Origin: a virus
Lineage: Duplodnaviria > Caudoviricetes
Direction: 5' to 3' (one strand)
IMG/VR virus record: IMGVR_UViG_3300010355_000898
Location: 32,001-96,000 of that record
Length of the DNA: 64,000 nucleotides
Shown here: piece by piece, positions 1 to 64,000 of the stretch
Position numbering within the stretch: the stretch's first letter is position 1
Layout of the letters: each line of letters begins with the position of its first letter
Position numbers and translations under genes: made by a program
The notes under the pieces: model-generated
The model's database searches: none
What the model saw: the letters and a program-made list of their open reading frames with translations, nothing else
Told to the model about the DNA's origin: nothing

Positions 1-381
1 AAAAAGAATAAGGTTGCACCACCATTCAGAAAGTGTGAATTTGATATTCTTTTTGGAAAAGGAATTGTCGAGGATGAATTCCTTTTTGATGAATTGCGTT
101 CTTGGAGTGATGACAAAGGAGGAGCAATAATTGGTGACAAAAAGATTCAATTGACAGGCTCCGGCGCGTGGAAAACTCTTATGGTAACTGACATAACAAC
201 TGGCGAAGTTCTTGTTGAAAAGAAATTTTATAAGGCAGAATTTGGATCATTGATGAAGGATGAACAATATAAACCATTCATTGATCTGTTGGCAGAAAAA
301 GCCCTGATTTTTGATCTTGAGGCTTCAACTGCATCAGATGAACCACAGGATGATGGAGATGAGGATGTGTCAGATGATTGA
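1..381 (+). CDS. recA: RecA/UvsX recombinase, C-terminal part (5' end outside window)
   Basis: Frame 1 from base 1 reads KKNKVAPPFRKCEFDILFGKGI, the RecA KNKVAPPF motif; continuous with ORF 94..381; acidic tail. Confidence 0.92.
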   Translation, partial: KKNKVAPPFRKCEFDILFGKGIVEDEFLFDELRSWSDDKGGAIIGDKKIQLTGSGAWKTLMVTDITTGEVLVEKKFYKAEFGSLMKDEQYKPFIDLLAEKALIFDLEASTASDEPQDDGDEDVSDD

Positions 382-808
382 CATAAAAATCAAAAAATTG
401 AGCGACAATGCAACAATTCCAGAGTATGCAACCTCAGGAGCTGCAGGAGCAGATCTGTATGCAGCTGAGGATGTTGTCATTGTTCCAATGGGAATAAAAT
501 TGGTAAAAACAGACATTTCAGTTGAAATTCCTGAAGGATATGAAATTCAGATCCGACCAAGATCTGGTCTTGCGCTCAAATCTGGGATAACTGTTCTCAA
601 TTCTCCTGGCACAATTGACAGTGACTATAGAGGAAACGTGGGAATAATCCTGATTAATCATACAATGACCCCATTTAATGTTAGAAAAGGCGACAGAGTA
701 GCTCAAATGGTTTTGTCAAAAGTTTATCAGGCAGTGTTCAGTGAACATGAAACATTAACACAGACAGACAGGGCTGCAGCAGGATTTGGAAGCACAGGAA
801 AGAATTGA
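374..808 (+). CDS. dut: Trimeric dUTPase
   Basis: AAGADL, RPRSGLA, GTIDSDYRG, GDRVAQ, R..GFGSTG motifs; ATG at 374 preferred over 311. Confidence 0.97.
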   Translation: MIDIKIKKLSDNATIPEYATSGAAGADLYAAEDVVIVPMGIKLVKTDISVEIPEGYEIQIRPRSGLALKSGITVLNSPGTIDSDYRGNVGIILINHTMTPFNVRKGDRVAQMVLSKVYQAVFSEHETLTQTDRAAAGFGSTGKN

Positions 809-809
809 A

Positions 810-1781
810 ATGAATGCACCAATTTTGAATGAACGTCCAATATTGATAGTTGATGGAATGAATGCTTTCATCAGAGCATTTTGTGCATACCCAAGCATGA
901 ATGTGCATGGCGAGCAGATGGGTGGTGTTGTTGGATTTATGAAAATCTTGTCAAGATTGGTGCATGAAATTCAACCAATTGGTGTTTACATAGCTTGGGA
1001 AGCAGGTGGTTCAAAGAAGCGCAGAAAATTGTTCAAAGAGTACAAGATGAACAGAAAGCCTGCTGACATTTTGAACAGATATTATGAAGATGACATACCT
1101 GAGAGTGATGACAACAGGATGAAACAGAATATTCTGCTCATAAAACTTCTCAGGTATGCTCCTGCTTGTCAAATTTATGTGAAAGATTGTGAAGGAGATG
1201 ATGTGATTGCATACCTTTGCAGATATACATTTCCTAACAGACAAAAGGTCATTGTGTCATCAGACAAAGATCTGTATCAATTGTTGGATGACAGAACAAA
1301 ACTTTACAATTTACACAAGAAAACGTACAATACGAAGGAGAGCGTACTGAGTGAATTCAGAGTGCTGTCAACAAATTTTGGGATAACAAAATGTCTTGTT
1401 GGTGATAAGAGTGATAACATCCCAGGTGTTGAAGGTTTGGGTTTCAAAACTGTCCCAAAACTGTTCCCATTTTTGGGAACTGATAATGTGTTGTTGAGTG
1501 ATGTGTTTGACTATTGTCATACGCATATTGATGAAGGAAGGTTTTTCAAAAAGATACTTGAAGAACGAAAACTGATTGAAAGGAATTGGGATATCATAAA
1601 CCTGTCTGGCGGTATGCTCTCATCTGTGCAGATGAGCAAAGTTGACACAACAGTGAGTACATTCAAACCAAAGGTTGATAAAGTCAACTTTACAAAAATG
1701 TTGATTGATGAAGGTCTGAGTGATTTTGATGTTCAATTTTTCTTCAGTCCTTTCAACAGTGTTGAAGGCATAAAGTTTTGA
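810..1781 (+). CDS. 5'-3' exonuclease / flap endonuclease (PolI N-terminal / T4 RNase H family)
   Basis: LIVDGMN, EYKMNR, EGDDVI, SSDKDLYQL, GDKSDNIPGV motifs. Confidence 0.93.
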   Translation: MNAPILNERPILIVDGMNAFIRAFCAYPSMNVHGEQMGGVVGFMKILSRLVHEIQPIGVYIAWEAGGSKKRRKLFKEYKMNRKPADILNRYYEDDIPESDDNRMKQNILLIKLLRYAPACQIYVKDCEGDDVIAYLCRYTFPNRQKVIVSSDKDLYQLLDDRTKLYNLHKKTYNTKESVLSEFRVLSTNFGITKCLVGDKSDNIPGVEGLGFKTVPKLFPFLGTDNVLLSDVFDYCHTHIDEGRFFKKILEERKLIERNWDIINLSGGMLSSVQMSKVDTTVSTFKPKVDKVNFTKMLIDEGLSDFDVQFFFSPFNSVEGIKF

Positions 1782-1783
1782 TT

Positions 1784-3196
1784 ATGAACAATGTAACTAC
1801 ACTTGGTGAATTTGGTAAATCTTTTCAGGAGAAATTGATACAAGCATTATTGAATGATAGGCAATTTGCTGAACAGATGTTGGAAGCATTCAATAGTCAA
1901 TATTTTGATCTGAAATATCTTCAATTTTTGGCAGAAAAGTATTTTGCTTATGCAAAAAAGTATAAAGTGTTCCCAACATTGCAATTGCTGATAACAATCA
2001 TTAGGGACGAATTGAAAACCGGAAATGATATTGTGTTGAGAGATCAGATCATTGAATATCTGCAACGTATCAGAACAAATCCGGACATTGGCGATCTGAA
2101 TTATGTTAAAGAAAAATCTCTTGATTTTTGCAGAAAGCAGGCTCTGAAAGCTGCATTATCAAATGCAGTTGATCAGATGCAAACAGAGAAGTATGAACAG
2201 ATAGTTGATGGTATCAAGAAGGCTGTGATGGTTGGCACAACACCATCTCTTGGACATGATTTTTTTGAAGATTATGAAGCAAGATTCATAAGACTTGCAA
2301 GGAATGCAATCCCAACTGGTTTTCCTCAACTTGATAAGAAAGAAATATTTCAGGGTGGTGCAGGAGCAGGTGAATTGTGTGTTGTCATCGGGAACACAGG
2401 GTCAGGAAAATCGCATTTTTTGATCAATAAGGGTGCAGTTGCTTTGAGGCTTGGAAAGAATGTTTTGCACTACACATTTGAGCTCTCAGAAACTGCAATT
2501 GGTATCAGATATGATTCAAATCTTTGTGATATGGATAGCAACACTGTCATTGATGAAAAGGACAGTGTTCTTGAAAAGTACAAAGATATGAAGCTTGGAA
2601 AGCTGATCATAAAAGAGTTTCCAACTGGCACAGCAACAATCTATACATTGAGAGCTCACATTGAGAGGTTGGCAACAAAAGGTTTTAGACCAGATATGAT
2701 CATTATTGATTATGCTGACATTATGAGATCAACAAGACAATATGACAGTCTCAGACATGAATTGAAATTGATTTATGAAGAATTGAGAGGATTGGCAACA
2801 GAATTGAAAATTCCTGTCTGGACAGCATCCCAATCAAACAAGGAGGGTGCAGACAGTGATGTTATTGATCTCACAAACATGAGTGAAGCTTATGGTAAAG
2901 CAATGACTGCTGACATCATTGTTTCAATTTCAAGAAGATCACATGAAAAAGCAACCGGATGGGGTCGACTCTTTGTTGCAAAGAACAGAGCTGGAAGAGA
3001 TGGTTTACTCTTTCCAATAAAGATAGACACCGCAAGGAGCAAATTTGAAATTGTTGGAGAGAATGAATCTTTTGGTCCAGACAATGAGAATAGTTCAACA
3101 AAAAAAGCAATAAGAGAAAAATGGCAGGAACTTCAGAAGGAAAAGAACCTCAATCTGCAATCACCAATAAAACGTAATGAAGAACAAGAATTGTGA
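1784..3196 (+). CDS. dnaB: DnaB-like replicative helicase
   Basis: Walker A GNTGSGKS, YTFELSE, IIIDYADIM, WTASQSN, KNRAG. Confidence 0.93.
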   Translation: MNNVTTLGEFGKSFQEKLIQALLNDRQFAEQMLEAFNSQYFDLKYLQFLAEKYFAYAKKYKVFPTLQLLITIIRDELKTGNDIVLRDQIIEYLQRIRTNPDIGDLNYVKEKSLDFCRKQALKAALSNAVDQMQTEKYEQIVDGIKKAVMVGTTPSLGHDFFEDYEARFIRLARNAIPTGFPQLDKKEIFQGGAGAGELCVVIGNTGSGKSHFLINKGAVALRLGKNVLHYTFELSETAIGIRYDSNLCDMDSNTVIDEKDSVLEKYKDMKLGKLIIKEFPTGTATIYTLRAHIERLATKGFRPDMIIIDYADIMRSTRQYDSLRHELKLIYEELRGLATELKIPVWTASQSNKEGADSDVIDLTNMSEAYGKAMTADIIVSISRRSHEKATGWGRLFVAKNRAGRDGLLFPIKIDTARSKFEIVGENESFGPDNENSSTKKAIREKWQELQKEKNLNLQSPIKRNEEQEL

Positions 3197-3245
3197 TGAT
3201 ATCAAACTGTTATAGTTAATGAGAGTTCAGACGTAGGTAGAAAAT

Positions 3246-6200
3246 ATGACATACAATAGGGATGATGCACTCAAAATTTCTAAGGATTATTTTGATGGTG
3301 ATGATTTGGCTGCAGGAGTTTTTGTTTCAAAATATGCATTGAAAGATGCTGAAGGCACAATTTATGAAGCATCACCAGCAGAGATGCACAAAAGACTTGC
3401 AACAGAATTTGCAAGGATTGAGAACAAATATCCAAATCCTATGCAATATGATGAAATATATCAACTCTTATCAAATTGGGATGTTGTTCCACAGGGATCA
3501 CCTATGTCTGCAATTGGAAATCCATATCAATTGCAATCATTATCAAACTGTTTTGTGATTGAATCACCTCATGACAGTTATGGTGGAATTCTGAAAACAG
3601 ACGAGGAACAGGCACAAATCATGAAACGTCGTGGGGGCGTTGGATTTGACATTTCAACAATAAGACCAAAAGGTTTGGTGACAACAAATGCTGCAAAAAC
3701 AACCGATGGCATTGGTGTTTTTATGGAACGTTTCAGCAATACCTGTCGAGAAGTTGCGCAAGGAGGACGCAGGGGTGCCCTCATGCTGAGTCTTTCAATT
3801 AATCACCCAGAAATAAGAACATTTTTGAACATAAAAAAGGATCTCAAAAAAGTAACCGGTGCAAACATATCAATTAGATTATCAGATGAATTTATGCTTG
3901 CTGTCAAAAATGATCTCAAATTTAAGTTGAGATTTCCTGTTGACAAATCTGAACCAGCATTGGTTGAAGATTGGGTTGAAGCAAAACAATTGTGGAATGA
4001 GATCATTGAAGCAGCTCATCAGAGTGCAGAACCAGGTTTGCTATTTTGGGACACAATGATTAGACGTTCACCTGCTGACAGTTATGCGTCATATGGGTTT
4101 AAAACAACATCAACAAACCCATGTTTAACTGCAGATACAATGGTTGCAGTTGCAGATGGCAGAGAATTTGTTGAAATTGGTCAATTGGCAAAAGAAGGTT
4201 TAGATGTATTGGTTTACGCATTGGATGAAAATGGAAAAATTGTTGTAAAAACAATGAGAAATCCAAGATTAACTGGAAAAAATGAACCAATATATGAATT
4301 AACATTAGAAAATGGTCATAAAATTCGTGCAACAAAAAACCACAAATTTATGACAATCAAAGGCGAATATAAAGAAATTTGTGATTTATCAGTTGGTGAT
4401 GCACTCTACATTGAAGTACAACAACATAATACTGAATTGTTTATTCAACATTATGAATTCAAAAATATTGATGGAATATTGTATGTAAAGAAAATTTGTG
4501 AACATTGTGGTAATGAATTTTGGGTACCATATTCAAATAGAGAAATTTCATTTTGTCAAGATTGTGCACAAAAAATAGATAATAAGTGTGAAAAAATTAT
4601 TTTGCAATCAAATTTTGCTATAAAAATTGTTGATATCAGGTTTGTTGGGCATGAAGACGTATACAATGGAACTGTTGATGATGTACACAATTTCTATGTT
4701 GGTGGTTGGAATGAAAATGGTCAAAAATTGATGATAAACAACAAACAATGTGGTGAATTACCAAATTGTCCTGAAGATTCATGCAGGTTATTATTGGTGA
4801 ATTTGCACAATTTTGTTGAAAACCGTTTCACAGAAAATGCAAAATTCAATCATGATCGTTACAGAAATGTTGTCATGAAAGCACAACGTTTAATGGATGA
4901 TCTTGTTGATCTTGAATTGGAAGCAGTTGATAAAATCATCAACAAAATTGAGAACGATAAAGAACCAGAAGATGTTAAAGCAAGAGAATTCAATCTTTGG
5001 AAGCGAATAAAAACAAAGGCTCAAAATGGTCGTCGAACCGGTTTGGGTATAACAGCATTGGGTGATGCAATTGCCGAGTTGGGAATGAAATATGGTTCTG
5101 ACCAATCAATTAATTTCACAAGTGAAGTGTACAGAAATCATTGTGTCAGTGCTTACAAATCTTCTTGTATTATGGCACAAGAACGTGGTGCATTTCCTGT
5201 CTATGATGAAAATCTTGAAAAAGATAATGAATTCCTGAATCAGGTAAAAGATGAAGAGGATATCAGAAAATTGATGTCAATTGCGGGCAGAAGGAACATT
5301 GCACTTTTAACAACAGCTCCTGCAGGTTCTGTTTCAATTATGACACAAACAACATCTGGTTGTGAACCGGTTTTCAAAATTCAATATAAGCGCAGAAAAA
5401 AGATCAATGTTGGCGATGAAAATACTCCTGTTGATTATGTTGATCCAATGGGTGATAAATGGCAAGAATTCACAGTCAGTCATCATGGTTTCAATGAATG
5501 GAAAAGGATAACTGGACTGTCAGATGATGACATTGAAAAGTCACCATATTGGGGTGCAACAGCCAATGACATTGATTGGTTGAAAAAGATTGAACTTCAA
5601 GCTGCAGCCCAGAAGTGGGTTGATCATGCAATAAGCAACACAGTGAATCTTCCTGAAAACGTTTCTGTTGACACGGTTAAACAGATCTATATGAAAGGTT
5701 GGGAAACTGGCTGTAAAGGTGTAACAATCTACAGAGAAGGTTCAAGGAGTGGTGTATTGGTTTCAGATGACACCAAGACAGTGAATTCAAGCAATCCAGA
5801 AGACATTGAGTTAAAGTTTCAAGAACTCATAAATAAGAACCCTGAATACAGACCAAAGAATATTCTGATGTCTCCTGCACCAAAGAGAGAGAAGGAATTG
5901 CCATGCGATATTCACAGAGTGAATGTTAAGGGTGAGAGCTATCTTGTTGTGATTGGATTGTTGAATGGACAGCCATATGAAATATTTGCAGGTCTTTCTG
6001 CACATGTTGAAGTGCCAAAAAAGGTGAAGTCTGGTATTCTCATTAAGAATGGAAAGAATAGTGATGGGCTTGCAACGTACAATTTGAAGATTCCATTTGG
6101 AGATGATGATCACATCATGTTCAAAGATATTGTCAATCTTTTTGATAACCCAATGCATGGTGCATTCACAAGAACTCTCAGTCTTTCACTCAGACATGGA

Positions 6201-6413
6201 GTAAAAATTCAACATATTGTTGAACAACTGAGAAAAGATAAACATAGTGACATATTTTCCTTCTCAAGTTGCATCGCAAGAGTTCTTTCAAAGAATTACA
6301 TCAAAGATGGAACATCATCCAGAGAAACATGCCCAAGTTGTGGTGGAAAAAATTTGAATTATCAACAAGGTTGTGTGACCTGCATGGATTGTGGTCATTC
6401 AAAATGTGGATGA
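3246..6413 (+). CDS. nrdJ: Class II (adenosylcobalamin-type) ribonucleotide reductase with intein
   Basis: SNCFV, RRGALM, EPG, TNP/CGE split by an intein, TTAPAGS, KGVTIYR, C-terminal Cys cluster; no beta subunit nearby. Confidence 0.9.
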   Translation: MTYNRDDALKISKDYFDGDDLAAGVFVSKYALKDAEGTIYEASPAEMHKRLATEFARIENKYPNPMQYDEIYQLLSNWDVVPQGSPMSAIGNPYQLQSLSNCFVIESPHDSYGGILKTDEEQAQIMKRRGGVGFDISTIRPKGLVTTNAAKTTDGIGVFMERFSNTCREVAQGGRRGALMLSLSINHPEIRTFLNIKKDLKKVTGANISIRLSDEFMLAVKNDLKFKLRFPVDKSEPALVEDWVEAKQLWNEIIEAAHQSAEPGLLFWDTMIRRSPADSYASYGFKTTSTNPCLTADTMVAVADGREFVEIGQLAKEGLDVLVYALDENGKIVVKTMRNPRLTGKNEPIYELTLENGHKIRATKNHKFMTIKGEYKEICDLSVGDALYIEVQQHNTELFIQHYEFKNIDGILYVKKICEHCGNEFWVPYSNREISFCQDCAQKIDNKCEKIILQSNFAIKIVDIRFVGHEDVYNGTVDDVHNFYVGGWNENGQKLMINNKQCGELPNCPEDSCRLLLVNLHNFVENRFTENAKFNHDRYRNVVMKAQRLMDDLVDLELEAVDKIINKIENDKEPEDVKAREFNLWKRIKTKAQNGRRTGLGITALGDAIAELGMKYGSDQSINFTSEVYRNHCVSAYKSSCIMAQERGAFPVYDENLEKDNEFLNQVKDEEDIRKLMSIAGRRNIALLTTAPAGSVSIMTQTTSGCEPVFKIQYKRRKKINVGDENTPVDYVDPMGDKWQEFTVSHHGFNEWKRITGLSDDDIEKSPYWGATANDIDWLKKIELQAAAQKWVDHAISNTVNLPENVSVDTVKQIYMKGWETGCKGVTIYREGSRSGVLVSDDTKTVNSSNPEDIELKFQELINKNPEYRPKNILMSPAPKREKELPCDIHRVNVKGESYLVVIGLLNGQPYEIFAGLSAHVEVPKKVKSGILIKNGKNSDGLATYNLKIPFGDDDHIMFKDIVNLFDNPMHGAFTRTLSLSLRHGVKIQHIVEQLRKDKHSDIFSFSSCIARVLSKNYIKDGTSSRETCPSCGGKNLNYQQGCVTCMDCGHSKCG
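4122..4748 (+). mobile_element. Cis mini-intein (209 aa) in RNR at the catalytic NP|CGE site
   Basis: Starts CLTADT, block B ATKNH, block F VYNGTVDDVHNF, ends NNKQ before the extein Cys; removal restores TSTNPCGELP. Confidence 0.93.
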
Positions 6414-6440
6414 ATTGATGAGACAACTCAGAACAGTTTA

Positions 6441-7313
6441 ATGAACACAAGGGATAAGATTATGACATTCTCAGCAAAAATATTGTGTGACAGTGTAACA
6501 GAAAATGATGACAGATTGACAACGCTTGAAGTTACATTTCCAAGAATAGTGTTGTCAGAATTCAATACTCACAGGATGTTTTCAAGAAATTCTGCATCAA
6601 GCAGAGCAATTCCTGTTGAAAAAATGTTGAAATTGGTTAAAGAGAACACATACATTCCAAGTCATTGGGGTAAAAATCAGAAAGGAATGTCTGCCGAATT
6701 CACTGTTGAACAGAATGAACAGATGAAATCACGGGACGTTTGGCTCAAAGCCAGAGATAATGCAATCAGCAGCGCTGAAAATTTGTTGAAATTGGGCATT
6801 CATAAGCAGATAACAAACAGACTTCTTGAACCATTTATGTGGCATACAGTCATTGTCAGTGCAACAGATTGGTCAAATTTTTTTGCATTGAGATGTCATC
6901 CTGGAGCTCATCCTGACATCAGACAAATTGCTGAGATGATGAAATTTGTTATCAATGGTTCAGAACCAAAGCCAATGTATGAACATGATTGGCATATGCC
7001 ATTGATTGATCATGATGATATCAATATGACAATGAAAATGATTGATGAAGATGTCTATCAGTATGATAATGAACTGTTGAAGAAGATTTCAGTTGGTAGG
7101 TGTGCAAGGGTTTCATACCTTACACATGATGGAAAAAGAGATCACAATGCTGATATAAATTTGCATGATAAATTGTTGAGTGATGGACATATGTCACCAT
7201 TTGAACACATTGCAAGACCAATGTATAATGACGAATACAAGAAATCAAAGTATAGTGGAAATTTTAGGGGTTGGGTTCAGTACAGAAAAACATTGATAGG
7301 TGAGTGTAAATAG
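6441..7313 (+). CDS. thyX: Flavin-dependent thymidylate synthase
   Basis: EFNTHRMFSRNSASSRAIP, NRLLEP, NFFALR, ARVSY, GHMSPFEH. Confidence 0.92.
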   Translation: MNTRDKIMTFSAKILCDSVTENDDRLTTLEVTFPRIVLSEFNTHRMFSRNSASSRAIPVEKMLKLVKENTYIPSHWGKNQKGMSAEFTVEQNEQMKSRDVWLKARDNAISSAENLLKLGIHKQITNRLLEPFMWHTVIVSATDWSNFFALRCHPGAHPDIRQIAEMMKFVINGSEPKPMYEHDWHMPLIDHDDINMTMKMIDEDVYQYDNELLKKISVGRCARVSYLTHDGKRDHNADINLHDKLLSDGHMSPFEHIARPMYNDEYKKSKYSGNFRGWVQYRKTLIGECK

Positions 7314-7314
7314 T

Positions 7315-7923
7315 ATGAGTTTAGCAAAAGTTGTAATCATCGAAGGTCCAGATCGTTCTGGAAAACAGACACAAACAGAAAATTTGACATCACGATTGAG
7401 AGCACAAGGTCGTAAAGTCAAATTGATTGAAGTTCCAATCAAATCATCAATTTTTACTTACAAATTGATATATTGGATGTTGAACAATGGTATGGCAAAA
7501 AAGTTTCCAAACTTTTTTCAAACTGTTCAATTCATTAATCGTTTAATGTTTCAGATCACAAGGTTACCATTCATTCTGTTGTTTTATGATTATGTCATTT
7601 TTGATCGATGGTCATTGAGTTCAATTGTGTATGGTTCAGCAACTGGCGCAAATGTATGGATGTGCAAAATTTTTGCAAAATTGTTGATTGGTTATGACAG
7701 AATGATCATTCTGAATGGCAAAACATACAATGTTGGTAGAGAGACAGATGATTATGAAAATGATGATCTATTACAGATCGCTGTGAAACAGTTGTATTCA
7801 AAATGGGCATCAGAACACAACCTGTCAGGACAATATGCTGATCTGAATGTGTTGGAAATTGATAACAGATTACAAATAGATGAAATAACAGATATGATTA
7901 TGAGGCACATTAAGTATGGATAA
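7315..7923 (+). CDS. tmk: Thymidylate kinase
   Basis: IIEGPDRSGKQT P-loop; IFDRWSLSSIVYG. Confidence 0.85.
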   Translation: MSLAKVVIIEGPDRSGKQTQTENLTSRLRAQGRKVKLIEVPIKSSIFTYKLIYWMLNNGMAKKFPNFFQTVQFINRLMFQITRLPFILLFYDYVIFDRWSLSSIVYGSATGANVWMCKIFAKLLIGYDRMIILNGKTYNVGRETDDYENDDLLQIAVKQLYSKWASEHNLSGQYADLNVLEIDNRLQIDEITDMIMRHIKYG

Positions 7924-8545
7924 GTTTGGTGTCATAATTGCAGATCCGCCATGGTCATTTGATGATAAACTTCAGAGAATGAAAATTGCAACAAAGAGAT
8001 CTGCAAGATCACAATACAGAACAATGTCACTCAGTGAGATTGAACAATTGCCAGTGAAAGAACTCATTGATCCCAAAGGTTGTGTATTGGCACTTTGGGT
8101 ACCAAGTTCTCAAATTGAGGCAGGACTTCAGGTGATGAAATCTTGGGGCTTCAAAATGAAGCAAACATTCATTTGGATTAAATTGAAAAAGGGTTTCAAG
8201 ACAGAGAATGATATAAATTCAATAACGAGGGTTGGAATGGGAAGATTGTTTAGACAATCACATGAGATTGCTCTCATTGGAACAGCAGGAAAGTCTGCAA
8301 CAAAAAAGTTGAAAAATAGATCACAAAGATCTGTCTGCTTTGATCTGAATGTTGCACACAGTGTGAAACCAAACATACTTCATGATCGTTTAGATTTGAT
8401 GTTTCCAGATGATAATAAATTGGAACTTTTTGCAAGAAGAACAAGAAAAAATTGGATTACAATAGGCGATGGAATTGATGGGCTCAATATTGAACAGTCA
8501 ATTCAGAATTTGATTGATAATGATGGAGAAGAAAAAGATGTCTGA
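7916..8545 (+). CDS. MT-A70 family N6-adenine methyltransferase
   Basis: IADPPW, LALWV, WGF, HSVKP, LELFARR. Confidence 0.9.
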   Translation: MDKFGVIIADPPWSFDDKLQRMKIATKRSARSQYRTMSLSEIEQLPVKELIDPKGCVLALWVPSSQIEAGLQVMKSWGFKMKQTFIWIKLKKGFKTENDINSITRVGMGRLFRQSHEIALIGTAGKSATKKLKNRSQRSVCFDLNVAHSVKPNILHDRLDLMFPDDNKLELFARRTRKNWITIGDGIDGLNIEQSIQNLIDNDGEEKDV

Positions 8546-8768
8546 AGAATATACATGTGCAGATGAAGTTTGGTTTAGGATTGTTCAAATTGTTCAGGAG
8601 GCACTCCTGACTGGAACTGATTGTGCTGATCTGTTGAGACAGATCAGATTGTCAAAAGGTGATAATGATCAAATGATATTGTCAGCAACATATAAAGAAC
8701 AGGTTAAGAGAATGCATGAGAAGCTCTTGGAAAATGCAGAAGCAATCAAAAATGGAAACCAACAGTGA
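8538..8768 (+). CDS. Hypothetical protein
   Basis: Tiles between coupled neighbours. Confidence 0.6.
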   Translation: MSEEYTCADEVWFRIVQIVQEALLTGTDCADLLRQIRLSKGDNDQMILSATYKEQVKRMHEKLLENAEAIKNGNQQ

Positions 8769-9129
8769 TAAATTGAAAATGATGTGGTGTCAACAGGAAG
8801 CTTTTATGAGGCTTCTTCAGGAAAAACGTTCATTCACAGAATTTCCTGTTGACATAACTGCAAAAAGTGGACAAAAAATTGTCAAAGACATTACTCATGA
8901 ATGTATGCATGAACTTTTTGAAGCAAATCAGCACTTGAAGAATTCAAAAGATCACAGAGCAACTGATGTGAAAAATTTTGATCGTGATGCATACATTGAA
9001 GAATTGAGTGATGCGTTGCACTATTTCATAGAGATTGCAATTCTTACAGGAGTTTCAATGGATGAACTGTATGAAAAATATATGCAAAAGGGTTCAATCA
9101 ATGTTGAACGCATTAATAATGGATATTGA
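8752..9129 (+). CDS. All-alpha (MazG / dimeric dUTPase, T4 gp56 dCTPase-like) nucleotide pyrophosphatase
   Basis: ECMHELFEA and IEELSDALHY acidic motifs; K..IN.ER..NGY C-terminus. Confidence 0.8.
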   Translation: METNSDKLKMMWCQQEAFMRLLQEKRSFTEFPVDITAKSGQKIVKDITHECMHELFEANQHLKNSKDHRATDVKNFDRDAYIEELSDALHYFIEIAILTGVSMDELYEKYMQKGSINVERINNGY

Positions 9130-9224
9130 GCGTGAATAATTGTGCAAAAAAAGTGCAATTATGGCCTGTACAGATTTAGAACAGTGATTATCTTATCGAC
9201 ATCCCAAAAGGAAAGGAAATAGAA

Positions 9225-9662
9225 ATGCTATCCAAATACAATATTGATTCAATTATTGACAATGTTTTCAATTATGGTTTTGACAACCCACCAACAACGT
9301 GGCCTACAATAATTCCAAAGGTTTTACCATATCAACGACAAAATGATGAAGCTTTCAAAATTTTCCTTGAAAGATTGAACAGTATGAAAAAAGTGAATTC
9401 TGCGCAATATCAGATTACAGAAGATGCAATCATAATTGCGTTACCTGGTGTGAAGAAACAGGATATTGACATAACAGTCACTGGTGGTGAACTCTCAGTC
9501 AAGGCAAAGAAATCTGATGCAATTGTTTTTGATCATACATTCAAGATCAATGAAGGATCTTTTGATCCAAAATCTGCAAAAACAAAGTATGAAGATGGTG
9601 AATTGACAATTACATTCATGCCTCATGAATATATGAAGCCCACAAAGATTGACATTGAATAG
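9225..9662 (+). CDS. Small heat-shock protein (Hsp20)
   Basis: ALPGVKKQDIDI and AKTKYEDGELTI alpha-crystallin motifs. Confidence 0.88.
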   Translation: MLSKYNIDSIIDNVFNYGFDNPPTTWPTIIPKVLPYQRQNDEAFKIFLERLNSMKKVNSAQYQITEDAIIIALPGVKKQDIDITVTGGELSVKAKKSDAIVFDHTFKINEGSFDPKSAKTKYEDGELTITFMPHEYMKPTKIDIE

Positions 9663-9687
9663 TCAATTTGATTGAATGTTGATTATG

Positions 9688-9718
9688 AAATCACCCTCAA
9701 ATGAGGGTGATTTTTTTT
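9688..9718 (+). terminator. Rho-independent terminator
   Basis: Perfect inverted repeat AAATCACCCTCA / TGAGGGTGATTT followed by a T run, just after hsp20. Confidence 0.85.
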
Positions 9719-9747
9719 GTGAAAAGTTCCAAATTTGATATTATTGT
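9719..9747 (+). promoter_or_regulatory. Putative sigma70-like promoter, near-leaderless transcript
   Basis: GTGAAA-17nt-TATTGT, ATG 7 nt downstream; architecture recurs in the window. Confidence 0.55.
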
Positions 9748-9754
9748 CTGATGT

Positions 9755-10708
9755 ATGAATATGTTTATCAACACTGTACATGATGAAAAAGATTGTAAAC
9801 GTATAAAAAGACATAATGTTGATGTGATATTGAGAACCCTGGCAAAACATGATGGTTTTCTTTCAGGTGGAGGCGCAAGAATATTTGCGTTGGATGTCAT
9901 CAATAATGATGATAATGTCAATATTCACAACTATTTGTTTCATTCTGGGGGTGATCTAGATCTATTTTTTACTGATGAACACAGATCTTATATGATGTTG
10001 CGCGAAATTGAAAAATTGTTTGGAGACAGAATTTTTGTTGTTGAAACAACACCTTCTGGTGTTGCAACAGAATTGCACATTGATTGTAGTGATGGTAAAA
10101 ATGCAATCGCAAGATATCATGAACTGTTGAAAGGTGCAAAAAGAAGTGATCTCAATGGTTTACAAAGAGCAATATTGGATCGTCATGTTGGTAACTCTTA
10201 TGATGTTTTGAAGATTCAAATCATTCACAAGATAACTGGCGATGTTGAAAACGTTTTGAAAAATTTTGACATCACAAATTGTATGTATGCAATCAAACCT
10301 ACAATTGATCATGATGACAATATGTCTTTTCAGTTGACAAAACACAGTATGATTGATGAACTTGAAAAGACAAGAACACTTCATGTTCAAAAATTTGGTC
10401 TATACACAATAAACAGATTGGTCAAATGGCGATCTAGGCACCACTTCAAAAATTTTCATGATGAAAATTTTTCTGATTTGAAAATACAAATTATTGACTA
10501 TGCAAACAAGGTCAGAGAAAAGACAACGGGATACAATTTGAGCAAAGTTATTGATGTTCTCAACCATCTTGTTGCTCAAAACAGTTCAGAAATTAATTGT
10601 GATCTTGAAAAATTGCTTGAATTGAGTGCAATTTGGCCTTCTGATCTGCAGAGGTATGATTATGCATTCAAAACATTTTTGGATAAGGCACCATTGACAA
10701 CAGCATAG
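9755..10708 (+). CDS. Pol-beta superfamily nucleotidyltransferase (poly(A) polymerase/CCA head-like)
   Basis: FLSGGGAR, GDLDLFF, IQII, NFDITNC. Confidence 0.65.
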   Translation: MNMFINTVHDEKDCKRIKRHNVDVILRTLAKHDGFLSGGGARIFALDVINNDDNVNIHNYLFHSGGDLDLFFTDEHRSYMMLREIEKLFGDRIFVVETTPSGVATELHIDCSDGKNAIARYHELLKGAKRSDLNGLQRAILDRHVGNSYDVLKIQIIHKITGDVENVLKNFDITNCMYAIKPTIDHDDNMSFQLTKHSMIDELEKTRTLHVQKFGLYTINRLVKWRSRHHFKNFHDENFSDLKIQIIDYANKVREKTTGYNLSKVIDVLNHLVAQNSSEINCDLEKLLELSAIWPSDLQRYDYAFKTFLDKAPLTTA

Positions 10709-10763
10709 TGAACACCTTTTTACAGCAAAATTTGCTGACATCTTTCAATAGACATCAACAGGT

Positions 10764-10770
10764 ATATTTA
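10764..10770 (+). promoter_or_regulatory. Putative late promoter ATANTTA
   Basis: ATATTTA 13 nt upstream of ATG; recurring motif. Confidence 0.55.
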
Positions 10771-10783
10771 CTCATGTAGCAAT

Positions 10784-11827
10784 ATGAGCAGATTGAAAAT
10801 TGGCCAATTGGAAACTGTTGTTAAGCATACACTTGCTGAGAACAAATTTACACAATCAATTTTGAATGAAATTGATCAATATTTTGCAGGCAATGTTTGG
10901 ACAAAAGGTGGTCTTGAACGTGTGATTGTCGAAGCAAATGAACGACTTGATGTTCTTGAGAAGACAGGAAAACTTCCAAAACAGCGATTCAAAACTTCAT
11001 TGTTATTGAAATTGATGGAATCGAAGAGTGCAAATTGCAAAAAATTTGCAAGCAGACTTTTGCCAGAAAGTTTGTTGAAAAAATTTGTCAATGATAGAAC
11101 ACATGAAGTGAGAATTGTTTTGGCAAAACGTTTGCCACTCAAAGAAGCAAAAAATCTTCAAACTTTGTGGAATAATGATCAGGTTGAACACATTATCAAG
11201 GACAGAGAGCTGATCGCAGAGAGCGATGCATACAAACCTCTTGAGCTCTATTCTGGAAAACTTGGCGACATTGTCAAACAATCAGTTGATGCAGATTTGG
11301 GTGATGAATTCTATCATACACTTGCACTGAAAATGGTTTATGAATTTGATAGAGAAATAGAGCAGGGATGGGAAGAAAAGGTTGTCAAAAACTATTGTGC
11401 ACACATGAAGGTGACAACTGGCGTTGAAATTGATGCAGAAAAATTGCTTGATGAAATCTTTTCAATAATTGATGAGAAGGAAGAGCAATCTCTTGAAGAA
11501 CAGTTAATATTCAAACAGATTAACATTGTTGTTGAAAATTGTGATGTTGATCCGGCAAAAGAGTTGTTGACAATTGATGCAAACAGCAAATTTGCAAATC
11601 AATTCAACAAATTGTACAAAGCAAAAGGAAAACAGATTGGTGAAGGTATTTTGCCATCAAAATGTACACTTCCAACCAACACTTTGAGATATGTTGATGA
11701 ACAAAATCTTGATAGGTATGTTTCCATCTGGAATAGACGACAGCTGATTGAGAGTGCTGAACCTCTCAAAATGAATTGGACAGTTGGCAATGACGATCAG
11801 ATCCAATTCACTGTGAGGATACTATAA
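10784..11827 (+). CDS. Hypothetical, possibly virion-associated protein
   Basis: 347-aa ORF after ATANTTA motif; L-x-E motifs. Confidence 0.6.
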   Translation: MSRLKIGQLETVVKHTLAENKFTQSILNEIDQYFAGNVWTKGGLERVIVEANERLDVLEKTGKLPKQRFKTSLLLKLMESKSANCKKFASRLLPESLLKKFVNDRTHEVRIVLAKRLPLKEAKNLQTLWNNDQVEHIIKDRELIAESDAYKPLELYSGKLGDIVKQSVDADLGDEFYHTLALKMVYEFDREIEQGWEEKVVKNYCAHMKVTTGVEIDAEKLLDEIFSIIDEKEEQSLEEQLIFKQINIVVENCDVDPAKELLTIDANSKFANQFNKLYKAKGKQIGEGILPSKCTLPTNTLRYVDEQNLDRYVSIWNRRQLIESAEPLKMNWTVGNDDQIQFTVRIL

Positions 11828-12339
11828 TGTTACAACTTGAACCAAGTTTTGAAATATCAATCGACAATATGTTGTCTCAGTGGACAAATGTCACATTTTC
11901 TCATTTGTCAGTTATATTGGCAAATTTGAGATATCTCTACATGTTGCATCAAACACATCATTGGTCATCAAGGGGTCAAATGTACTATGGCGACCATCTC
12001 CTATTCCAGAGACTTTATGAAGAGATTGGTGATGAAATTGATAGTGTTGCCGAGAGGTCAATTGGATTGACTGACAGCAATGCAGTCGAATTGTGTTTAC
12101 AACTGCAACAAATGCAAAAATTTGCACAAGATTTTGGTACAGCAATTCCAGGCCAGAATGATTTCCCAAAAAGATCACTCATTGCAGAACAGAATTTCAT
12201 CAACCTGCTCACGGTTTGCACAGAATTGATGCGTGAACAGGGAACATTAACAAAGGGACTTGAAAACCTGTTGACCGGAATTCTTGATATGCATGAAACA
12301 CACATATATCTGCTTAAGCAGAGATGTGAGGAAAAATAA
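11827..12339 (+). CDS. dps: Dps / ferritin-like protein
   Basis: HQTHHWS, DHLLFQRLYEE, EIDSVAER, HETHIY. Confidence 0.85.
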   Translation: MLQLEPSFEISIDNMLSQWTNVTFSHLSVILANLRYLYMLHQTHHWSSRGQMYYGDHLLFQRLYEEIGDEIDSVAERSIGLTDSNAVELCLQLQQMQKFAQDFGTAIPGQNDFPKRSLIAEQNFINLLTVCTELMREQGTLTKGLENLLTGILDMHETHIYLLKQRCEEK

Positions 12340-12902
12340 TGCCATTTAGCAAAGCACAAAAAAAGAAACCTAAAAAATCATATGCTGGTGAAATAGCACC
12401 TGCAGTTTACATTCAACATGATGAACTTGCTAAATTCATTGAGGATGCAAAATCACATGATCAGGAAGAATTGATTGATCGTGATTACGTCAATGATGAG
12501 ACTGGTGAAGTGTTGGGTGAACCAGGAGATACATGGGCAGATGTAGTCAACAGACTTGATAGCAATTATTATATCAAGCATACATTTGATGATCATGACA
12601 CAGAGGTTGATCATGAGCCATTTTTTGATGAAGATGAAGAAGATTTTGATAGCTTTTCAGAATTTCAAAAAGCTGCCAGCGAGTATGCACAAAATGCAGC
12701 AGACAGTTTGGAAGATCTTGTTGATGAAAATGGTGGTGATCCTGGATCATATGCATATGATCTTGCAGAAGGTTTTATGTTTGAACATCATACTGAGATC
12801 AGAACTTGGATGATTGACATGGGAATGAGCAGACATGAATTGCAACGTTCAGTTGCAGAACTGATTGCCAATGCATACAGCAATCGCAAGACAATGAATT
12901 GA
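12339..12902 (+). CDS. Acidic hypothetical protein
   Basis: Coupled to dps; basic N-terminus, D/E-rich body. Confidence 0.65.
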   Translation: MPFSKAQKKKPKKSYAGEIAPAVYIQHDELAKFIEDAKSHDQEELIDRDYVNDETGEVLGEPGDTWADVVNRLDSNYYIKHTFDDHDTEVDHEPFFDEDEEDFDSFSEFQKAASEYAQNAADSLEDLVDENGGDPGSYAYDLAEGFMFEHHTEIRTWMIDMGMSRHELQRSVAELIANAYSNRKTMN

Positions 12903-12938
12903 TGAACTTCTGATCAATTGTATTGTACAGTTAACAAT

Positions 12939-13901
12939 ATGTCAAATATTGTTGTAACAGGTGCAGCAGGATTTCTTGGATCACATTTGATGCTCAAACA
13001 TATTGAGTTGGGTGATAATGTGTTGGGATTGGACAACTATTCAACATCATCACCAAAATCAGAACATTCATATATTCTTGGAGATCTTGTAAAATATTGT
13101 GATATTACACAAGCAGAACTCATTCATGAATATACACAACAATTTTCAGATCAATATGGAAAAATTGATCTGATTTACAATTTTGCATGCCCAGCATCTC
13201 CACCAAAATATCAGGAACTTGCTGTTGAAACAATGCAATGTTGTAGCATTGGTGTCAAGAATATGTTGGATTTGGCAAAAGAACACAATGCAGTGTTTGT
13301 GCAAGCTTCAACATCAGAAGTTTATGGTGATCCAAACTGCAATCCTCAGAATGAAAAATATTGGGGAAATGTGAATAGTTATGGTCAACGATCAATGTAT
13401 GATGAAGGAAAACGTTATGCAGAAGCGTTGTGTTGGGTTTATAAAAATCAACCAATTGGTGTTGATGCAAGAGTTGTGAGAATATTCAACACTTATGGTC
13501 CGCATATGGATCCAAATGATGGAAGAGTTATCACAAATTTTGTCAAACAAGCATTGCGTGGTGAGCCAATCACAATTTATGGCGATGGAAAGCAGACAAG
13601 AAGTTTTTGTTATGTTGATGATCTCATTGATGCAATCACAATAATGGGCAGTTTGAAGCACAATCCTGGTGTCCCAATAAACATAGGAAATGATAAAGAA
13701 TTCACCATGATCGAATTGGCAAACAGAGTGCTGAAATTGACAGGTTCAAAATCAACATTATTGTTCAAACAATTGCCAGTTGATGATCCAACACAACGAA
13801 GACCAGATCTGAACAACGCAAGAAAATTGTTGAATTGGTGGCCAATTGAAGATCTTGATGAAGGTCTCAAAAAAATGATTGAATACATGAGGACGGTCTG
13901 A
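12939..13901 (+). CDS. UDP-glucuronate decarboxylase (UDP-xylose synthase) family SDR
   Basis: VTGAAGFLGSH, ACPASPPKYQ, ASTSEVYGDP, YDEGKR, RIFNTYGP, DDPTQRRPD. Confidence 0.9.
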   Translation: MSNIVVTGAAGFLGSHLMLKHIELGDNVLGLDNYSTSSPKSEHSYILGDLVKYCDITQAELIHEYTQQFSDQYGKIDLIYNFACPASPPKYQELAVETMQCCSIGVKNMLDLAKEHNAVFVQASTSEVYGDPNCNPQNEKYWGNVNSYGQRSMYDEGKRYAEALCWVYKNQPIGVDARVVRIFNTYGPHMDPNDGRVITNFVKQALRGEPITIYGDGKQTRSFCYVDDLIDAITIMGSLKHNPGVPINIGNDKEFTMIELANRVLKLTGSKSTLLFKQLPVDDPTQRRPDLNNARKLLNWWPIEDLDEGLKKMIEYMRTV

Positions 13902-14354
13902 TTGCATACACTAACTCAGGAAATTGAATTCATTGATGATGAATTGAAGAAGCTGATTGTTGAACAATTCACGCTCAGTGGAAAAAGTTGGATTAGGGAT
14001 GTTGTGAGAGAAGAAATCTATTATTCGCATCTTGATAGGACTTTTTTGCAAAATGTAACATCATACATTACAGTCATTGGTGAAAATGAAAAGATTTTGG
14101 GTGTTGGTGTTTGGTTTGGAACACAAAATGATATGATGCGCCCATGTGATCTCTCTGTTTTTGTTCCTGGAAGTGACAGATTTAGGGGTATTGGTAAATC
14201 AGTTGTTGATGAAGTGAAGACTGTTGCAAAATGTTTGGGTTACAAACAGATTGTTGTTGATCCATGGAATGAAAATGCAAAACAGTTCTATAAAAAGTGT
14301 GATGCGAAATTTGTGCAACGTGGAACATATGAGATTGGATTGATTGATGTATGA
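13902..14354 (+). CDS. GNAT-family acetyltransferase
   Basis: RFRGIGKS acetyl-CoA motif; NENAKQFYKK. Confidence 0.75.
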   Translation: MHTLTQEIEFIDDELKKLIVEQFTLSGKSWIRDVVREEIYYSHLDRTFLQNVTSYITVIGENEKILGVGVWFGTQNDMMRPCDLSVFVPGSDRFRGIGKSVVDEVKTVAKCLGYKQIVVDPWNENAKQFYKKCDAKFVQRGTYEIGLIDV

Positions 14355-14917
14355 AAAATATTTGGGTAATTTCTGATACACATTTTTCTCATGCAAACAT
14401 CATCAAATATTGCAATAGACCATTTGTGAATTCATTCCAAATGAATAGTGTTATGAGAATGAATTGGAACAGTGCAATTGGTGAGGATGATACAGTTATT
14501 CACTTGGGTGATCTTGCTCTTGTTCCAAACAGCAAATTTGATGAAATGAAACAGTTCATCAACACCCTGAATGGAAAACTGATTGTGTTGTTGGGTAATC
14601 ATGACAAAAAACATTTTCTTGAATATTGTGGAATTGTATACACAAAACGGTTGGTGTGTGGAAATCTTCTGTTGAGACACTATCCTCAGAGAATGAGTGA
14701 AAAGTTTGCAAACAATGTGCACATTGTTCATGGACATATACACAATAATGGGTATGATCAAAGTGTCAAATTGACTTGTGCACACACATGTGTGTCAGTT
14801 GAGATGACCGAATACAAGCCAATTCTGTTGAACACCATCACAAATTTTGATGAGCATTTGTTGGAGAAAACTGTTAATGAACACTTTCACGGTGGAAAAG
14901 TCGATAACTGTCAATAA
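14351..14917 (+). CDS. Calcineurin-like metallophosphoesterase
   Basis: SDTHF, HLGD, GNHD, HYP, HGHIH. Confidence 0.92.
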   Translation: MKNIWVISDTHFSHANIIKYCNRPFVNSFQMNSVMRMNWNSAIGEDDTVIHLGDLALVPNSKFDEMKQFINTLNGKLIVLLGNHDKKHFLEYCGIVYTKRLVCGNLLLRHYPQRMSEKFANNVHIVHGHIHNNGYDQSVKLTCAHTCVSVEMTEYKPILLNTITNFDEHLLEKTVNEHFHGGKVDNCQ

Positions 14918-15149
14918 ATGTGGTAGTGCGAAAGGACATGTAAAAATACACTATCATGGTTCACGTACACCACCAATTTGTGTTTGGATGATACCAGGTG
15001 AACGCAGTATTGAACAATACATAAAATTCCCAGGAATTAGGGGTGTATTGAACAAGAATTCAATAGTATTGTGGGGTCATATACCCAATGCAATCTTGAC
15101 AAAGATAAACATTAACGATATTTTGAGCTATTTGCATAGTCAAATTTAG
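14877..15149 (+). CDS. Small hypothetical protein
   Basis: Fills the gap before dnaE part 1; contains HYHGS. Confidence 0.4.
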   Translation: MNTFTVEKSITVNKCGSAKGHVKIHYHGSRTPPICVWMIPGERSIEQYIKFPGIRGVLNKNSIVLWGHIPNAILTKININDILSYLHSQI

Positions 15150-15160
15150 AAAGAAACATT

Positions 15161-16984
15161 GTGACAAATCATATTGATGAAAGGAACAGCACTCTGGTGC
15201 CAAAGAAGTTTTTTGGACTTCATAGTCACACAGGAGCTTCAACCTATGATGGTATGGGTCCTGCAGAAGATCATTTCAAATTTGCATTGAGCAATGGACT
15301 TGATGGGATGGCAATCACTGAACATGGTCATATGAACAGTTTTGCACAAGCATATCTCTTCAATCAGAAGTGGAAAAAAGCAGGAACACAGTTCAAATAC
15401 ATTCCAGGAGTTGAGGCATACTATCACCCAAGTCTTGAACAGTGGGCTCAAGACAGGGCTCTGTATGAGGAAGCAAAAGAGGATAAAAAGCTTCAGAAGA
15501 AACTGAAAAAACGTGAAGAAGGTCTCAAGAACATCAGTGTGAAGACAGATGATGACGACGACATTGTTGATATTGAAATGTCAAATGCATTGACAATTGA
15601 GAATGAGGATGAAACGCGAAATATAAAGGCCTTCAATCCTCTCAATCGTCGCCATCATCTTGTTGTGCTCCCAAAGACATCAGGTGCCCTCAAGAAAATA
15701 TTTCACATTGTTTCCAGGGGTTATATAGAAGGGTTCTACAGATTTCCCAGAATTGATTTGGGGATGATCCTGAAGGAGGCAAAGGATGACATCATTCTGT
15801 CATCTGCATGTCTTGGGGGTCCAATATCATATGCTGTGTTGCAAACATTGAGAACTGTCAATTTTGATGATCTCAATCCTGAAATTCTTGATGACGAAAA
15901 CATCATGCGCAGAGTTCTGAATGAGATTGGGAACATAGCTGATCCACTCATCAGTGCAGTTGGTGTGAAAAATTTTCTTCTTGAATTGCAATTTCACAAA
16001 ATTCCTGCTCAGGATGTTGTCAACAGAGCAATCATTGAATTTGCAAAAAGGAATGGAATGACTGAACAGTTGATTGCAACGTGTGACAGTCATTATCCAA
16101 GACCTGATCTGTGGCGTCATAGAGAGATGTACAAAAAACTTGGGTTCATGAATTATAGTGAATTGGGACCTGAAAGCTTGCCAAAGTCTGTTGAGGATGT
16201 GAAAGCACTCCTGTATCCAAAGAATGCAGAGCAGATGTGGGAAGGTTTCAAACAACGCCAAGATCAGCACAAGTTTTACAGAGAAGATGGTGTTGAACAG
16301 TTGGTGTGTGATGCAATTGAGAGGACACATGATATTGCTCACAATGTAATTGAAGATATCAAATTTGATCAGGGATACAAATATCCAAAATCGGTTGTAC
16401 CCAGTGATACAACGGAATTCAAATATTTGTGCAAACTTGTAAAGGATGGAATGATCAAAAAAGGTTTGGATAAAAAGCCTGAATATGTTGAGAGGATGAA
16501 GTATGAGTTGAGCATCATCAAGAAGCTTGACAACGCTTCATACTTTGTCACATTGGCAGGAGCACTCAGATTGGCAAGGGATGTATGTCTTCTTGGGGTC
16601 GCAAGAGGTTCATCTGGCGGTTCATTGGTTGTTTATCTATTGGAAATCACAGACATTGACCCTTTAAAGTATAATCTTTCATTCGAGAGGTTCCTGAATC
16701 CTCATAGATGTTTACCAGGTGAAACATTAGTTCGAACACCAATTGGCAATAAATCAATTTCAGAACTTAATATTGGGGATGAAATTATTGGTGGAAGTGG
16801 AGAAACAAGAAAAATTCTTGACAAATTTGAAACAAAAACATTGCAGTATGTTAAGTTCATTGTGAATGGACAAACTATTGTTTGTTCTAGAAAACATCGT
16901 TGGCCAATTATTCGTAATGGAAAATTTGAATTAGTTGAGGCTGAACACTTATGTAAAGATGATCAGATAATAGCTAATGATTAG
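15161..16984 (+). CDS. dnaE: DNA polymerase III alpha (DnaE) part 1: PHP domain, start of palm, split-intein N-half
   Basis: GLHSHT..S.YDG, AITEHG, PGVEAY, SACLGG, CDSHY, ARGSSGGSL, FERFLNPHR then CLPGET. Confidence 0.95.
   Translation: MTNHIDERNSTLVPKKFFGLHSHTGASTYDGMGPAEDHFKFALSNGLDGMAITEHGHMNSFAQAYLFNQKWKKAGTQFKYIPGVEAYYHPSLEQWAQDRALYEEAKEDKKLQKKLKKREEGLKNISVKTDDDDDIVDIEMSNALTIENEDETRNIKAFNPLNRRHHLVVLPKTSGALKKIFHIVSRGYIEGFYRFPRIDLGMILKEAKDDIILSSACLGGPISYAVLQTLRTVNFDDLNPEILDDENIMRRVLNEIGNIADPLISAVGVKNFLLELQFHKIPAQDVVNRAIIEFAKRNGMTEQLIATCDSHYPRPDLWRHREMYKKLGFMNYSELGPESLPKSVEDVKALLYPKNAEQMWEGFKQRQDQHKFYREDGVEQLVCDAIERTHDIAHNVIEDIKFDQGYKYPKSVVPSDTTEFKYLCKLVKDGMIKKGLDKKPEYVERMKYELSIIKKLDNASYFVTLAGALRLARDVCLLGVARGSSGGSLVVYLLEITDIDPLKYNLSFERFLNPHRCLPGETLVRTPIGNKSISELNIGDEIIGGSGETRKILDKFETKTLQYVKFIVNGQTIVCSRKHRWPIIRNGKFELVEAEHLCKDDQIIAND
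16709..16984 (+). mobile_element. Split intein 1, N-fragment (91 aa)
   Basis: CLPGETLV block A; CSRKH block B; ends EAEHLCKDDQII. Confidence 0.9.
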
Positions 16985-17906
16985 AAAATGTGTAAATTGT
17001 AATTGTGATTTTATCATTGATGATACAAACAAAAATTACTCAATTCAAAAACGACGTTTTTGTGGTTCAAAATGTAAAAATGCATGGAATAGGCGTCCTG
17101 AAAATGGTGAAAAGATTGTTAAACAATGTATCATTTGTGGAAAAGAGGTGCGAGTTTACAAATCACAATCAGCTAGAAAGGTTTGTTCAAAAGAATGTAA
17201 AAATATCAATCAATCACAACGATTGTCAAGTGATAAAAAAAGCTTAAAATGTGAACATTGCGGGAAAAATTTTGATGTAAACATTTCTTGTAATAGAAAA
17301 TATTGTTCTCCGCAATGTTCATCTCTTTCTAAGAGAACATCATTGGAAAAACAATGTGAAATTTGTAATAAGACATTTCAAATCAAAAAGTCAGCTTATG
17401 AACGAAAGCGTTTTTGTTCTAGAAATTGTCAAATGATAGCACAATCAAATGGAAAAATTCATATTCATGTCAATGGAAGAAGTGGATACAGAATTGATAT
17501 AAAGGGTAATCATTATTTCAAATCTGCGTTTGAAGCTGATTATGCAAGATATTTGCAATATTCAAATATTGCTTATGAATATGAACCAAAAACATTTGAG
17601 ATATTGGTTGATAATCAAATAAGACATTATACGCCTGATTTTTGGAATAATGAGTTGAATTGTTATATTGAATTGAAAGGCGTAAGAAAATCTGAGTCAA
17701 ATAATTTTTCATTATTGATCAACTCAAATTCTGATGTTAGACAACGTGTAATTGATGAACAACATGTTAACATTAAAGTTATTTATATGAATGATTTTTA
17801 TTCTTTTCTTAAAGAAAAGAATTTGTATAGTGTTATACCAAATATTGAAAATAGAAATTATGGAGCAACAAAATATCTTGTCAAACAACATAATTACAAG
17901 CGTTGA
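16977..17906 (+). CDS. Free-standing homing endonuclease: CxxC/CSxxC zinc repeats + PD-(D/E)XK domain
   Basis: Four CxxC...C(S/G)xxC repeats; FKSAFEA, YEYEPKTF, YTPDF, YIELKG; lies between intein halves. Confidence 0.85.
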   Translation: MIRKCVNCNCDFIIDDTNKNYSIQKRRFCGSKCKNAWNRRPENGEKIVKQCIICGKEVRVYKSQSARKVCSKECKNINQSQRLSSDKKSLKCEHCGKNFDVNISCNRKYCSPQCSSLSKRTSLEKQCEICNKTFQIKKSAYERKRFCSRNCQMIAQSNGKIHIHVNGRSGYRIDIKGNHYFKSAFEADYARYLQYSNIAYEYEPKTFEILVDNQIRHYTPDFWNNELNCYIELKGVRKSESNNFSLLINSNSDVRQRVIDEQHVNIKVIYMNDFYSFLKEKNLYSVIPNIENRNYGATKYLVKQHNYKR

Positions 17907-18012
17907 ATTGTGTGAATATGATGAAGAACAAATTTTGTATGATATTACTGTTGACGTCGATCATACATTTTTTTGTAAACAAGGAAATTCTGATTGGTAT
18001 TTGACACATAAT
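17860..18012 (+). mobile_element. Split intein 1, C-fragment (about 51 aa)
   Basis: LYDITVDVDHTFF block F; THN|S block G. Confidence 0.9.
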
Positions 18013-18714
18013 TCAGGTGCACCAGACATAGATTGCGACATCAGTGATCGTGATAAAGTTCTTGAAGTATTGAGAGAAAAGTTTGGAATGAACAATGTTA
18101 TTCCAATTTCAAATATCAACACGTTCAAAGTGAAAACGCTCCTGAAAGATATTTCAAAGTTTTATGGAATTCCATTTGAAGAAGCAAATGAGGCAACAAA
18201 AACTGTTGAAAAGGAGGTCAGAAAGGCAACCATGAAACATGGTGATGATAAAAACCTTTTTGTTCTCAAATTTGAGGATGCAATGAAGTATTCAGAAAGT
18301 TTCAGAAGTTTTATTGAGAGGCATCCTGAGGTTGCAGAGAGTATGGAAATTCTCTTTAAAGAGCAGAGATCATTGGGTCGGCATGCTGGAGGTGTTGTCA
18401 TTATGGATGATGCAATGGGAGAAATGCCTCTCATTACAAATGGTGGTGAACCTCAAACGCCTTGGGTCGAAGGTGTTGGTGGAAAAACGCTTGAACCAAA
18501 TGGAATCATTAAATATGACCTGTTAGGTCTTGAAACAATGAGACTAATTGAAAATACAGTTGAAAAGGTCATAAAGGGTAAAGGAGGCATCAAACAGATT
18601 GAACTTGAGGATGGTACAGTGATGAGATTGCTACCAGATCAATTGGTTATGACACAAAGAGGTGAAGTGTTTGCTAATGAATTGAAGGATGATGATGAAA
18701 TCTTGACGCCATGA
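17860..18714 (+). CDS. dnaE: DnaE part 2: intein C-half, catalytic palm/thumb, degenerate intein-like tail
   Basis: YLTHN|SGAPDIDCD, GRHAGGVV, KYDLLGL; ATG at 17860 inside the endonuclease 3' end. Confidence 0.93.
   Translation: MEQQNILSNNIITSVELCEYDEEQILYDITVDVDHTFFCKQGNSDWYLTHNSGAPDIDCDISDRDKVLEVLREKFGMNNVIPISNINTFKVKTLLKDISKFYGIPFEEANEATKTVEKEVRKATMKHGDDKNLFVLKFEDAMKYSESFRSFIERHPEVAESMEILFKEQRSLGRHAGGVVIMDDAMGEMPLITNGGEPQTPWVEGVGGKTLEPNGIIKYDLLGLETMRLIENTVEKVIKGKGGIKQIELEDGTVMRLLPDQLVMTQRGEVFANELKDDDEILTP
18589..18714 (+). other. Degenerate, non-catalytic intein N-fragment-like tail on DnaE part 2
   Basis: IKQIELEDGTVMRLLPDQLVMTQRGEVFANELKDDDEIL aligns with the distal half of IntN2; lacks Cys1 and the block-B His. 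Confidence 0.75.
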
Positions 18715-18965
18715 TGATAACAATAAAAATGATTGTGTATCGTAAAGGTACGTTAAAGTTTCAATACAATCAACGTTTTGAGAATGGCCATCATGATTTT
18801 TTATTGAAAGAAATCTATGAAGATGTTGTTGATCATGTTTGGCATATGGACGTATATGATACACGTACGTTGACAGGAATGAAACATACACAATTCATCA
18901 TCAATGATTACAGAACAGTGTTGAATAGGTTGAAGCGCGATGTTAACAATACAAAAAATTGTTGA
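18711..18965 (+). CDS. Small hypothetical protein
   Basis: ATGA-coupled to dnaE part 2; MIVYRKG motif. Confidence 0.55.
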   Translation: MMITIKMIVYRKGTLKFQYNQRFENGHHDFLLKEIYEDVVDHVWHMDVYDTRTLTGMKHTQFIINDYRTVLNRLKRDVNNTKNC

Positions 18966-19176
18966 GAATGAACTTGAAAAGAAGGGTTACATATCTCACA
19001 ACAGGTCAGTAACAAAGCAGATGTCATATTATGATATGAATGCGTCAGTTGAACAGAATGGATTGAAATTCATTTCAAGATTGAGTTGTGAACCATACAA
19101 TGTTTGTGTGCTCTTTTACAGGTTTGATCAGTATCAATTCAGTTCAATACTGAATATTGTTCACAATCTTCCATGA
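18940..19176 (+). CDS. Small hypothetical protein
   Basis: Overlapping tiled ORF. Confidence 0.5.
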   Translation: MLTIQKIVENELEKKGYISHNRSVTKQMSYYDMNASVEQNGLKFISRLSCEPYNVCVLFYRFDQYQFSSILNIVHNLP

Positions 19177-19180
19177 ATGA

Positions 19181-20323
19181 TCATTTCTTCCCTGCATGTT
19201 TTTTCAACACTTTGCTGAATGATTGTTTTGGAATATTGGCAAGTTTATCAACAATTTTTTGCTTTTTATCCTGTTCCCATGGATAAATCCCAGAGTTCTC
19301 TGGGTCTGCATCAAACCACATGATTTCACCAACCTTGATATCACTGAGTGATATCACTTCACGCTCATTTGAATATTCATCACTGATGTTTTTGTACCAC
19401 AATCTTGCATCAAGGAAAACATCATCACTGTTCTCATCAGTGTAGGCAACCATTACAATGGGAACCGTTCCACTTTTCATATTACTGTTTTCATTGGCAA
19501 AACGTTTTGCTGTTCTCAGACTCTTAGTCCAACTTCCTGCATTCTTTTTTGGGTGCCATGTGAAACGTTTTTCAATGTGTCCATCCTTGATTGCAACCTC
19601 ACCCTTCTTGGCACCAATAGCAGCCTTCAACCATTCATATTTGACGCCCATTCCCCTGTAAACTTTTTGAACATTTGGTCGTGTGAACACATCATCATAC
19701 AGTCCCTGTTTCAGGATGTTCCTGATTGCAGTGACATACTGAATTTGCATACCAGCATGATCAAGATGACTGCTGATTGCAGTGTGCAGCCGTTGCTCAA
19801 ATTTGTTATCCAATTCTGGCAGATTTCTTTCACTGCCAAAAGCAATCAGATCAAGACGACCCCCACTGTTCTTGCTGCTCTTTTTCAAGAATTTTTGTTT
19901 CTGTTTTTCAGCCTTTATGAATTCATCATGAAACACAGTGTTATACAATTCATGAGCCAAACCTTTTGGATCTTTTCCAGATAGCATATCAAACAATTTT
20001 GTGAACACAGGTTTGAGCACAGTGATCTGTTTTTGATCGAGTCGACCACTAAGATTGAACTCTTTGTATGCTTCTGCCTGTTCATCAGACAAATTTAGCA
20101 ATTGTTTGTAAAAATTGTATCTCTTTTTAGATCTGTCAATTGTTGACAATCCTTTACCACTACTGACGTTGTTGTAAATGATTATTATTGTTTTGATTTC
20201 ATTATCAAATTCCCTGAATTTATCAGCGTATTCTTCGTTCAAAATTTCAGTCAAATACAAAAAATCAGTCATATATTCTTTGAAAAGTTTACCAATCTCT
20301 TTGTCACTTTTGAAATATTGCAT
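19181..20323 (-). CDS. Putative ADP-ribosyltransferase (R-S-E clade) domain protein
   Basis: KVYRGM, GSWTKSLRTAKRFA, YSNEREVI; only long credible minus-strand gene; ATACTTA upstream. Confidence 0.7.
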   Translation of the reverse strand: MQYFKSDKEIGKLFKEYMTDFLYLTEILNEEYADKFREFDNEIKTIIIIYNNVSSGKGLSTIDRSKKRYNFYKQLLNLSDEQAEAYKEFNLSGRLDQKQITVLKPVFTKLFDMLSGKDPKGLAHELYNTVFHDEFIKAEKQKQKFLKKSSKNSGGRLDLIAFGSERNLPELDNKFEQRLHTAISSHLDHAGMQIQYVTAIRNILKQGLYDDVFTRPNVQKVYRGMGVKYEWLKAAIGAKKGEVAIKDGHIEKRFTWHPKKNAGSWTKSLRTAKRFANENSNMKSGTVPIVMVAYTDENSDDVFLDARLWYKNISDEYSNEREVISLSDIKVGEIMWFDADPENSGIYPWEQDKKQKIVDKLANIPKQSFSKVLKKHAGKK

Positions 20324-20338
20324 ACTAAAACTTAATTG

Positions 20339-20345
20339 TAAGTAT
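20339..20345 (-). promoter_or_regulatory. Putative late promoter ATANTTA
   Basis: ATACTTA on the minus strand, 15 nt upstream of the ART-like ATG. Confidence 0.55.
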
Positions 20346-20347
20346 AT

Positions 20348-20602
20348 GTGAATACTGTCACAGTTGGGTTTTATAATCAGAGCATGAACTCATTGAGACC
20401 AACAGATATATCAGGTTTGATCAGGTACACAATTGAACAGTTGTCAGAGATATCTGCACAGAATGGTGAGCTGAAATTGTCAACAGATGATTTAGAGAAG
20501 AGATTGCGATCTGCAATTGCAGTGTTGAAGGTTGTGGATGAAAAGATTGAACTTGTGAGAATGATGTTGGTAAAACTTCCAGATGATTGTGAACAGGAAT
20601 GA
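20348..20602 (+). CDS. Small coiled-coil hypothetical protein
   Basis: ORF divergent from the ART-like gene. Confidence 0.5.
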   Translation: MNTVTVGFYNQSMNSLRPTDISGLIRYTIEQLSEISAQNGELKLSTDDLEKRLRSAIAVLKVVDEKIELVRMMLVKLPDDCEQE

Positions 20603-20741
20603 ATTATGTTAACGTTGAGAATATACAGAGACAACATTGGATCCATATCAGGAAATGATCTCACACAGTGTGAAGAGCACACAGTCAAGATGATATCAAA
20701 AAAGCGCCCAAGAATTATGAAAATCATTATTGGTTTATTGA

Positions 20742-21002
20742 ATGAACACAGTTGAAATTTTGTTGTCATCCAAAATTGACACACTCAAAGTGTACAAAAC
20801 TGGACTTTGGGCATTTATGTATTCAGGAAATTGTGTTCTGCTGTGGAATCCACGAATTGTTAACAGAACAATTTCTGATCATGATGGCTTTTTGGTTAAC
20901 GATCTGAGCACTGATGTCATGACATTGTGGGATTGGGAAACTATGACAAGATTGTGCAGTCTGAACACTGATGAATTCAGGGAAAGATTTGGCTTATTGT
21001 GA
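20742..21002 (+). CDS. Small hypothetical protein
   Basis: LKVYKTG motif; tiled. Confidence 0.5.
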   Translation: MNTVEILLSSKIDTLKVYKTGLWAFMYSGNCVLLWNPRIVNRTISDHDGFLVNDLSTDVMTLWDWETMTRLCSLNTDEFRERFGLL

Positions 21003-21244
21003 ATCTCAAATTGAAGGTGCACAGAGCTGGTTATGGCAGTTTTGTTTGGGGAGATCATAAAGTTGTATTTTTTCCGGAAATTCCGAAAATGTATGACGAC
21101 AGTAGAATTCTGATGTCATATTCAAGAATTCACATTCTAAATCATTGGTTATTCAAATATAATCATCAATTTTTTGTTGAAATGAGTGAGTGCAAAAACG
21201 TTGAACAATTGATGAAAGTTTTCAATGATTGGAAATTCAAATAA
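20999..21244 (+). CDS. Small hypothetical protein
   Basis: LKVHRAG motif; GTGA overlap. Confidence 0.5.
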   Translation: MNLKLKVHRAGYGSFVWGDHKVVFFPEIPKMYDDSRILMSYSRIHILNHWLFKYNHQFFVEMSECKNVEQLMKVFNDWKFK

Positions 21245-21530
21245 ATTCAATAGTGAACAGTTGATGGAAATGTGGAATTCTGTTATTCGAACAACAGACT
21301 ATGTTGACAAAAAATGGATTGGTTTAAGAGTTTATTGTGATGGTGGTTGGCTTGTGTTTGTGTATGTCAGTGACAGATTGGGTGATGACATATGGGCACC
21401 CAATTTTTATACCAAACCAGAAAAGATGACAAGATTTCCAGATTTGGAAACACTCAACTATGATGATTTCAAAAGGGTGATATTGGATGAAAATAAGAAA
21501 TATTACAACAGAACAACCAGAATTTCTTGA
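21225..21530 (+). CDS. Small hypothetical protein
   Basis: LRVYCDG motif; overlaps the start of dnaE part 3. Confidence 0.5.
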   Translation: MIGNSNKFNSEQLMEMWNSVIRTTDYVDKKWIGLRVYCDGGWLVFVYVSDRLGDDIWAPNFYTKPEKMTRFPDLETLNYDDFKRVILDENKKYYNRTTRIS

Positions 21531-22119
21531 TATCAAGAAGTGGTATGAACAGAATCTTCATCCTGATGCAAACAATTATGATGATCAGAAAACATTTGAT
21601 GTCTACAAAGGTGAAGCATTCCCTGGGATATTTCAGTTGACATCAAAGGGTGCGCAGAGACTGTTCAGACAAGCAGAGCCAAAGTCAATTGTTGACATTG
21701 CTGTGTTGACAGCAATCTATAGACCTGGACCCTTGGCTGCAAATGTTGACAAGATCTATCTCAAGGCAAAGAAGGGTGAAAAGTTTGAATGGGGGCATCC
21801 ACTCTTTGAAAAAGTGTTGGGAGAAACATATAATTGTCTCACAGGTGATACACTAATTCTATTGGCAAATTTGCAACAAAAAAGTTTAAGTGATATAGAA
21901 ATTGGTGATGAGATCATATCATTCAATGAAAAAACTCAACACTATGAGCAAGACATTGTTAAGGCAAAAGTTTGTAATGGAACTCAAGATCTCATTATGA
22001 TAGAAACTGAAACAGGGACATTAAAATGCACACCAGAACATAAAATTATGACAAAGAGAGGTTGGGTATGTGCTGGTGATTTAATGGAAGATGATGAGAT
22101 TGTGAGTTATGAAATTTAG
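21487..22119 (+). CDS. dnaE: DnaE part 3: IntC-like stub, fingers segment, split-intein N-half
   Basis: DDQKTF, GIFQLTS, AIYRPGPL, LGETYN|CLTGDT. Confidence 0.93.
   Translation: MKIRNITTEQPEFLDIKKWYEQNLHPDANNYDDQKTFDVYKGEAFPGIFQLTSKGAQRLFRQAEPKSIVDIAVLTAIYRPGPLAANVDKIYLKAKKGEKFEWGHPLFEKVLGETYNCLTGDTLILLANLQQKSLSDIEIGDEIISFNEKTQHYEQDIVKAKVCNGTQDLIMIETETGTLKCTPEHKIMTKRGWVCAGDLMEDDEIVSYEI
21835..22119 (+). mobile_element. Split intein 2, N-fragment (94 aa)
   Basis: CLTGDTLI block A; CTPEHKIMTKRGW block B. Confidence 0.92.
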
Positions 22120-23089
22120 TAAACGATGTGTACATTGTAATATAGAATATCTTTCAAAAAAAATTGATTCAAAATATTGTTCAAGAGCTTGTAAAGATGC
22201 GCATTCTAGAACATTAAAAAAGGGTGTATGTGTTATTTGCGGTTGTGAAACAAGATGTGAACGTGTAAAAACTTGTTCAAAATATTGTAAGTCTCTTTAT
22301 CTTAAAAGCAAAAAAGAAACAATTGAATGGAAAGAAGCGCGAACTGAAATAATATGTCAAATGTGCAATAAGACATTTATTGTTTCAAATAGTAGAAAAT
22401 CACGTAAATGTTGTTCGAAAAAATGTGCTTATGAATTAAGATCAATTTTGTACAAAGGAAGAACAATAACGCCTGAATGGAAAGCAAATCAAAATTTAGG
22501 TAAAAAACGTGAAAATATTGTGAAATTTGGTGATTTTGAATGTGAAAAATGTCACAAAAAATTTGAAACAAATCTTTCTTTAAGGTCTCATAAATCATAT
22601 TGTAGTGCTGATCAAGAACAACGAAATGTTACGTGTGAAATTTGTGGTAAAGTTTTCAAAAGAAATCGAAATTTTCTTGCACATTATCAATTACATGACG
22701 AAGAAAAATATAGGCAGCATTGTTTATCAGTTAAAGAAGGTGTAAAATATCGTTCTGCACCTCAAACAACATCAAATCAAGAATTGCAATTCTATAAAAT
22801 ATTGTGTGATTTTTATGGTCAAGATAACGTTGTACACAAGTTCAAACTACAAGAAAGTGGTCATGAATATGACTTTTATGTCAAAAGTCTAAATCTAATC
22901 ATTGAATTTGATGGTGATTATTGGCATGGAAACAAAGAATGTTTTGAATTAACAGATAAAATGAAACAACAATTCAATATTGATATATCACATACAAAAC
23001 GAGCCATAAAAGAAGGTTACGATTTACAAAGAGTATGGGCATCAAAAATGGACATATATCCAAATGAATTAAGAGTTTTACCAATATGA
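22109..23089 (+). CDS. Free-standing homing endonuclease: zinc repeats, C2H2-type fingers, Vsr/DUF559-like domain
   Basis: CxxC...CSxxC repeats; CEICGKVFKRNRNFLAHYQLH; YDFY, IIEFDGDYWHG. Confidence 0.85.
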   Translation: MKFSKRCVHCNIEYLSKKIDSKYCSRACKDAHSRTLKKGVCVICGCETRCERVKTCSKYCKSLYLKSKKETIEWKEARTEIICQMCNKTFIVSNSRKSRKCCSKKCAYELRSILYKGRTITPEWKANQNLGKKRENIVKFGDFECEKCHKKFETNLSLRSHKSYCSADQEQRNVTCEICGKVFKRNRNFLAHYQLHDEEKYRQHCLSVKEGVKYRSAPQTTSNQELQFYKILCDFYGQDNVVHKFKLQESGHEYDFYVKSLNLIIEFDGDYWHGNKECFELTDKMKQQFNIDISHTKRAIKEGYDLQRVWASKMDIYPNELRVLPI

Positions 23090-23193
23090 TTTACACTAAA
23101 GTGAAATCTATAAAACACATCAATAAAGATGTGACATATGATATTCAAACTGGGAATCATAATTTCATTGCAAATGGAATTCTCGCACATAAT
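23086..23193 (+). mobile_element. Split intein 2, C-fragment (36 aa)
   Basis: MIYTKVKSI...TYDIQTGNHNFIANGILAHN|C. Confidence 0.93.
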
Positions 23194-24396
23194 TGTTTAA
23201 TTTTCCAAGAGTCAGTCATGGAATTGGCCGAAATCATTGGGCTTTTCCCCAAAGACCAATGTGATAACGTTCGTAGAGCAATTATGAAACGTGATCTTTC
23301 AAAGGGTGAGGCTGCCATAGCAGAAGCAAAGAAAATGGAAGATCAATTTGTTGATGGTGCTGTCAGTCAGGGTATCAAAGAAGAGACAGCACGACAAGCA
23401 TATCAGAATATATTGTTCTATTCTTCATACGGGTTCAACAAAAGCCATGCAATCGCTTATGCAATTGATTCATATATGTGTGCATGGCTACTGACACACT
23501 ATGAAAAGGAATGGTTGACAACCTATCTTGAGAGCATGTCAAACAATCCTGATGATAAAGCAACAGCAATTGGTGAAATCAGAAAACTTGGTTACAAGAT
23601 TGTTCCAATTGATGTGCAATATGCAGGAAAAGGTTGGACATGCATTGAAGGAAAAAAATTCATGCCATCACTCCTATCATGTAAGGGAGTTGGTGAGAGT
23701 GCAGTTGAAGAATTGTTGTCAATGCGTCCAATCACTGATTTCAAAGATATGTTTTGGAATGCTGATGGAAGTTGGCGACCATCAAAATTCAACTCAAAAG
23801 CACTTGATGCACTCATTAAGTTGGGAGCATTCGGTTCATTGGATGTTGTTGGCTCAGGAAAGCTGTTCAGATCATACAAACATATGCATGATGTTATGAT
23901 TGTGCACAAGGATGAAATCAAAAAGGTTTCAAAACGTGATCAGTATCAGGGTTACAACAATTTTTTGCGACTCATTGATGAGTATGCACAAAAGTATGAT
24001 GCAGAAGAGTTGCCGGGTGAATGGACAAAACGTGAATTGGCAGATTTTCAAGCAGAAATTCTTGGGACAGTTGATGTAAGAATGATCATTGATGATGAAA
24101 TCTGGGGTACACTTGAAACAAAAGGCATCAAATCTGTTGATGAACTTGAGCAGGGTGAGAAGGAGGTCGTTTGGTTTGTTGTCAATGGTTCAAATCTGAA
24201 AAGGACAAAGACTGGAAAAGAATTCCTGAGTGCTGAAGTCATGGGTTCAAAATCAAAAATTGAACGCATGAACATTTGGGGTTGGAAGAGTGATAAGAAC
24301 GTGATCAAGAATTTGACATTGTGCATAGCAGAGGTTGAAAAGAATGATTTTGGTGCATCAACAACAAGTTGGAAATTGAAAACATTGGGTGAATAA
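23086..24396 (+). CDS. dnaE: DnaE part 4: intein C-half, fingers/HhH/OB C-terminal region
   Basis: ILAHN|CLIFQES, SYGFNKSHAIAY, KGVGES, LIKLGAF. Confidence 0.94.
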   Translation: MIYTKVKSIKHINKDVTYDIQTGNHNFIANGILAHNCLIFQESVMELAEIIGLFPKDQCDNVRRAIMKRDLSKGEAAIAEAKKMEDQFVDGAVSQGIKEETARQAYQNILFYSSYGFNKSHAIAYAIDSYMCAWLLTHYEKEWLTTYLESMSNNPDDKATAIGEIRKLGYKIVPIDVQYAGKGWTCIEGKKFMPSLLSCKGVGESAVEELLSMRPITDFKDMFWNADGSWRPSKFNSKALDALIKLGAFGSLDVVGSGKLFRSYKHMHDVMIVHKDEIKKVSKRDQYQGYNNFLRLIDEYAQKYDAEELPGEWTKRELADFQAEILGTVDVRMIIDDEIWGTLETKGIKSVDELEQGEKEVVWFVVNGSNLKRTKTGKEFLSAEVMGSKSKIERMNIWGWKSDKNVIKNLTLCIAEVEKNDFGASTTSWKLKTLGE

Positions 24397-24834
24397 GTGA
24401 ACAACACACAAGAAACAACAGAATTTGCAGGTTTGGTTTTCACGCATTTGGGTGATGGAATGTACATGTACAGTGACGCCAAGATTGAGATCTGCTTGCA
24501 GTTTTACAAGGATACCGTTTGGATAGCAGAGTTGACAGATGTTGAACACAAGTGTATTGAATTCAGAATGTCAAACAGTGATCCAGAAAATTGTATCATT
24601 GATGTTCTGAACAGCGCAAAGACAGAACTCATGAAACGTTTATGCACACAGATTGATGTGTTAAATCAGTGTATCAGACTGCAAGGAAATCCAGTTCCAA
24701 TTCCAATCACGTTTGAAACAAATGTTGAAAATGAATCAGTTGACAAAACTGGAAGATTTGACCATGTGATCTCAATCGCAAAAAATGTTGCAAATAGGAT
24801 TGTAAAATCAGGACGTAAAATTGTAGTATGGTGA
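24397..24834 (+). CDS. Hypothetical protein
   Basis: Directly follows dnaE part 4. Confidence 0.55.
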   Translation: MNNTQETTEFAGLVFTHLGDGMYMYSDAKIEICLQFYKDTVWIAELTDVEHKCIEFRMSNSDPENCIIDVLNSAKTELMKRLCTQIDVLNQCIRLQGNPVPIPITFETNVENESVDKTGRFDHVISIAKNVANRIVKSGRKIVVW

Positions 24835-24838
24835 CACA

Positions 24839-25402
24839 ATGATCATAATTTTTGTTGGCGCTGATATGTGTGGTAAAACAAACATTGCCCATCAACTTTC
24901 AAGAGTTCTCAATATTCCTGTTTTCAAGGCATCAAGTGAACATGGAAGCTTCCTGCATGGTCAGGATAGATTCTTGACAAACATAAGGGTTTCATCACAA
25001 TATTTGCTTGATTTCATTAGACAGACAGGCAGCAGTGTCATATTTGATCGTGAATTTCCTTGTGAATATGCATATTCAAAACATTTCAATAGGGAAACAG
25101 ACATCGATGCAATCATGGCACTTGATGAGGGATATTCTAAACTTGATACATTGATCATTCATTGCAAAAGAAAGTCATTCAGTGGAATACGTGATGATCT
25201 TGATCAATCAATAGACGAAAACAGTCTCAACAGTATTCAGAGACATTACGATGACTTCAGAATGATTTCTGGATGCAAATGGTTGGAATTGTTTGTTGAT
25301 GACGAAAATATTGAGAGAGAGCTCCAGGAGATAAGAGAAAAGATGTTGGAAGTATTTCCATTGTGGGCACTCTCTGAAACACAAAGTTATATTTTGGACT
25401 GA
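24839..25402 (+). CDS. Deoxynucleoside monophosphate kinase (thymidylate kinase-like)
   Basis: GADMCGKT P-loop; IFDREFPCEYAYS. Confidence 0.8.
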   Translation: MIIIFVGADMCGKTNIAHQLSRVLNIPVFKASSEHGSFLHGQDRFLTNIRVSSQYLLDFIRQTGSSVIFDREFPCEYAYSKHFNRETDIDAIMALDEGYSKLDTLIIHCKRKSFSGIRDDLDQSIDENSLNSIQRHYDDFRMISGCKWLELFVDDENIERELQEIREKMLEVFPLWALSETQSYILD

Positions 25403-25420
25403 ATCGGAGAATTGACAATT

Positions 25421-26704
25421 ATGAAAAAAATGATTCTTTGGCAACTTCAACTTTCACTGTACAATGAACAGGGCAAATTTGTTTTCACAGCAGACAGCAA
25501 TTGGCAAATGATGGCAACAAAATTGCTCAATATGTTGAAGTTGAATCCTGAACTGTATGTTGACATTCTTGTTCCAGATGTGAAAGATTGTGCAGAGGGT
25601 GAAAAACCTGCTGAACTTTTGTGGAAACTGTTGGGTCAGCAGTTGTTCAAACGTGTTAAACTGTTGAGTGTTCCAATTGCACCCTCTGCACTCAGGACAA
25701 GGTATGATTTTCCATATGAAAGTTACAAAAAAGCTCTCGATTTTGTGCATTGGGACAATGTTGGTGAGAGATACACACATGTGTATGTAAATGATCCAAT
25801 GTTTGTAGGAAATCTTAAAACGTTGTTTCAACTTGAATACCATTATCAACCAATGTTCATCGTGCAAACACACTTTCTTGACAGCCCAACAGCAAGAATC
25901 GTTCCAAAAGAGGTTGAATATTGGCATAGTCAAGTTGTTGGAAATTTGAAAGCTGATGTGTGTTTGTGGCATTGCAAAACAATGGAACAGATCTTTTTTG
26001 ATGATCTTGGCAAAGATTATCAACAACATATTGTTGAGAACATCATGAAAAAATCTGATGTTTGGAAGGATGGTTATTCAACAGAGGAGATCAGAAAACC
26101 GGTTGATGTCAACAATGTGCGCTTTTTGAAACAATTTGAACAATTGCGAAAATCTGGAAAAAAGATTGTTTGGGTGCCAAACAGAGTTGGCGGGTTGGGA
26201 AGATCAAGCGATTACACAAATTGTGGCAAGTTTCTGTTTGAACTGGTTCCAGAATTGTGGAAGACACGACAAGATTTCATAATTTTGGCAGGAAATCCAA
26301 ATCAGAAGATCAGTAATGATGAAATTGCTGAATTGTGTCCGGCATATGTCAAATTGGTTGATACTGCTCTGAATAGGGATGAATACAGGTTTTTGTCACA
26401 AAATTGTGATATTGTTGGTGCGTTCTATACTGTTGACACAAATGGAGGATATGCCTCACTTGAGGCTGTTGAATTTGGTGCAATACCACTTTACCCAAAT
26501 CTGTATGAATATAAGGTCTATTTTGATGCAGTCAATTGGCCAGATGAATTGAGAGGAAAACCAGATCTTTCAGACATTGGTGATGTGTTGGGAAGGCTGA
26601 TTGATACAAATCCTGATGTGACAAAACTTCAAAAATTTGTCAGAGAGTATGCTTCATATGAACATACAACAGAACAGTTCATGAAGAAATATGATCTATT
26701 GTGA
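25421..26704 (+). CDS. Putative GT-B fold glycosyltransferase (candidate DNA glycosyltransferase)
   Basis: IVWVPNR, LNRDEYRFL, GGYASLEAVEFGAIPLYP resemble a GT-B C-terminal donor-binding motif; context. Confidence 0.65.
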   Translation: MKKMILWQLQLSLYNEQGKFVFTADSNWQMMATKLLNMLKLNPELYVDILVPDVKDCAEGEKPAELLWKLLGQQLFKRVKLLSVPIAPSALRTRYDFPYESYKKALDFVHWDNVGERYTHVYVNDPMFVGNLKTLFQLEYHYQPMFIVQTHFLDSPTARIVPKEVEYWHSQVVGNLKADVCLWHCKTMEQIFFDDLGKDYQQHIVENIMKKSDVWKDGYSTEEIRKPVDVNNVRFLKQFEQLRKSGKKIVWVPNRVGGLGRSSDYTNCGKFLFELVPELWKTRQDFIILAGNPNQKISNDEIAELCPAYVKLVDTALNRDEYRFLSQNCDIVGAFYTVDTNGGYASLEAVEFGAIPLYPNLYEYKVYFDAVNWPDELRGKPDLSDIGDVLGRLIDTNPDVTKLQKFVREYASYEHTTEQFMKKYDLL

Positions 26705-26719
26705 TACGTAAATTGTGTT

Positions 26720-26938
26720 ATGGCACACACATGCAGATGCAACAAAGAGTTGCTTTCAGGTGAATCATTTTGTAAAGATTGTGTTGAAAAGTTGACAAAT
26801 GAATGGTGGAATAGTGCAATTGAATGCCTAATTCATGACATCATGAGTCACAATCACAACCTTTCAGATGATGAAAAATCAAAATTTGTGAAACTTTGCA
26901 AAGGCGTAATGCTTCCAGAGGTGAATGATGACATATGA
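26720..26938 (+). CDS. Small Cys-rich hypothetical protein
   Basis: CRC...CKDC. Confidence 0.5.
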   Translation: MAHTCRCNKELLSGESFCKDCVEKLTNEWWNSAIECLIHDIMSHNHNLSDDEKSKFVKLCKGVMLPEVNDDI

Positions 26939-27122
26939 ATATATTTGCAAAAATTGTGGCCTTCAATTTGAGGCAGAACAGAAGATAACAGAAGAGCCCT
27001 TGATTCACTGTGAGAAATGTGGACACAATTCATTGAAGAGATTAATCAATCAGCAATCAGGATTTATTCTGAAGGGTTCTGGATGGTACAGAGATGGTTA
27101 TGGAAATGTTGGTAAAGGTTAA
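26928..27122 (+). CDS. FmdB-family zinc-ribbon protein
   Basis: YEYICKNCG...CEKCG..LKRLI...FILKGSGWYRDGY. Confidence 0.88.
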   Translation: MTYEYICKNCGLQFEAEQKITEEPLIHCEKCGHNSLKRLINQQSGFILKGSGWYRDGYGNVGKG

Positions 27123-27345
27123 CATATCAAAGCAACAAGCATGGGATACTGAAAATTTTATTCCATTGAATAGTGATTTTGAATTGCATAATTTGATACA
27201 TAGGGATGAAAATGTAATCATAACAAAGTTTGATGATGATTACTATATCTGGTCATTTAGCGGAAGTCAACAATGCACAAATTCATTTGATAAACGTGTC
27301 AAATTTATTGATGAAAGTTCATTAGAAAAGATATACGCAATATGA
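27100..27345 (+). CDS. Small hypothetical protein
   Basis: Tiled; ATGA overlap with the next gene. Confidence 0.5.
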   Translation: MEMLVKVNISKQQAWDTENFIPLNSDFELHNLIHRDENVIITKFDDDYYIWSFSGSQQCTNSFDKRVKFIDESSLEKIYAI

Positions 27346-28322
27346 AAAATATTCTGATAACTGGAGTGGCTGGTTTTATTGGTAGCAATCTTGCAAATGA
27401 ATGTATAAAGATTGGTCTCAACGTTGATGGCGTTGATGATTTTTCAAATGGTCATAAAGAATTTGTGCCAACAGGAATGGGAACATTGTATGCAAATGAT
27501 TTCTCTGACAAAAACATTGTTGACAATGTTGAGCATGGTGTTTATGACACAATTTTTCACCTTGCAGCAATGCCAAGAGTTTCATACAGCGTTGAGTATC
27601 CATATGAAACAAATGATGTGAATGTAACAAAAACATTGAAACTTTTTGAAGCATTGAGAAAAGCTGGTAACAGAACAAAACTGATATTTGCATCAAGTTC
27701 ATCAGTTTATGGTGGAGCGACAGTTGATCAATATGGAAAAGTTCTTGGACAATCAGAAACTGATACAAAACACCCAGTTTCACCATATGCATTGCAAAAG
27801 TCAATAATTGAAGATTATGCTGTGATGTATGCAAACTATTACAAATGCAACATTGCATCAATGAGATTTTTCAATGTTTTTGGCAAAAATCAGTTGGGTG
27901 GATCTCCATATTCAACTGCAATTTCAGCATGGTTGACTGCAATAAAGTTTGGAAAAAAATTGAGATTTGATGGAGATGGTACACAGAGCAGAGATATGTG
28001 TCATGTTGACAATGTTGTTCATGCGCTCATTCTTGCTGGGAAATCTGCCAACATATTCAATGGTGATGTATACAACGTTGCAACTGGGACAAGAATAAGC
28101 AATAATGAAATTTTGTGGCTCATCAATCAGAGATTGCCAAACAAGGGTATGATCATGGCGCCAACAAGGATGGGTGATGTGAAACATACACTTGCAAACA
28201 TATCAAAAATCAAAAATGATCTGAAGTATGAGCCAATTGTTGATGTAAAAACTGGAATTGATATGACAATTGATTGGTACACAACAAATTGGGAACAGAT
28301 CAAAATGTTGTCTTCGATTTGA
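27342..28322 (+). CDS. NAD-dependent nucleotide-sugar epimerase/dehydratase
   Basis: ITGVAGFIGS, HLAA, ASSSSVYG, SPYALQK, RFFNVFG, GDGTQSRD. Confidence 0.92.
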   Translation: MKNILITGVAGFIGSNLANECIKIGLNVDGVDDFSNGHKEFVPTGMGTLYANDFSDKNIVDNVEHGVYDTIFHLAAMPRVSYSVEYPYETNDVNVTKTLKLFEALRKAGNRTKLIFASSSSVYGGATVDQYGKVLGQSETDTKHPVSPYALQKSIIEDYAVMYANYYKCNIASMRFFNVFGKNQLGGSPYSTAISAWLTAIKFGKKLRFDGDGTQSRDMCHVDNVVHALILAGKSANIFNGDVYNVATGTRISNNEILWLINQRLPNKGMIMAPTRMGDVKHTLANISKIKNDLKYEPIVDVKTGIDMTIDWYTTNWEQIKMLSSI

Positions 28323-28369
28323 AATATGAACAATTTGATGACATTCTGTACAATCTGTTTGAGGAAAAT

Positions 28370-29344
28370 ATGACAGAGCACACATACAAATCATTCACAG
28401 ATGCATTTGCTGGATTGGCAAAATTGGTAAACAATCCAGAATATGTTTGTCAACCGCGAGGAATGAAGATCAAAGAACATCTTGGCGTCAAGTTTGTGAT
28501 CACAAATCCAAGAGATAGACTGCTATTCATTCCAGAACGAAAATTTTCATTATCATATATGATGGGTGAAATTCTTTGGTACATCAGTGGAAACAATTCA
28601 ACTGAATGGATTTCAAACTATTCTCAGTTTTGGTCAAATATCAGTGACGATGGCGTAACTGCAAACAGTGCTTATGGTTCAAGAATATTCAAACCACATG
28701 ACAGAATTTGTGGTGCTGAACATGATTGGACACAATGGCAATATGTTATTGATGAATTGAAGAGAGATCCTGACAGTAGGAGAGCTGTTATTCATATAAG
28801 ATCACCAAAAGACAGTATGCTTGCTGTGAAAGATGTGCCATGCACATTGACGTTGCAATTTTTCATTAGGGATGGTAAATTGCACCAAATTGTATCAATG
28901 AGAAGTTCAGATCTCATTTTTGGAATATCATATGATGTTCCTGCGTTCACATTCTTTCAAGAGATGTTGGCAAATGAACTTGGCGTTGAATTGGGATCAT
29001 ATGTGCACATAAGCAATTCACTCCATGTTTATGAGAGGCATTTTGAAATGCTTGATAAAATTGCAAAAAATTCAGGATATAGTTCAATTCCTATGAACGC
29101 AATGCCAAATATCACAAATAATGTAATTCAACAATTGATTCAAGAAGAACAGATTATTCAACGTTATAAATCAGAAGCTGATATTGTCAGCTTCAATTCT
29201 TGGTTAAAGAGTGAAAAACATGAATATTGGCATGACATGATACAAATATTGCTTATGCACAAAGCTCAGAAATTATCTGTGAATGAAAACATTATTCAAG
29301 AACTGAAAAATGGGTTGTTTGACAGGAGCTTGAAATCTTTATGA
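28370..29344 (+). CDS. Thymidylate-synthase-fold enzyme, probable dCMP hydroxymethylase/modifying enzyme
   Basis: AYGSR, DSRRAV, DVPCT, MRSSDLIFGISYD (Asp at the specificity position), SLHVYERH. Confidence 0.82.
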   Translation: MTEHTYKSFTDAFAGLAKLVNNPEYVCQPRGMKIKEHLGVKFVITNPRDRLLFIPERKFSLSYMMGEILWYISGNNSTEWISNYSQFWSNISDDGVTANSAYGSRIFKPHDRICGAEHDWTQWQYVIDELKRDPDSRRAVIHIRSPKDSMLAVKDVPCTLTLQFFIRDGKLHQIVSMRSSDLIFGISYDVPAFTFFQEMLANELGVELGSYVHISNSLHVYERHFEMLDKIAKNSGYSSIPMNAMPNITNNVIQQLIQEEQIIQRYKSEADIVSFNSWLKSEKHEYWHDMIQILLMHKAQKLSVNENIIQELKNGLFDRSLKSL

Positions 29345-29892
29345 CATGTATAGTTGGTTATGCTGATGGAAAATATGTTTGGTTGGCTGGGGATGCATCA
29401 GCAAATGGTATCAATGATGCAATATCAACAATAACTGTCCCAAAAGTTTTCAAGAAGGGAAAAATGTTGTTTGGATTTTGCCAATCATTCAGGATGGGTC
29501 AAATTCTTCAATACTGTTTTGATCCACCAGAAGATAACAGAGATGATCCAAATGAATACTTTGTGTGTGATTTCATTCCTGCATTGAAGAGAATATATGC
29601 TCAACATGAATATGAAGCATCTGGTGAAAATCATGGCGCAATCATTGTTGGGTATAAAGGAAGGTTGTTCACAATCGAAGAGGATTTTGGTGTTTTAAGT
29701 GATACATCAATGTATACATCAATTGGTTCAGGATCAGATGTTGCATTGGGTGCAATGTGTGCGTTGTATGAAACTGTGAAAGATCCAGTCATTTTGCTCA
29801 TTAAAGCTCTTTCAATCTCTGAAAAACACATTTCAACTGTGAGAAAACCTTTTACAATTGTTTCAACAAAAAAGGATAAGAATGAAAAATAA
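29341..29892 (+). CDS. Ntn-hydrolase, HslV/proteasome-beta-like peptidase
   Basis: N-terminal MTCIVG, LAGD, PKVF, SIGSGS..ALGA. Confidence 0.8.
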   Translation: MTCIVGYADGKYVWLAGDASANGINDAISTITVPKVFKKGKMLFGFCQSFRMGQILQYCFDPPEDNRDDPNEYFVCDFIPALKRIYAQHEYEASGENHGAIIVGYKGRLFTIEEDFGVLSDTSMYTSIGSGSDVALGAMCALYETVKDPVILLIKALSISEKHISTVRKPFTIVSTKKDKNEK

Positions 29893-30445
29893 TACATTCA
29901 GAATGTTTGTTGGACCAATGTTTAGTTCAAAAACAAGCCATCTGATGTCTGCACTTGAAAAGTGCAAATATCAACAGAAATCAATTGTCGTGTACAAACC
30001 ATCAATTGATGATCGGTATTCAACGTCTGATGTTGTTACACACAATGGTTTCAAATGGCCTGCAACTGTAATAAAAACTGGTGAAGACATTTTTGAACAC
30101 CTATCAAATCCTTCAATTGAACCAAATGTAATTGCTGTTGATGAAGCATTCATGATACCAGATGTTGCTGATGCATTGATATGGCTGTACAGAAATGGAA
30201 TTGATATCATTGTGTCATCACTTGACATGTCATCAAGTTGTAAACCTTTCAAAGAGATTGAAAAGATGTTCCCGTGGGCAACACACATTGAAAAGTGCAC
30301 AGCTGTTTGCACAGTGTGCGGTGAAGATGCCCACTTTACTCACAAAAAGAACATATCAGATCAGGAAATTGAAGTTGGTGGTTCTGATCTGTATGAACCC
30401 AGATGTCATCAACATCATCCAAATTTTATGCTGAAAGTTGATTAA
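29882..30445 (+). CDS. tdk: Thymidine kinase
   Basis: GPMFSSKT, IDDRY, AVDEAF, AVCTVCG, VGGSDLYEPRC. Confidence 0.93.
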   Translation: MKNNTFRMFVGPMFSSKTSHLMSALEKCKYQQKSIVVYKPSIDDRYSTSDVVTHNGFKWPATVIKTGEDIFEHLSNPSIEPNVIAVDEAFMIPDVADALIWLYRNGIDIIVSSLDMSSSCKPFKEIEKMFPWATHIEKCTAVCTVCGEDAHFTHKKNISDQEIEVGGSDLYEPRCHQHHPNFMLKVD

Positions 30446-30971
30446 TGTGCACATAATAACATACTCAGGAAATCTGTTCAATCCACTTGAACCCAAAAAG
30501 TGTGTCATCAATATTGAAGACATTGCGCATGCATTATCAAATATGTGCAGATTTTCAGGACATACAAAACAATTCTATTCTGTTGCACAACACAGTGTTC
30601 TTGTTTCAAATTATGTAAATCCAGTGAACAGTTTTGCTGCTCTGCTCCATGATGCGTCAGAAGCATACATAGTTGACATTCCAACACCTTACAAAATGAC
30701 ATCAATGTTTTCTGAATACAGGAATGTTGAAAAAGTGTTAATGGATGAAATCTATCACAGATTTCATATTGAAAATTTTGATCAGGATGACATAAACAGT
30801 GCAGATCACAGAGTGTTTGCAGCAGAAGTGAGAGATCTGATGCAATATTCTGCGTATGATGACTGGAATATCAAATCACAGCCTGTGAAAGAGGTGATTG
30901 TTCCATTATTGCCTCATGAGGCAGAACAGTTGTTCATTAATCGTTTCATAAAGTTGAGGGAACAATTATGA
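30438..30971 (+). CDS. HD-domain phosphohydrolase (5'-deoxynucleotidase-like)
   Basis: DIAHALS, RFSGH, YSVAQHS, LLHDASEAY. Confidence 0.9.
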   Translation: MINVHIITYSGNLFNPLEPKKCVINIEDIAHALSNMCRFSGHTKQFYSVAQHSVLVSNYVNPVNSFAALLHDASEAYIVDIPTPYKMTSMFSEYRNVEKVLMDEIYHRFHIENFDQDDINSADHRVFAAEVRDLMQYSAYDDWNIKSQPVKEVIVPLLPHEAEQLFINRFIKLREQL

Positions 30972-31846
30972 ATATAGAAAATTGTGTTGTTTGTGGGAAA
31001 CCTATGCAAACAGATTGTGAAAAACAGTTGTATACACAACACAATGTGTGTTCTGCAAATTGTAAATTGACACTTGAAAAAAAGAAATTTCATGAATTCA
31101 ATCATGACAAGAGGATTGAACAATTGAAATCATATTTGACTGTAAAATCTGTGAGAATGTGTTACAATGCAGACCCAGGTTATGATGAATATCATCCAAA
31201 TCTGTTTGTTGAATATTGGAATGGTGAAAAATGTTATGAATTCATGAATGCACCTTTGGATGATGAGCAATTCAATCTGTACAAAATGGCAACAGAATTT
31301 TACAGATCTAAAGGTTTCAAAGTTAAGTTCATGAATTGGCGAAAAACTGAAAATTTTGTTCAAGTTGAAAGGAATTACAATAATGACTTTGGTGTATGGT
31401 CTCGTCCAACTTTTCAATCAATCTATATGCAAACTGCCTGCTCTTTTAGAGATCGTTCAACGTGTATCAGACGACAAGTTGGTGCTGTTTTTGTCAATGA
31501 TGAATTTACACGTGTAATTTCAGTTGGATACAATGGTGGAATTTCTGGTGCAAAAAATCAGTGTGACACAACAATTCCTGGAGCTTGTGGATGTATACAT
31601 GCTGAAGTGAATGCAATCATGAAGGCTCAGGAGCCCCTGAAAAATTCAATTCTGTTTGTTACATTATCTCCTTGTCAGAATTGTGCAAAACTTCTGGCGA
31701 TGAAGAAGGTTGGTACAGTGTACTATTTATCACAATATCGTGATACTGCTGGCATTGATATATTGAAATCGAATGGTGTTAACGTTATTGATTGGCAATC
31801 ATATGCAATGCATGAATTTGAACAGAATTTGAATGCTCAATATTGA
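30968..31846 (+). CDS. dCMP deaminase with long N-terminal extension
   Basis: STCIRRQVGA, GYNG, IHAEVNA, TLSPCQNCAK. Confidence 0.88.
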   Translation: MNIENCVVCGKPMQTDCEKQLYTQHNVCSANCKLTLEKKKFHEFNHDKRIEQLKSYLTVKSVRMCYNADPGYDEYHPNLFVEYWNGEKCYEFMNAPLDDEQFNLYKMATEFYRSKGFKVKFMNWRKTENFVQVERNYNNDFGVWSRPTFQSIYMQTACSFRDRSTCIRRQVGAVFVNDEFTRVISVGYNGGISGAKNQCDTTIPGACGCIHAEVNAIMKAQEPLKNSILFVTLSPCQNCAKLLAMKKVGTVYYLSQYRDTAGIDILKSNGVNVIDWQSYAMHEFEQNLNAQY

Positions 31847-31864
31847 AGTTGATACTTAACTGTT

Positions 31865-32155
31865 ATGAAGAAACTTAGTGAACGTGAACTGATCAATCTC
31901 ATTCGAGAAGAGTGGAATAGAAAAATTTCTTCACTTGCTGAAAATTCAGGCGTTGATTTGATGTTCAATGCAAAAACAAAAGATGGTGAAAAGAAATCAA
32001 TTCTGTCAACTGGATTGAAGATTAAAAATAAAGAAACTGGTGAATTGTATACTGTGAAAGAGGTTGGTATCACTGATGCAACAATTGCTTCACCACAAGG
32101 TGAACATGTTCATGTCACAAAGGATGATCTTGAAAAGAATTACGAATTGGGTTGA
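31865..32155 (+). CDS. Hypothetical late/virion protein
   Basis: ATACTTA at 31852; MKKLSERELINLIREE leader. Confidence 0.65.
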   Translation: MKKLSERELINLIREEWNRKISSLAENSGVDLMFNAKTKDGEKKSILSTGLKIKNKETGELYTVKEVGITDATIASPQGEHVHVTKDDLEKNYELG

Positions 32156-32158
32156 AAC

Positions 32159-32869
32159 ATGGAAAAGAAACAAGTTAACATTCTTCAAGAAATTGATCTG
32201 AATGAGATCATAAAGAGCAGCATAAAGAATGATCCCAATTTGAAACAATTGGATGAGGCATTTCATGCTGAGGAAAAAAAATTCAATCAGGTGTCTGATC
32301 TGATATCACAGAAGACAAAATCTTCACATGAAGCTTTGTACAAAAATTATGTTGAAACATTCAATAAGATTTCAATTGTTGTTGATAGCGTTGACAGGAA
32401 CAGTGCAAATTCAAACAATTCAGATTACAGATCAGCAAAACTTGATGAAACTTACAATCTGAATGGAATGTGGTTGCATGAACTCTATTTTGCAAACTGT
32501 TTCAGTCCAAGCAGCGAAATCTATGCTGACAGTATGTCATACATAAGATTGCAACGAGATTTTGGAAGTTTTGCAAATTGGCAAAAAGATTTCATTGCAG
32601 CTGCACTGTCATGTGGTCAGGGATGGGTAATCACGGGATATCATCTGTTCTTGAAAAAGTACGTTACAACAATTGTCAGTTGTAATAGTCAGGATGTGAT
32701 GGTTGGATTACTTCCAATAATTGTTGTTGATATGCATGAACATTCATATTATAGGGATTACGCTACTGACAAGATGAGTTACATCATATCACAAATGAAA
32801 GAATTGAATTGGAATGTCATTGAAGACAGAATTCGTAAATCTGAAGCAATCAATGAGGCAATCAAATGA
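32159..32869 (+). CDS. Fe/Mn superoxide dismutase-like protein
   Basis: LHELYF, RDFGSF..W, GW, VVDMHEHSYYRDY, LNW. Confidence 0.85.
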   Translation: MEKKQVNILQEIDLNEIIKSSIKNDPNLKQLDEAFHAEEKKFNQVSDLISQKTKSSHEALYKNYVETFNKISIVVDSVDRNSANSNNSDYRSAKLDETYNLNGMWLHELYFANCFSPSSEIYADSMSYIRLQRDFGSFANWQKDFIAAALSCGQGWVITGYHLFLKKYVTTIVSCNSQDVMVGLLPIIVVDMHEHSYYRDYATDKMSYIISQMKELNWNVIEDRIRKSEAINEAIK

Positions 32870-33540
32870 ACAAAAAATTTCAAGAATTGTTGAATGAACA
32901 GGCAAAGATCAAATACAACAGATTTTTGCAAAAAATTCTTTGTGAAGCAGATGAAGGTCTTGATAAGGAAAAGAGTAGTGAAGAGGAAGAGATTGGCGAT
33001 TCACTTGATGCACAAATTGACAGATATTTTGCTGAATATGAAAAGGATAGCAAAGAACTGAAGATTGAAAATTTATCATACAGATTGACAAGAGATTTTC
33101 TGTTTGAAGCAGGTGAAGATGATCAGGGACAAAATGCTGAAAAAGAAGAAAAATCAGCAAACGATGAGAAGACAAAGGTCGATGACACCAAGTTGACACC
33201 AGATAATATTGATGTTGAAGCATTCAGTAATAATATCGTCAGATTGATTGACAATTATGACAACCTTCTTGAGGTGAAGAATACCATTGTCAGAAGAGCA
33301 AAGAATTTTTTGGCAAAGAATTATGATGAAGATGTCATAAATCTGTTCATAGAAGATCTTGAACAGAACCATGGAATATCTTTGAAATCAAAGGATGGAA
33401 ATGCGCCGACAGCATCCAGGTCTTCAGGCGGTGGTGATCTTTCATCTGGTGGTGGAAGTGAAGACTTTGGCATGGGTGGTTCAGCTCCTGCATCTCCAGG
33501 TCCTTCAAGCACTGATATGGGTGGTGGAGAAACAATCTGA
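32866..33540 (+). CDS. Acidic hypothetical protein, possibly virion/prohead
   Basis: LNE, LCEA, LFEA motifs; G/S-rich tail. Confidence 0.6.
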   Translation: MNKKFQELLNEQAKIKYNRFLQKILCEADEGLDKEKSSEEEEIGDSLDAQIDRYFAEYEKDSKELKIENLSYRLTRDFLFEAGEDDQGQNAEKEEKSANDEKTKVDDTKLTPDNIDVEAFSNNIVRLIDNYDNLLEVKNTIVRRAKNFLAKNYDEDVINLFIEDLEQNHGISLKSKDGNAPTASRSSGGGDLSSGGGSEDFGMGGSAPASPGPSSTDMGGGETI

Positions 33541-33561
33541 AAATATTGTACAATTCTGTAC

Positions 33562-33867
33562 ATGCCAACAAATCCATTATTGAATAGAGCAAGTATACAC
33601 ATCTCTCTTGAGAGATCAGACTGGCTTGATACTAAACGTTTACTGTTTGAATATGATATGACAGCAATTGAATATGTTCAATTGATGATAAGATTATTGC
33701 TCAATCATGATCAGAGAACGAGAAGAATTATTGAAGAGTATGTTTCAAAACGATTAACTGAGGGTGTAAAAAAAGTTAGAGGCGTTGGAAACAAATTCAG
33801 TAGTGTTAATCATGAAGCATTGTACAATTTGATTGAAGCAGAAAACAGTGATGAAAATGAAAAATGA
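33562..33867 (+). CDS. Hypothetical protein (possible ribbon-helix-helix)
   Basis: Strand-helix-helix pattern at the N-terminus. Confidence 0.5.
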   Translation: MPTNPLLNRASIHISLERSDWLDTKRLLFEYDMTAIEYVQLMIRLLLNHDQRTRRIIEEYVSKRLTEGVKKVRGVGNKFSSVNHEALYNLIEAENSDENEK

Positions 33868-34111
33868 TGATTTACACAGTGTGATACTTGAATTGAGTTC
33901 TTCTGTTGCCATTCATGAAAATGAATTGAATATTCTTAAGAATGAAAATATTTCGTTGAGTGCAGTCATTGAAATGAACATATCAACATTGATGTTACAT
34001 CAACAATTGTTGTCTCGACTTGTACAATTGTTGAAATTTGATGATTGTGCAATTGAAAAGTTGAGAACTGGATCATTTGAACAAAAAAAATCTGATCAAT
34101 TACTTAATTGA
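33851..34111 (+). CDS. Small coiled-coil hypothetical protein
   Basis: Tiled ORF. Confidence 0.45.
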   Translation: MKMKNDDLHSVILELSSSVAIHENELNILKNENISLSAVIEMNISTLMLHQQLLSRLVQLLKFDDCAIEKLRTGSFEQKKSDQLLN

Positions 34112-34125
34112 CAGAAAGAAAACAT

Positions 34126-34521
34126 ATGTTGACACTAAAATTGTGTTGGTTGTTCATCAAAAAATATTGGTCATACATTCTTTTCATTGTGATTGCACTT
34201 TTTGCAATCTTTTTTGGATCAAAAACATTCACATTCAGTGAAGAATTGAAAAAGATAAGAGACATCTATGACAATGAAATCAAACAGATAGTTGAAATCA
34301 GAACAACTGAAAAATTGCAACATAAAGAAAATCAGAAAAAGTTCAATGATAGAATGGCAATCATAGAAAAGAATTATGAACAACAACAGAAAACTCTTGA
34401 TGACAAAAAGAGAAAAGAAGTTGAAACAATAGTGAAAAACTATTCTGATAAACCCATTGAACTTGCTGAACAATTGAAGAATGCAACTGGATTCACAATC
34501 ATTATGCCAAAGGATGAATAA
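34126..34521 (+). CDS. Membrane-anchored coiled-coil protein (spanin-like)
   Basis: N-terminal TM helix followed by charged coiled coil. Confidence 0.5.
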   Translation: MLTLKLCWLFIKKYWSYILFIVIALFAIFFGSKTFTFSEELKKIRDIYDNEIKQIVEIRTTEKLQHKENQKKFNDRMAIIEKNYEQQQKTLDDKKRKEVETIVKNYSDKPIELAEQLKNATGFTIIMPKDE

Positions 34522-35025
34522 ATGATGAAAAAATTGATCAACTTTCTGTTCATAACAATTTTCATTTTTGTGAACAGCTTTGCATATGCACAGACTGTTC
34601 AATTGCCAAACATTGAAACACCGCAAGGAGAAAAGGATGTTGGTGCAGCAATATCTCCATTGAAAGCTGATCAGAAAGCTCCGTTTACTGGTGTTCTCTT
34701 ATCACCTAGGGCAACTGCAATCATAGTGACAGAATTGAACAATTTTGATGAAAAATTGAGATTGGAATTGTCAAAACAGAAGCAGGAAGATGATGCCACA
34801 TGTCAATTCACGACGTCAGAACAGAAAGCTCAAAATGATGCAGATATTGCAATAAAACAGGCACAATTGGATGCATCATTGAAAGATAGAAAAGTTCTTG
34901 AGGAAGAGATCAGAAATCTTGAAAAGAGTCAAACTTCAAAAGAATTGTGGTATGCATTGGGTGCAGGTTCAGGCATTGTTGTGACAGTTTTAACAGTTGT
35001 TGCAATATCATATGCAAAGAAATGA
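34522..35025 (+). CDS. Exported coiled-coil protein with C-terminal TM (possible spanin partner)
   Basis: Signal peptide ending AYA, coiled coil, C-terminal hydrophobic helix. Confidence 0.5.
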   Translation: MMKKLINFLFITIFIFVNSFAYAQTVQLPNIETPQGEKDVGAAISPLKADQKAPFTGVLLSPRATAIIVTELNNFDEKLRLELSKQKQEDDATCQFTTSEQKAQNDADIAIKQAQLDASLKDRKVLEEEIRNLEKSQTSKELWYALGAGSGIVVTVLTVVAISYAKK

Positions 35026-35060
35026 TTTCATTTCATATTTAATCTGTTAGGAGTGCAATC

Positions 35061-35366
35061 ATGGAAGAGAATGAAATCACTGAACAACAGAAAAAAGAAG
35101 AAACAGTGACTGAAATGTCCACAACAGAAAAGCCAGAAGCATCTTGGATTTGGATGAAAAATTCCAAAGGTCAACCTTCGGCTTCAATAACATTTGCAAC
35201 AATTGCATTTTGGGTAACAACAATTGCATACATTGGATCAATCTTTCAGAAGGTTGGGCCAATTGAGTTTAGAAGTTTTGACGTCGCAGCATGTTCAGCA
35301 TATCTTGTCCCAATTCTTGGGTTGTATTTTGGGCGCAGATTTGTTGATGCAAAACAATCAAATTGA
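35061..35366 (+). CDS. Two-TM membrane protein (holin-like)
   Basis: Two hydrophobic helices, YFGRR tail, AGGAG RBS, ATATTTA upstream. Confidence 0.55.
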   Translation: MEENEITEQQKKEETVTEMSTTEKPEASWIWMKNSKGQPSASITFATIAFWVTTIAYIGSIFQKVGPIEFRSFDVAACSAYLVPILGLYFGRRFVDAKQSN

Positions 35367-35387
35367 TGAAGATAATTAGTGATTGCA

Positions 35388-36284
35388 ATGGACACAATCA
35401 GAGTTACAAAAACTGCACTTTGTGAATTCATAAAAGAAGCATTGAATGGTCAAATCGAAGGTGGCTCAGAAACAAATCCAGTTAAAATCAACAATGTTGT
35501 TGATCAACAGGCACCAATAACTGATCCAACAGACAGAGATTTTATTCCACAAAATCAACAAGAACTTTCATCAGCAATATCAAAGCTTGTGAAATCAATT
35601 GATGACGAAGATGTATCTGATGTGTACAATGACATTGTGAAATCATTTGATCAGCAGAAAGAAAAAGTGGATATGAAAAAAACAAGTGTTACTGAAACAG
35701 TGGTCAGAAATCACATCAAAAAATTGATCAGAGAAATGTTTGATGATGAACTGGACAATGAATTGTCAGGTGAAGATTTGACTTCACTCAAGAAGAGTAA
35801 GAGAGCAAAGCGAGAAGAGGAAGAAGATCTTGATGATGATAAGTTGTCAAAAAAGAAGAAGAATCTCAGCGTTGCTGACATTGAGGGCGGCAATCTGAAA
35901 GACATTGCAAAAGAGCTTGGCGGTTCAGTTGCTGGTGCAAAGAGGGTTACAGATGTTGCCCTTGACAAGGCAAAGGGTGGTTTTGAACTGTTACAGACTG
36001 ATGGAACAGAGATCATTGAAAGATTGAAGGAAGAAGATCCTGAAATTGGTGAGATAATTGATCAGTTTGAGGCTGAATATGGCGCTTCAAAGTTGGCTGC
36101 GCTGTTGGCTCTTGCAGTTGACAACTACATTGATGACATATCAGACACTGGTGAAGTTACAGATGCTGATGTTGAACTTCTTCGCAAGAATCCAACAATT
36201 GTTGCGGATCTTGACAATTTCCGTGAATACTTTCACAAATACTATCTAAAGGTTGGTTATGGTCAACCTTGGAAAAATCGTTAA
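35388..36284 (+). CDS. Hypothetical late protein with HTH-like segment
   Basis: FIKEAL and KLIREM motifs; LKDIAKELGGSVAGAK. Confidence 0.6.
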   Translation: MDTIRVTKTALCEFIKEALNGQIEGGSETNPVKINNVVDQQAPITDPTDRDFIPQNQQELSSAISKLVKSIDDEDVSDVYNDIVKSFDQQKEKVDMKKTSVTETVVRNHIKKLIREMFDDELDNELSGEDLTSLKKSKRAKREEEEDLDDDKLSKKKKNLSVADIEGGNLKDIAKELGGSVAGAKRVTDVALDKAKGGFELLQTDGTEIIERLKEEDPEIGEIIDQFEAEYGASKLAALLALAVDNYIDDISDTGEVTDADVELLRKNPTIVADLDNFREYFHKYYLKVGYGQPWKNR

Positions 36285-36308
36285 TCAACACTGATTGGAA
36301 TTGACAAC

Positions 36309-37049
36309 ATGAGTACTCTCATTGCAGCAGTTCAGTTTAAACCTGAACATTTGAATGTTGAAAAAAATTTGAAAAGAATTCAAACTTTAACATTTGAGGC
36401 TGCAACAAATGGTGCAAAAATTGTTGTTTTTCCTGAATTGATAACGACAGGTCCACTTATAGAGAATGAAACTGTTGCGTCTGGCTGTTCCCAACAATTC
36501 AATGGAAACCAGACGCAACAGTTGATTGATGTTGCAGCATCATTGGGTGTCAGCATATGTTTTGGATATGTTGAAAAGTGTGACAACAAATATTGGAATT
36601 CTGCACAATTGATTTCGGGAGAAGGTGTTCTCCTGAATGTTAAAAAGCACAATTTGCGTGGGTATGATAATCTGTGGACACAAACGTCTGATGAAATCAT
36701 TCCAATGACGTCATATCCAGGAATGCGAATTTCTATCCTGATTGGGGATGATATCAAAAATAGAGCACATAGTGAAGGGATCTTCAAAGAAGGTCAACAA
36801 TTCATTAAGAAGGGTTCTGTCGACCTTGTGCTGCATCCATCTGCAACAACCATCACAACCCTTCCAGAAGATGATTGGATGATGTTTAGCGAAGAGGTTG
36901 ATTGTCCTTCCATTCATGCAAATCAAATATTTCAGGATGAATTTATGGGTTGCAATGGCGGAAGTTGCATAATCACAAAAGATTTGAGAGCGCACAAATC
37001 AGTTGGCACATCAACAGATGGTGTAGAATTCATCTACCAGGAGATCTGA
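36309..37049 (+). CDS. Carbon-nitrogen hydrolase (nitrilase) family protein lacking the catalytic Cys
   Basis: IAAVQF, IVVFPEL..TG, YWNSA, KKHNL; ILIGDD at the ICxD position. Confidence 0.85.
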   Translation: MSTLIAAVQFKPEHLNVEKNLKRIQTLTFEAATNGAKIVVFPELITTGPLIENETVASGCSQQFNGNQTQQLIDVAASLGVSICFGYVEKCDNKYWNSAQLISGEGVLLNVKKHNLRGYDNLWTQTSDEIIPMTSYPGMRISILIGDDIKNRAHSEGIFKEGQQFIKKGSVDLVLHPSATTITTLPEDDWMMFSEEVDCPSIHANQIFQDEFMGCNGGSCIITKDLRAHKSVGTSTDGVEFIYQEI

Positions 37050-37053
37050 AAAT

Positions 37054-37359
37054 ATGTTGCCAGAACATGATCCAATTGAACCCAAAGAGAGATTGCCAGT
37101 TTTTGTTTTTGACAGATGGAATTTGACAAAAGATGGTTTGATGAAATCATACAAATTTCAGGATAGAAAACAGTTGAGATATTTCATCAGTTCAATCATT
37201 GAATACGAAGAACAGATTCAACACTCTGCAAAGATTGATATTTTGGGAACAAAAGTTGGGATAACAATCATAACAGAAACAATTGAAATTGTTACTGAGA
37301 TTGACAAAGAGTATGCAAGGTATGTTGATGTTGTTTACAGAGATGTGATGCAACAGTGA
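37054..37359 (+). CDS. Pterin-4a-carbinolamine dehydratase-like protein
   Basis: W....LMKSYKF, QHSAKI, VTEIDKEYA pattern. Confidence 0.65.
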   Translation: MLPEHDPIEPKERLPVFVFDRWNLTKDGLMKSYKFQDRKQLRYFISSIIEYEEQIQHSAKIDILGTKVGITIITETIEIVTEIDKEYARYVDVVYRDVMQQ

Positions 37360-37682
37360 ACTACATACAATCTGACGTTGTTGAGTTGACAACTGTCGAA
37401 CAGTTCATTTGCAAATTCATTGCAAATGATTGTGTGTATTTTGTGTGTGATATCATATCAGCAAAATTTTCTTCACATGGTACATTAATGTTGTGTGTAA
37501 AATCTGTTTTCAATCATGGAATTCAGTTTACGCAGAACTGTTTCAATAAACAATTTGATATCATCATGTTTCCAAATGAACTCAAATTGTGCACATGTGT
37601 TGTGGAAACAATTGAATTGATGAAATTTGATTATGCAACTCAAATGGTGATGATTGAACTCTGTCTTGTGAAGTGTGAATGA
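37356..37682 (+). CDS. Hypothetical protein
   Basis: GTGA-coupled ORF. Confidence 0.45.
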   Translation: MNYIQSDVVELTTVEQFICKFIANDCVYFVCDIISAKFSSHGTLMLCVKSVFNHGIQFTQNCFNKQFDIIMFPNELKLCTCVVETIELMKFDYATQMVMIELCLVKCE

Positions 37683-37708
37683 ATAGTTAAACACAGGAAT
37701 TTTTATAT

Positions 37709-38368
37709 ATGTCAAATGAAATTGTGATCATCAAAGATGGAAAAACTCTTGGCGCAATAATTGAACAGATTGTTGTTGAAACAAAAGTGAACATGAAAAA
37801 AAAGAGATTGCATGAAGATTTTGAAAATGCTGTTGAAGGTGACAAAAAGTCTGAAGAGAATGCGCCGTCAGGTGATGAGCAGCAGTCAACAGCACAGGAT
37901 GCATCAAATAGCACTGATTCAAGCGCACAACAGAATGATGTGAATGATTTGCAAGGTTTGAAGGCAGCCGATGCAGAGAAGATGAGAAAGGGTGTTGTCA
38001 AACCTGATGACATAATTGACAAATTCAATGCAATAAGATCTGGAAAATCTCTCAAAAATGAAGATGTTGAACCTGCATTGATGAAATACCTCAATTCATT
38101 ATCAAAAGAGGAAAAGACAGCATTCTATGCATTCCTAAAGGGCATAGCACAATTGGTGACAGGAGAGATAAGTGTTCCGGAATCTGTTACTGACCCATCA
38201 AACCCGCCAGCAAACATTGAAATGAAAAAGGTTGATGCACCCCAGCAGCGTTCTGTGAAACCAAACGTAATTAAACGATCACCTGTCCCTGGCGTTGTCA
38301 ACAAAGAGAAGAAGGGTGATGAGGATACGTCATCGCCTGTTCCAATAATGCCAAAAAAGAATGGTTAA
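37709..38368 (+). CDS. Hypothetical late/virion protein
   Basis: ATAGTTA at 37683; LHE motif; KFNAIRSGKSL core. Confidence 0.65.
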   Translation: MSNEIVIIKDGKTLGAIIEQIVVETKVNMKKKRLHEDFENAVEGDKKSEENAPSGDEQQSTAQDASNSTDSSAQQNDVNDLQGLKAADAEKMRKGVVKPDDIIDKFNAIRSGKSLKNEDVEPALMKYLNSLSKEEKTAFYAFLKGIAQLVTGEISVPESVTDPSNPPANIEMKKVDAPQQRSVKPNVIKRSPVPGVVNKEKKGDEDTSSPVPIMPKKNG

Positions 38369-38373
38369 AAATC

Positions 38374-39831
38374 ATGAAAATTGTTGACACAATTCTTGAA
38401 CGTCGACTCAAAGAGGTTGATATAACAGGCGGATTGAAGGTTGATTTTGCTTCTGATGAACATGTTTCAGATCTCAAGAAGAGAATTGATGATCTCAGAT
38501 ATTGGCGTGATCTGTCTCCCAGAGGGACAGAAAAACGTGCAAACTATTCAAGATTGATCCAAAGATTGAATGCTGAACTGAAGTCTGCACAACGTCAACA
38601 GAACAGAACAGAACATGTTCAACTGAGTGAAGGGGGTGCGGTCGGACATCTCTATCACCCATATGATAACAGGGATTTGACTTTTGCAGAGATCAAGGAT
38701 TTCATAGAGAGTGCTGCTGAAGGCAGATTACAGAAGGTTTCAGAAAAGTTTGATGGGATGAACATTGTGTTCACATTCAATGTTTCTGAGGGTCAATTGA
38801 AGGTTGCAAGAAATTCTGGTGACATTAAGCGTGGTGGAATGGATGCACCTGAATTGGCAAAAAAATTCTTTGGTAGAGGGAACGTTGAGGAGGCATTCAA
38901 CTCTGCATTTGATGCAATTTCATCAGCATTGATGACAATTGATGTTGAAAATCTTGACAAAATATTTGGTGAAAATGGAAACAGATGGTACAGTGCTGAG
39001 ATCATATATGCGCAGAATCCAAATGTTCTAAATTATGATGGTAACAATGTTGTTGTGCATCAGTGGCCAATATTTGACGTTGATGACAATGGAAATGTTG
39101 ACATGTCAGATGATGCATCAGGAGTTGACATCTTGACAAGAATGGTTGACAAATTGCAATTGCAAATCAGGCAGAGAGAATGGCGAATAAATGGACCTGC
39201 AATCATTGGTCTCAAAAAGTTGTCAGATGGAACAATATCACAAAGGTGCATTGATGAAATCAACAGCGCAATGCAACAGTATGGCGTACATGATGATGAT
39301 ACACTTGGTGATTACATGATGAGATATGTGCTCAATGATATTGATGAAAATTTTGGTGACACTCTGAACAGTGACGTAAAAACTGCAATTGCAACCAGAA
39401 TTCTTGAATTGCCAGGTGCACAGAACCTTACACAGATAAAAAAGATGGTAAAAACAGGAAGTGAACAGATTGTTGAATATGTTAAGAATGGTGCGACAAC
39501 GTTGAAGCAGTCAGTTGAACCATTTGAGAATGCAATTCACAGATTTGGCACACAATTGCTCAGAACACTCAAGTCAACAATCATAAGCAATCCTGGTGAA
39601 GAAACATCAAGATTGAAGAGTGAATTGATGAATGCAATGAGCAATATTGAGAACACAGGTGATGAACGACAAAAGTTGAAAGCGCAACAACAGTTCAAAA
39701 AGATGGAAAATCCTGAGAACATTTCTCCAATTGAAGGGATTGTTTTCATTTACAAAGGAAATGCATACAAATTCACTGGGTCTTTTGCACCACTCAATCA
39801 GATTTTGGGACTATTTAAGTACGGAAGATAA
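38374..39831 (+). CDS. ATP-dependent ligase-like nucleotidyltransferase domain protein
   Basis: SEKFDGMN (motif I), ARN, SAEII, IEGIVF, YKFTG. Confidence 0.65.
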   Translation: MKIVDTILERRLKEVDITGGLKVDFASDEHVSDLKKRIDDLRYWRDLSPRGTEKRANYSRLIQRLNAELKSAQRQQNRTEHVQLSEGGAVGHLYHPYDNRDLTFAEIKDFIESAAEGRLQKVSEKFDGMNIVFTFNVSEGQLKVARNSGDIKRGGMDAPELAKKFFGRGNVEEAFNSAFDAISSALMTIDVENLDKIFGENGNRWYSAEIIYAQNPNVLNYDGNNVVVHQWPIFDVDDNGNVDMSDDASGVDILTRMVDKLQLQIRQREWRINGPAIIGLKKLSDGTISQRCIDEINSAMQQYGVHDDDTLGDYMMRYVLNDIDENFGDTLNSDVKTAIATRILELPGAQNLTQIKKMVKTGSEQIVEYVKNGATTLKQSVEPFENAIHRFGTQLLRTLKSTIISNPGEETSRLKSELMNAMSNIENTGDERQKLKAQQQFKKMENPENISPIEGIVFIYKGNAYKFTGSFAPLNQILGLFKYGR

Positions 39832-39834
39832 TTT

Positions 39835-41268
39835 ATGTTGTCATTGAAACAATTGTTCACCCTCAGAAATCAGATCAAAAATGCGTATATGATGGATGTG
39901 TCATCAACAATCAAAGAGGGAATTGGTGATGATTTGAGAGCAAAAAAGGAGTCAGCATGGGAAAGATTGTTGGCTGCAGACAATGCTCTGAATGATGTGA
40001 CAAAAACATATCACAAAAATCCAGAACTGAACACATACATTCAACAAAACTTGAGAGAACTTCAACAAAAATATTCAGATCAGCTTCCACCGCAGAGTGA
40101 AAAATTGTTCAATTCAATTGATGGCAGAAAAAAGTTGCAAAAAATGTTGGTTGCAATTCTCTCAAAAGAGCCAGAATTTGAACACAATCCTGAACTTGCA
40201 AAGGATTACATTGTCAAGAGAGCAAAGACTGAATGGGAGAAGGCAGCAAAACAGTATGCTCAATATGATCCTGATTTTGAGTACACAATGAATCTTCAAA
40301 AACAGGATCAAGAAGACGTTGAAGATGACAGTGATGCAAAAATGCCAACCAGTTCAGAAGCTTCAAAAAAGATCATTGATATTGAGGATATCATTCCTCT
40401 GAAACATTACAAATGGCCCAAGCAGATAACCGCATCAAAAATCCCTTATGGAGCTCAGAAAGCAGGTCAGGGTGAAATTGAGATGGGAACAGGTCCCGGT
40501 GAAAATTGGCTTGCAAGACTCCTTGGTGCAAAGGTTCAGGGTGGAAACGTATCATTTGATCTTGTGACTCAGGATGGAAGAAAGTGGGAAGTGAAGGCAC
40601 TTGATGGCGCATCGAGTTTGATCAGACCGGGTGTTAAGGGTCTCAAGGCATATGAAAAATCATACAAAATGATGAGTGATTTTTTTGACATTGTGAAAAC
40701 ATTCACTGTACAGTGTCAAACTTCTGAAGCTTTTGATCAGTTGAGAAATGAAACAGTTGATGCATCATTTGAAAATGTGAAACAGTTCGCAAGTGCGATC
40801 AATAAGGATGAAATTTCATATGAAAAGATGATCAAAATCTACTCTGTTGTGCACAGTCTCAAGGAGTTGAGAGATTACATAGCAAAACAGATTGATTTCA
40901 GTCATGATGCAATCTCTGAAAAGAAGTATGGTGAAAACCGGTTGACTGTTTTGCAATCAATCAGGGTTGAAAAATTGCTCAAAAAATTGAATGGAAATGC
41001 ACTCAGCGATGATGAACAGACAGATCTGTCTGCAATCATTGAACCGCTCTATACACCGGCAATTGATGATAATGAACTCTTGTTGAATGCATGGGGTGAA
41101 GCTATTGATGTCAGAAATGTATTCTCAGGCGTGAATGGAATGTTCATCGTTAGCAAAGATATGTACATGATGATTCCTGCTGAAGATTTTGTTGAACACA
41201 TCAAATTCAAGAAAGTTTCTCAAGGTCGTCCAAGATTTGGTGTTGATGTGTTCTTCTCTGTTCAATAA
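39835..41268 (+). CDS. Protein with C-terminal PD-(D/E)XK restriction-endonuclease-like domain
   Basis: GPGENWLA...SFDLVTQDGRKWEVKA. Confidence 0.55.
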   Translation: MLSLKQLFTLRNQIKNAYMMDVSSTIKEGIGDDLRAKKESAWERLLAADNALNDVTKTYHKNPELNTYIQQNLRELQQKYSDQLPPQSEKLFNSIDGRKKLQKMLVAILSKEPEFEHNPELAKDYIVKRAKTEWEKAAKQYAQYDPDFEYTMNLQKQDQEDVEDDSDAKMPTSSEASKKIIDIEDIIPLKHYKWPKQITASKIPYGAQKAGQGEIEMGTGPGENWLARLLGAKVQGGNVSFDLVTQDGRKWEVKALDGASSLIRPGVKGLKAYEKSYKMMSDFFDIVKTFTVQCQTSEAFDQLRNETVDASFENVKQFASAINKDEISYEKMIKIYSVVHSLKELRDYIAKQIDFSHDAISEKKYGENRLTVLQSIRVEKLLKKLNGNALSDDEQTDLSAIIEPLYTPAIDDNELLLNAWGEAIDVRNVFSGVNGMFIVSKDMYMMIPAEDFVEHIKFKKVSQGRPRFGVDVFFSVQ

Positions 41269-41321
41269 CTTTTTCTGCGCACAAACATTTGTGAAATATT
41301 TGGGATAATGTTTGTACTATC

Positions 41322-41993
41322 ATGAACATGAATAGAAATCCCATAAAAGTGGTTTCATGTGGTACAGTTACTTGGCGTTCAGCAGAGAATGGAACAATTG
41401 AGATTGTTCTCATCAAACAGTTTGATGATATCAATTCTTGGGGAATTCCAAAAGGAAAAATCAAGAATTATGAAACGCTTGAGGAGTGTGCCATCAGGGA
41501 AACAAGAGAAGAGGCAGGAATTGACGTTGCGTTGTGCATAAAATTGACACCAGTATTCAAAAAGAACGCTCATGAACACAGAGTTGTTGTTCCATACATT
41601 GCTGTGCAAACAGACAATGGAGAACTGAATTCGCAAGATCCTGACTCTGAAGTTGCTGAGGCAAAATGGTTCAATGAGAACAGTTTACCAAGAATGCACA
41701 ATTATCAGAGAGAAATGATTCTCAACTCTGTTAAAACAATCAAGAACCTCATTGAAAAGAATGGTGAAGAGTGGTTGAAGAGTGAACGTTTCATTGATCC
41801 CAAACTGATCAGTGAAGTGCATGAAAAGATTGATTTCACTCTAAAAATTGTTGGAAAGGGCACTGAATGGAAAGAATTCAGGAAGCACCTGCTCTGGAAC
41901 AGCACTCAAACAATCAGGAGACAATTCAAGTCAACAATGACACCATTTGAACAGCATGTGAAAGATTATTGGGAAGATCAACGTTCATGTTGA
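41322..41993 (+). CDS. NUDIX hydrolase
   Basis: WGIPKGKIKNYETLEECAIRETREEAG Nudix box. Confidence 0.92.
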   Translation: MNMNRNPIKVVSCGTVTWRSAENGTIEIVLIKQFDDINSWGIPKGKIKNYETLEECAIRETREEAGIDVALCIKLTPVFKKNAHEHRVVVPYIAVQTDNGELNSQDPDSEVAEAKWFNENSLPRMHNYQREMILNSVKTIKNLIEKNGEEWLKSERFIDPKLISEVHEKIDFTLKIVGKGTEWKEFRKHLLWNSTQTIRRQFKSTMTPFEQHVKDYWEDQRSC

Positions 41994-42009
41994 CAATAGT
42001 TAATTGCAG

Positions 42010-43071
42010 ATGAAAAAAGTTGAAGAACAGTTGTTGAGAGAACACATCAGAAATATCATCTGCGAAGATTTTGGTGGTTATGGTGGGGGCTATGGTGATT
42101 TTGCATTGGGTGATTTCACAAGCCCAATGGGAAATGCTCAGATGAGCAGCTCTGGCCTCCACAACATATTCATCAAACCATTCACTGATGTTTTCAAGCA
42201 GGCTGCAGGCAGTGCAAAAGAGATCTCAAGAACTGTTCAGAATGTTGTTCAGGTGTTCCTTGCATCAATTGCAACAGCAATTGTTCCCATATTTGATGCT
42301 GAGTATGAAAAGATTGAGAAGAAGTACAAGGCTGACATGGATGAGATCAAGAAGCAGTATGCTCAGATCTACAATGATTCATGGGATGCAATCAAACATG
42401 ATGATGTGCTCTGTTCAGCATTCCTCCTGAAACCTGACCTGATGCTCACGGCAAAGGTTGCAAAGGAGGCACCCAAGGCTGTCTCGTCACTGCTCAATAT
42501 TCTTTCTGGGGGAAGATTGGAGAAATATCTTCCAAAGGGTGCAAATAAATCTGGGTCATCCAAGAGTGCCTCATCATTTGAGATTGGTCAGGGTTCAATT
42601 GGCAATGGAATGATGTTCGACTATTTTGGTGAAAATGCAAAATTTGGTGACAGCGTGTTGACTGAGGCTGCAACGGGTGATGTGTTGACCAAGTTGGTTC
42701 AGAACAGCAAAGTGCATGACGTGATCAGACAGAACAGCACTGTGCAAGAGATGTCAAGGAAGGCAGCACAGGCACACAAGAGTGCGTTGACTCAGATCTA
42801 TAATGACGCAAAGTCAGCGCTGAACGTCAGGACAGCAATGGACATTGCAAAGAGGCTTGGAAAACCTGAAATTCAGAAACAGGCAGAAAAATTGCAGGGT
42901 AATGATAAGGTTGATGATGCAACTGTTGAAACATTCAAGAAGGGTGTCAAGCAGTACTATTTGGGTCACATTGATGGCATCATCAAGCATGCCATAGAGA
43001 AGGGCGTTCCTGAGCAGCATCCTTTCATCACAAGTTATAAGAATTTGCGCGATATGATCACAAAATTGTGA
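42010..43071 (+). CDS. Hypothetical late/virion protein
   Basis: ATAGTTA at 41996; LLREHIRNIICE leader; LTEA. Confidence 0.65.
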   Translation: MKKVEEQLLREHIRNIICEDFGGYGGGYGDFALGDFTSPMGNAQMSSSGLHNIFIKPFTDVFKQAAGSAKEISRTVQNVVQVFLASIATAIVPIFDAEYEKIEKKYKADMDEIKKQYAQIYNDSWDAIKHDDVLCSAFLLKPDLMLTAKVAKEAPKAVSSLLNILSGGRLEKYLPKGANKSGSSKSASSFEIGQGSIGNGMMFDYFGENAKFGDSVLTEAATGDVLTKLVQNSKVHDVIRQNSTVQEMSRKAAQAHKSALTQIYNDAKSALNVRTAMDIAKRLGKPEIQKQAEKLQGNDKVDDATVETFKKGVKQYYLGHIDGIIKHAIEKGVPEQHPFITSYKNLRDMITKL

Positions 43072-43073
43072 TT

Positions 43074-43102
43074 GTACAAATGATGTGCCATGAGGATATA
43101 AT
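43074..43102 (+). promoter_or_regulatory. Putative sigma70-like promoter, leaderless transcript
   Basis: GTACAA-17nt-TATAAT, ATG 6 nt downstream. Confidence 0.6.
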
Positions 43103-43108
43103 CATCAC

Positions 43109-43390
43109 ATGGCAAAAAAGAAAAGTATTGATCCAATCATAGTTGCTGAACTTCAACCTGATGAACTGAATGCCTTGAAAGCATTGGTGAAGGAATTCAT
43201 TGACAAAATTCAGAGTGTTGACAATGAAATTGAAACACTGAAAGAGGACAGAAAAGAGATCATTGAAGAGTATACAAACAAGCTTGACATCAAGACGCTC
43301 AATCAGGCTCTAAAGGTTGCAAAATTGCAGGCATCAGTTGAACATAAGGATACATTTGATATGTTTATGGAGGTCATCACTGACGTTTGA
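43109..43390 (+). CDS. dsDNA-binding protein (T4 DsbA / GapR-like)
   Basis: EFIDKI..VDNEIETLKEDRKEIIEE...LDIKTLNQALK helical pattern. Confidence 0.6.
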   Translation: MAKKKSIDPIIVAELQPDELNALKALVKEFIDKIQSVDNEIETLKEDRKEIIEEYTNKLDIKTLNQALKVAKLQASVEHKDTFDMFMEVITDV

Positions 43391-43392
43391 TT

Positions 43393-43821
43393 ATGGCAAA
43401 AAAGGTAACAAAAAAGGTCAAGAACGCTGAAAAACCTGTTGTTGTTGACACAAAAATTGTGGAACAGGTTAAGGGTGAAACTGAATCAACAATTGCTGAT
43501 TCAAATGTTGAATTGTGTACACTCAACTTGACGCAGGCAGAATTGGTGCATCTCAGAGATCTGATGAGCATCATGATACCACCAGATTATGAAAACACAG
43601 TTTCACAATCATTGGCAAAGAATGTTGGAAGAGTTATCATTGAAACACTCCTCTGGAAGAAACTGAATGATCTGTGTGAAAATTGTGGAATTGCAACAGG
43701 TCCAGCGGCACCCGATTATGTTTTGACATCTGTATCACAACCAAACATTGAAGTCTTCAGGATTGCTGACAATGTGCAGCAGTCAACCAAGGATGAAAAT
43801 GTTGAAGACACTGAGGAATAG
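43393..43821 (+). CDS. Hypothetical protein
   Basis: Tiled ORF. Confidence 0.6.
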   Translation: MAKKVTKKVKNAEKPVVVDTKIVEQVKGETESTIADSNVELCTLNLTQAELVHLRDLMSIMIPPDYENTVSQSLAKNVGRVIIETLLWKKLNDLCENCGIATGPAAPDYVLTSVSQPNIEVFRIADNVQQSTKDENVEDTEE

Positions 43822-43830
43822 TAGAAGACA

Positions 43831-44271
43831 ATGAAATACAATATTGGCCAAGTTGTGTATGGGATTCTGAATGATAAGGGTATTGTGTATCCATATCTCA
43901 TTGTTGAAGAGCAAACAAAACGTACCCTGAATGGCGTCAACACAGAGTACATTGCTCAAGCGGGTTTGGACAAGGAATCACTCATTCAGTTGAGCAAAAT
44001 TGAGAATGCAGAATTTTTCACATCACTTGATGAAGTGAAGCAAAAGTTGATGAACAATGCGTTGATGACTGTTGATGCAATGCTCAGTGATGTGAATGCC
44101 CATGCACAATCTTGGTACAATGTTGACAGTACTGCCAAAACTCAATCTCAGGAGATTGGCATTGAACAGATCCCAGTAGTGGGACCCGATAATGACCATG
44201 ATGAGATCAGAGTCGATCTTGGTAATGGCATGATTGGAAAACTGAAGCGATCTGCAAACAGTGCATTGTAA
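43831..44271 (+). CDS. Hypothetical protein
   Basis: MKYNIGQVVY SH3/KOW-like start. Confidence 0.6.
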   Translation: MKYNIGQVVYGILNDKGIVYPYLIVEEQTKRTLNGVNTEYIAQAGLDKESLIQLSKIENAEFFTSLDEVKQKLMNNALMTVDAMLSDVNAHAQSWYNVDSTAKTQSQEIGIEQIPVVGPDNDHDEIRVDLGNGMIGKLKRSANSAL

Positions 44272-44295
44272 CATAATCCATGGTATAAATGGATT

Positions 44296-44865
44296 ATGAA
44301 GCTTACAGAAGCCAGAAAAATTGCAGAAAAAATCTTGCGAGATATCAGGAAGTGCTCTGTAAGAGCAGAAATTGCTGGCAGTATCAGGCGAGAAAAGTCT
44401 GAAGTAAAAGATATCGAGATTGTTGCAGTCATCAGTGATTACAATAAGCTTTTCAGATTGATGAAAAAGCATGGGCAGTTCATCAAGCCTGGTGTTCCTG
44501 ACATCATTCCTTGGGAACCTCATATTGATGCAAAATATTTGCGTCTCATCCTGAATGAGGGCATCAAACTTGATTTGTTCATTCCCAAAATTGATAATTG
44601 GGGTGCAATCTATTGCATGCGGACGGGATCAGGTGTTGGGCCCAATGGAAGTCCATGGACAGGTTTCATTCCTGCAATGTTCAGTCAATGGAAACGTGTG
44701 AGTGGTGGTGGGAAAATGGTTGAGGGATATCCAACCACTCCTGAAGGTGAAAAGATCAAAACGTTTGAAGAGGAAGATTTTTTCAATCTGCTCGGTGTGA
44801 AATTTGTTGATCCAAAGGATAGGATTGATGCACAAATTGTTAAGAAGTCATTGATTAAGGAATAA
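44296..44865 (+). CDS. Minimal family X DNA polymerase (palm + thumb only)
   Basis: AGSIRREK..KDIEIV, KLDLF, RTGS, EEEDFF.LLG...P..R. Confidence 0.85.
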   Translation: MKLTEARKIAEKILRDIRKCSVRAEIAGSIRREKSEVKDIEIVAVISDYNKLFRLMKKHGQFIKPGVPDIIPWEPHIDAKYLRLILNEGIKLDLFIPKIDNWGAIYCMRTGSGVGPNGSPWTGFIPAMFSQWKRVSGGGKMVEGYPTTPEGEKIKTFEEEDFFNLLGVKFVDPKDRIDAQIVKKSLIKE

Positions 44866-44866
44866 A

Positions 44867-45337
44867 ATGCAAAAAATTTCAACAAAGATCATCAAAGAAA
44901 ATATACCAAATTGGTTGGCTTGGGATAACATCCAAGATTTGGAAGCTCATTTTGATAATGAAATTGCAATTCTTTGTGGTAAACACAATTTGTTTGATGA
45001 ATTGTGTTCGCAATTCAAAATTGTTGGTGCAAAATCTCAAAATGAAATCAAAACAAAAGCAATTGAGGTTTGGACAAATCCAAACAATTGGAAACGGGTA
45101 GAAAAGATTAAGTTGAATGATGATGAACGTGAATATGATTATTCATGTGGTGATTTTGGCACAATCAGCAATTCAAAACTGTATGATGCATATTGTGGAG
45201 AAGATGAAGTTTTTGTAAATTCTGATTGCATTAAACGTACGTACATTAATGAAAAATTTGTTCTTGGTGATTGGCGACTTGAAATTCTTTCATCACCAAA
45301 TGATGAGTTGATTGCATTCAGTCTTGTTGTTGATTGA
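44867..45337 (+). CDS. Hypothetical protein
   Basis: AGGA RBS; tiled. Confidence 0.55.
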   Translation: MQKISTKIIKENIPNWLAWDNIQDLEAHFDNEIAILCGKHNLFDELCSQFKIVGAKSQNEIKTKAIEVWTNPNNWKRVEKIKLNDDEREYDYSCGDFGTISNSKLYDAYCGEDEVFVNSDCIKRTYINEKFVLGDWRLEILSSPNDELIAFSLVVD

Positions 45338-45581
45338 TATGATGACAATTGATATCCAACACAAAAGGGTGAAAAGAGTAAAGCTTCGCAGATATTATGG
45401 AGGAGGGATGTTTGAGATCCTGAATGATGGGCGTCATTATCCCAATCCACCAAATCCAGAAAAGTTCAAATCTGCATACCGATTGTGGAAACGTGGACTT
45501 GGTAAATTCAGAATGCTTGAGAGTTCAATTACGTACTGTTTACACAGATTCATCAAGAGATCATTAAAAAGGTTTAGGTAA
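45312..45581 (+). CDS. Small basic hypothetical protein
   Basis: Tiled ORF; start uncertain. Confidence 0.45.
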   Translation: MHSVLLLIDMMTIDIQHKRVKRVKLRRYYGGGMFEILNDGRHYPNPPNPEKFKSAYRLWKRGLGKFRMLESSITYCLHRFIKRSLKRFR

Positions 45582-45587
45582 AAAACA

Positions 45588-46448
45588 ATGGGATACATGC
45601 ATATTGAAAACCTGTATCGTGATCAGACGATCCTGATGTTCAAAGAGTGTTGGGCTCTTGAAAAAATTCATGGCACTAGTGCACACATCAGTTGGAAATC
45701 AGCAACTGGTCAACTGCATTTCTCTGCTGGGGGATGTTCTCATGAGAGATTTGTTGGTCTTTTTGATCATCAGAAACTGATTGAGAACTTTTCAAAAATT
45801 TCTCCACTTGCTGACGTCACCATTTATGGTGAGGCATATGGCGCAAGCATTCTCAAAATGGGCAAAATTTATGGTGATCAGTTGAGATTCATTGCGTTTG
45901 ATGTCAACATTGACAATCATTGGCTTTCAGTTCCAAATGCACATGAGGTTGCAACCGGACTTGGTCTTGATTTTGTTGATTATGTGAAAATCAGCACTGA
46001 CATGGCTGAGATTGATGCTCAACGTGATCGTCCAAGTGTTCAAGCGGTCAGGAATGGAATGGGAGAGCACCAACGTGAAGGTGTTGTTCTCAAACCATTG
46101 ATTGAGCTCACAAAGAACAATGGTGATAGGATTGTGTGCAAACACAAACACCAGAAATATATGGAAACTGCAACGCCAAGGGAAGTCAGTCCTGAAAGAT
46201 TGGTGGTGCTTGAGGATGCGCAACAGATTGCCATTGAGTGGGTCACACAGATGCGCCTGCTGCATGTCATCGATAAGTTGGGCGCTGTCACCATCAGTGA
46301 CGCCAAAAAAATCATTGAAGCAATGCTTGAAGATGTATTGAGGGAAGCATCAGGAGAAATCGTGGTGTCACCTGAAGTGAAGAGAGCAATTGCAACAATG
46401 ACAATGAAACAGTTCAATCTGTATGAGAGATCAAAAGTCAATGACTAA
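45588..46448 (+). CDS. RNA ligase, Rnl2 family
   Basis: LEKIHGT, IYGEAYG, FIAFDV, REGVVLKP, CKHK. Confidence 0.85.
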   Translation: MGYMHIENLYRDQTILMFKECWALEKIHGTSAHISWKSATGQLHFSAGGCSHERFVGLFDHQKLIENFSKISPLADVTIYGEAYGASILKMGKIYGDQLRFIAFDVNIDNHWLSVPNAHEVATGLGLDFVDYVKISTDMAEIDAQRDRPSVQAVRNGMGEHQREGVVLKPLIELTKNNGDRIVCKHKHQKYMETATPREVSPERLVVLEDAQQIAIEWVTQMRLLHVIDKLGAVTISDAKKIIEAMLEDVLREASGEIVVSPEVKRAIATMTMKQFNLYERSKVND

Positions 46449-46620
46449 TTTGAAAGAAACAATTATGAACAGAGATACCTTGAAGAGAACTTGGAACGTG
46501 ATCACTTCACCTGGACTTGTGATGGCACTCAATGTGATTACACTTGGATTGCAGATTGTTCACCAAATTGATCAGTACAACAGAGGTAACAGACAGATAG
46601 GTTTCACACAGAAGCGTTGA
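46441..46620 (+). CDS. Small membrane-associated hypothetical protein
   Basis: Hydrophobic helix; RQIGF tail. Confidence 0.5.
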   Translation: MTNLKETIMNRDTLKRTWNVITSPGLVMALNVITLGLQIVHQIDQYNRGNRQIGFTQKR

Positions 46621-46621
46621 T

Positions 46622-46930
46622 ATGTTGTTGAGAACACTGTTTACGCTCACATCAGCACTGGTTGCAACTGTGAGTGCATGGACAAGCTACAAACTCAATT
46701 GCGGACACAGTTGGGCATTTTGGCTGACATGGTCAATTGGCTGCATCCCAGTTTGGACATTGTGGGCAAAATTGAGCAACAATATTCTTCTTGATGCAAT
46801 CATATATGATAGTGTTGTCATCGCAATTTTTGCTGTTGTCACAATGCATCTGACCGGAAAACAGATATCACTTGAACATATGCTTGGCATCATGATGCTC
46901 ATCATGGGAATTGTATTGGTGAATACATGA
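46622..46930 (+). CDS. Four-TM small membrane protein (SMR/EamA-like)
   Basis: About 100 aa with four hydrophobic helices. Confidence 0.55.
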   Translation: MLLRTLFTLTSALVATVSAWTSYKLNCGHSWAFWLTWSIGCIPVWTLWAKLSNNILLDAIIYDSVVIAIFAVVTMHLTGKQISLEHMLGIMMLIMGIVLVNT

Positions 46931-47127
46931 AACAGTTGTGGAGAATTTGGGCAAAAGCATTGGGTCAAAAGGATGGCTTGAATGATCAGGAGGCTGACAG
47001 GGTTGCAATGGTGAGGACAGCAATTGTTGTGTTCACAATGATCACAAATCTTCTCATCATTGTGAATGTTGCAAAACATTGGAATGATGGCACCCAAACT
47101 CATGCCGGAGCACATTGTGAAAATTAG
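46927..47127 (+). CDS. Small membrane protein
   Basis: WRIWAKALG.K...D.EADRVA.VRT followed by a TM helix. Confidence 0.65.
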   Translation: MKQLWRIWAKALGQKDGLNDQEADRVAMVRTAIVVFTMITNLLIIVNVAKHWNDGTQTHAGAHCEN

Positions 47128-48811
47128 TACGTTAATCAACATGCTCAGGGAACAGTATCCTGAGCACAATTTTGAACGGTTTGTTGCGTCCACTCTGCCC
47201 GGTTGTGATGAGCACCATGCACTGTTGTACAGGATTGTTTTGGCAATTGAAAATTGTGGTGCAAGAACTGTTGAATTGTATACAAGTCCATCATGCAAAA
47301 AGGTTTAGTATGAATCCAGTCAAACAGATTGAACAATTCATCAAGATCCACATGTGGAAAATTGGTTATGATGAATACAGATTATTGCATGCATTGTTGG
47401 AGAAATTGAAGAGTGAACAGAAAATTGATGAAAGCAATGAAACATTTCACAGGTGATCAGAGATTGATTCATCTTGCTGAAATATTGAAACTTTGTGCAG
47501 AGCATGATTGCACCAGTGCAATCTTTATGCCAGATGAATTGTTGCAGACAGACATTGATTGGTTGATCAGCAATGGATATGATGTTGTTCATCATGTTGG
47601 AACAGTGTATTGTGGCGATCATTACATTGTGAGCCTGTGATGATTACGCCAACTGATCTTGAAAAGTTTAGAAGAATTTATGATGTACTTTGCAAGCACA
47701 ATCCCATGTTGTCTGCTAATGGACAACTTTTCACAAAAAATATTGTACGATTTCAAAATAGTTTGTACACATTCAGACCAAGACTGAAAATTTACAATAC
47801 TGGAACAATGGCATGCGCAGTGTGTGAAATGTATTGTCAACAGCAATCAACAGAAGAATTTTGGGGGTCATGGTATGATCAGAAGAAACTTATCGTATAG
47901 TTCACACAAAAATCTTTTGAGACTTGCAAAGTATTTGCATATGCGAAACGTTGACACAATGAGTTTTCGTCAATTGAGAGCGCTGTTGAAATGGTATTTT
48001 TCAAGAAGAGAGAAACGTGACAGGAATCTGATTGAGTGATGTTGAGTCAAAGAAATCATCAGAGATATTTGAACATGTTCAATATATTGGCCATGAGACA
48101 GGATGGTAACATATTGCAAAATGATTTCATACAAAATAGACTTGTATATTATGCAAATGGTAAAGAGCAGAGGGGATTGAGAATTGCCCTGATACGGAAT
48201 GGACATTGTCTCATTTCTGCGCCATTTGTGAAAGATTTGGGGACGCCATCACAAAAATATTGGTGGTGAACAATTCAATATTGTTTGATTACAATCAAAT
48301 GAAGAGAAATTGTATGTTGAACGTACCATTTGAAAAGGTTCACAAAGTATTCAAAATTTTAAGTGAACGTTATGATTGTGATTTTCCTGTTGATTGGGAA
48401 AGCAATCTTAGTGTAAATTGTGGTGACTATTATGACACAACAAATGTTGTTGAAAGAGTGATGAGGATTGGCATTTTGCAAAATGGTAAAGCGATAATCA
48501 TGTTTCCAAAGTCCACTGATAGTGAAGAACAGATCATATTTGAATATGATTACACAGCGGGATATTGACAGGAGAACAGTCTTGGTATGACAACAAAAGA
48601 TAAACATGATTATGAAATCACTTGGGAAAAATTGAACATTGTTGAAAAAATTGTTATGTCAACTGCAATTGTGTGGTTCCTGAGTGTAATGCCAATCATC
48701 ATTGTGATTGGTGTATTTGCACTGTTTCCAATGTTTTTGATTGCATGCGTGATTGTTCTATTCAGAAATCTTGCGAGTTTATTGCTGAATCAGTTCAACA
48801 AAGAACAATAA
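47066..48811 (+). other. Array of about 8 tiled small hypothetical ORFs
   Basis: ORFs ending at 47308, 47456, 47640, 47900, 48039, 48269, 48568, 48811, mostly overlapping or abutting. Confidence 0.5.
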
Positions 48812-48903
48812 AATCATGTGTGAATAGATTTGGTCATGCATTGTGAATATCACAACAATGTGTGATAAATTGTCTATATCAACTGATAAAAGGTATAGCA
48901 AAA

Positions 48904-49482
48904 ATGAAGACATCCAGAGTTCAAATTCTTATCAACATTTTTACACTGCTGATGATTGTTACCGGTGCACTGTATGTCAGTGCACTGAAGAGTGATCTGA
49001 AGAGTGCACAAATGAGAGCACAAATGATGGACAACAGGGTTGTGAATGCAAATGATAAGATTGCAGATGACACTGGATTGTGGGCACCTTACAGAGATTT
49101 CTCTGATGAAATGATGCAAGCAGGCGTTGCAAATATTGGTCTTGGGCAGATCATCATTGCAAGGCGCAATGTTTCAAGGGATGATGGTGAATTTGCAATC
49201 CAGGAATTGGATGCACTCAAACGTGAATTTGCTGATCATATTCGTGATTGCAAAAAGTTCAGAAATCTCAGATTCATCTGTGCAGATGAGATCGCAGACA
49301 AACGACTCAAGATTGAGAAGGTTAAGGTTCAGGGCATTTGGCAATACATTCTGTATGTGGATGCTCTCAACAGAGATCAGTCAAACTATTTGTGTGTCAT
49401 CATGAATGAACAGTATCATTGGGCAGAAGAGTGTGCCCAGAATGATGGGCAAATCAGGCTTCCAACACTCCTGGGTGAATAG
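48904..49482 (+). CDS. Membrane-anchored hypothetical protein
   Basis: N-terminal TM; promoter-like GTGAAT-17-TAAATT at 48843-48871. Confidence 0.6.
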   Translation: MKTSRVQILINIFTLLMIVTGALYVSALKSDLKSAQMRAQMMDNRVVNANDKIADDTGLWAPYRDFSDEMMQAGVANIGLGQIIIARRNVSRDDGEFAIQELDALKREFADHIRDCKKFRNLRFICADEIADKRLKIEKVKVQGIWQYILYVDALNRDQSNYLCVIMNEQYHWAEECAQNDGQIRLPTLLGE

Positions 49483-49483
49483 T

Positions 49484-50295
49484 ATGAATGGTGATGAGAT
49501 TGGTATTGTGATCACAAAAAGTGTACTCAATGACATATTTGATGTCAATATCACCACTCCCAAAGAGATCAAAGAGTTCAACATCAGTAAACATAGGGTG
49601 AATACATGATCATCAGGTATGATGGTGGTGTTCACAGATGCAAATTACACAGCGAATATCTGTTTTTCAAAGCGTTTGGCAACAATTTTCATGAATCTTT
49701 CAATTTCAACAGATGATATATCATTATTTGACAATCACAAGATGTGGTGCAGCTGAATTCACAGAGTTTGAAAGCCTATTCACAAGATTTGTGTTGAAAC
49801 AACGTGAACTCAATGAAAAACTCACAAAGTGGTCAACAAAATTCAGTTCCAGTTATCACAGTACTGTATTTGGCCCAATCTGGAAAATATAAACTCCGGA
49901 CCTATCAGGATAGGTCAGAATATTTGTTGTATCGGGCTAACATGACAATGTGGATGAGTTCACATTACACAATTGAGTTGAATTAGCATGCAATGTTTAC
50001 CAAAAGATGTGCACCTGATGATCATGTGTTCTGGTATGTGTAAACTCAATTGTGGAGTACTAAGACAACTGATCTGCGATAGAGAACATATACGTGCGTA
50101 CATTGCAAGATTGCACAAACTGTTGGGACACACATGAATACATTGTACATTTTTGCAAAGGGTGATGTTGCAACACAATCACCACATGGAATTGTTCTTG
50201 AAAGATGTCTTGTGAAGAAAATCTTGGAACGATACAACAATGCAAGAATGATTGCAGAACACATAGATTGGAATAGCATCACATGGCAAATATAG
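49484..50295 (+). other. Cluster of very small tiled ORFs (including 49988..50137 and 50134..50295, absent from the ORF track)
   Basis: Manually translated; ATGA coupling; shared h-x-h-x-x-x-G motif. Confidence 0.4.
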
Positions 50296-51323
50296 CAGTT
50301 CTCACATCAGGTGGCGTTGACAGTGCAGTTGCACTCAAATTGTTGAAAGACCAAGGTCACAATGTGACAGCACACTACATCAAGATTTGGCTTGAGGATG
50401 AATTCAGTTCATTGGGAAATTGTCCTTGGCAGGATGATCTTGACGTTGTCAGAAAGGTCGCTGACAGTGTTGGTTGTGAAGTCAAGGTGACATCACTTCA
50501 ACAGGAATATTGGGATAGGGTTGTCAGCAATATGCTCAGGGATGTTAAGTTGGGAATGACACCAAATCCTGATGCTCTGTGTAATCGTGATGTCAAGTTT
50601 GGTGCATTCATGGATGCAATCGGTAGTCAATGTGATTTCATTGCATCAGGACACTATGCAGATAAGCATATGGGATATTTGCGTATGAATCCTGATCCTG
50701 TGAAAGATCAGACACTGTTCCTGAGCAGATTGCGCCAAGAGCAATTGGATAGGATTGTGTTCCCAATTGGACAGTTGCATAAGCATCAGGTCAGAGATTT
50801 GGCAGTGAAAATGGGTCTCCCAAACAGTGCCCGGGCAGACAGTCAAGGAATCTGTTTTCTTGGAAAGATCAGCTACAATCAGTTCATTCAGCAAAATCTT
50901 GGAATACGTACCGGAGATGTTGTCAACTGTGACACCGGTGAGATCATTGGTACACACCAAGGATATTGGTTCCACACGATTGGACAACGCAGAGGTCTGA
51001 ACCTCCCAGGAGGGCCCTGGTTTATTCAGAGAAAAGATTGCATTGGCAACACCATCTTTGTGAAGAGAGGACATCCTGAGCCAATTCTGCACTTCAGGAT
51101 CACTGATTTGGTTGAGTATACAGATCCTGAGGATGAACTCTTTGTAAGAATTCGTCATGGGGGAAAACTGATCAGGGTTGTGAACAGACATGAGCACAAT
51201 TGTGCAGTTGATATCACAATTGTTGAGGGAGATCCGGGAATTGCTCCCGGGCAAACTGTTGCATTCTATGGTATGCACAAGGGTGCAATGATCTGCACAG
51301 GAAGTGGTATAGTGTCACCATGA
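50283..51323 (+). CDS. mnmA: tRNA 2-thiouridylase MnmA
   Basis: SGGVDS PP-loop, TPNPDALCNRDVKFG, SGHYA, KDQT, DSQGICFLG, TIGQRRG, IAPGQ. Confidence 0.95.
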   Translation: MANIAVLTSGGVDSAVALKLLKDQGHNVTAHYIKIWLEDEFSSLGNCPWQDDLDVVRKVADSVGCEVKVTSLQQEYWDRVVSNMLRDVKLGMTPNPDALCNRDVKFGAFMDAIGSQCDFIASGHYADKHMGYLRMNPDPVKDQTLFLSRLRQEQLDRIVFPIGQLHKHQVRDLAVKMGLPNSARADSQGICFLGKISYNQFIQQNLGIRTGDVVNCDTGEIIGTHQGYWFHTIGQRRGLNLPGGPWFIQRKDCIGNTIFVKRGHPEPILHFRITDLVEYTDPEDELFVRIRHGGKLIRVVNRHEHNCAVDITIVEGDPGIAPGQTVAFYGMHKGAMICTGSGIVSP

Positions 51324-51496
51324 AAAATGTAACAAAGTTCTCGAATTGTCAAAGTGTATTGTTGCAATAAAACTTGCGATTGTTTATCTTGCATTCAGGG
51401 CAATCATATGGACTATTGGAATTGCAATTGATGAAAAACTTATTGACAAGAGTGAATGGACCTCATGGAAAAGATATTTTGGGAAGAGAACAGAAA

Positions 51497-52759
51497 ATGA
51501 TGAATGACTATTCAAAAATGTTGATCAACGTTGATGGTGACACAAACGTTGTTGTGGGTGCAAAATTCCCAATCAGGGAATGGACTGTTGGCGTTCAGGT
51601 TGAGGATGGTGCAAGAAAGCAACTGTTCAATCTGGCAAATTTGCCATTCATTCATAATCACATTGCTGTCATGCCAGATGTCCATGCTGGAATTGGCGCA
51701 ACAGTTGGGTCTGTCATTCCAACTGATGGTGCAATCATACCTGCTGCGGTTGGCGTTGACATATCATGTGGAATGAATGCAGTCAGGACTTCTCTCAAAA
51801 GGAGTGATTTGCCAAAATCATTGGTGGAAATGCGTATGCTGATTGAACGAGCAATTCCTCATGGAAGAACTGATGATGGTGGTGAACGTGATAAGGGTTC
51901 TTGGGGAAATCCTCCTGATGATGTAAAGATTGCATGGATGGGACTCGAACCTGGATACAAGAGGCTTGTTGAGAAGAGACACAATCTTTCAACAAAGAGA
52001 TCGCCAGTGAATCAACTTGCGACACTTGGGACTGGGAATCACTTCTGTGAATGCACAGTTGATGAAGATGACAATGTGTGGTTCATTTTGCATTCAGGTT
52101 CAAGAGGCATTGGTGCAAGAATTGGTATGCAATTCATTGAGCTTGCAAAGCAGGAAATGAAACGTTGGTTCATCATGGACAATCTTCCTGATGCAAATTT
52201 GTCATTCATTCCAGAGGGCACTGAACTGTTTGATGACTACATTGAGGCTGTCATGTGGTGTCAACAGTATGCAAAAGTGAGCAGAGAACTCATGATGAAA
52301 CATGCAATTGATGTCTTGAAGGGAATGAAAGGAATTCCACATTTTGATTGTGATGATCAGATCAGTTGCAATCACAATTATGTTCAGAAAGAGAACCATT
52401 TTGGCAGGAACATTTGGGTAACACGGAAGGGTGCAATCAGTGCAAAGAAAGGTCAATTGGGCATCATTCCTGGATCAATGGGAGCAAAGAGCTTCATTGT
52501 CAGAGGATTGGGAAATGTTGACAGCTTCACAAGTGCTTCTCATGGAGCAGGCAGATTGATGTCAAGAACAGAAGCAAAGAATACGTTCTCTGTTGAGCAA
52601 CACAGGATTGCAACTGAAGGTGTTGAATGCAAAAAGGACGCAAGTGTGATTGACGAAACGCCAGGAGCATACAAAGACATTGATTGTGTTATGCATGCTC
52701 AACGCAATTTGGTTGAACCCATCACAACGTTGAAACAGATCATGTGTATAAAGGGATGA
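51497..52759 (+). CDS. rtcB: RtcB RNA ligase
   Basis: MPDVHAG, VGVDISCG, LGTGNHF, HSGSRG, CNHNY, RKGA, PGSMG, SHGAGR, DETPGAYK. Confidence 0.96.
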   Translation: MMNDYSKMLINVDGDTNVVVGAKFPIREWTVGVQVEDGARKQLFNLANLPFIHNHIAVMPDVHAGIGATVGSVIPTDGAIIPAAVGVDISCGMNAVRTSLKRSDLPKSLVEMRMLIERAIPHGRTDDGGERDKGSWGNPPDDVKIAWMGLEPGYKRLVEKRHNLSTKRSPVNQLATLGTGNHFCECTVDEDDNVWFILHSGSRGIGARIGMQFIELAKQEMKRWFIMDNLPDANLSFIPEGTELFDDYIEAVMWCQQYAKVSRELMMKHAIDVLKGMKGIPHFDCDDQISCNHNYVQKENHFGRNIWVTRKGAISAKKGQLGIIPGSMGAKSFIVRGLGNVDSFTSASHGAGRLMSRTEAKNTFSVEQHRIATEGVECKKDASVIDETPGAYKDIDCVMHAQRNLVEPITTLKQIMCIKG

Positions 52760-52763
52760 ACAT

Positions 52764-52988
52764 ATGTTTATTGAAGTTAGACGTTCAGGACAAACTATGA
52801 TTGGATCTGAAAAAATTCGTGCTTGGGGAGGTTTCCTGTATCAGGCTGTGTTCAACACCAATCACACAAACATGATGTGGGACAGAAACATTAGTGAATA
52901 CTACCATTGGCATGGTTCTGTACATGAACTATTTGAGAATGCAAAATGTATATTGAACAGAGCAGAAAAGGAATATGATCATGACTGA
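52764..52988 (+). CDS. Small hypothetical protein
   Basis: IEVRRSG motif. Confidence 0.5.
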   Translation: MFIEVRRSGQTMIGSEKIRAWGGFLYQAVFNTNHTNMMWDRNISEYYHWHGSVHELFENAKCILNRAEKEYDHD

Positions 52989-53601
52989 AAATTGTATTGA
53001 AATGTTCATTGGTGAAACCATTGCTGAAATGATCAAACATGGTGTCATGGTGTCATTGATACCAGAAAAGTCAATCACAGATGAGAATGATGGTCAAACA
53101 TGCGCCGGTTGGTTTGATTTTGAGAAAAGAGAATTTCATTGTGCAACCGGGAGAGAAGATTGGCTTGAAATCTATGCACATGAATATTGTCATTTCACTC
53201 AGTGGAAGGATGACTACTTTGGCGATGGTGGTGAATCTGGGTTGATGTGGGAATGGTTGGCTGGTGAGGAATACAATGATGAAGAAGTGCGTGATGCAAT
53301 CAGGACTTCACAATTGTGTGAATGGGATAATGAAAAGCGCACCATTGAACTCATCAAAAAATTCAATTTGCCAATTCCCATTGAACTCTATACAAAGAAA
53401 TCAAATGCATACATCATGTTTTACAGTCTTGTGCAAAGGCACAGAAAGTGGTCAAAACCTGGGTATGCAACGTATCAGAACGCAAAGATCATTGCAAAGA
53501 TTGCCGGTGACCGCATTTTTTCAGATACAGAAATTTTGCAACCACCTGATTGGTTTATCAAGATTGCTGATGAGGAATGTTTTCAACATGAAAAAGAGTG
53601 A
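52981..53601 (+). CDS. Putative zinc metallopeptidase (HExxH)
   Basis: AGWF, YAHEYCHFTQW, downstream CEWD. Confidence 0.6.
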   Translation: MTENCIEMFIGETIAEMIKHGVMVSLIPEKSITDENDGQTCAGWFDFEKREFHCATGREDWLEIYAHEYCHFTQWKDDYFGDGGESGLMWEWLAGEEYNDEEVRDAIRTSQLCEWDNEKRTIELIKKFNLPIPIELYTKKSNAYIMFYSLVQRHRKWSKPGYATYQNAKIIAKIAGDRIFSDTEILQPPDWFIKIADEECFQHEKE

Positions 53602-55210
53602 ACTTGCTGAACACTTGATTGATGAATTCAGACGGACAATTGCACATGCAGATTGGATTGCAGCAGGAAGAAAGGGAATGCATGTGCCATTTCATGGAGA
53701 TTTTGCGTCATGTGTAGGTTTACCATCAGTGATATTCATGATGCGTTGGTGGGTAAAAGCTTATGAAGAAGCAGAAGAGTGATCTGATCAACAATTTGAA
53801 TATTTTTGCAACAGGTGTAGCGTCATTTGTATGTTCTTCTTTTGTTGCGCCAAACAGAATTCTTGTTGATGGGACGGGAATTAGGGTTTGGAAATATGAT
53901 GACATCATGAAATCATCGATGTGGAAACATGTTCACAATTGTTTAACAATTGGTGATGTTTTGAATTCATACAAAAAGTTTGGCAATTTTGATCACATTT
54001 TGTGTGTTCAATCTGCTTATGAAATTGATGAGGTATTCAAATATGCTTAAACAATTGGGAATTAATACTATAACTCTGTACAACAGTGGTGCATTCATCT
54101 GTTCACAACGTGGAATTGAAAGCCCAAACAGAATATCAAATTGTCCAGGTTTGTTTGGGCTTTCAATTGGGATTAAATCTTATTCAAAAGAGATCAAAAA
54201 CACATACATTGTATGGGATAATTTTGCAAAACGTTGGGAAAGATTTGAAGTGAATAATCTTTCACAAGCTTGTGCAGAATACAGAACATTGAACAATTTA
54301 TGACCAAATGCTATATGAAGATGTTCAGATCTGGTTGTTGGGATCTCTACACTATAGAACGTGGTGTTGTGAATAACAAAATTTTTGCAAGTTGTGATGA
54401 TATACGAATTTTTGTTGATGGGCACATCATGCAATTTGCTGATCTGTTGTCAATTGATAGCATTCAACGTCGTTTTGTGAACAATTGGTTCATAGTCCCA
54501 CACATGACCCAACTGCAAATATTGAAATTATACATAGAATTGTTGAACAGATGAAAACAGATTTCAAATTCTTCATACACCAAGATGGCGATTTCAGTTT
54601 TAGGGTCAATAACGTTCATACTCTATTCCCTTACAAAATTGTGAGAAGTTATAGATTGGGTTGGAAATACAAAATTTGGAGCTCTGAAGAACTTGATTGG
54701 GTTGACACAAATCAGAACATCAGTCAACTGATTGGGGATGTTATCAATGAGCAAATTTGAACACATGTCATTGTTGATCCATGATTGTGGTGATGTGTAT
54801 TTGATTGACAACAAGTGTGAAAAAATGTATTTTCACAAAAATTTTAGCGCAATTTGGTATGAACCTTGGGATCTACAATGGCAAATGGTGAATGATCAAT
54901 TCATTATGCAATCATCCAAAGTTGTTGGGTGGAATACACTTAAACTTGAACCCAAAATTGCGCTCAGGATGTACAAATTGGGAACATTGCAATGTGCATT
55001 GCCAGAAAAATTGTGATTGCTCTTGATGGTGCATACTATCTGGGATATGTAAATGGTGTTTCCATTCTTCATCATTGGCATTATTGTGGTGAATGGATAA
55101 CAACTGGTTGGAAGCTGAATGGATGTGATATCTTAACTGATGTAGAAATCATCAAGAGGATTGAATTGTGGCACAAAGGCACGTACAAGAACTATATTGA
55201 TGAAGAATAG
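53588..55210 (+). other. Tandem array of about 7 small (65-95 aa) overlapping ORFs
   Basis: Starts near 53588, 53763, 54043, 54300, 54551, 54747, 54992; aromatic-rich; shared N-terminal motif. Confidence 0.55.
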
Positions 55211-55219
55211 TTACAAAAT

Positions 55220-56023
55220 ATGAATTCATCAAAAAATAATATATTGAATGAAATTGATATTGGTGACGTTAATGATATTGAGTGCACTGCAGGTTCAACA
55301 CATTTGATGAATACATGCAGAATTGGTGGTAATGAATACTATCTGAAATTCAGTGACGAAGAAATGTTCAGTGACGTTGACATCAATCCATCACTCCAAA
55401 TTCTTGTTGAATATCTTGCGTACAAAATTTATGCACTGTACAGGGGCATAAATGTTCCCAACATTGATCTTGTGTATGATGGAAAGAACTTGAGAGTTGG
55501 CATTGCAACAAGCGCAATCCGTGGGAAGAGTGCGCTGAAAACATTGAAGCACAATGACATTGCAATGAAAATGTCAAATGGGGTCTATGTTGATGTTCTA
55601 TTGGCAAATTGGGATGTGATTGGCACCGGTTCAGGAAATGTGATATCAACTGGAAAAGATGCATACAGAATTGATCCTGGTGGAGCTCTCACATTCAGAG
55701 CAGAGGGTGGAAGAAAAGGCAAAAGATTCAGCAAAGAACCAACAGAATTGAATACAATGTTTGATCCGGATTTCAGCGATACAGGCGCAGGCACAATTTA
55801 TCAGTATGCTGATCTCAAACGTGCTGCAAAAGAATTCATGAGTGTTCCTTGGGATATGATTGAGAATACAATCAACAGTGTTGACAAGAATGTTACACAA
55901 GAATTGACAAATTACAGCATGAAATCACTCTTGAAAGATTGGAAACATGATGTGATTGAAATCAAAGACAAATTAAAATCACGTTGGAACGCAATAAGAG
56001 AGCACATTGCTGAAACATTGTGA
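55220..56023 (+). CDS. HipA/PI3K-like kinase-fold protein
   Basis: GST loop, YYLKF, EYLAYKIY, ANWDVIG..SGN, RIDPGG; ATAGTTA at 55207. Confidence 0.6.
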   Translation: MNSSKNNILNEIDIGDVNDIECTAGSTHLMNTCRIGGNEYYLKFSDEEMFSDVDINPSLQILVEYLAYKIYALYRGINVPNIDLVYDGKNLRVGIATSAIRGKSALKTLKHNDIAMKMSNGVYVDVLLANWDVIGTGSGNVISTGKDAYRIDPGGALTFRAEGGRKGKRFSKEPTELNTMFDPDFSDTGAGTIYQYADLKRAAKEFMSVPWDMIENTINSVDKNVTQELTNYSMKSLLKDWKHDVIEIKDKLKSRWNAIREHIAETL

Positions 56024-56048
56024 AAAGTCATTGTGATTGTGTTAAATT
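56020..56048 (+). promoter_or_regulatory. Putative sigma70-like promoter
   Basis: GTGAAA-17nt-TAAATT, ATG 9 nt downstream. Confidence 0.55.
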
Positions 56049-56057
56049 CAGAACAGA

Positions 56058-56879
56058 ATGAAACAAAAAATTCTCATCCTTGATGGGCACAATCTCCTTC
56101 ACAGAAGTCGTTCTGGTTTTCAGAGGGGCGAATATTCTGTTGTGTACAATTTTTTTAGACAGTTCAGATCACTTGTTGAGCAACACAGACCAGACACAAT
56201 TTGGTTTGTGCTTGAGGGAACCCCGAAAGCAAGGGAAGCACTCCTGCCTGAATACAAGGCAAACAGAATTGTCAAGGAGGGCACCAAGGAACATCAGGCA
56301 CTGCAGGATTTCTTCAGGCAGGTGGGCATTATTGTTCCACTCCTGAAATCTGCATTTCCTGTGAGTGTCATCAGGCACCCGGATTATGAGTGTGATGATA
56401 TCATCAGTGAATTGGTTCGCAGAAATTGTGAAGATGATTGCACAGTTGTCAGCAATGACAGTGATTTTACACAATTGCTTGATGACTATGAACATGTCAA
56501 AATTTGGAATCCAATGAAAAAATGTTGGGTTGAACAGTTTGAATGCAATTATGTCACATGGAAATCATTGAGAGGAGATCAGTGTGATAATGTTCCGGGA
56601 ATTCCTGGGATTGGTGACAAGAGAGCATTGACAATTGCATCTGATCCCCATCTTTTGAGAGATTTTTTGTCAGATGAACTCATTGCTGAGCAGTTTGCAA
56701 AGAACGTTGATCTCATCAAGTTTGAAACTTTGTCTGATGTGCAATGGGAACAGTGTGAAATCAGTGTTGGTGAATGCTGTATGGATACTGTGAAGCATGA
56801 ATTCAACATGATGGGTTTCAAATCAATCACTGAAAAAGGTTGGGAAAAGTTCAGTTCAACATTTGAGAGGATTGTATAA
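56058..56879 (+). CDS. Second 5'-3' exonuclease / flap endonuclease
   Basis: ILDGHNLLHR, EYKANR, ECDDII, SNDSDFTQL, GDQCDNVPGIPGIG. Confidence 0.93.
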   Translation: MKQKILILDGHNLLHRSRSGFQRGEYSVVYNFFRQFRSLVEQHRPDTIWFVLEGTPKAREALLPEYKANRIVKEGTKEHQALQDFFRQVGIIVPLLKSAFPVSVIRHPDYECDDIISELVRRNCEDDCTVVSNDSDFTQLLDDYEHVKIWNPMKKCWVEQFECNYVTWKSLRGDQCDNVPGIPGIGDKRALTIASDPHLLRDFLSDELIAEQFAKNVDLIKFETLSDVQWEQCEISVGECCMDTVKHEFNMMGFKSITEKGWEKFSSTFERIV

Positions 56880-56882
56880 TCA

Positions 56883-57824
56883 ATGTCAAAAATTGGGATC
56901 ACACAGGTTGGAAAAATTCTTCCAAAAATTGGTTACATCTATCAAGGTTCTGACAGAACAGTGACATCAGCAATGACAGGTGGCAAAGTTGAATGCATTG
57001 ACACAATTGTGTTCAACCCACACTCTTCTCAAAAGAGGTTGAAAAAGAAATTGGACATGATGAAACATTCATACAGAGGAAAATGGGGTGTCATCTTCTC
57101 CAAAATTGAGGACAACACGCCATTCAGGGTGAGAATTCTGAACATTGTTGCAAATGATACATCTGGCACTCGGTACATCAAGGTCATCAATGACAGGGGT
57201 TATCATTTGGAATTGCGTGAAGATCAACTTCTTGAAGCAATGAAATTGGGAAAAATTGATGTTGGTGGACACATTGAAACATGTTTCATCTGGTGCACAA
57301 GTGGTAATGAAACAAAGATGTGTGCTGTTGGTGGTGAATTGTACAATAAGTGCGTTGAGGAGGAAGAATTGAACAGAGCACGTGTTCTCATTGAACGCAG
57401 TGCAATCACACCAGGTTGTGTTCTCAAATACACTTCTCACAAGAATGGTTATACGCATCTGTTCATTGGCACAGCAAAATGGCATGACAAGAATGATATT
57501 GAAACAGTTGCTGATGTATTCATCACAAATTATGAACATGTTGAGAGTAATATGCAAAAGGGTACAAAACCAGAGGAACTCTATTACGGTTATGATGTTG
57601 TGTTGAAAAACAAAACTTTCAAAAAGTTTGACACAATTTTGGAAATTGTTGATGCAGAAAAACTTGAACAGTACAGAAAATTTGGGTTTAAACATCCAAA
57701 TTACCACAACAAATTGTATGAAGTGTGCAAAAAGCTCAGGATCCCGAGTTGGGATGCATTGCAACATAAACCAGCTCGTGCAATTGTTGACGCAGACCCA
57801 CAATTGAAAGTTGAATGGATATGA
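56883..57824 (+). CDS. Hypothetical protein
   Basis: 313-aa tiled ORF. Confidence 0.65.
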   Translation: MSKIGITQVGKILPKIGYIYQGSDRTVTSAMTGGKVECIDTIVFNPHSSQKRLKKKLDMMKHSYRGKWGVIFSKIEDNTPFRVRILNIVANDTSGTRYIKVINDRGYHLELREDQLLEAMKLGKIDVGGHIETCFIWCTSGNETKMCAVGGELYNKCVEEEELNRARVLIERSAITPGCVLKYTSHKNGYTHLFIGTAKWHDKNDIETVADVFITNYEHVESNMQKGTKPEELYYGYDVVLKNKTFKKFDTILEIVDAEKLEQYRKFGFKHPNYHNKLYEVCKKLRIPSWDALQHKPARAIVDADPQLKVEWI

Positions 57825-57997
57825 TCAGAAATGTTGTGTATGGCGTGTTTCTTGGCATTGTGTTCTTTGTGATGCTCAACACTGTGAAATCTGCTCAGGC
57901 AGATGAAGGTTTGGGTGCCCCAGGAATTGAACATCAGTTGACAAGAATAGCAAATGAATTGGAAAAATTGAACAGCACAATGCAAAGGTGCAAATAG
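57815..57997 (+). CDS. Small exported/membrane protein
   Basis: Signal-like hydrophobic N-terminus ending AQA. Confidence 0.5.
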   Translation: MDMIRNVVYGVFLGIVFFVMLNTVKSAQADEGLGAPGIEHQLTRIANELEKLNSTMQRCK

Positions 57998-57998
57998 C

Positions 57999-58211
57999 AT
58001 GGCATCCTCGGAAAGATTGAATTTGTATGATCGTCTGTTTAACAGATATAAGAAGATCATCCATAAACGTGGAACTGAACAATATCTTCCATTATGGAAC
58101 AGCAGATTGCCAGATTATGCAAATTTAATTCCAATAACCAGAGACTATATTGAATATCTCGTTATTGATCGATTGACCGGTTCTGAAACCATCAAAAAAG
58201 AATACATTTGA
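57999..58211 (+). CDS. Small hypothetical protein
   Basis: Tiled ORF. Confidence 0.45.
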   Translation: MASSERLNLYDRLFNRYKKIIHKRGTEQYLPLWNSRLPDYANLIPITRDYIEYLVIDRLTGSETIKKEYI

Positions 58212-58236
58212 TGATATTCATATCATATTTAGTTGT

Positions 58237-58659
58237 ATGAAATATGTTGGTTACATTTGGGCATTTCCAATTACACTATTTGGAGCAACTTATGCACTCC
58301 TGTTTACGCTGTTTGGTTGGTACAAATTTGTTGGCATAAGAGATGTTGCTCTTGTTTTTAGTGTGACAAACAGATCACCACAATGGCTGCTCAATCTTTG
58401 GCAAGGTTGGTATGGTCATACTGTTGGAAATGTGATCGTCATGTTCAGTGATGAGGACACTGTGTTGTCAAGACATACACTCATTCATGAACTTGAACAC
58501 ACAAGGCAATGTATGTTGTTGGGACCATTTCAACCAATATTGTATGGTCTATTCATGTTGGTGATCTGGATTGCATTGCCCATGATCAGCCCATACTGGA
58601 TGAATCCATTTGAGATCGCTGCAAGAAAATCTGCAAATGAGAAGATAGATATCCGATAA
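58237..58659 (+). CDS. Membrane HExxH metallopeptidase-like protein
   Basis: GHTVGNV, IHELEHTRQ, NPFEIAA; TM segments; ATATTTA at 58225. Confidence 0.7.
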   Translation: MKYVGYIWAFPITLFGATYALLFTLFGWYKFVGIRDVALVFSVTNRSPQWLLNLWQGWYGHTVGNVIVMFSDEDTVLSRHTLIHELEHTRQCMLLGPFQPILYGLFMLVIWIALPMISPYWMNPFEIAARKSANEKIDIR

Positions 58660-58678
58660 CTGAATTGCAACAAATATT

Positions 58679-58909
58679 TTGAAGCCATCCTTTGTACATT
58701 GGGGATGGCTTTTGTACTATTCAATGGTGAGCAAATTGGATGGGCCAAAATATCTCCAAATAACACAATTTGGGAGTGCATACTTTCTTGATGAGAACAG
58801 ATCAATTCATAATGTAAACAGTCCAGCATACCTTGATCGATTTAGACGTGAATTGTCATATTATGTGCATGGTTGTTTTGTGTGCAGCAATGAATATGAT
58901 GTCAAATAA
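58679..58909 (+). CDS. Small hypothetical protein
   Basis: Tiled ORF; start uncertain. Confidence 0.35.
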   Translation: MKPSFVHWGWLLYYSMVSKLDGPKYLQITQFGSAYFLDENRSIHNVNSPAYLDRFRRELSYYVHGCFVCSNEYDVK

Positions 58910-58918
58910 ATAGTCAAT

Positions 58919-60124
58919 ATGACCAACTCATCACAAGTGTATTGGGGTAAATATCAGAGCTTTGAGGGTCCAATCTTTATGGGATCAATTAGGTATGAAT
59001 TGCCAAAAAATCCTGATGATTTTGACAAATTTTTGCATGTGATAACATCAACAGAGGGTGGAAAATATGATGCAATCAACATGTATGATCAATGTATCAT
59101 AAGCGTTGGTCTCATACAATGGTGTGAAGCTAAACAATATTCTGTATCAAACTTATTGGGTCAAGTTGCTGACAAATGTGGTATTGATGCAGTTCTGAAA
59201 CCACTGAATCCAATTCTTTTGCAGATTGGTGCAACTTTCAAGAAGAATGCAAAAGGCCAATGGAGATTCCATTTCAATGATGAAAGAGGTGAAGTAAATA
59301 CCATTGAGAAACAGCAACAACTGTTTTGGGATTGTGATGGGAAAAAGGGATCTTGGACGCCTGAATTGAGAGCGAGGGCAAAATTGTGGGCAGCCTGCAC
59401 TGCAAATATTTGGGAAAATCAGGATGCACAAAATGTTCAACTTGAATTCACAAAGAAGAGGTTGGTGTGGTTCATAACACCATCAGCACAAAAAGTTCTG
59501 TTTGATGGACAACCTTCAACTGGTTGGGTTGGGGCTTTGAGAGGGGGATACTTTTCATTTGCAGCAAATCTTCCTGCAATTGCTGACAAACATTTGAAAA
59601 TTGCAATCAAGAACCTCAAATCACCCAAGTGGTCAAAAGAGTGGTGCACAGGTGTTCTGAAAGAATTGACATTTGGACCCAACATAGCAATCTATCCAAC
59701 AAGATACAACAAAATCAGGGAAGTTCTTGAACAAACATGGGGAGTTGAACTTCCAAAGACAGCTGAACTGCTGAGACAGTGGACGGAACCGGCAATTGAC
59801 AATGTTGCAACACAACAACCTGTTATGTCAGTTGAAAATCCAATTATGCCAATCAGCAATGTGAAATTGAACGTTGACATAACATATTCAACTCCACTGA
59901 ACAGCGCAATTGAATTGAATGGTATCAAAGAGGATCTCATTGTGAATGATGTGTTGTCAACAATCAGAGAAAATCGTGATGAAGTCACAATTGAATATGA
60001 TGATCAACAACATCCACAGCAGAGTGGTCAGATTGTTGTGAGAGATGAAGTGAATTCTCTTGGCATTTTTGGATACATTTTTCAATTCATAAAATTCATC
60101 ATCAATCTGTTGACAAAACAGTGA
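58919..60124 (+). CDS. Putative endolysin (lysozyme-like fold) with amphipathic C-terminus
   Basis: TSTEGGKYDAINMYD...SVGLIQW resembles a glycosidase Glu + G-x-x-Q motif. Confidence 0.55.
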   Translation: MTNSSQVYWGKYQSFEGPIFMGSIRYELPKNPDDFDKFLHVITSTEGGKYDAINMYDQCIISVGLIQWCEAKQYSVSNLLGQVADKCGIDAVLKPLNPILLQIGATFKKNAKGQWRFHFNDERGEVNTIEKQQQLFWDCDGKKGSWTPELRARAKLWAACTANIWENQDAQNVQLEFTKKRLVWFITPSAQKVLFDGQPSTGWVGALRGGYFSFAANLPAIADKHLKIAIKNLKSPKWSKEWCTGVLKELTFGPNIAIYPTRYNKIREVLEQTWGVELPKTAELLRQWTEPAIDNVATQQPVMSVENPIMPISNVKLNVDITYSTPLNSAIELNGIKEDLIVNDVLSTIRENRDEVTIEYDDQQHPQQSGQIVVRDEVNSLGIFGYIFQFIKFIINLLTKQ

Positions 60125-60159
60125 TTGTACATTCATACAATTTGTGAAACAATTTTAGA

Positions 60160-60996
60160 ATGTCAATTTGTACTCAATTCAGTGATGATGTCAAATTGTT
60201 GAATGATGATGTCATAAAGAGATTGAATATTGATGGTTCACTTGGCATAAAGGGAATGTCAAAACTTATCAGTAATCCTCTCATACACAATATCCCAGAT
60301 GTTGCAAACATCACTAATGGTGACATTATTGAAACTGCATTGAGTGATCAGGATGCTGGAATGAAAATTGTTCATGAACATCGGTGCAATATCATTGTGT
60401 TCATTGACACAAATCAGAATATTGATGATCTTGAACAGTGCATCAGTGAATACAGAGAAGACATAAATCTTGTGTGTCAGGATGAATTCTTGACAAAATA
60501 TTCAAAATTCAGAACATTTGCAATTGAATCATACAGTACTCTCAGATTGAAGCCCAACTATTCAATTGCAAATTTTGTGAACATGAATACAGATGGAATT
60601 GGCAGTGTACCAGACATTGCGAGCCATTTCAAGTCAACAAAAATGAATTTTGTGTGCACAACAAAAGCACTCATTGACAAAAATTTTGCACAATTGGGAG
60701 CACACAAACGTGTTGATTGCAAACTCAGTGTGGGCATCTCAGAACACACAAACCGATACATTCCTGTCTGGTTTGATGGCAAAATTGTGATGATGAACAG
60801 TGATGATCTTGATGATATGTGTGTGCAATCATCAAAATTCTTCTGGAATGGTCAACTCGTGTTCACCAGCGCAAACTGCGCACATGAATGGAAATTGCGG
60901 CGTGTATTCAATGACAAACAATTGGAAATCATATTTGAACGTGAAATTGACATTTTGAGCAAGCACAATAACATTGTGCTCATTAAAACACAGTGA
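60160..60996 (+). CDS. Hypothetical protein
   Basis: 278-aa ORF. Confidence 0.55.
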   Translation: MSICTQFSDDVKLLNDDVIKRLNIDGSLGIKGMSKLISNPLIHNIPDVANITNGDIIETALSDQDAGMKIVHEHRCNIIVFIDTNQNIDDLEQCISEYREDINLVCQDEFLTKYSKFRTFAIESYSTLRLKPNYSIANFVNMNTDGIGSVPDIASHFKSTKMNFVCTTKALIDKNFAQLGAHKRVDCKLSVGISEHTNRYIPVWFDGKIVMMNSDDLDDMCVQSSKFFWNGQLVFTSANCAHEWKLRRVFNDKQLEIIFEREIDILSKHNNIVLIKTQ

Positions 60997-61029
60997 ACAG
61001 TACAACATATTGATGATATTGTTGTCAAT

Positions 61030-61353
61030 ATGAAAAAGGGTGAAAAGAAAGTTCACAAATCTCATCAACCCAAACGATTAAAAATTGATGTGCAACAATT
61101 ACCAAAATTCATGAATGAAGATTGTACAATCAATGCAAAAAAGGGTTCAAGACTGTTCTTCAGGAGAACTGTTTGGGATGCTGGAAAACCTGATGTCACT
61201 GAAATTCATGCAGGAGTTTTTAGATCTATTGGTGCTGATGGTCTCATCACAATTTGGGATGAACAGTTTGAACAAGTGTTTGCTTTCAGGCTCAGTGATT
61301 GTGAAAAACTTGATGTGAGAGTTGAAAAGGATGAAACAGACACAAGTGCATGA
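61030..61353 (+). CDS. Hypothetical protein
   Basis: Promoter-like GTGAAC-18-TATTGT upstream. Confidence 0.55.
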   Translation: MKKGEKKVHKSHQPKRLKIDVQQLPKFMNEDCTINAKKGSRLFFRRTVWDAGKPDVTEIHAGVFRSIGADGLITIWDEQFEQVFAFRLSDCEKLDVRVEKDETDTSA

Positions 61354-61978
61354 TGTTCTTGACATTGATGGTGTCAAGATCAAAAAGTATGGAAAAAATT
61401 TCAGATCACTTGTGTGTGCAGGCGCATGGGTTATCAATGATTTCAAATATGGACGAGATGTGTGTGCTTGTTGTGGAAGACCAATCACAAGATTGCTGAA
61501 ATTGAAGAACACATCACATGATGGCAGTGAAAAACAGTTTGAGGAAGTGGTAACAATTGGAACAACATGTGGACCAAAAGTTTTCATTGAAAGTTGCAAG
61601 TCATTCTATGATGATCCTGAAAAGGAATGGGAACGTCAATACAAATCTTGGAAGGGATACATTGAATATGTTACACTCTGTTCAAGAAATCATGATGTTT
61701 GGACTTCAATTGATGAAAATTTCACAAACAGGATTGATGAAATCCTTGATGATGGTTACAGAACAGGAAGTTTCACAAAAACATGGTGGATTTTGCATGA
61801 TAGAAAAATGAAATTGCTGAAATCATCAAAAAAGTACAAGGATGGCATTGGCGAGATCATTGAACGCAATTTGCAATATTATGCAAATGTCCTTTTGCAA
61901 TCTGCAAAAAGATGTGGGATATTCAACAATTGCAAATTTGATGAACAGTTGAAATTGAAGGATAACATAACAGTATGA
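61331..61978 (+). CDS. Hypothetical zinc-binding protein
   Basis: CACCGRPI...IGTTC motif. Confidence 0.6.
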   Translation: MKQTQVHDVLDIDGVKIKKYGKNFRSLVCAGAWVINDFKYGRDVCACCGRPITRLLKLKNTSHDGSEKQFEEVVTIGTTCGPKVFIESCKSFYDDPEKEWERQYKSWKGYIEYVTLCSRNHDVWTSIDENFTNRIDEILDDGYRTGSFTKTWWILHDRKMKLLKSSKKYKDGIGEIIERNLQYYANVLLQSAKRCGIFNNCKFDEQLKLKDNITV

Positions 61979-63237
61979 AATCAAAAATTAAATACATATA
62001 CAACGAATTCAATGAATTTTTCAATTCACCAAAGTGTAGGTCAGCAATCAATGTTGGCAATTCTGTAATCAATGCAATTGTGCCAATGTTTGAAAAACCT
62101 TCATTCTTCAATGCAATCAAGTCTGTTGTGAACACAGCAAAAGCATTCTCAGATGAATTGAAAATCTATCCAGATGACTATTTTGTTGAAGAGAATGGTT
62201 GGGTTAAAATATATGGTTCGGCTTTTGCAACCACTGCCATTGAGAGCATCCAATCAAATGGATATCACTCTTCTGAAATGAATATCAATGGTGGATTGTA
62301 CAAAATTCATGTTGTCAACATTGATAATGTGAATAGGATTGGGTGGATTGAAAACACAAAATTGCAAAAAATTGGTTCTGATGCAATCTATGCATTTGGC
62401 GATGCAAATCATTGCAAACAGTTTGTCAAAAATCTCATTTGGAAAAAGTATGGGAATGACAGCGTTATCATCAGATATGTTTCAAACATTGACATGTACA
62501 GCAGAGGGAGGGTGTACATTTCAAATGACAATTTGCTCAAATCACACCCATCAAAATTGGCAACAGAGTACACAGAATATCTGAAAAACTATTTTGACAA
62601 ATCAGTCAACAGGAATGTGATGTTTCATGGTCCCCCAGGAACTGGTAAGAGTACTCTTGCAAAAACGATCACAACAAATCTTGATCTCAAGTCAATCAGG
62701 GTAAATGTTACTGACATTGACAGGATTGACACTGCACAATTTTTTGAAGTGATTGAACTTTTTAAACCTGATGCAATCATCATTGATGATTTTGATCGTG
62801 CTGAAGATCAGGCAAAACTTCTTGAACTTCTTGAGCACTTTGCAAACACAATCAAATTGGTCATTGTGACAGTGAATGACAAGGATGCACTTGATAATGC
62901 AATCCTTAGACCAGGAAGATTTGATGAGATCAAATACGTTGAAAAAATGGATGATGAGGTCATCAAACACCTGTTGGGTGATCTGTGCACAGATGAGATT
63001 TTTGCAAAAGTGAAAGATTGGCCAGTTGCATTCATAAGTGAATTCATCAAACGATGCAAAGTTAGTGGTGATGCCACAATGGCAATGTCTTCTCTTGAAG
63101 AGCTCTCTGATCGTGTCAAAGAGATGAAGAGCATCAAATACAGAGACAATATGCAATTGAACAGATCTGCTACATCAAACAATAAAAAAGGCAAATGCCC
63201 AGGACGACCAATGCCATCAAAAGATATGGCTGACTGA
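61975..63237 (+). CDS. AAA+ ATPase
   Basis: HGPPGTGKS, IIIDDFD, LDNAILRPGRFD. Confidence 0.92.
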   Translation: MKSKIKYIYNEFNEFFNSPKCRSAINVGNSVINAIVPMFEKPSFFNAIKSVVNTAKAFSDELKIYPDDYFVEENGWVKIYGSAFATTAIESIQSNGYHSSEMNINGGLYKIHVVNIDNVNRIGWIENTKLQKIGSDAIYAFGDANHCKQFVKNLIWKKYGNDSVIIRYVSNIDMYSRGRVYISNDNLLKSHPSKLATEYTEYLKNYFDKSVNRNVMFHGPPGTGKSTLAKTITTNLDLKSIRVNVTDIDRIDTAQFFEVIELFKPDAIIIDDFDRAEDQAKLLELLEHFANTIKLVIVTVNDKDALDNAILRPGRFDEIKYVEKMDDEVIKHLLGDLCTDEIFAKVKDWPVAFISEFIKRCKVSGDATMAMSSLEELSDRVKEMKSIKYRDNMQLNRSATSNNKKGKCPGRPMPSKDMAD

Positions 63238-63285
63238 GAATTCTGAATCAACAATTTTGTGGGCTCATGTTGCATAGTTATCAAC

Positions 63286-63546
63286 ATGAGCCCACTTTCA
63301 TTGGTAAAGAAACAGAACAATGGCAAAACTGAATATACGCTGCACAAAAATTATACAAGTGCATCAAATTGCAAAAATGTGATTGATTTTTCTGAAATGA
63401 AATTGCGAAAATTGCTTACACATGCTGGTGATGAACAACAGCGTAAAGTGTTGTCAAATCTCATCAATGATTACATTAATGGTGACGTTATCATAGCGTG
63501 GAGGTCTGGTATGCCACTCTTTATGACTGTCACAAAGGGCAAATAG
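63286..63546 (+). CDS. Small hypothetical protein
   Basis: ATAGTTA at 63274 just upstream of ATG 63286. Confidence 0.55.
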   Translation: MSPLSLVKKQNNGKTEYTLHKNYTSASNCKNVIDFSEMKLRKLLTHAGDEQQRKVLSNLINDYINGDVIIAWRSGMPLFMTVTKGK

Positions 63547-63584
63547 TCATTAACATTCTTCACTCAGTGTTGTAATGTTATAAC

Positions 63585-64000
63585 ATGTTGAATTCAACCA
63601 CACAATTGATCTTCAAAAATGAAGCAAGAAAAAAATTGTTTGAGGGCATCAAATCAGCTGCAGAGGCAGTGATATGCACTCTTGGTCCAAAAGGAAAGAC
63701 AGTTCTCATTCAGGGAGAGAATGGTCCAATTGTCACAAAAGACGGAGTAACTGTCAGCAAGTCAATAAGGTTCAAAGATCCAATCAAAAAATTGGGATCA
63801 GAACTGATAAGAGAGGCTGCAACAAGAACCAATGATGCAGCCGGCGATGGCACAACAACTTCAACAACATTGACGTATGCATTGTGTGCAGAGGGATTGA
63901 AACTCCTTGAGAGTGGAAGAGATGCGCAGAATGTTTCAAATGGTTACACCTGGGCTCAGGGATGGGTGACTGAAATGTTGAAGAAACAGGCAATTCAAAT
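63585..64000 (+). CDS. groEL: Chaperonin GroEL, N-terminal part (runs off window; absent from the ORF track)
   Basis: Manual translation: EARKKLFEG..TLGPKG..VTKDGVTV..TNDAAGDGTTT. Confidence 0.95.
   Translation, partial: MLNSTTQLIFKNEARKKLFEGIKSAAEAVICTLGPKGKTVLIQGENGPIVTKDGVTVSKSIRFKDPIKKLGSELIREAATRTNDAAGDGTTTSTTLTYALCAEGLKLLESGRDAQNVSNGYTWAQGWVTEMLKKQAIQ

Follow-up and report, generated by a model that had tools for sequence, protein, structure and literature searches.

The DnaE-type DNA polymerase of a giant wastewater phage is encoded by four separate, colinear open reading frames (ORFs), all lying on the + strand between positions 15161 and 24396 of the window (the whole 64,000-nucleotide stretch of phage DNA that was analysed; Table 1). 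Together, the four pieces cover a complete polymerase III (Pol III) alpha subunit of ~1200 amino acids. The preliminary description had reported DnaE motifs in colinear order in these ORFs, and models of Pol III alpha match them colinearly at the positions that it gave. Pfam domains follow one another from piece to piece (Table 1), the cut-offs of PF02811, PF07733, PF17657 and PF14579 each being exceeded in at least one piece, and PHROG 405 is matched by the successive pieces at its positions 31–439, 442–642, 614–716 and 714–1044. A contiguous 1202-aa relative (P0037) is tiled by the exteins (E1 to E4) at 4–510, 512–710, 699–812 and 813–1201, with 57–76% identity. When aligned to Taq Pol III alpha (2HPI), E1 reaches residue 458 and E2 spans residues 461–642. 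This alignment bears out the earlier claim that PHP ligands and catalytic motifs are intact: the PHP motifs (HxH..D, DHG, E, H, C and DxH), PDIDxD and K-x-D-x-LGL are all present. As in C-family polymerases, the pieces hold a PHP domain, a palm with three catalytic aspartates (PDIDxD and KxDxLGL), fingers and HhH. Ribosome-binding sites are weak ahead of several pieces, and promoter and terminator scans gave no signal above shuffled controls.

Table 1. Features of the four-piece dnaE locus (positions in the window; aa, amino acids)
Feature	Positions	Strand	Description
ORF1	15161–16984	+	DnaE piece
ORF3	17791/17860–18714	+	DnaE piece
ORF7	21487–22119	+	DnaE piece
ORF9	23086–24396	+	DnaE piece
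Extein E1	15161–16708	+	516 aa; PHP domain and start of polymerase core; ends ...FERFLNPHR; Pfam PHP, DNA_pol3_alpha 2–98
N-half, split intein 1	16709–16984	+	91 aa plus stop; Cys1; block B S-R-K-H; missing in L027–L029
Endonuclease gene 1 (HEG1)	16977–17906	+	309 aa; overlaps both adjacent ORFs
C-half, split intein 1	17860–18012	+	51 aa from ATG 17860; frame open from 17791; ends ...DHTFF...LTHN, then Ser+1
Extein E2	18013–18585	+	191 aa; palm, including the motifs PDIDCD and KYDLLGL; Pfam DNA_pol3_alpha 100–260
Tail	18586–18714	+	42 aa plus stop; non-splicing, left over from the latter half of an N-intein; no Cys1; block B T-x-x-H changed to P-D-Q
Spacer between old halves	18711–21486		2.8 kb; + strand, six small ORFs; - strand, one ORF of 380 aa (19181–20323)
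Leader	21487–21516	+	MKIRNITTEQ (MKIKSI-type); missing in contiguous DnaE; resembles first strand of a C-intein (alignments A1, A3)
Extein E3	21517–21834	+	106 aa; start of fingers domain; ends ...LGETYN; Pfam DNA_pol3_finger 12–115
N-half, split intein 2	21835–22119	+	94 aa plus stop; Cys1; block B T-P-E-H; Pfam Intein_splicing; missing in L027–L029
Endonuclease gene 2 (HEG2)	22109–23089	+	326 aa; CxxC modules, C2H2 zinc fingers, C-terminal domain with ...IEFDGDYWHG...
C-half, split intein 2	23086–23193	+	36 aa; ends ...HNFIANGILAHN, then Cys+1; Pfam Intein_splicing 119–155
Extein E4	23194–24396	+	400 aa plus stop; remaining fingers, HhH and C-terminal region; Pfam finger 113–164, HHH_6

The first and third breaks each hold a canonical fractured-gene cassette, in which an N-intein, a free-standing endonuclease gene and a C-intein lie between colinear exteins carried by adjacent, co-oriented ORFs. 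Break 1 sits four residues ahead of the catalytic PDIDCD, and break 3 falls at ETYN/C in the fingers. Both split inteins keep all class-1 splicing residues (Cys1, block B (S/T)xxH, block F, the terminal HN, and Ser or Cys at +1). The solved chain nearest to intein 1 is the gp41-1 intein (6RIZ, E 2.2e-7), and those nearest to intein 2 are Spl DnaX (7CFV, E 1.5e-7) and NrdJ-1 (8UBS, E 4.5e-7); block B is aligned with both gp41-1 and NrdJ-1. The N- and C-halves carry charges of 0 and -9 in intein 1 (acidic C-half) and of -10 and +2 in intein 2 (acidic N-half, basic C-half); this opposite polarity is consistent with pairs that would not cross-react. The start of the C-half of intein 1 agrees with the gene call in an identical contig (L033), which begins at the equivalent of 17860. 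HEG1 consists of four CxxC...CxxC modules and a C-terminal PD...ExK-type nuclease domain, and it matches PHROG 1271, 9019 and 945; its match to Pfam Phage_endo_I (E 2.7e-5) is below the cut-off and that to T7 endonuclease I is weak (E 0.036). HEG2 matches zf-C2H2 and PHROG 559 and 1271. When its C-terminal nuclease domain was searched for a Vsr-type core as in the EDxHD homing endonucleases (I-Bth0305I family), it gave only a weak match to DUF559 (E 0.056), and a sequence search of the PDB returned no homologue of this domain.

The history of these cassettes can be read from sister phages. In L027, L028 and L029, the flanks are 96–99% identical in DNA, and the segments corresponding to 16702–18015 and 21838–23190 of the window are missing. 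These phages and L034 carry two DnaE genes, one of 742–749 aa (a 692-aa gene call in L034) and one of 516 aa, which match the predicted spliced products: 749 aa equals E1 plus E2 (516 + 233), and 516 aa equals E3 plus E4 (116 + 400). The preliminary description had proposed that removal of the intein halves restores FERFLNPHR/SGAPDIDCD and LGETYN/CLIFQES (the slash marking the junction), and in contiguous relatives these flanks do abut with nothing lost. They also abut exactly in L027, whose intein-free target sites lie around ...AATCCATATCGCGTAGGGTGCCCAGAT... and ...ACATACAATTGTTTAATT.... Since both cassettes are absent from sisters that encode exactly the predicted products, they are recent, precise insertions of ~1.3 kb, in frame to the codon. 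At site 2 the insertion is exact, and at site 1 it came with local recoding of NPYRVGCPD to NPHR/SGAPD, by which Ser+1 was supplied and Val replaced. The four-gene state of dnaE thus goes back to the recent entry of two mobile split-intein/endonuclease cassettes into a polymerase that two genes already encoded. Relative to L027, dN/dS is 0.03–0.06 for every extein (for instance, 0.038 for E1, 0.061 for E3 and 0.029 for E4), values that do not strictly show selection after fracturing because most extein divergence may predate the insertions.

The population also holds a second genotype with the four-piece layout. L035, from another sample (run SRR22988830), is 95–98% identical to the window; its cassettes are 98–100% identical, and its extein differences are mostly synonymous (synonymous to nonsynonymous 6:0 in E2, 7:0 in E3 and 41:10 in E4). 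An assembly or chimera artefact could be suspected, given that L033 matches the window with 100% identity along 11 kb, so that both may come from the same reads. However, L035 shares the layout although its genotype and its sample are different, further members of the protein clusters occur on other JGI and Logan contigs, and both insertions keep the reading frame to the codon; an artefact is therefore hardly credible. More distant relatives (L007, L023, L025 and P0002–P0013) have homologous cassettes at the same sites and intact exteins, and multiple breaks per dnaE are common in this phage group. Megablast against GenBank phages gave no match, and the nearest isolates reach at most about 32% protein identity.

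The middle break, between E2 and E3, has no working intein: Cys1, block F and block G are all missing, and Gln takes the place of the block B His. Contiguous relatives read ...ILQRREGIxKPTF... without tail or leader, and split forms add a tail of 42–56 aa and a leader of 10–14 aa. The tail matches N-inteins by hhalign (P 96.4%, E 1.3e-9), its profile has the NrdJ-1 intein (8UBS, E 5.6e-6) as best match in the PDB, and residues 45–91 of the N-half of intein 2 align to it by tblastn with 42% identity (E 3.9e-6). The spacer is syntenic in L027–L029, L034 and L035. Its ORFs were assigned to no family in searches of Pfam, PHROG and PADLOC, Rfam matched no intron or RNA element at this break, and no endonuclease gene lies there within the window. 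In the relatives L023 and L025, the middle break does hold a match to PHROG 3339 'homing endonuclease' (E 1e-60 to 1e-71), and the break itself recurs patchily across related phage DnaE genes. An intron, a frameshift and bypass were rejected because the spacer holds an opposite-strand gene and these two genes are separate in the sister phages as well. The middle break is thus itself a fractured-gene-type cassette, with truncated intein halves that are unable to splice. The two-gene state of the sister phages implies that no peptide bond normally joins the polymerase across this break.

The tail and leader may help to hold the polymerase halves together. A model of the ORF3 extein with its tail has low confidence (pLDDT 59.9) and shows the tail as five short strands at pLDDT 63–83, which is suggestive. 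A complex prediction of the tail (alignment A2) with the leader (alignment A3) scored 0.27 against a mark of 0.32 and speaks neither for nor against binding, and an AlphaFold2 single-sequence model of residues 640–800 of P0034, a natural in-frame fused form, was unusable (pLDDT 36.6). It is possible, rather than probable, that the middle break is no frozen relic but a distinct mobile cassette (homing endonuclease gene, half N-intein tail and C-intein first-strand leader, with all splicing chemistry lost) spreading among phage dnaE genes, and that the polymerase survives it through the docking ('capture') step of split inteins, retained by an acidic tail and a basic leader.

Taken together, the phage's only DnaE-type polymerase is probably a working four-piece gene. 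Its background state is the two genes of the sisters, E1E2 with the tail and the leader with E3E4; tail and leader are ends of a split-intein/homing-endonuclease cassette that have shrunk and do not splice. In this genotype two further cassettes, each with a zinc-finger endonuclease gene between N- and C-intein, inserted precisely before PDIDCD and at ETYN/C. After translation, the gp41-1-like intein 1 would ligate ORF1 to ORF3 and the NrdJ-1/DnaX-like intein 2 would ligate ORF7 to ORF9, giving the 749-aa and 516-aa polypeptides that the sister phages encode directly, and these would assemble without a peptide bond. Two trans-splicing reactions (1+2 and 3+4) and one non-covalent association had already been proposed, and the 749-aa and 516-aa sister genes support that scheme.

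Two other outcomes of the same layout have to be weighed against this one. The split inteins could dock their partners without splicing, so that the enzyme would be a non-covalent complex of four subunits. The middle break does indicate that the polymerase tolerates a non-covalent junction, and this very gene carries dead-intein tails. Nevertheless, docking alone seems quite improbable: all catalytic residues are kept in both inteins, the insertion at site 1 carried its own Ser+1 in place of Val, a change needed for splicing alone, and four residues separate break 1 from the catalytic aspartates. Alternatively, two recent insertions may have crippled the polymerase, leaving a defective or transient genotype that lives on another polymerase (its own PolA-like protein, or that of a helper phage or the host) while the selfish cassettes persist. 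The cassettes are indeed very recent, being nearly identical between genotypes and missing in sister phages. A replication module surrounds dnaE (DnaB-like helicase, RNR and RecA), and a PF07733 search of the 269.5-kb record, which is 74% complete, found no second match; a beta clamp and an epsilon exonuclease (RNase_T) were likewise not found in it. Dependence on DnaE is not proven because the record is incomplete and encodes a 410-aa family-A polymerase-like protein. Yet that protein has a partial polymerase domain and no exonuclease, every splicing residue and polymerase motif is intact, the same layout occurs in two genotypes on several contigs of up to 269 kb, and the distant relatives with same-site cassettes keep intact exteins. 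A crippled polymerase is therefore unlikely, and a working four-piece enzyme remains the preferred reading.

The four-piece dnaE is a well-documented, although not unique, case of the known 'fractured gene' layout, and it extends the work of Dassa, London, Stoddard, Schueler-Furman and Pietrokovski, who described fractured genes including three metagenomic DnaE loci (Dassa et al., 2009; PMC2677866). In both, adjacent co-oriented halves with split-intein ends flank a free-standing endonuclease gene, the hosts are phage-like replication enzymes including DnaE, and the intein halves are charge-complementary. In contrast to those genes, a single gene has three breaks here and is seen within a whole genome, the insertion boundaries are fixed by intein-free sisters at 96–99% identity, one break has just truncated, non-splicing intein ends, and both endonucleases carry zinc fingers and nuclease domains that could not be assigned to the GIY-YIG or Vsr-like families described there. 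gp41-1 (6RIZ/6QAZ) and NrdJ-1 (8UBS) are the closest solved relatives of inteins 1 and 2, respectively (the latter alongside Spl DnaX), and the charge polarities reported for them match (Dassa et al., 2009), although the similarity is remote (phmmer E ~1e-7 over 65–90 residues) and the host protein differs. In the cyanobacterial split DnaE inteins (Ssp/Npu DnaE), Pol III alpha is likewise joined from two genes by protein trans-splicing, as predicted here, but there a single break lies at a site other than the two used here (ahead of PDIDxD and at TYN/C), the halves are encoded far apart, and an endonuclease gene is lacking.

The middle break resembles nrdA of Aeromonas phage Aeh1, an essential gene cut by the free-standing homing endonuclease gene mobE without splicing (Crona et al., 2011; PMC3045599). 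There, C- and N-terminal tails missing in unsplit homologues arose with the insertion, and the middle break here looks alike. Activity in Aeh1 was shown to depend on the tails, which are not intein-derived (Crona et al., 2011), whereas the tail here is, by sequence, homologous to half an N-intein. The literature searched held no paper on a natural non-splicing intein remnant used in assembly, and none on a multi-fractured dnaE in jumbo phages.

The locus and its sisters form a natural before/after pair: in genomes otherwise 96–99% identical, the same polymerase gene either carries the two split-intein/endonuclease cassettes or lacks them. The pair locates both insertion boundaries to the codon and reveals extein recoding at a homing site. 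Two natural split inteins must function in one protein without cross-reaction, which makes them candidates for multi-fragment protein ligation. With a catalytically dead half-intein junction beside two apparently live ones, the decay of splicing into plain docking becomes directly testable in one clone set. If the middle break is indeed a mobile cassette that has kept the docking step, protein splicing and its non-covalent descendant would act side by side in one enzyme.

The source IMG/VR virus record (269.5 kb, rated 74% complete), of which the window represents bases 32001–96000, encodes a T4-like portal and terminase. At 15161–24396 the window carries four plus-strand ORFs that are homologous to Pol III alpha and co-linear with it. 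Their DnaE exteins (E1–E4, borne by ORF1, ORF3, ORF7 and ORF9) cover P0037, a contiguous relative of 1202 aa, at residues 4–510, 512–710, 699–812 and 813–1201, with 57–76% identity. When aligned to Pol III alpha of Taq (2HPI), the window DnaE has all of the PHP metal-ligand motifs as well as PDIDxD and K-x-D-x-LGL, and break 1 falls immediately behind Taq residue 458, 3–4 residues ahead of the catalytic aspartates. The preliminary description of four colinear ORFs with DnaE homology is borne out in every detail by the PF07733 and finger positions and by the P0037 tiling, and the PHP and catalytic motifs are present as it had said.

Features of the dnaE locus and of the source record (window positions unless stated otherwise; IN and IC, N- and C-halves of split inteins 1 and 2)
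Feature	Position	Strand	Description
ORF1	15161-16984	+	PHP domain and PF07733 positions 2-98
IN1	ORF1 C-terminal end	+	91 aa, CLPGETLV..., block B SRKH
IC1	ORF3 N-terminal end	+	51 aa, ...DHTFF...LTHN, then Ser+1
ORF3	17860 (or 17791)-18714	+	PF07733 positions 100-260
380-aa ORF	19181-20323	-	inside spacer between DnaE halves; no Pfam, PHROG or PADLOC family
ORF7	21487-22119	+	finger positions 12-115
IN2	ORF7 C-terminal end	+	94 aa, CLTGDTLI..., block B TPEH
IC2	ORF9 N-terminal end	+	36 aa, ...HNFIANGILAHN, then Cys+1
ORF9	23086-24396	+	finger positions 113-164 and HHH_6
Large terminase and portal genes	source record 236999-239812 and 240199-242679 (L032:1999-4809 and 5199-7676)		both intein-bearing; outside window

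Breaks 1 and 3 have the canonical form of a fractured-gene cassette: each pair of intein halves encloses an intact endonuclease-like gene that overlaps both neighbors. Among solved chains, intein 1 is most similar to gp41-1, a naturally split intein (6RIZ, E 2.2e-7), and intein 2 to the mini-intein of Spl DnaX (7CFV, 1.5e-7) and to NrdJ-1, a split intein (8UBS, 4.5e-7); block B aligns for both inteins. The two inteins share 31% identity in their N-halves and 33% in their C-halves, and their charge polarity is opposite (IN1 0 and IC1 -9 vs IN2 -10 and IC2 +2). The same two polarities have been reported for gp41-1-type and NrdJ-1-type split inteins (Dassa et al., 2009; PMC2677866), and the opposite polarity fits two pairs that would not cross-react. 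HEG1, the endonuclease gene of break 1, encodes a 309-aa protein in which four CxxC...CxxC modules accompany a PD...ExK-type domain at the C-terminus; this protein shows a weak likeness to T7 endonuclease I (Pfam E 2.7e-5, below the cut-off; PDB E 0.036) and also matches PHROG 9019 and 945. HEG2, at break 3, encodes 326 aa with CxxC modules, C2H2 fingers and a C-terminal domain for which the best family match was DUF559 at E 0.056 and the PDB search gave no match. The likeness between HEG1 and HEG2 is confined to the zinc-module region (23% identity).

The ORF1 protein cluster at 90% identity contains two kinds of protein: 595–607 aa ending in an N-intein, and 742–749 aa with E1 and E2 continuous. 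The sister phages L027, L028 and L029 have the continuous form, with flanking DNA on both sides 96–99% identical to the window, and L034 shares their gene layout. Each of these four carries only two dnaE genes, one of 742–749 aa (692 aa in the L034 gene call) and one of 516 aa, where 749 aa corresponds to E1+E2 (516+233) and 516 aa to E3+E4 (116+400). This correspondence supports the model proposed earlier, in which two trans-splicing reactions (1+2 and 3+4) and one non-covalent association would build the polymerase. Relative to the sister phages, the window has extra blocks at 16702–18015 and 21838–23190. Insertion at site 2 (break 3) is exact, at an AAT/TGT boundary, and the native Cys is the +1 residue. 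At site 1 (break 1), ~24 bp are recoded around the insertion (NPYRVGCPD to NPHR/SGAPD), giving the Ser+1 required for splicing; the +1 residue is Ser or Thr in other site-1 intein alleles (L007, L015 and the DnaE protein P0028). By comparison with these empty sites, both intein/endonuclease cassettes are recent, precise insertions.

The 269,342-bp ENA contig L033 has the same layout as the window, but may derive from the same reads because the two are 100% identical over 11 kb. L035 comes from another run and represents a separate genotype (95–98% identity) that has the four pieces and both endonuclease genes; its cassettes are 98–100% identical to those of the window, above E4 at 95.2%. Extein codon differences between L035 and the window are mainly synonymous (synonymous:non-synonymous 6:0 in E2, 7:0 in E3 and 41:10 in E4). 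Against the unbroken L027, dN/dS is 0.038 for E1, 0.061 for E3 and 0.029 for E4, and E2 has two synonymous and zero non-synonymous changes; since extein divergence may partly predate the insertions, these values indicate that the gene is conserved but do not prove selection after fracture. Neither a second PF07733 match nor a family-B polymerase was found in the source record (269.5 kb, 74% complete), and neither were a beta clamp or RNase_T. A 410-aa protein just upstream of the window (source record 26919–28151; L030:4919–6148) has a partial family-A polymerase domain (PF00476 positions 110–354, PHROG 17) and no exonuclease domain. The neighbors of dnaE encode a DnaB-like helicase, RecA and an intein-bearing ribonucleotide reductase (RNR). 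Judging from these sequences, the four-piece dnaE is neither an artefact nor a decaying gene.

The middle break, between E2 and E3, is of another form. Contiguous relatives have ...KYDLLGLETMRLIERTIELILQRREGIxKPTFDDV... across its site, whereas in split forms the upstream protein gains a tail of 42–56 aa (in the window, GIKQIELEDGTVMRLLPDQLVMTQRGEVFANELKDDDEILTP) and the downstream protein a leader of 10–14 aa (MKIRNITTEQ in the window; consensus MKIKSI...). By three independent comparisons, the tail is a homologue of the latter half of an N-intein: hhalign of the tails (n=18) against N-inteins (P 96.4%, E 1.3e-9, N-intein columns 52–100 of 113); tblastn of IN2 residues 45–91, which hits window 18565–18708 (42% identity, E 3.9e-6); and a search of the tail profile against the whole PDB, topped by the NrdJ-1 split intein (residues 73–110, E 5.6e-6) and then a DnaE intein. 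The tail lacks Cys1 and blocks A, F and G and has Gln for the block B His, so no known mechanism would allow it to splice. In L023 and L025, the tail is directly followed by a gene for a 534–569-aa zinc-finger protein matching PHROG 3339 'homing endonuclease' (E 1e-60 to 1e-71); thus, the middle break, too, is a cassette of the fractured-gene type, one whose intein ends are truncated. Free-standing PHROG 3339 paralogues lie at 8376–9983 (minus strand), 10759–11402 and 249981–252037 of the source record.

In the window's lineage, the endonuclease gene of the middle break is gone and the spacer consists of unrelated ORFs; no intron-like RNA was found in it. The spacer of L027, L028, L034 and L035 has two tandem ORFs (321 and 379 aa, mutually 67% identical in nucleotides over ~270 bp) where the window has one, and the window therefore lacks ~970 bp of the sister-phage spacer. 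GC skew falls locally at the 380-aa ORF. Further on, at 20742–21530, three consecutive ORFs (86, 81 and 101 aa) appear by eye to be paralogues with W/F-rich strand motifs in common; no family was found for them, and the last overlaps the ORF7 start.

Tails occur in at least 17 protein clusters (90% identity) and leaders on at least 14 downstream fragments. The split state has a patchy distribution on a maximum-likelihood tree built from 52 E1E2 cores: well-supported branches require at least seven changes, and split P0033 and contiguous P0040 are 85% identical. This patchiness suggests repeated gain or loss, i.e., probable mobility, a provisional result because the tree came from a quick search with SH-aLRT support only. 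In P0034 (1172 aa, from a 44.7-kb Logan contig), a ~20-aa linker connects tail and leader in a single frame, which closes the middle break, and this protein may be a natural intermediate of re-fusion. Further on in P0034, an N-intein at IFQ|C continues in frame into an endonuclease-like domain.

Tails are 24–35% identical where palm cores are 61–78% identical, indicating much faster evolution of the tail, and tail–tail similarity exceeds that of shuffled controls (0.32 vs 0.21 +/- 0.06). Tail net charge ranges from 0 to -8 and is negative in 17 of 18 (-6 in the window), and most leaders are basic. This acidic/basic polarity is that of the electrostatic 'capture' step in split-intein assembly (reviewed in PMC11766414). 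A predicted model of E2 plus tail, poor overall, gives the tail five short strands (pLDDT 63–83). Tail and leader might, at modest odds, dock the two DnaE halves, for which the Aeh1 NrdA/mobE tails provide an experimental precedent (PMC3045599).

Besides the dead half-intein, the source record has five or more intein insertions. The RNR large subunit (1055 aa, window 3246–6413) is interrupted in frame by an intein (Pfam Intein_splicing match at E 2e-13; junction ...TNP|CLTADTMV); the L027 RNR gene call is 846 aa with no Intein_splicing match, so the RNR intein may also be polymorphic. The intein of the large terminase has a LAGLIDADG domain, and the T4-like portal protein carries an intein whose N-part is 30% identical to IN2. 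Among relatives, P0028 (NCBI-sourced, 1032 aa) carries two inteins, a contiguous mini-intein at site 1 and one within the catalytic motif itself (PDID|intein|CD), and its C-terminus is the non-splicing tail. At L015:12693–13222, the two ORFs bearing the site-1 split-intein halves are neighbors and overlap, with no intervening endonuclease gene, and another intein lies further upstream in E1.

The window dnaE is of the same kind as the fractured genes defined by Dassa et al. (2009; PMC2677866), who described DnaE at three metagenomic loci, where a single split intein and an endonuclease gene occupied a different site in each case (one locus also had part of an additional intein), and an SbcD-like gene that has no intein but is interrupted by an endonuclease gene, its broken ends carrying short inserts. 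Unlike those DnaE loci, the window has three breaks in one gene, is set in a whole genome with empty-site sister genomes, and has a dead half-intein junction next to two live-looking ones. L023 and L025 have dnaE in at least four pieces each, and L004, L007, L015 and L022 have other inteins; with relatives equally fragmented, a four-piece dnaE is not unique to the window. Our literature search found no paper on a phage dnaE with dead-intein ends or in four to six pieces. The main value of this locus lies in its natural before/after alleles, its two co-resident, probably orthogonal split inteins, and a testable non-splicing junction.

Follow-up and report, generated by a model that had tools for sequence, protein, structure and literature searches.

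What holds a DNA polymerase together at a break that no intein can repair? The question is posed by a wastewater jumbo phage whose DNA polymerase, DnaE, is spread over four genes and broken three times (Table 1). The window is the whole stretch of DNA that we analysed, 64,000 nucleotides taken from positions 32,001 to 96,000 of IMG/VR record IMGVR_UViG_3300010355_000898. Across the four pieces the DnaE (Pol III alpha) set recognised by Pfam is complete, with PHP, a palm with three catalytic Asp residues, fingers and HhH. Breaks 1 and 3 are occupied by complete split inteins, which would trans-splice pieces 1 and 2 and pieces 3 and 4. Break 2, between the palm and the fingers, is of another kind. 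The open reading frame of piece 2 spans 17791-18714, with the called gene beginning at 17860, and its anchor aligns with residues 553-596 of E. coli Pol III alpha. The native polymerase part stops at 18588; a tail of 41 codons (18589-18711) follows, and its TGA stop codon shares bases with the ATG that opens the next ORF. The start of piece 3, at 21487, is preceded by a Shine-Dalgarno-like GGGTGA, and the first 8 residues of this piece (21487-21510) are extra relative to unsplit relatives.

Table 1. Features of the dnaE locus, in coordinates of the window.
Feature	Coordinates	Strand	Basis
Extein of dnaE piece 1, with PHP domain and beginning of palm	15161..16708	+	Pfam PHP, DNA_pol3_alpha
IntN1, genuine N-intein, Cys1 and S..H block B	16709..16984	+	
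Gene for a zinc-finger homing endonuclease, within split intein 1	16977..17906	+	PHROG HNH, endonuclease, resolvase; Pfam Phage_endo_I
IntC1, THN end followed by Ser at +1	17860..18012	+	within 284-residue gene call
dnaE piece 2 extein: palm, PDIDCD aspartates, third catalytic Asp in KYD, then helix to the break	18013..18588	+	Pfam DNA_pol3_alpha 100-260
41-residue tail and stop, splicing-dead homologue of N-intein distal half	18589..18714	+	
2.8-kb spacer, seven ORFs without assigned function, one on the minus strand (19181-20323)	18711..21486	.	
Basic head of piece 3 (8 residues), similar to the first strand of a C-intein	21487..21510	+	
dnaE piece 3 extein, start of fingers domain	21511..21834	+	Pfam DNA_pol3_finger; alignment to unsplit relatives
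IntN2, genuine N-intein, the tail's closest paralogue in the window	21835..22119	+	
Gene for a Vsr-like, zinc-finger homing endonuclease, within split intein 2	22109..23089	+	
IntC2 (23086-23193, AHN end, then Cys at +1) and dnaE piece 4 (remaining fingers, HhH)	23086..24396	+	

The tail is not native polymerase sequence, since two unsplit relatives are continuous through the junction. One (L005) is a 1206-residue DnaE with about 76% identity in the best aligned segment, and it has neither tail nor head at the junction; the DnaE of the other (L004) is likewise continuous at the break-2 site and lacks both. A native motif had been a candidate, as a BLAST alignment ran piece 2 through residue 287 into a Streptomyces phage DnaE, but this extension is spurious because unsplit close relatives place that motif in piece 3, where the true counterpart lies.

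Several searches relate the tail to the distal half of an N-intein. Aligned with IntN2, it gives a Smith-Waterman score of 79 (z = 13.5), whereas shuffles average 23.2 with an sd of 4.1 and none of 5000 reaches that score. An exhaustive HMMER search of 1.84 billion proteins with a profile of the anchor and tail returned 268 matches at E <= 0.001. About 100 of the best 150 carry TxxH, most of them also the block A Cys; where inspected these read as genuine N-inteins, and only the tail part of the profile covers them. Another ~20 of the best 150 are fragments of DnaE with this tail at their end and with no block A or TxxH. The tail part of the profile also matches the solved NrdJ-1 split intein (residues 61-107, E = 1.9e-5), and it aligns with the Npu DnaE intein at residues about 55-91 (E = 0.15). 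A word-indexed search with the tail, limited by its word index and length filter, had found the window's own protein alone; HMMER recovered the family. An AlphaFold2 model of the tail (mean pLDDT 69.7) has a single helix and five strands. Inteins rank top in a Foldseek search with this model, with 34-40 residues superposed at 0.9-2.1 A, at E-values of 0.09-2 that are not significant; no structure matched at E <= 0.001.

Only the distal half of IntN is represented by Hint-domain homology at break 2, and the catalytic elements are missing. Block A is absent: the native loop directly precedes the tail and offers no Cys or Ser nucleophile, and the same holds for block A in the ~20 clusters of related tails. 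The TxxH of block B has become LPDQ in the window. In relatives a hydrophobic residue replaces the Thr, and the place of the His is mostly taken by Gln or Glu; true N-inteins from the same profile search retain T..H. This pattern supports the tail being a catalytically dead sub-fragment of an N-intein. No full N-intein was found at the break-2 site among the best 150 of the 268 profile matches. We also considered a hidden C-intein in the ORF at 18711-18965, but its similarity to IntC1 and IntC2 does not rise above shuffles and it has no Pfam match; it matches weakly a PHROG lacking assigned function (E = 0.059).

At the other side of the break, the head is 8-14 residues long across the family. 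The 8 residues of the window are too short to be tested alone against one C-intein, so heads were tested as a family. They are conserved in 17 piece-3 proteins, and a position matrix derived from the starts of true C-inteins gives them high scores (Mann-Whitney p = 3e-11 versus 2010 ORF starts, a value that overstates independence as the heads are mutually related). The mean charge is -3.8 for tails and +1.9 for heads. Blocks F and G, the terminal (H)N and a Cys, Ser or Thr at +1 are all absent, and the head leads straight into native finger sequence. A resemblance to the first strand of a C-intein is thus supported at the level of the family. A single-sequence search of viral contigs with piece 3 found no relatives, and an alignment query with piece 3 gave unsplit forms only among the best 80 by coverage. 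The first-pass annotation, working by eye, had described a 41-residue non-polymerase tail matching the distal half of IntN2, without block A or Cys1 and with TxxH changed to LPDQ, and a basic, IntC-like head without block F or HN. The comparison with uninterrupted homologues, the shuffles, the profile search for Hint similarity and the family matrix bear this description out.

Nor is the capture peculiar to this phage, something that could not be gathered from the window alone. Among the best 150 of the 268 profile matches, at least 20 clusters of related DnaE sequences from phages have this tail, all of them at one and the same loop. Four relatives (L090, L092, L094 and L095) share tail, site and head, and in these four and L100 the halves are separated by a free-standing homing endonuclease gene. 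The gene encodes a zinc-finger, Vsr-like protein of 355-569 residues in the relatives, and orthologues of 534-569 residues directly follow the tail in three of them. True intein sites of this DnaE family are conserved motifs with Cys or Ser at +1, whereas break 2 lies in a variable loop, as had been noted at first reading. The accompanying proposal, that the middle of a fractured-gene cassette had been captured, fits because relatives have the Vsr-like homing endonuclease gene between tail and head. The cassette in the window is apparently a derived copy that lost its endonuclease gene. A tblastn search with the endonucleases of five relatives and with the window's own found no remnant in the spacer, and Pfam and PHROGs gave no credible assignment for the spacer ORFs. 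A variant form of the spacer occurs elsewhere (L007). On a tree of the host gene, unsplit genes are scattered among those with the tail. The tree calls for no fewer than 10 gains or losses, of which well-supported branches force at least 5, and the nearest relatives of the window are unsplit. The cassette therefore looks mobile, and tail, endonuclease gene and head apparently form a widespread unit. A similar tail also occurs in a radical-SAM-like protein (P0097).

We propose that these splicing-dead leftovers of a split intein dock the two polymerase chains non-covalently, and that they arrived as part of a cassette; we give this reading a probability of roughly 0.6. A three-part cassette of tail, Vsr-like zinc-finger endonuclease gene and head would have entered the same DnaE surface loop repeatedly, leaving the palm fragment fused to the last ~40 residues of an N-intein and the fingers fragment to the first beta-strand of a C-intein, with both catalytic ends gone. 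In the window, the endonuclease gene would then have been lost, with 2.8 kb of small ORFs in its place. As break 2 is incompetent for splicing, the mature polymerase would consist of two chains, PHP-palm-tail and head-fingers-HhH. The acidic tail would fold as the beta-meander of a Hint domain and pair with the basic head strand as in natural split-intein association, which would make the insertion tolerable without a peptide bond. In the passage of PMC11766414 that cites Shah et al. 2013, a cationic IntC is captured by the anionic disordered part of IntN. The head of the window corresponds to only ~8 of ~36 C-intein residues, which would leave the half-Hint unit incomplete and of uncertain stability. 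What speaks for binding of tail and head is indirect, namely selection on the tail, the opposite charges that both ends keep, and a weak pass in complex prediction.

Complex prediction, suggested in the first-pass annotation as a check, gives this docking weak support. The score was 0.34 and that of the best of three controls 0.05, and three runs agree in at least 80% of contacts, but no contacts were reported and the partner had a pLDDT of 50-51. Of 80 solved complexes 58 reach the mark used here, as do 2 of 110 mismatches; at scores of 0.60 or less, only 7 of these 80 and both mismatches reach it.

Whether the peptides do anything at all is a question on which selection bears. In three pairs of 45-54 codons each, dN/dS of the tail is 0.28, 0.22 and 0.17, by which measure the tail is under purifying selection. 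The ~20 clusters keep an open frame and the structural positions although they are only 25-48% identical to the anchor-plus-tail region of the window, the opposite charges of tail and head are conserved, and both ends of the split persist in one context (P0004) where no gene is left between the pieces. These observations speak against an inert scar, the remains of a decayed or partly copied split intein that supply only a stop and a start codon while the halves associate by their own fold. Fragments of one fold often associate unaided, and split enzymes often reassemble in this way. The head is also very short, the complex prediction is a weak pass, and an unsplit DnaE (P0059) contains a degenerate tail-like insert, in frame, that looks like a tolerated scar. 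Weighing the two sides, we consider an inert scar unlikely.

The peptides could also be functional in some way other than docking: by shaping the active site, by making a higher-order replisome contact, or by serving the element itself through target-site destruction or translational coupling of the endonuclease and dnaE. Break 2 is 22 residues past the third catalytic aspartate, and the endonuclease ORF overlaps the 3' end of the tail by 8-50 nt in relatives. In the split NrdA of Aeromonas phage Aeh1, biochemical experiments showed that the tails are essential for activity and needed for a later assembly step, while being dispensable for heterodimer formation (PMC3045599); by analogy, 'clasp' may be the wrong job description at break 2. 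Service to the element sits poorly with the retention of tail and head in the window and in the P0004 context despite loss of the endonuclease gene, and the parts retained are exactly those that drive association of split inteins. A function without docking is a still more doubtful reading than the scar.

Covalent joining after all, whether by an unconventional or three-piece intein with parts in trans, by RNA splicing or by translational bypass, is very improbable. Engineered three-piece split inteins exist (cited in PMC2677866), and T4 gene 60 bypasses a gap of 50 nt (bioRxiv 10.1101/2022.08.31.505936). However, a junction nucleophile, TxxH, block F/G and a terminal Asn are absent from every one of the ~20 clusters, and block A, which needs attachment to the N-extein, is not attached here. 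The gap to be crossed is 2.8 kb, with a gene on the opposite strand inside it, and Rfam found no RNA family, and so no intron, in 15000-24500. Contigs from two RNA-library and two DNA runs contain no joint across the spacer and run collinearly over the piece-2 stop and the piece-3 start, in the parts that they cover and with the reservation that RNA-library contigs may be DNA. Least credible is a decaying pseudogene or an assembly artefact. The three breaks in the gene, and a PolA-like ORF that is also present in the genome, speak for it. Against it, all four pieces are open with catalytic motifs present, this is the only dnaE of the 269.5-kb record, in which PolB is absent, selection acts on this architecture in many relatives, and an identical piece 2 on contigs from at least four independent samples argues that the arrangement is no artefact.

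If the peptides dock the halves, break 2 would be a natural case of an intein that lost catalysis and kept association, a link only speculated on by Crona et al. for the tails of the Aeh1 ribonucleotide reductase. Homing endonuclease cassettes could then colonise loops lacking Cys, Ser or Thr, and essential genes would have a route to becoming permanently multi-subunit. A further proposal, to which we give slightly less than even odds, is that tail, endonuclease gene and head constitute a distinct class of mobile element, one that renders its own insertion harmless with a non-covalent half-Hint docking pair instead of splicing. With such a class, a homing element could reside in an essential gene by a third means besides introns and inteins; it would need no conserved site bearing a nucleophile, and the module would be expected in other split phage enzymes. 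An acidic beta-meander of ~40 residues and a basic strand of ~10 would make a small natural heterodimerisation pair, of which many diverged and possibly orthogonal variants exist. One polymerase with two live split inteins and one dead one is also a convenient test bed for the three junctions.

The locus is best placed among known systems by beginning with fractured genes, in which a split intein and a free-standing homing endonuclease gene lie between the halves (Dassa et al. 2009, PMC2677866). Breaks 1 and 3 are textbook cases. Break 2 resembles them in that a phage gene of DNA metabolism (DnaE is among theirs) has adjacent halves, in the Vsr-like zinc-finger endonuclease gene that relatives of the window have between the halves, and in peptides at the broken ends that are homologous to intein parts; NrdJ-1, the best solved match of the tail profile, is among the split inteins of those loci (PMC2677866). 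It differs in that nothing more of the intein is left than the distal half of IntN and the first strand of IntC. None of the five catalytic residues that Dassa et al. list is present, which rules out splicing; the break falls in a variable loop that lacks a +1 nucleophile, and in the window the endonuclease gene is missing. The cyanobacterial split DnaE intein (Npu/Ssp) likewise has a host DnaE in two chains, and the parts kept at break 2, the anionic distal IntN and the cationic start of IntC, are those of its capture-and-collapse association; unlike break 2, it is complete, splices, and sits elsewhere in DnaE. In T4 topoisomerase gp39/gp60, too, a mobile endonuclease cassette (the MobA element) splits a replication enzyme whose subunits stay non-covalently associated, and Crona et al. 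noted tail-like extensions there (PMC3045599). The MobA element, unlike break 2, carries a translational bypass, and the work on it cited above (bioRxiv 10.1101/2022.08.31.505936) concerns gene 60 bypass and MobA, not inteins.

The closest functional precedent is Aeh1 nrdA-a / mobE / nrdA-b, whose tails act as interaction domains (Crona et al. 2011, PMC3045599). The first-pass annotation knew of no described example; that stands for intein-derived non-splicing tails, of which our literature search found no description, but not for the function, given this precedent. In both cases a mobile endonuclease gene has divided an essential enzyme into parts that are not spliced, and extra C- and N-terminal peptides at the break are missing from unsplit homologues. 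The Aeh1 tails differ in having no detectable similarity to anything and in their reversed charges (basic C-tail, acidic N-tail), and Crona et al. speculated that they originated from a degenerate intein (PMC3045599). Compared with Aeh1, break 2 has a putative function and an intein ancestry that can be demonstrated by sequence.

The gene for the C-family replicative polymerase is encoded in four plus-strand pieces, as seen from the ORF listing and Pfam matches, and 2.8 kb separates pieces 2 and 3. It is the sole dnaE of the 269.5-kb virus record, which lacks PolB and turned up in metagenomes from activated sludge and wastewater. Apart from dnaE, one ORF of the record was found to match a polymerase family: 412 residues long and outside the window (G000:C1:27441-28091), it matches DNA_pol_A (E = 4.5e-19). 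The first and third junctions between pieces (breaks 1 and 3) are ordinary split inteins of the kind reported for fractured genes by Dassa et al. 2009 (PMC2677866). Two live inteins within the same protein provide an internal control for the dead junction between pieces 2 and 3 (break 2), for which relatives form a good series for comparison.

Organization of the window's dnaE and the extra segments at break 2
Feature	Position	Strand	Content
dnaE piece 1	15161-16984	+	PHP and start of palm; C-terminal complete N-intein (Cys1, S..H)
Zinc-finger endonuclease gene after piece 1	16977-17906	+	
dnaE piece 2	17860 (gene call start)-18714	+	C-intein ending THN, then Ser; catalytic PDIDCD motif and remaining palm
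Tail	18589-18711	+	Extra 41 residues ending piece 2
Spacer	18711-21486		Between pieces 2 and 3
Head	21487-21510	+	Extra 8 residues opening piece 3
dnaE piece 3	21487-22119	+	Start of fingers; C-terminal second complete N-intein (Cys1, TPEH)
Second zinc-finger, Vsr-like endonuclease gene	22109-23089	+	
dnaE piece 4	23086-24396	+	Opens with C-intein ending AHN, then Cys

Alignment of the window's DnaE with those of two IMG/VR relatives, L004 and L005, places the end of native sequence at 18588 and its restart at 21511. L005 has an unsplit DnaE of 1206 residues, with 76% identity to the window's in the best aligned segment, and L004 is unsplit at the break-2 position, with another split intein further downstream. 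Neither has a counterpart of the tail or the head, so both peptides are additions to the polymerase, and one refuting condition named at first pass, a native copy of the segment in unsplit homologues, does not hold. The loop in which the first-pass annotation placed the break is indeed variable, differing even between L004 and L005. A BLAST extension into a Streptomyces phage DnaE, which suggested the tail to be a native motif, was a chance resemblance, as the true copy of that motif is in piece 3. Contigs of at least four independent samples contain the same piece 2, in the case of L007 with a different spacer, and this recurrence excludes assembly error.

The annotation had matched the tail by eye to the distal half of the second N-intein, IntN2, and this likeness is real: the local alignment (tail residues 4-40, IntN2 residues 56-91) reaches a score of 79, where shuffled sequences average 23.2 (sd 4.1; z = 13.5) and 0 of 5000 attain it. 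The match to the Pfam Intein_splicing model is weak (E = 0.023). An exhaustive HMMER search of 1.84 billion representatives, with a profile of the tail and the native palm helix directly before it (the anchor), returned 268 matches at E <= 0.001. Among the best 150, some 20 are fragments of DnaE with a break-2-type tail at their end, and all of these, like the window's, lack the block A Cys and TxxH; about 100 carry TxxH, most also with the block A Cys, and align to the profile only through its tail part, those inspected being genuine split N-inteins at protein C-termini. The proposed Hint similarity is supported at profile level, where the tail portion matches residues 61-107 of the solved NrdJ-1 split intein (E = 1.9e-5) and, more weakly, equivalent residues of Npu DnaE, Mtu RecA and other inteins; the anchor matches E. 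coli Pol III alpha 553-596, third catalytic Asp included. Turn glycines, alternating hydrophobics and an acidic D-D-I end are conserved across tails, and the two catalytic block B positions are substituted. An AlphaFold2 model of anchor plus tail has one helix and five short strands (mean pLDDT 69.7), and its top Foldseek ranks are almost all inteins, with 34-40 residues superposed at 0.9-2.1 A and E-values (0.09-2) that are non-significant alone. That the break-2 peptides descend from an intein and are unable to splice is near certain.

The arrangement recurs in relatives. A search for proteins the size of piece 3 found 16 more (48-74% identity), which share its start position, with a short conserved basic strand and then native PTF..W[YF]. 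In four relatives (L090, L092, L094 and L095) the dnaE fragment upstream breaks off in precisely the break-2 loop and continues into a tail of 40-55 residues that can be aligned with the window's. The heads were scored as a group on a position matrix derived from 24 true C-inteins of the same loci (their first nine residues): the 17 heads outscore 2010 ORF starts of those loci (Mann-Whitney p = 3e-11, in which independence is overstated as the heads are interrelated), with several in the top 1%. Tails and the first eight head residues have opposite net charge (means -3.8 and +1.9), a complementarity likewise present in natural split inteins. The tail alignment contains two subtypes, T-x-(N)RG (window, L090, L092, L094) and L-x-DGSW with a longer P-[LF]-E end (L095 and the database proteins P0042, P0043, P0049, P0067 and P0101). 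The module is not confined to DnaE, since P0097, a radical-SAM-like protein of 281 residues with a complete mini-intein inside its CxxxCxxC motif, ends after a short extein in a tail of the dead half-intein type (block A and TxxH absent). In P0059 (456 residues), DnaE is continuous over the break-2 loop with a degenerate tail-like insert in frame at residues about 195-250, which may be a scar left by endonuclease-gene loss and tail-head fusion.

Nei-Gojobori dN/dS of the tail, from three moderately close pairs of 45-54 codons each, is 0.28 for L094/L100 (dN 0.27, dS 0.98), 0.22 for L090/L102 (dN 0.10, dS 0.44) and 0.17 for L092/L101 (dN 0.54, dS 3.2). The flanking palm has a value of ~0.1 in the only pair with unsaturated palm dS, so the tail is less constrained than the polymerase, yet far from neutral. 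The open frame and conserved pattern in clusters 25-48% identical to the window's anchor plus tail point in the same direction.

Relatives also indicate how the tail and head may have arrived. In L090, L092, L094 and L100, the gene directly 3' of the tail encodes a zinc-finger protein of 534-569 residues; three of these that were compared share about 30% identity over their full length, and in their nuclease part they are similar to endonuclease 2 of the window, which is intein-associated. In L095 the relative is 355 residues long, with a weak Pfam Vsr match (E = 0.00031, under the curated cut-off). In full, the arrangement thus runs tail, endonuclease gene, head, and its identity as a mobile cassette is well supported. 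No endonuclease remnant was found in the window's spacer, and in the context of P0004 only 112 bp, holding no gene, separate the N fragment (735 residues) from the piece-3 homologue, so the split with both peptides outlives the endonuclease. For the seven ORFs of the window's spacer, including 19181-20323 as the only one on the minus strand, neither Pfam nor PHROG yields a credible match. The spacer differs between near-identical strains: that of L007 (3500-7220) adds a 321-residue minus-strand ORF beside the 380-residue one, with flanks 96-99% identical.

In a maximum-likelihood tree of 192 palm columns upstream of break 2 (56 rows), unsplit and tail-bearing genes are interleaved, requiring at least 10 state changes, of which well-supported branches force at least 5. 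The window's nearest neighbours (L004, L005 and P0142) are all unsplit, and next is P0042, the nearest tail-bearing host gene, whose tail is of the other subtype. This pattern fits repeated homing entry and loss better than a single split in the distant past. In this family of DnaE, genuine intein sites lie in conserved motifs, with Cys or Ser coming next (before the PDID motif, after FQ, before L(I/T)FQES and after GFNK); the dead-tail site lacks this Cys or Ser. In L004 (5526-6449 and 9215-10456) the elements are combined in yet another way within this gene family: a zinc-finger endonuclease-like ORF stands free close upstream of a dnaE start that is otherwise intact, and the GFNK/S site holds a Ser1 split intein together with an endonuclease gene of its own. 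In L096 (1-6050), no dnaE N fragment lies within 6 kb upstream of the piece-3 homologue P0013, where the genes are the unrelated RlaP, MT-A70 and thymidylate kinase; its dnaE fragments may be dispersed, like cyanobacterial dnaE-n and dnaE-c.

Joining of pieces 2 and 3 across the spacer, in RNA or otherwise, would have to contend with the gene on the opposite strand within it. No Rfam introns were found in 15000-24500, and no joint skipping the spacer was found in contigs of two RNA-library and two DNA runs, a weak test as it covers contigs only; the same contigs run collinearly over the piece-2 stop and piece-3 start. Protein splicing is excluded by the lack of splicing residues on either side in any family member, and a three-piece intein is unworkable without block A on the N-extein.

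Two separate chains could instead be held together by the tail and head. Split inteins associate by electrostatic capture between a disordered anionic part of IntN and a cationic IntC (PMC11766414, citing Shah et al. 2013), and Dassa et al. emphasise two long antiparallel strands of opposite charge (PMC2677866). The parts behind this association are those kept at break 2, making tail-head association a reasonable idea. One complex prediction lends weak support, with a score of 0.34 against 0.05 for the best of three controls; it paired an alignment of 23 rows for anchor plus tail with one of 17 rows for the opening 60 residues of piece 3, and its three runs share at least 80% of contacts, with partner pLDDT of 50-51. 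Of 80 solved complexes, 58 pass the same mark, as do 2 of 110 mismatched pairs, and at scores of 0.60 or lower only 7 of the 80 and both mismatches pass it; the weak pass is unspecific to tail and head because both chains include native neighbouring helices. The sole biochemical precedent is a caution, as the Aeh1 NrdA tails are needed for activity and dispensable for heterodimer formation (PMC3045599). We consider non-covalent docking by tail and head, the clasp proposed at first pass, a plausible putative function, with a probability of roughly 0.6.

The sequence observation that drew attention to break 2 is confirmed, and this junction has none of the catalytic features of an intein. A literature search found no published description of intein-derived, non-splicing tails like these. 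The split inteins of fractured genes are the ancestors of break 2, and Aeh1 NrdA resembles it, its gene being split by a mobile endonuclease and bearing a pair of element-derived tails. Crona et al. (PMC3045599) speculated that such tails are degenerate inteins, with no similarity detected, whereas at the window's break 2 the intein ancestry is demonstrable.

Follow-up and report, generated by a model that had tools for sequence, protein, structure and literature searches.

A polymerase-linked gene module predicted to make 5-hydroxymethylcytosine in a DnaE-type jumbo phage, with a candidate DNA glycosyltransferase

A group of phage genes beside a DNA polymerase gene very likely serves to make 5-hydroxymethylcytosine (hmC) for the phage DNA, as judged from active-site residues. 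By analogy with known systems, glycosylation of this DNA by the module's glycosyltransferase, which belongs to an unnamed family, is probable. We lean towards the combination of both, an hmC-DNA pathway of the T4 type in which cytosine is replaced before replication and the DNA is then glycosylated.

The window analysed is a stretch of 64,000 nucleotides. It comes from an uncultivated wastewater phage of about 270 kb (record of 269.5 kb), a jumbo phage of the DnaE type. The module genes adjoin the phage DNA polymerase gene and all lie on the + strand. Every gene named in the initial annotation was found where it had been placed, and the described clustering of a kinase, a GT-B-like protein, an epimerase and an enzyme of thymidylate synthase (TS) fold was confirmed (phrog_761, an AF2 model with GT-B fold, PF01370 and PF00303, respectively). 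The module and the related genes are as follows.

407–799, + strand: trimeric dUTPase, separate from the all-alpha protein at 8752–9129
6441–7923, + strand: ThyX (6441–7313) and Tmk (7300–7923), independent dTMP/dTDP supply
8752–9129, + strand: small all-alpha NTP pyrophosphohydrolase, a relative of T4 gp56; as a candidate dCTPase it would lower dCTP and provide dCMP for the hydroxymethylase
24839–25402, + strand: nucleotide kinase of Tmk/YorR-like fold, 187 aa; candidate 5-hydroxymethyl-dCMP kinase
25412–26704, + strand: GT4-like GT-B glycosyltransferase of an unnamed family, 427–430 aa; candidate DNA 5-hmC glycosyltransferase
26720–27345, + strand: three small ORFs (72, 65 and 83 aa) between glycosyltransferase and epimerase, the middle one a zinc-ribbon protein
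27342–28322, + strand: NAD-dependent nucleotide-sugar 4-epimerase, a WbgU/WbpP/TviC-like SDR; possible sugar-donor supply
28370–29344, + strand: MilA-like TS homologue, extended at the C-terminus by a helical segment; predicted to be a dCMP hydroxymethylase
29858–30445, + strand: thymidine kinase (TK; PF00265, 7e-40), conserved downstream neighbour of the module
30968–31846, + strand: dCMP deaminase with a 145-aa N-terminal extension; dCMP to dUMP for the separate ThyX route

Kinase, GT-B, epimerase and a TS homologue with Asp at position 177 occur together in 27 IMG/VR loci, and also in loci L004/5 and L041-43. Because the arrangement recurs in these 27 loci and several other assemblies, it is not due to chance. 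In most related loci, TK follows the TS homologue on its downstream side. The small ORFs are outside the conserved module: only the 65-aa one, which gave weak matches to FmdB/Zn-ribbon PHROGs, has homologues in related loci, and their positions vary.

The TS fold of the 28370–29344 product was recognized by PF00303 (2e-31) and phrog_5131 (2e-57), and this gene is the sole PF00303 match in the 269.5-kb record. Its best PDB match is the CMP 5-hydroxymethylase MilA (2e-42, residues 2-296). The Asp-for-Asn change pointed out in the initial annotation is real: when the motif MRSSDLIFGISYD was aligned to RSCDVFLGLPFN of E. coli, Asp was found at N177. The whole signature reads E58, W80, Y94, R126, R127, L143D, C146, H147T, R166, S167, D169, N177D, H207 and Y209, and of the 15 active-site positions of ThyA that were compared, 14 match T4 gp42, including L143D, H147T, D169 and N177D. 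N177D is a marker of dCMP as substrate, L143D/E separates hydroxymethyl from methyl products and is linked to water access, and D169N marks the newly described 5-hydroxylation of dCMP (PMC13326640). On cytosine-modified metagenomic contigs, TS homologues are marked by the residues at 147 and 177, the latter mostly Asp (PMC8670742). Ser167 and Arg126, the marks of deoxyribose substrates (PMC5175136), are both present. Modification of cytosine at position 5, as originally proposed, is thus strongly supported by the sequence, and L143D and D169 sharpen the proposal to a hydroxymethyl group. Together, L143D, N177D and the retained D169 tell hydroxymethylation apart from methylation and 5-hydroxylation; with D169 retained, the predicted product is a folate-dependent 5-hydroxymethylcytosine.

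The P-loop kinase at 24839–25402 matched Pfam AAA_28 (1e-5) and phrog_761, annotated 'thymidylate kinase' (5e-7), a PHROG that it shares with RB69 gp45 (1.6e-45). When the profile of the kinase family was compared by hhalign, RB69 gp45 scored 95.9% (E 5e-9, 139 columns) and T4 gp1 2%. The AF2 model (pLDDT 89) had YorR (3kb2) and thymidylate kinases as top Foldseek matches, and the Walker A motif GxDxCGKT and a DR..PCE.xYS motif are conserved across 16 homologues. The dNMP kinase of the initial annotation therefore stands as a nucleotide kinase of the RB69 gp45 type, while an identity of the T4 gp1 type was rejected on the hhalign scores.

The glycosyltransferase probably starts at ATG 25421 or 25430. 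No Pfam, PHROG or NCBIfam model matched the 430-aa protein. Its AF2 model (pLDDT 92.5, pTM 0.88) has a GT-B/GT4-like fold, with VIA-align Z scores of 28.4 for BshA, 27.5 for sucrose-phosphate synthase (SPS; 6kih) and 27.2 for MshA (3c4q), the same structural neighbours as those reported for DNA arabinosyltransferases (PMC13326640). Structural matches in BFVD include proteins of phages Muldoon and KARL-1 and RB69ORF047c. All 294 homologues are unnamed, and many lie on contigs of 200-350 kb. A tblastn search of 50,697 phage records gave no match, and no sequence similarity to T4 alpha- or beta-GT, RB69 gp46:47 or any cultured-phage protein was detectable. DNA glycosylation is the best reading of this fold and context by analogy, albeit an inferential one, as the GT4 fold is generic and takes many kinds of acceptor.

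The distribution of the genes bears on this reading. In the 27 GT-B loci, every TS found has the full signature (L016 ends short of the TS slot), and wherever the flank is long enough, all GT-B loci except one (L125) also have a signature-bearing TS-fold gene. Among DnaE-anchored loci, GT-B was never found without TS; five loci have TS without GT-B, one of them in a record that is 96% complete. Such nesting of GT-B within TS is expected if GT-B needs the TS product. However, two changes suffice to explain GT-B presence on the DnaE tree, with about one gain; the essentially single origin means that shared ancestry accounts for much of the co-occurrence. The TS slot is occupied by three different lineages, one of which groups with T4 gp42 (support 100/100, 50-57% identity).

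The strongest competitor, which we regard as possible though unlikely, is that TS homologue and kinase make hmC-DNA, but GT-B and epimerase glycosylate a target other than DNA (virion proteins, or a glycan assembled by way of the large glycosyltransferase locus of the phage), the DNA carrying plain hmC or being modified by another enzyme. Besides the generic fold and the five loci that keep TS without GT-B, the exceptional L125 points this way: on this 283-kb contig, the kinase–GT-B pair lies in a cluster of GT2, GT11, GT4 and epimerase genes beside a gp25-like baseplate gene, and no TS was found within 10 kb of the pair. Elsewhere in the phage genome lies a further glycan locus, about 17 kb long and with a UGDH gene, that could also use these sugar enzymes. 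Against a non-DNA target, GT-B in all loci save L125 lies between the kinase and a TS with the hydroxymethylase signature, in a block of replication and nucleotide-metabolism genes away from structural genes; it stayed in place while three lineages refilled the TS slot; and the trio architecture has been linked experimentally to DNA glycosylation in RB69, DLP3 and RL38J1. The proposed glycosylated cytosine survives as the best reading of fold and context, tempered by the generic fold, the missing sequence link to a known DNA glycosyltransferase and the nearly single gain.

The epimerase also bears on the non-DNA target. It matched PF01370 (9e-47), WbgU (4e-47) and WbpP (4e-44) in the PDB, scored under every NCBIfam equivalog cut-off, and has the motifs GxxGxxG and Y149xxxK153. 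Its orthologues (40-56% identity) adjoin TK in relatives without TS and GT-B, including near-complete ones. An SDR epimerase does adjoin the other genes, as had been noted, but since it is kept in such relatives it is no dedicated part of the cluster and is only weakly tied to DNA modification.

Other activities of the TS homologue were also weighed. It may be a flavin-dependent 5-hydroxy-dCMP synthase like RB69 gp48, GT-B placing a sugar straight on 5-hydroxycytosine; this we consider improbable. The kinase–glycosyltransferase–TS trio with a gp45-type kinase does resemble the RB69, DLP3 and RL38J1 clusters, for whose enzymes MilA is also the reported top structural match (PMC13326640), and the enzyme shares 31% identity with RB69 gp48 (E 4e-26). 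However, D169N is absent: Asp169 is found in this enzyme (RSSD in the alignment) and in 27 of 27 neighbours, and Asn in RB69 gp48 (RSQN). W80, a residue of the folate pocket in ThyA, is kept, and is Ala in RB69 gp48. Since the active site carries the T4 gp42-type signature, the enzyme should be neither such a synthase nor a dTMP synthase. Still less likely is a dCMP methyltransferase, which would leave 5-methylcytosine in the DNA. N177D by itself turns ThyA into a dCMP methylase, a result for which Liu and Santi (1992) and Hardy and Nalivaika (1992) are cited in passages of PMC13326640 and PMC8670742. Here, however, Asp occupies position 143, just as it does in T4 gp42 and MilA, and the nearest solved relatives are hydroxymethylases, so the enzyme is probably no methylase. 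Least likely of all is a dTMP-forming ThyA, or a MilA-like CMP hydroxymethylase of a small-molecule (nucleoside antibiotic-like) pathway, with unmodified DNA: PF00303 and NCBIfam thymidylate synthase models match, and MilA, the top PDB match, has a UDP-glucuronate-dependent transferase as partner, but the NCBIfam scores are far under the cut-offs, N177D, H147T and L143D exclude canonical ThyA, ThyX already supplies dTMP, where MilA has Lys133 and Ala176 for ribose (CMP) preference this enzyme has the Arg and Ser of deoxy-specific enzymes, and in sister phages the same slot holds an orthologue of T4 gp42.

Nucleotide-pool genes fit dCMP hydroxymethylation. As initially annotated, dTMP supply is covered separately, by ThyX (phrog_85, 2e-78; PF02511, 5e-16), Tmk (PF02223, 4e-8) and TK; with the independent ThyX/Tmk supply, the TS-fold enzyme is dispensable for thymidylate. 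The dCMP deaminase matched PF00383 (1.7e-19, at G000:63418-63729) and phrog_174 (1.2e-45, residues 146-279). The all-alpha gene described beside the trimeric dUTPase is present, and its product matched PF08761 (2.7e-6) and phrog_12184 (1.5e-16), phrog_173 (3.8e-9) and phrog_18650, three PHROGs that T4 gp56 matches as well. BLASTP similarity to T4 gp56 is limited (E 5e-7 across the C-terminal 42 residues; both proteins end in NGY). Homologues lie 4-5 kb upstream of GT-B in L009, L018 and L032. The limited gp56 similarity counts against the pathway, as does a search for MazG-domain proteins, which found none.

In the favoured hmC pathway, the gp56-like pyrophosphohydrolase would convert dCTP to dCMP, which the TS homologue, given its complete active-site signature, would convert with methylene-tetrahydrofolate to 5-hydroxymethyl-dCMP. 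The gp45-type kinase would form the diphosphate and host NDP kinase the triphosphate, and the phage DnaE polymerase would insert hm-dCTP instead of dCTP. After replication, GT-B would move a sugar from a UDP-sugar to the 5-hydroxymethyl group in DNA, as gene context and the analogy to the RB69, DLP3 and RL38J1 trios suggest. In the weakest step, the WbgU-like 4-epimerase may supply a non-glucose donor. Thymidylate would come from a separate route of dCMP deaminase, ThyX, Tmk and TK.

The logic is that of T4 (gp56 dCTPase, gp42 dCMP hydroxymethylase, gp1 dNMP kinase, alpha/beta-glucosyltransferases), with a TS signature like that of gp42, gp42 orthologues in sister loci, a gp56-related pyrophosphohydrolase, a dCMP deaminase and separate dTMP supply. 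In contrast to T4, the TS is of the long MilA-like type, sharing just 29% identity with gp42, and the kinase has no relationship to gp1. The GT4-like glycosyltransferase, beside which a sugar 4-epimerase is encoded, shows no similarity to GT72/GT63 enzymes, and the polymerase is DnaE rather than T4-type family B. The three-gene core is shared with RB69 gp45-48, Acinetobacter phage DLP3 gp78-80 and Rhizobium phage RL38J1 gp214-216 (PMC13326640): TS and kinase are homologous to gp48 and gp45, in both cases the first glycosyltransferase is a GT-B resembling MshA, SPS and BshA, and enzymes for unusual sugar donors are phage-encoded nearby. Those enzymes, however, have D169N and make 5-hydroxycytosine with flavin (PMC13326640), GT-B has no sequence-level similarity to gp46:47, the donor candidates here are SDR epimerases/decarboxylases instead of an arabinose-5-phosphate route or Galf mutase, and the present phage is of the DnaE jumbo type and falls outside Straboviridae and Pootjesviridae. 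MilA of mildiomycin biosynthesis (PDB 5jnh, 5b6d) aligns over nearly its full length, including the C-terminal extension, and likewise carries Asp in place of N177 and L143, but belongs to an antibiotic cluster whereas the present gene lies among phage replication genes. The closest cultured-phage TS relative is Bacillus phage G gp319 (34% identity over 95% of the length), with the same phrog_5131 and signature, near DnaE, dCMP deaminase and a glycosyltransferase gene; the latter, gp313, is a T4 alpha-GT homologue (phrog_2888, 5.7e-162) and not of the GT4-like family, and an adjacent epimerase or gp45-type kinase is absent from the phage G stretch compared. In TET/5mYOX-dependent clusters, phage glycosyltransferases related to those of LPS and teichoic acid attach hexose, HexNAc or heptose to 5hmC (Pyle et al., bioRxiv 10.1101/2023.12.21.572611); there, hmC is made after replication by methyltransferase and dioxygenase, whereas here the TS homologue would supply it ahead of replication. 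If our reading is true, the module would shield the phage DNA from host nucleases in the manner of T4 and RB69.

The window (bases 32001-96000) belongs to an IMG/VR phage record of 269,547 bases with an estimated completeness of 74%, and almost all of its genes lie on the plus strand. Megablast of the cluster against 50,697 deposited phage records gave no nucleotide-level match. All genes named in the initial annotation were found in the window by Pfam, PHROG and PDB profile and structure matches; the ones considered here are listed below.

Genes of the window considered in the analysis (window coordinates, strand where given, description)
407-799, plus, trimeric dUTPase
7916-8545, MT-A70 family adenine methyltransferase (PF05063, 7e-30)
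8752-9129, plus, small all-alpha gp56-like protein (phrog_12184, phrog_173, phrog_18650)
24839-25402, plus, P-loop kinase, 187 aa (weak matches to AAA_28 and phrog_761, 'thymidylate kinase')
25412-26704, plus, GT-B protein, 430 aa (matches no Pfam, PHROG or NCBIfam model)
27342-28322, plus, extended-SDR epimerase (PF01370, 9e-47)
28370-29344, plus, TS-fold protein (PF00303, 2e-31; phrog_5131, 2e-57)
29341-29892, HslV/Ntn-hydrolase-like protein, 183 aa (phrog_1040, 5.5e-20)
30438-30971, HD-domain deoxyribonucleoside 5'-monophosphate phosphatase (phrog_318, 3.9e-58)
30968-31846, plus, dCMP deaminase, 292 aa, shortly downstream of the module (deaminase domain, residues 146-279)

The best solved relative of the TS homologue is MilA, the CMP 5-hydroxymethylase of mildiomycin biosynthesis, which it matches at 2e-42 over residues 2-296, extra C-terminal helices included. 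We aligned the protein with E. coli ThyA, T4 gp42, RB69 gp48, gp319 of phage G and the TS homologues of related loci. In E. coli ThyA numbering, it has E58, W80, Y94, R126, R127, C146, R166, S167, D169, H207 and Y209, together with the exchanges L143D, H147T and N177D. Of the 15 positions checked, the TS homologue shares 14 with T4 gp42 and differs from it in the R21 column; the catalytic residues C146 and E58 are invariant across the alignment. The stretch RSSDLIFGISYD puts Asp at position 177, and alignment with E. coli ThyA and T4 gp42 bore out the Asp-for-Asn exchange proposed initially. Position 143 is likewise Asp (KDVPC), as in T4 gp42 and MilA. It was previously reported that N177D turns the substrate choice of TS-fold enzymes to dCMP and that an acidic residue at 143, associated with access of water, accompanies hydroxymethyl, not methyl, products (PMC13326640). 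In a metagenome-wide association, residues 147 and 177 marked the TS homologues on cytosine-modified contigs, with 177 mostly Asp (PMC8670742). Ser and Arg at the sites of MilA Ala176 and Lys133 indicate a deoxyribose rather than a ribose substrate (PMC5175136); the TS homologue has S167 and R126 there, as in deoxy-specific enzymes.

Canonical ThyA was rejected as an identity, as positions 177, 147 and 143 are D, T and D instead of Asn, His and Leu, and the best NCBIfam ThyA score, 95 bits, falls short of the cut-off (327). The protein is the sole TS-fold gene in the 269.5-kb record, and dTMP supply is, as first suggested, covered separately by ThyX (phrog_85, 2e-78), Tmk and TK; the trimeric dUTPase is present as well. 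A small-molecule pathway like that of mildiomycin was also rejected, in view of the deoxy-specific residues and of gp42 orthologues in sister phages. Judged by its active-site residues, the TS homologue is very probably a dCMP hydroxymethylase (dCMP + CH2-THF -> 5-hm-dCMP), and we are equally confident in predicting that the phage synthesises hmC.

The structural model of the kinase (pLDDT 89) has YorR and thymidylate kinases (Tmk) as its Foldseek neighbours. The kinase matches phrog_761 at 5e-7, a family matched by RB69 gp45 at 1.6e-45, and hhalign of the kinase family profile with RB69 gp45 gave 95.9% (E 5e-9). Profile, Walker A motif and Tmk-like fold all place it in the RB69 gp45 type. With T4 gp1 hhalign gave 2%, indicating no relationship, and a search of the 269.5-kb record (about 74% complete) at E 1 revealed no gp1 relative. 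The initial call of a dNMP kinase is therefore right in that the protein is a nucleotide kinase, but it is of the RB69 gp45 type and not of the T4 gp1 type. In the three characterised 5-hydroxycytosine clusters, RB69 gp45, DLP3 gp78 and RL38J1 gp214 are the 'nucleotide kinases' that neighbour the TS homologue and glycosyltransferase 1 (PMC13326640).

The protein at 8752-9129 matches phrog_173 (3.8e-9), phrog_12184 (1.5e-16) and phrog_18650, the same three families that T4 gp56 matches, which confirms the all-alpha dCTPase/dUTPase-like gene read there before. BLASTP against T4 gp56 gave an E of 5e-7 over the C-terminal 42 residues, and the all-alpha metal motifs ExxE...ExxD are present as HECMHELFE and EELSD. 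By sequence it belongs to the T4 gp56 dCTPase/dUTPase family and is a candidate dCTPase. A search of the genome for the MazG domain (PF03819) found none. ORF 8514-8768 was considered as a frameshifted N-terminus of this pyrophosphohydrolase and rejected, as the related loci L009, L018 and L032 likewise encode the homologue as a separate protein of about 125 aa.

Several neighbouring genes deserve mention. The MT-A70 gene is flanked by Tmk and the gp56-like pyrophosphohydrolase; from its family, it would be a second DNA modification, independent of the cytosine one. The HslV-like protein directly 3' of the TS homologue is kept in most related loci (27-37% identity). Between TK and the dCMP deaminase sits the HD-domain phosphatase, which may trim a canonical dNMP pool, and the 145-aa N-terminal extension of the deaminase matches nothing. 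The ribonucleotide reductase large subunit (3246-6413) has an intein. DnaE (15161-24396) is divided into several ORFs, the interruptions being intein halves, HNH genes and endonuclease-I-like genes; in relatives it ranges from a single uninterrupted ORF (locus L043) to several split pieces.

The GT-B protein matched nothing among the Pfam (Glycos_transf_1, Glyco_trans_4), PHROG and NCBIfam models at E 0.01. Its family comprises 294 homologues, unnamed among the matches listed, many of them on contigs of 200-350 kb, and the Pfam field was empty for all 120 homologues listed. Tblastn against 50,697 phage records gave no match, hence no detectable homologue in a cultured phage; family members were found on uncultivated-phage contigs only. 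The AlphaFold model, built from a 38-sequence alignment (pLDDT 92.5, pTM 0.88), has two Rossmann-like domains that superpose on GT4 enzymes. VIA-align matched it to BshA with Z 28.4 (346 residues, rmsd 3.3 A), to sucrose-phosphate synthase 6kih with Z 27.5 and to MshA 3c4q with Z 27.2. These three enzymes are also listed as structural neighbours of the DLP3 and RB69 DNA arabinosyltransferases (PMC13326640).

Among the top viral-model matches are uncharacterised Muldoon and KARL-1 phage proteins as well as RB69ORF047c, one half of the RB69 arabinosyltransferase 1, for which Foldseek gave an E of 9.5e-6. When the family profile was compared with RB69 gp47 by hhalign, no signal was obtained (0.4%). 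Judging from the model, the likeness to the RB69 enzyme is one of fold alone. The protein falls in none of the known families of DNA hmC/hoC glycosyltransferases (T4 alpha-GT, phrog_2888; T4 beta-GT; RB69 gp46:47, phrog_3891). As a proxy for DNA binding, the isoelectric point does not discriminate: GT-B is acidic (pI 5.7), as is the RB69 DNA arabinosyltransferase gp46/47 (5.0-5.4), and T4 beta-GT has a pI of 9.05. On structural grounds, the protein appears to be a glycosyltransferase of the GT4-like (retaining) kind. The 'GT-B-like' label given initially was thus correct by fold, but the acceptor, taken to be DNA, is not readable from the fold.

The epimerase has the UDP-HexNAc 4-epimerases WbgU and WbpP as its best PDB matches (4e-47). 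The NAD-binding GVAGFIG (GxxGxxG), Y149ALQK (YxxxK) and PF01370 place it among the UDP-hexose/HexNAc 4-epimerases, and it scores below the NCBIfam cut-offs for TviC (167 bits versus 760) and GalE (128 versus 262). About 17 related loci with neither TS nor GT-B have an orthologue (40-56% identity) adjoining TK, and both TS and GT-B are absent throughout epimerase-bearing records of 87% and 93% completeness. Since the orthologues persist in such relatives, the epimerase predates the hmC module and is independent of it. The window also encodes a UDP-glucuronate decarboxylase (UDP-xylose synthase, 12918-13901; 3e-83 to human UXS1), and a UDP-glucose dehydrogenase lies elsewhere in the record (G000:C1:195512-195988); the phage would therefore be able to make UDP-GlcA and UDP-xylose itself. 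According to their sequences, each of these sugar functions could serve the glycosylation of DNA or of the virion. After the decarboxylase, the region 12918-14917 continues with genes for a GNAT acetyltransferase and a metallophosphoesterase.

An IMG/VR scan with the GT-B alignment yielded 27 loci, and four more assemblies were read via identical-protein look-ups. The order in nearly all is DnaE, kinase, GT-B, epimerase, TS homologue, HslV-like protein, TK and dCMP deaminase. Wherever a TS homologue was found among the 27 loci it carries the full hydroxymethylase signature; L016 stops short of the TS slot. Three lineages fill this slot, namely the long MilA-like type of the window, an 'RSQD' type and a T4 gp42-like clade, which groups with T4 gp42 at 100/100 support (50-57% identity). 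The slot was refilled without loss of the signature, which argues for retention of the hydroxymethylase function beside GT-B.

With the C-terminus of DnaE as anchor, a second scan yielded 80 loci. Here, TS always accompanies GT-B. Five loci have TS but no GT-B throughout their records, of which one is 96% complete; in most of the five, the kinase lies directly upstream of TS. About 60 loci have neither TS nor GT-B. In the DnaE tree (81 loci), the GT-B phages group into what is essentially a single clade containing one nested loss, and the nearest outgroups are TS-only phages. In the nested L049 (record 44% complete), GT-B and epimerase are missing together and kinase and TS are kept. The nesting of GT-B within the TS distribution fits a glycosyltransferase dependent on the TS product. 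It is weak as independent evidence because it is based on about one gain. Two changes suffice for GT-B and likewise for TS, and for this reason independent co-gain or co-loss is not demonstrated.

In the closest GT-B relatives (54% identity), the kinase-GT-B pair is retained (L125:1458-18000, on the 283-kb ENA contig k141_1455642). A Lon protease, three epimerases and four glycosyltransferase genes (GT2, GT11 and two of GT4) surround it, a gp25-like baseplate gene adjoins, and no TS-fold gene lies within 10 kb of the pair. This pair lacking a nearby TS, and the presence of the epimerase in relatives without TS or GT-B, both speak against the dedicated four-gene cluster of the initial annotation.

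From the gene identities and active-site residues, which are directly observed, we infer the following enzymatic steps. The gp56-like enzyme would deplete dCTP and provide dCMP, which the TS homologue would convert into 5-hm-dCMP. The gp45-type kinase and the host NDP kinase would then produce hm-dCTP for incorporation by the fragmented, intein-bearing DnaE. Finally, GT-B would glycosylate the DNA hmC using a UDP-sugar, possibly a non-glucose donor from the 4-epimerase. Sequence, model and analogy make the whole statement, hmC synthesis followed by glycosylation of DNA by GT-B, the reading we moderately favor.

Four alternatives were ranked. The first is that hmC is made and GT-B acts on a target other than DNA. 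The glycosyltransferase and epimerase genes around the L125 pair speak for this possibility, and the constant company of TS and GT-B in the DnaE-anchored loci for glycosylation of DNA; we consider a non-DNA target rather unlikely. Ranked next is a 5-hydroxycytosine pathway, in line with the kinase-glycosyltransferase-TS order. For the 5-hydroxy-dCMP synthases of RB69, DLP3 and RL38J1, which depend on flavin, D169N is the diagnostic exchange (PMC13326640). However, the window keeps Asp169 (RSSD) where the aligned RB69 gp48 reads RSQN, which contradicts an enzyme of the gp48 type and makes this pathway very improbable. 5-Methylcytosine DNA would also employ a cytosine-specific TS homologue, but it is contradicted by L143D and is still less probable. 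DNA not modified at all comes last and is the least probable.

The glycosylation of DNA hmC favored here shares its pathway logic with T4, and the window has the same kinase-glycosyltransferase-TS trio as RB69, DLP3 and RL38J1. In contrast to the 5-hydroxycytosine of these phages, the predicted base is hmC from a MilA-like enzyme. Unlike in the known systems, the glycosyltransferase family is unnamed and outside every sequence model, the nearby sugar enzymes are different, and the virus is a DnaE-type jumbo phage. In the literature, we found no description of the GT-B family or of cytosine modification in this phage clade. That a phage whose TS homologue has Asp177 modifies cytosine will not surprise a specialist; the noteworthy parts are the unnamed glycosyltransferase family and the likely non-glucose sugar.

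In Bacillus phage G (JN638751; locus L036:1296-7032, gp313-gp319), the MilA-like TS homologue gp319 shows the complete dCMP-hydroxymethylase signature, gp313 is homologous to the T4 alpha-glucosyltransferase (phrog_2888, 5.7e-162), and a dCMP deaminase lies between them. From the signature of gp319 and the homology of gp313, the DNA of phage G is predicted to contain glucosyl-hmC. Its anomalous PFGE size was ascribed in a 2025 paper to an unidentified base modification, and hmC was never mentioned there.

A broader reading, which we put forward only tentatively, is that the GT4-like family of about 300 members represents new DNA 5-hmC glycosyltransferases using a non-glucose sugar, with every cytosine being a chemically still undescribed glycosyl-hmC across a widespread DnaE-type jumbo-phage clade. 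The sugar would then be a HexNAc, hexuronate or pentose, derived from the WbgU-like epimerase and possibly from the phage's UGDH/UXS route. If true, there would be a clade of environmental DnaE-type jumbo phages with fully substituted, glycosylated cytosine, which would bear on their escape from restriction and CRISPR, on their recovery in sequencing libraries and on whether DnaE-type polymerases take hm-dCTP. An unannotated family would gain a function, and the kinase-glycosyltransferase-TS module would be extended from the 5-hydroxycytosine phages to a 5-hydroxymethylcytosine version.
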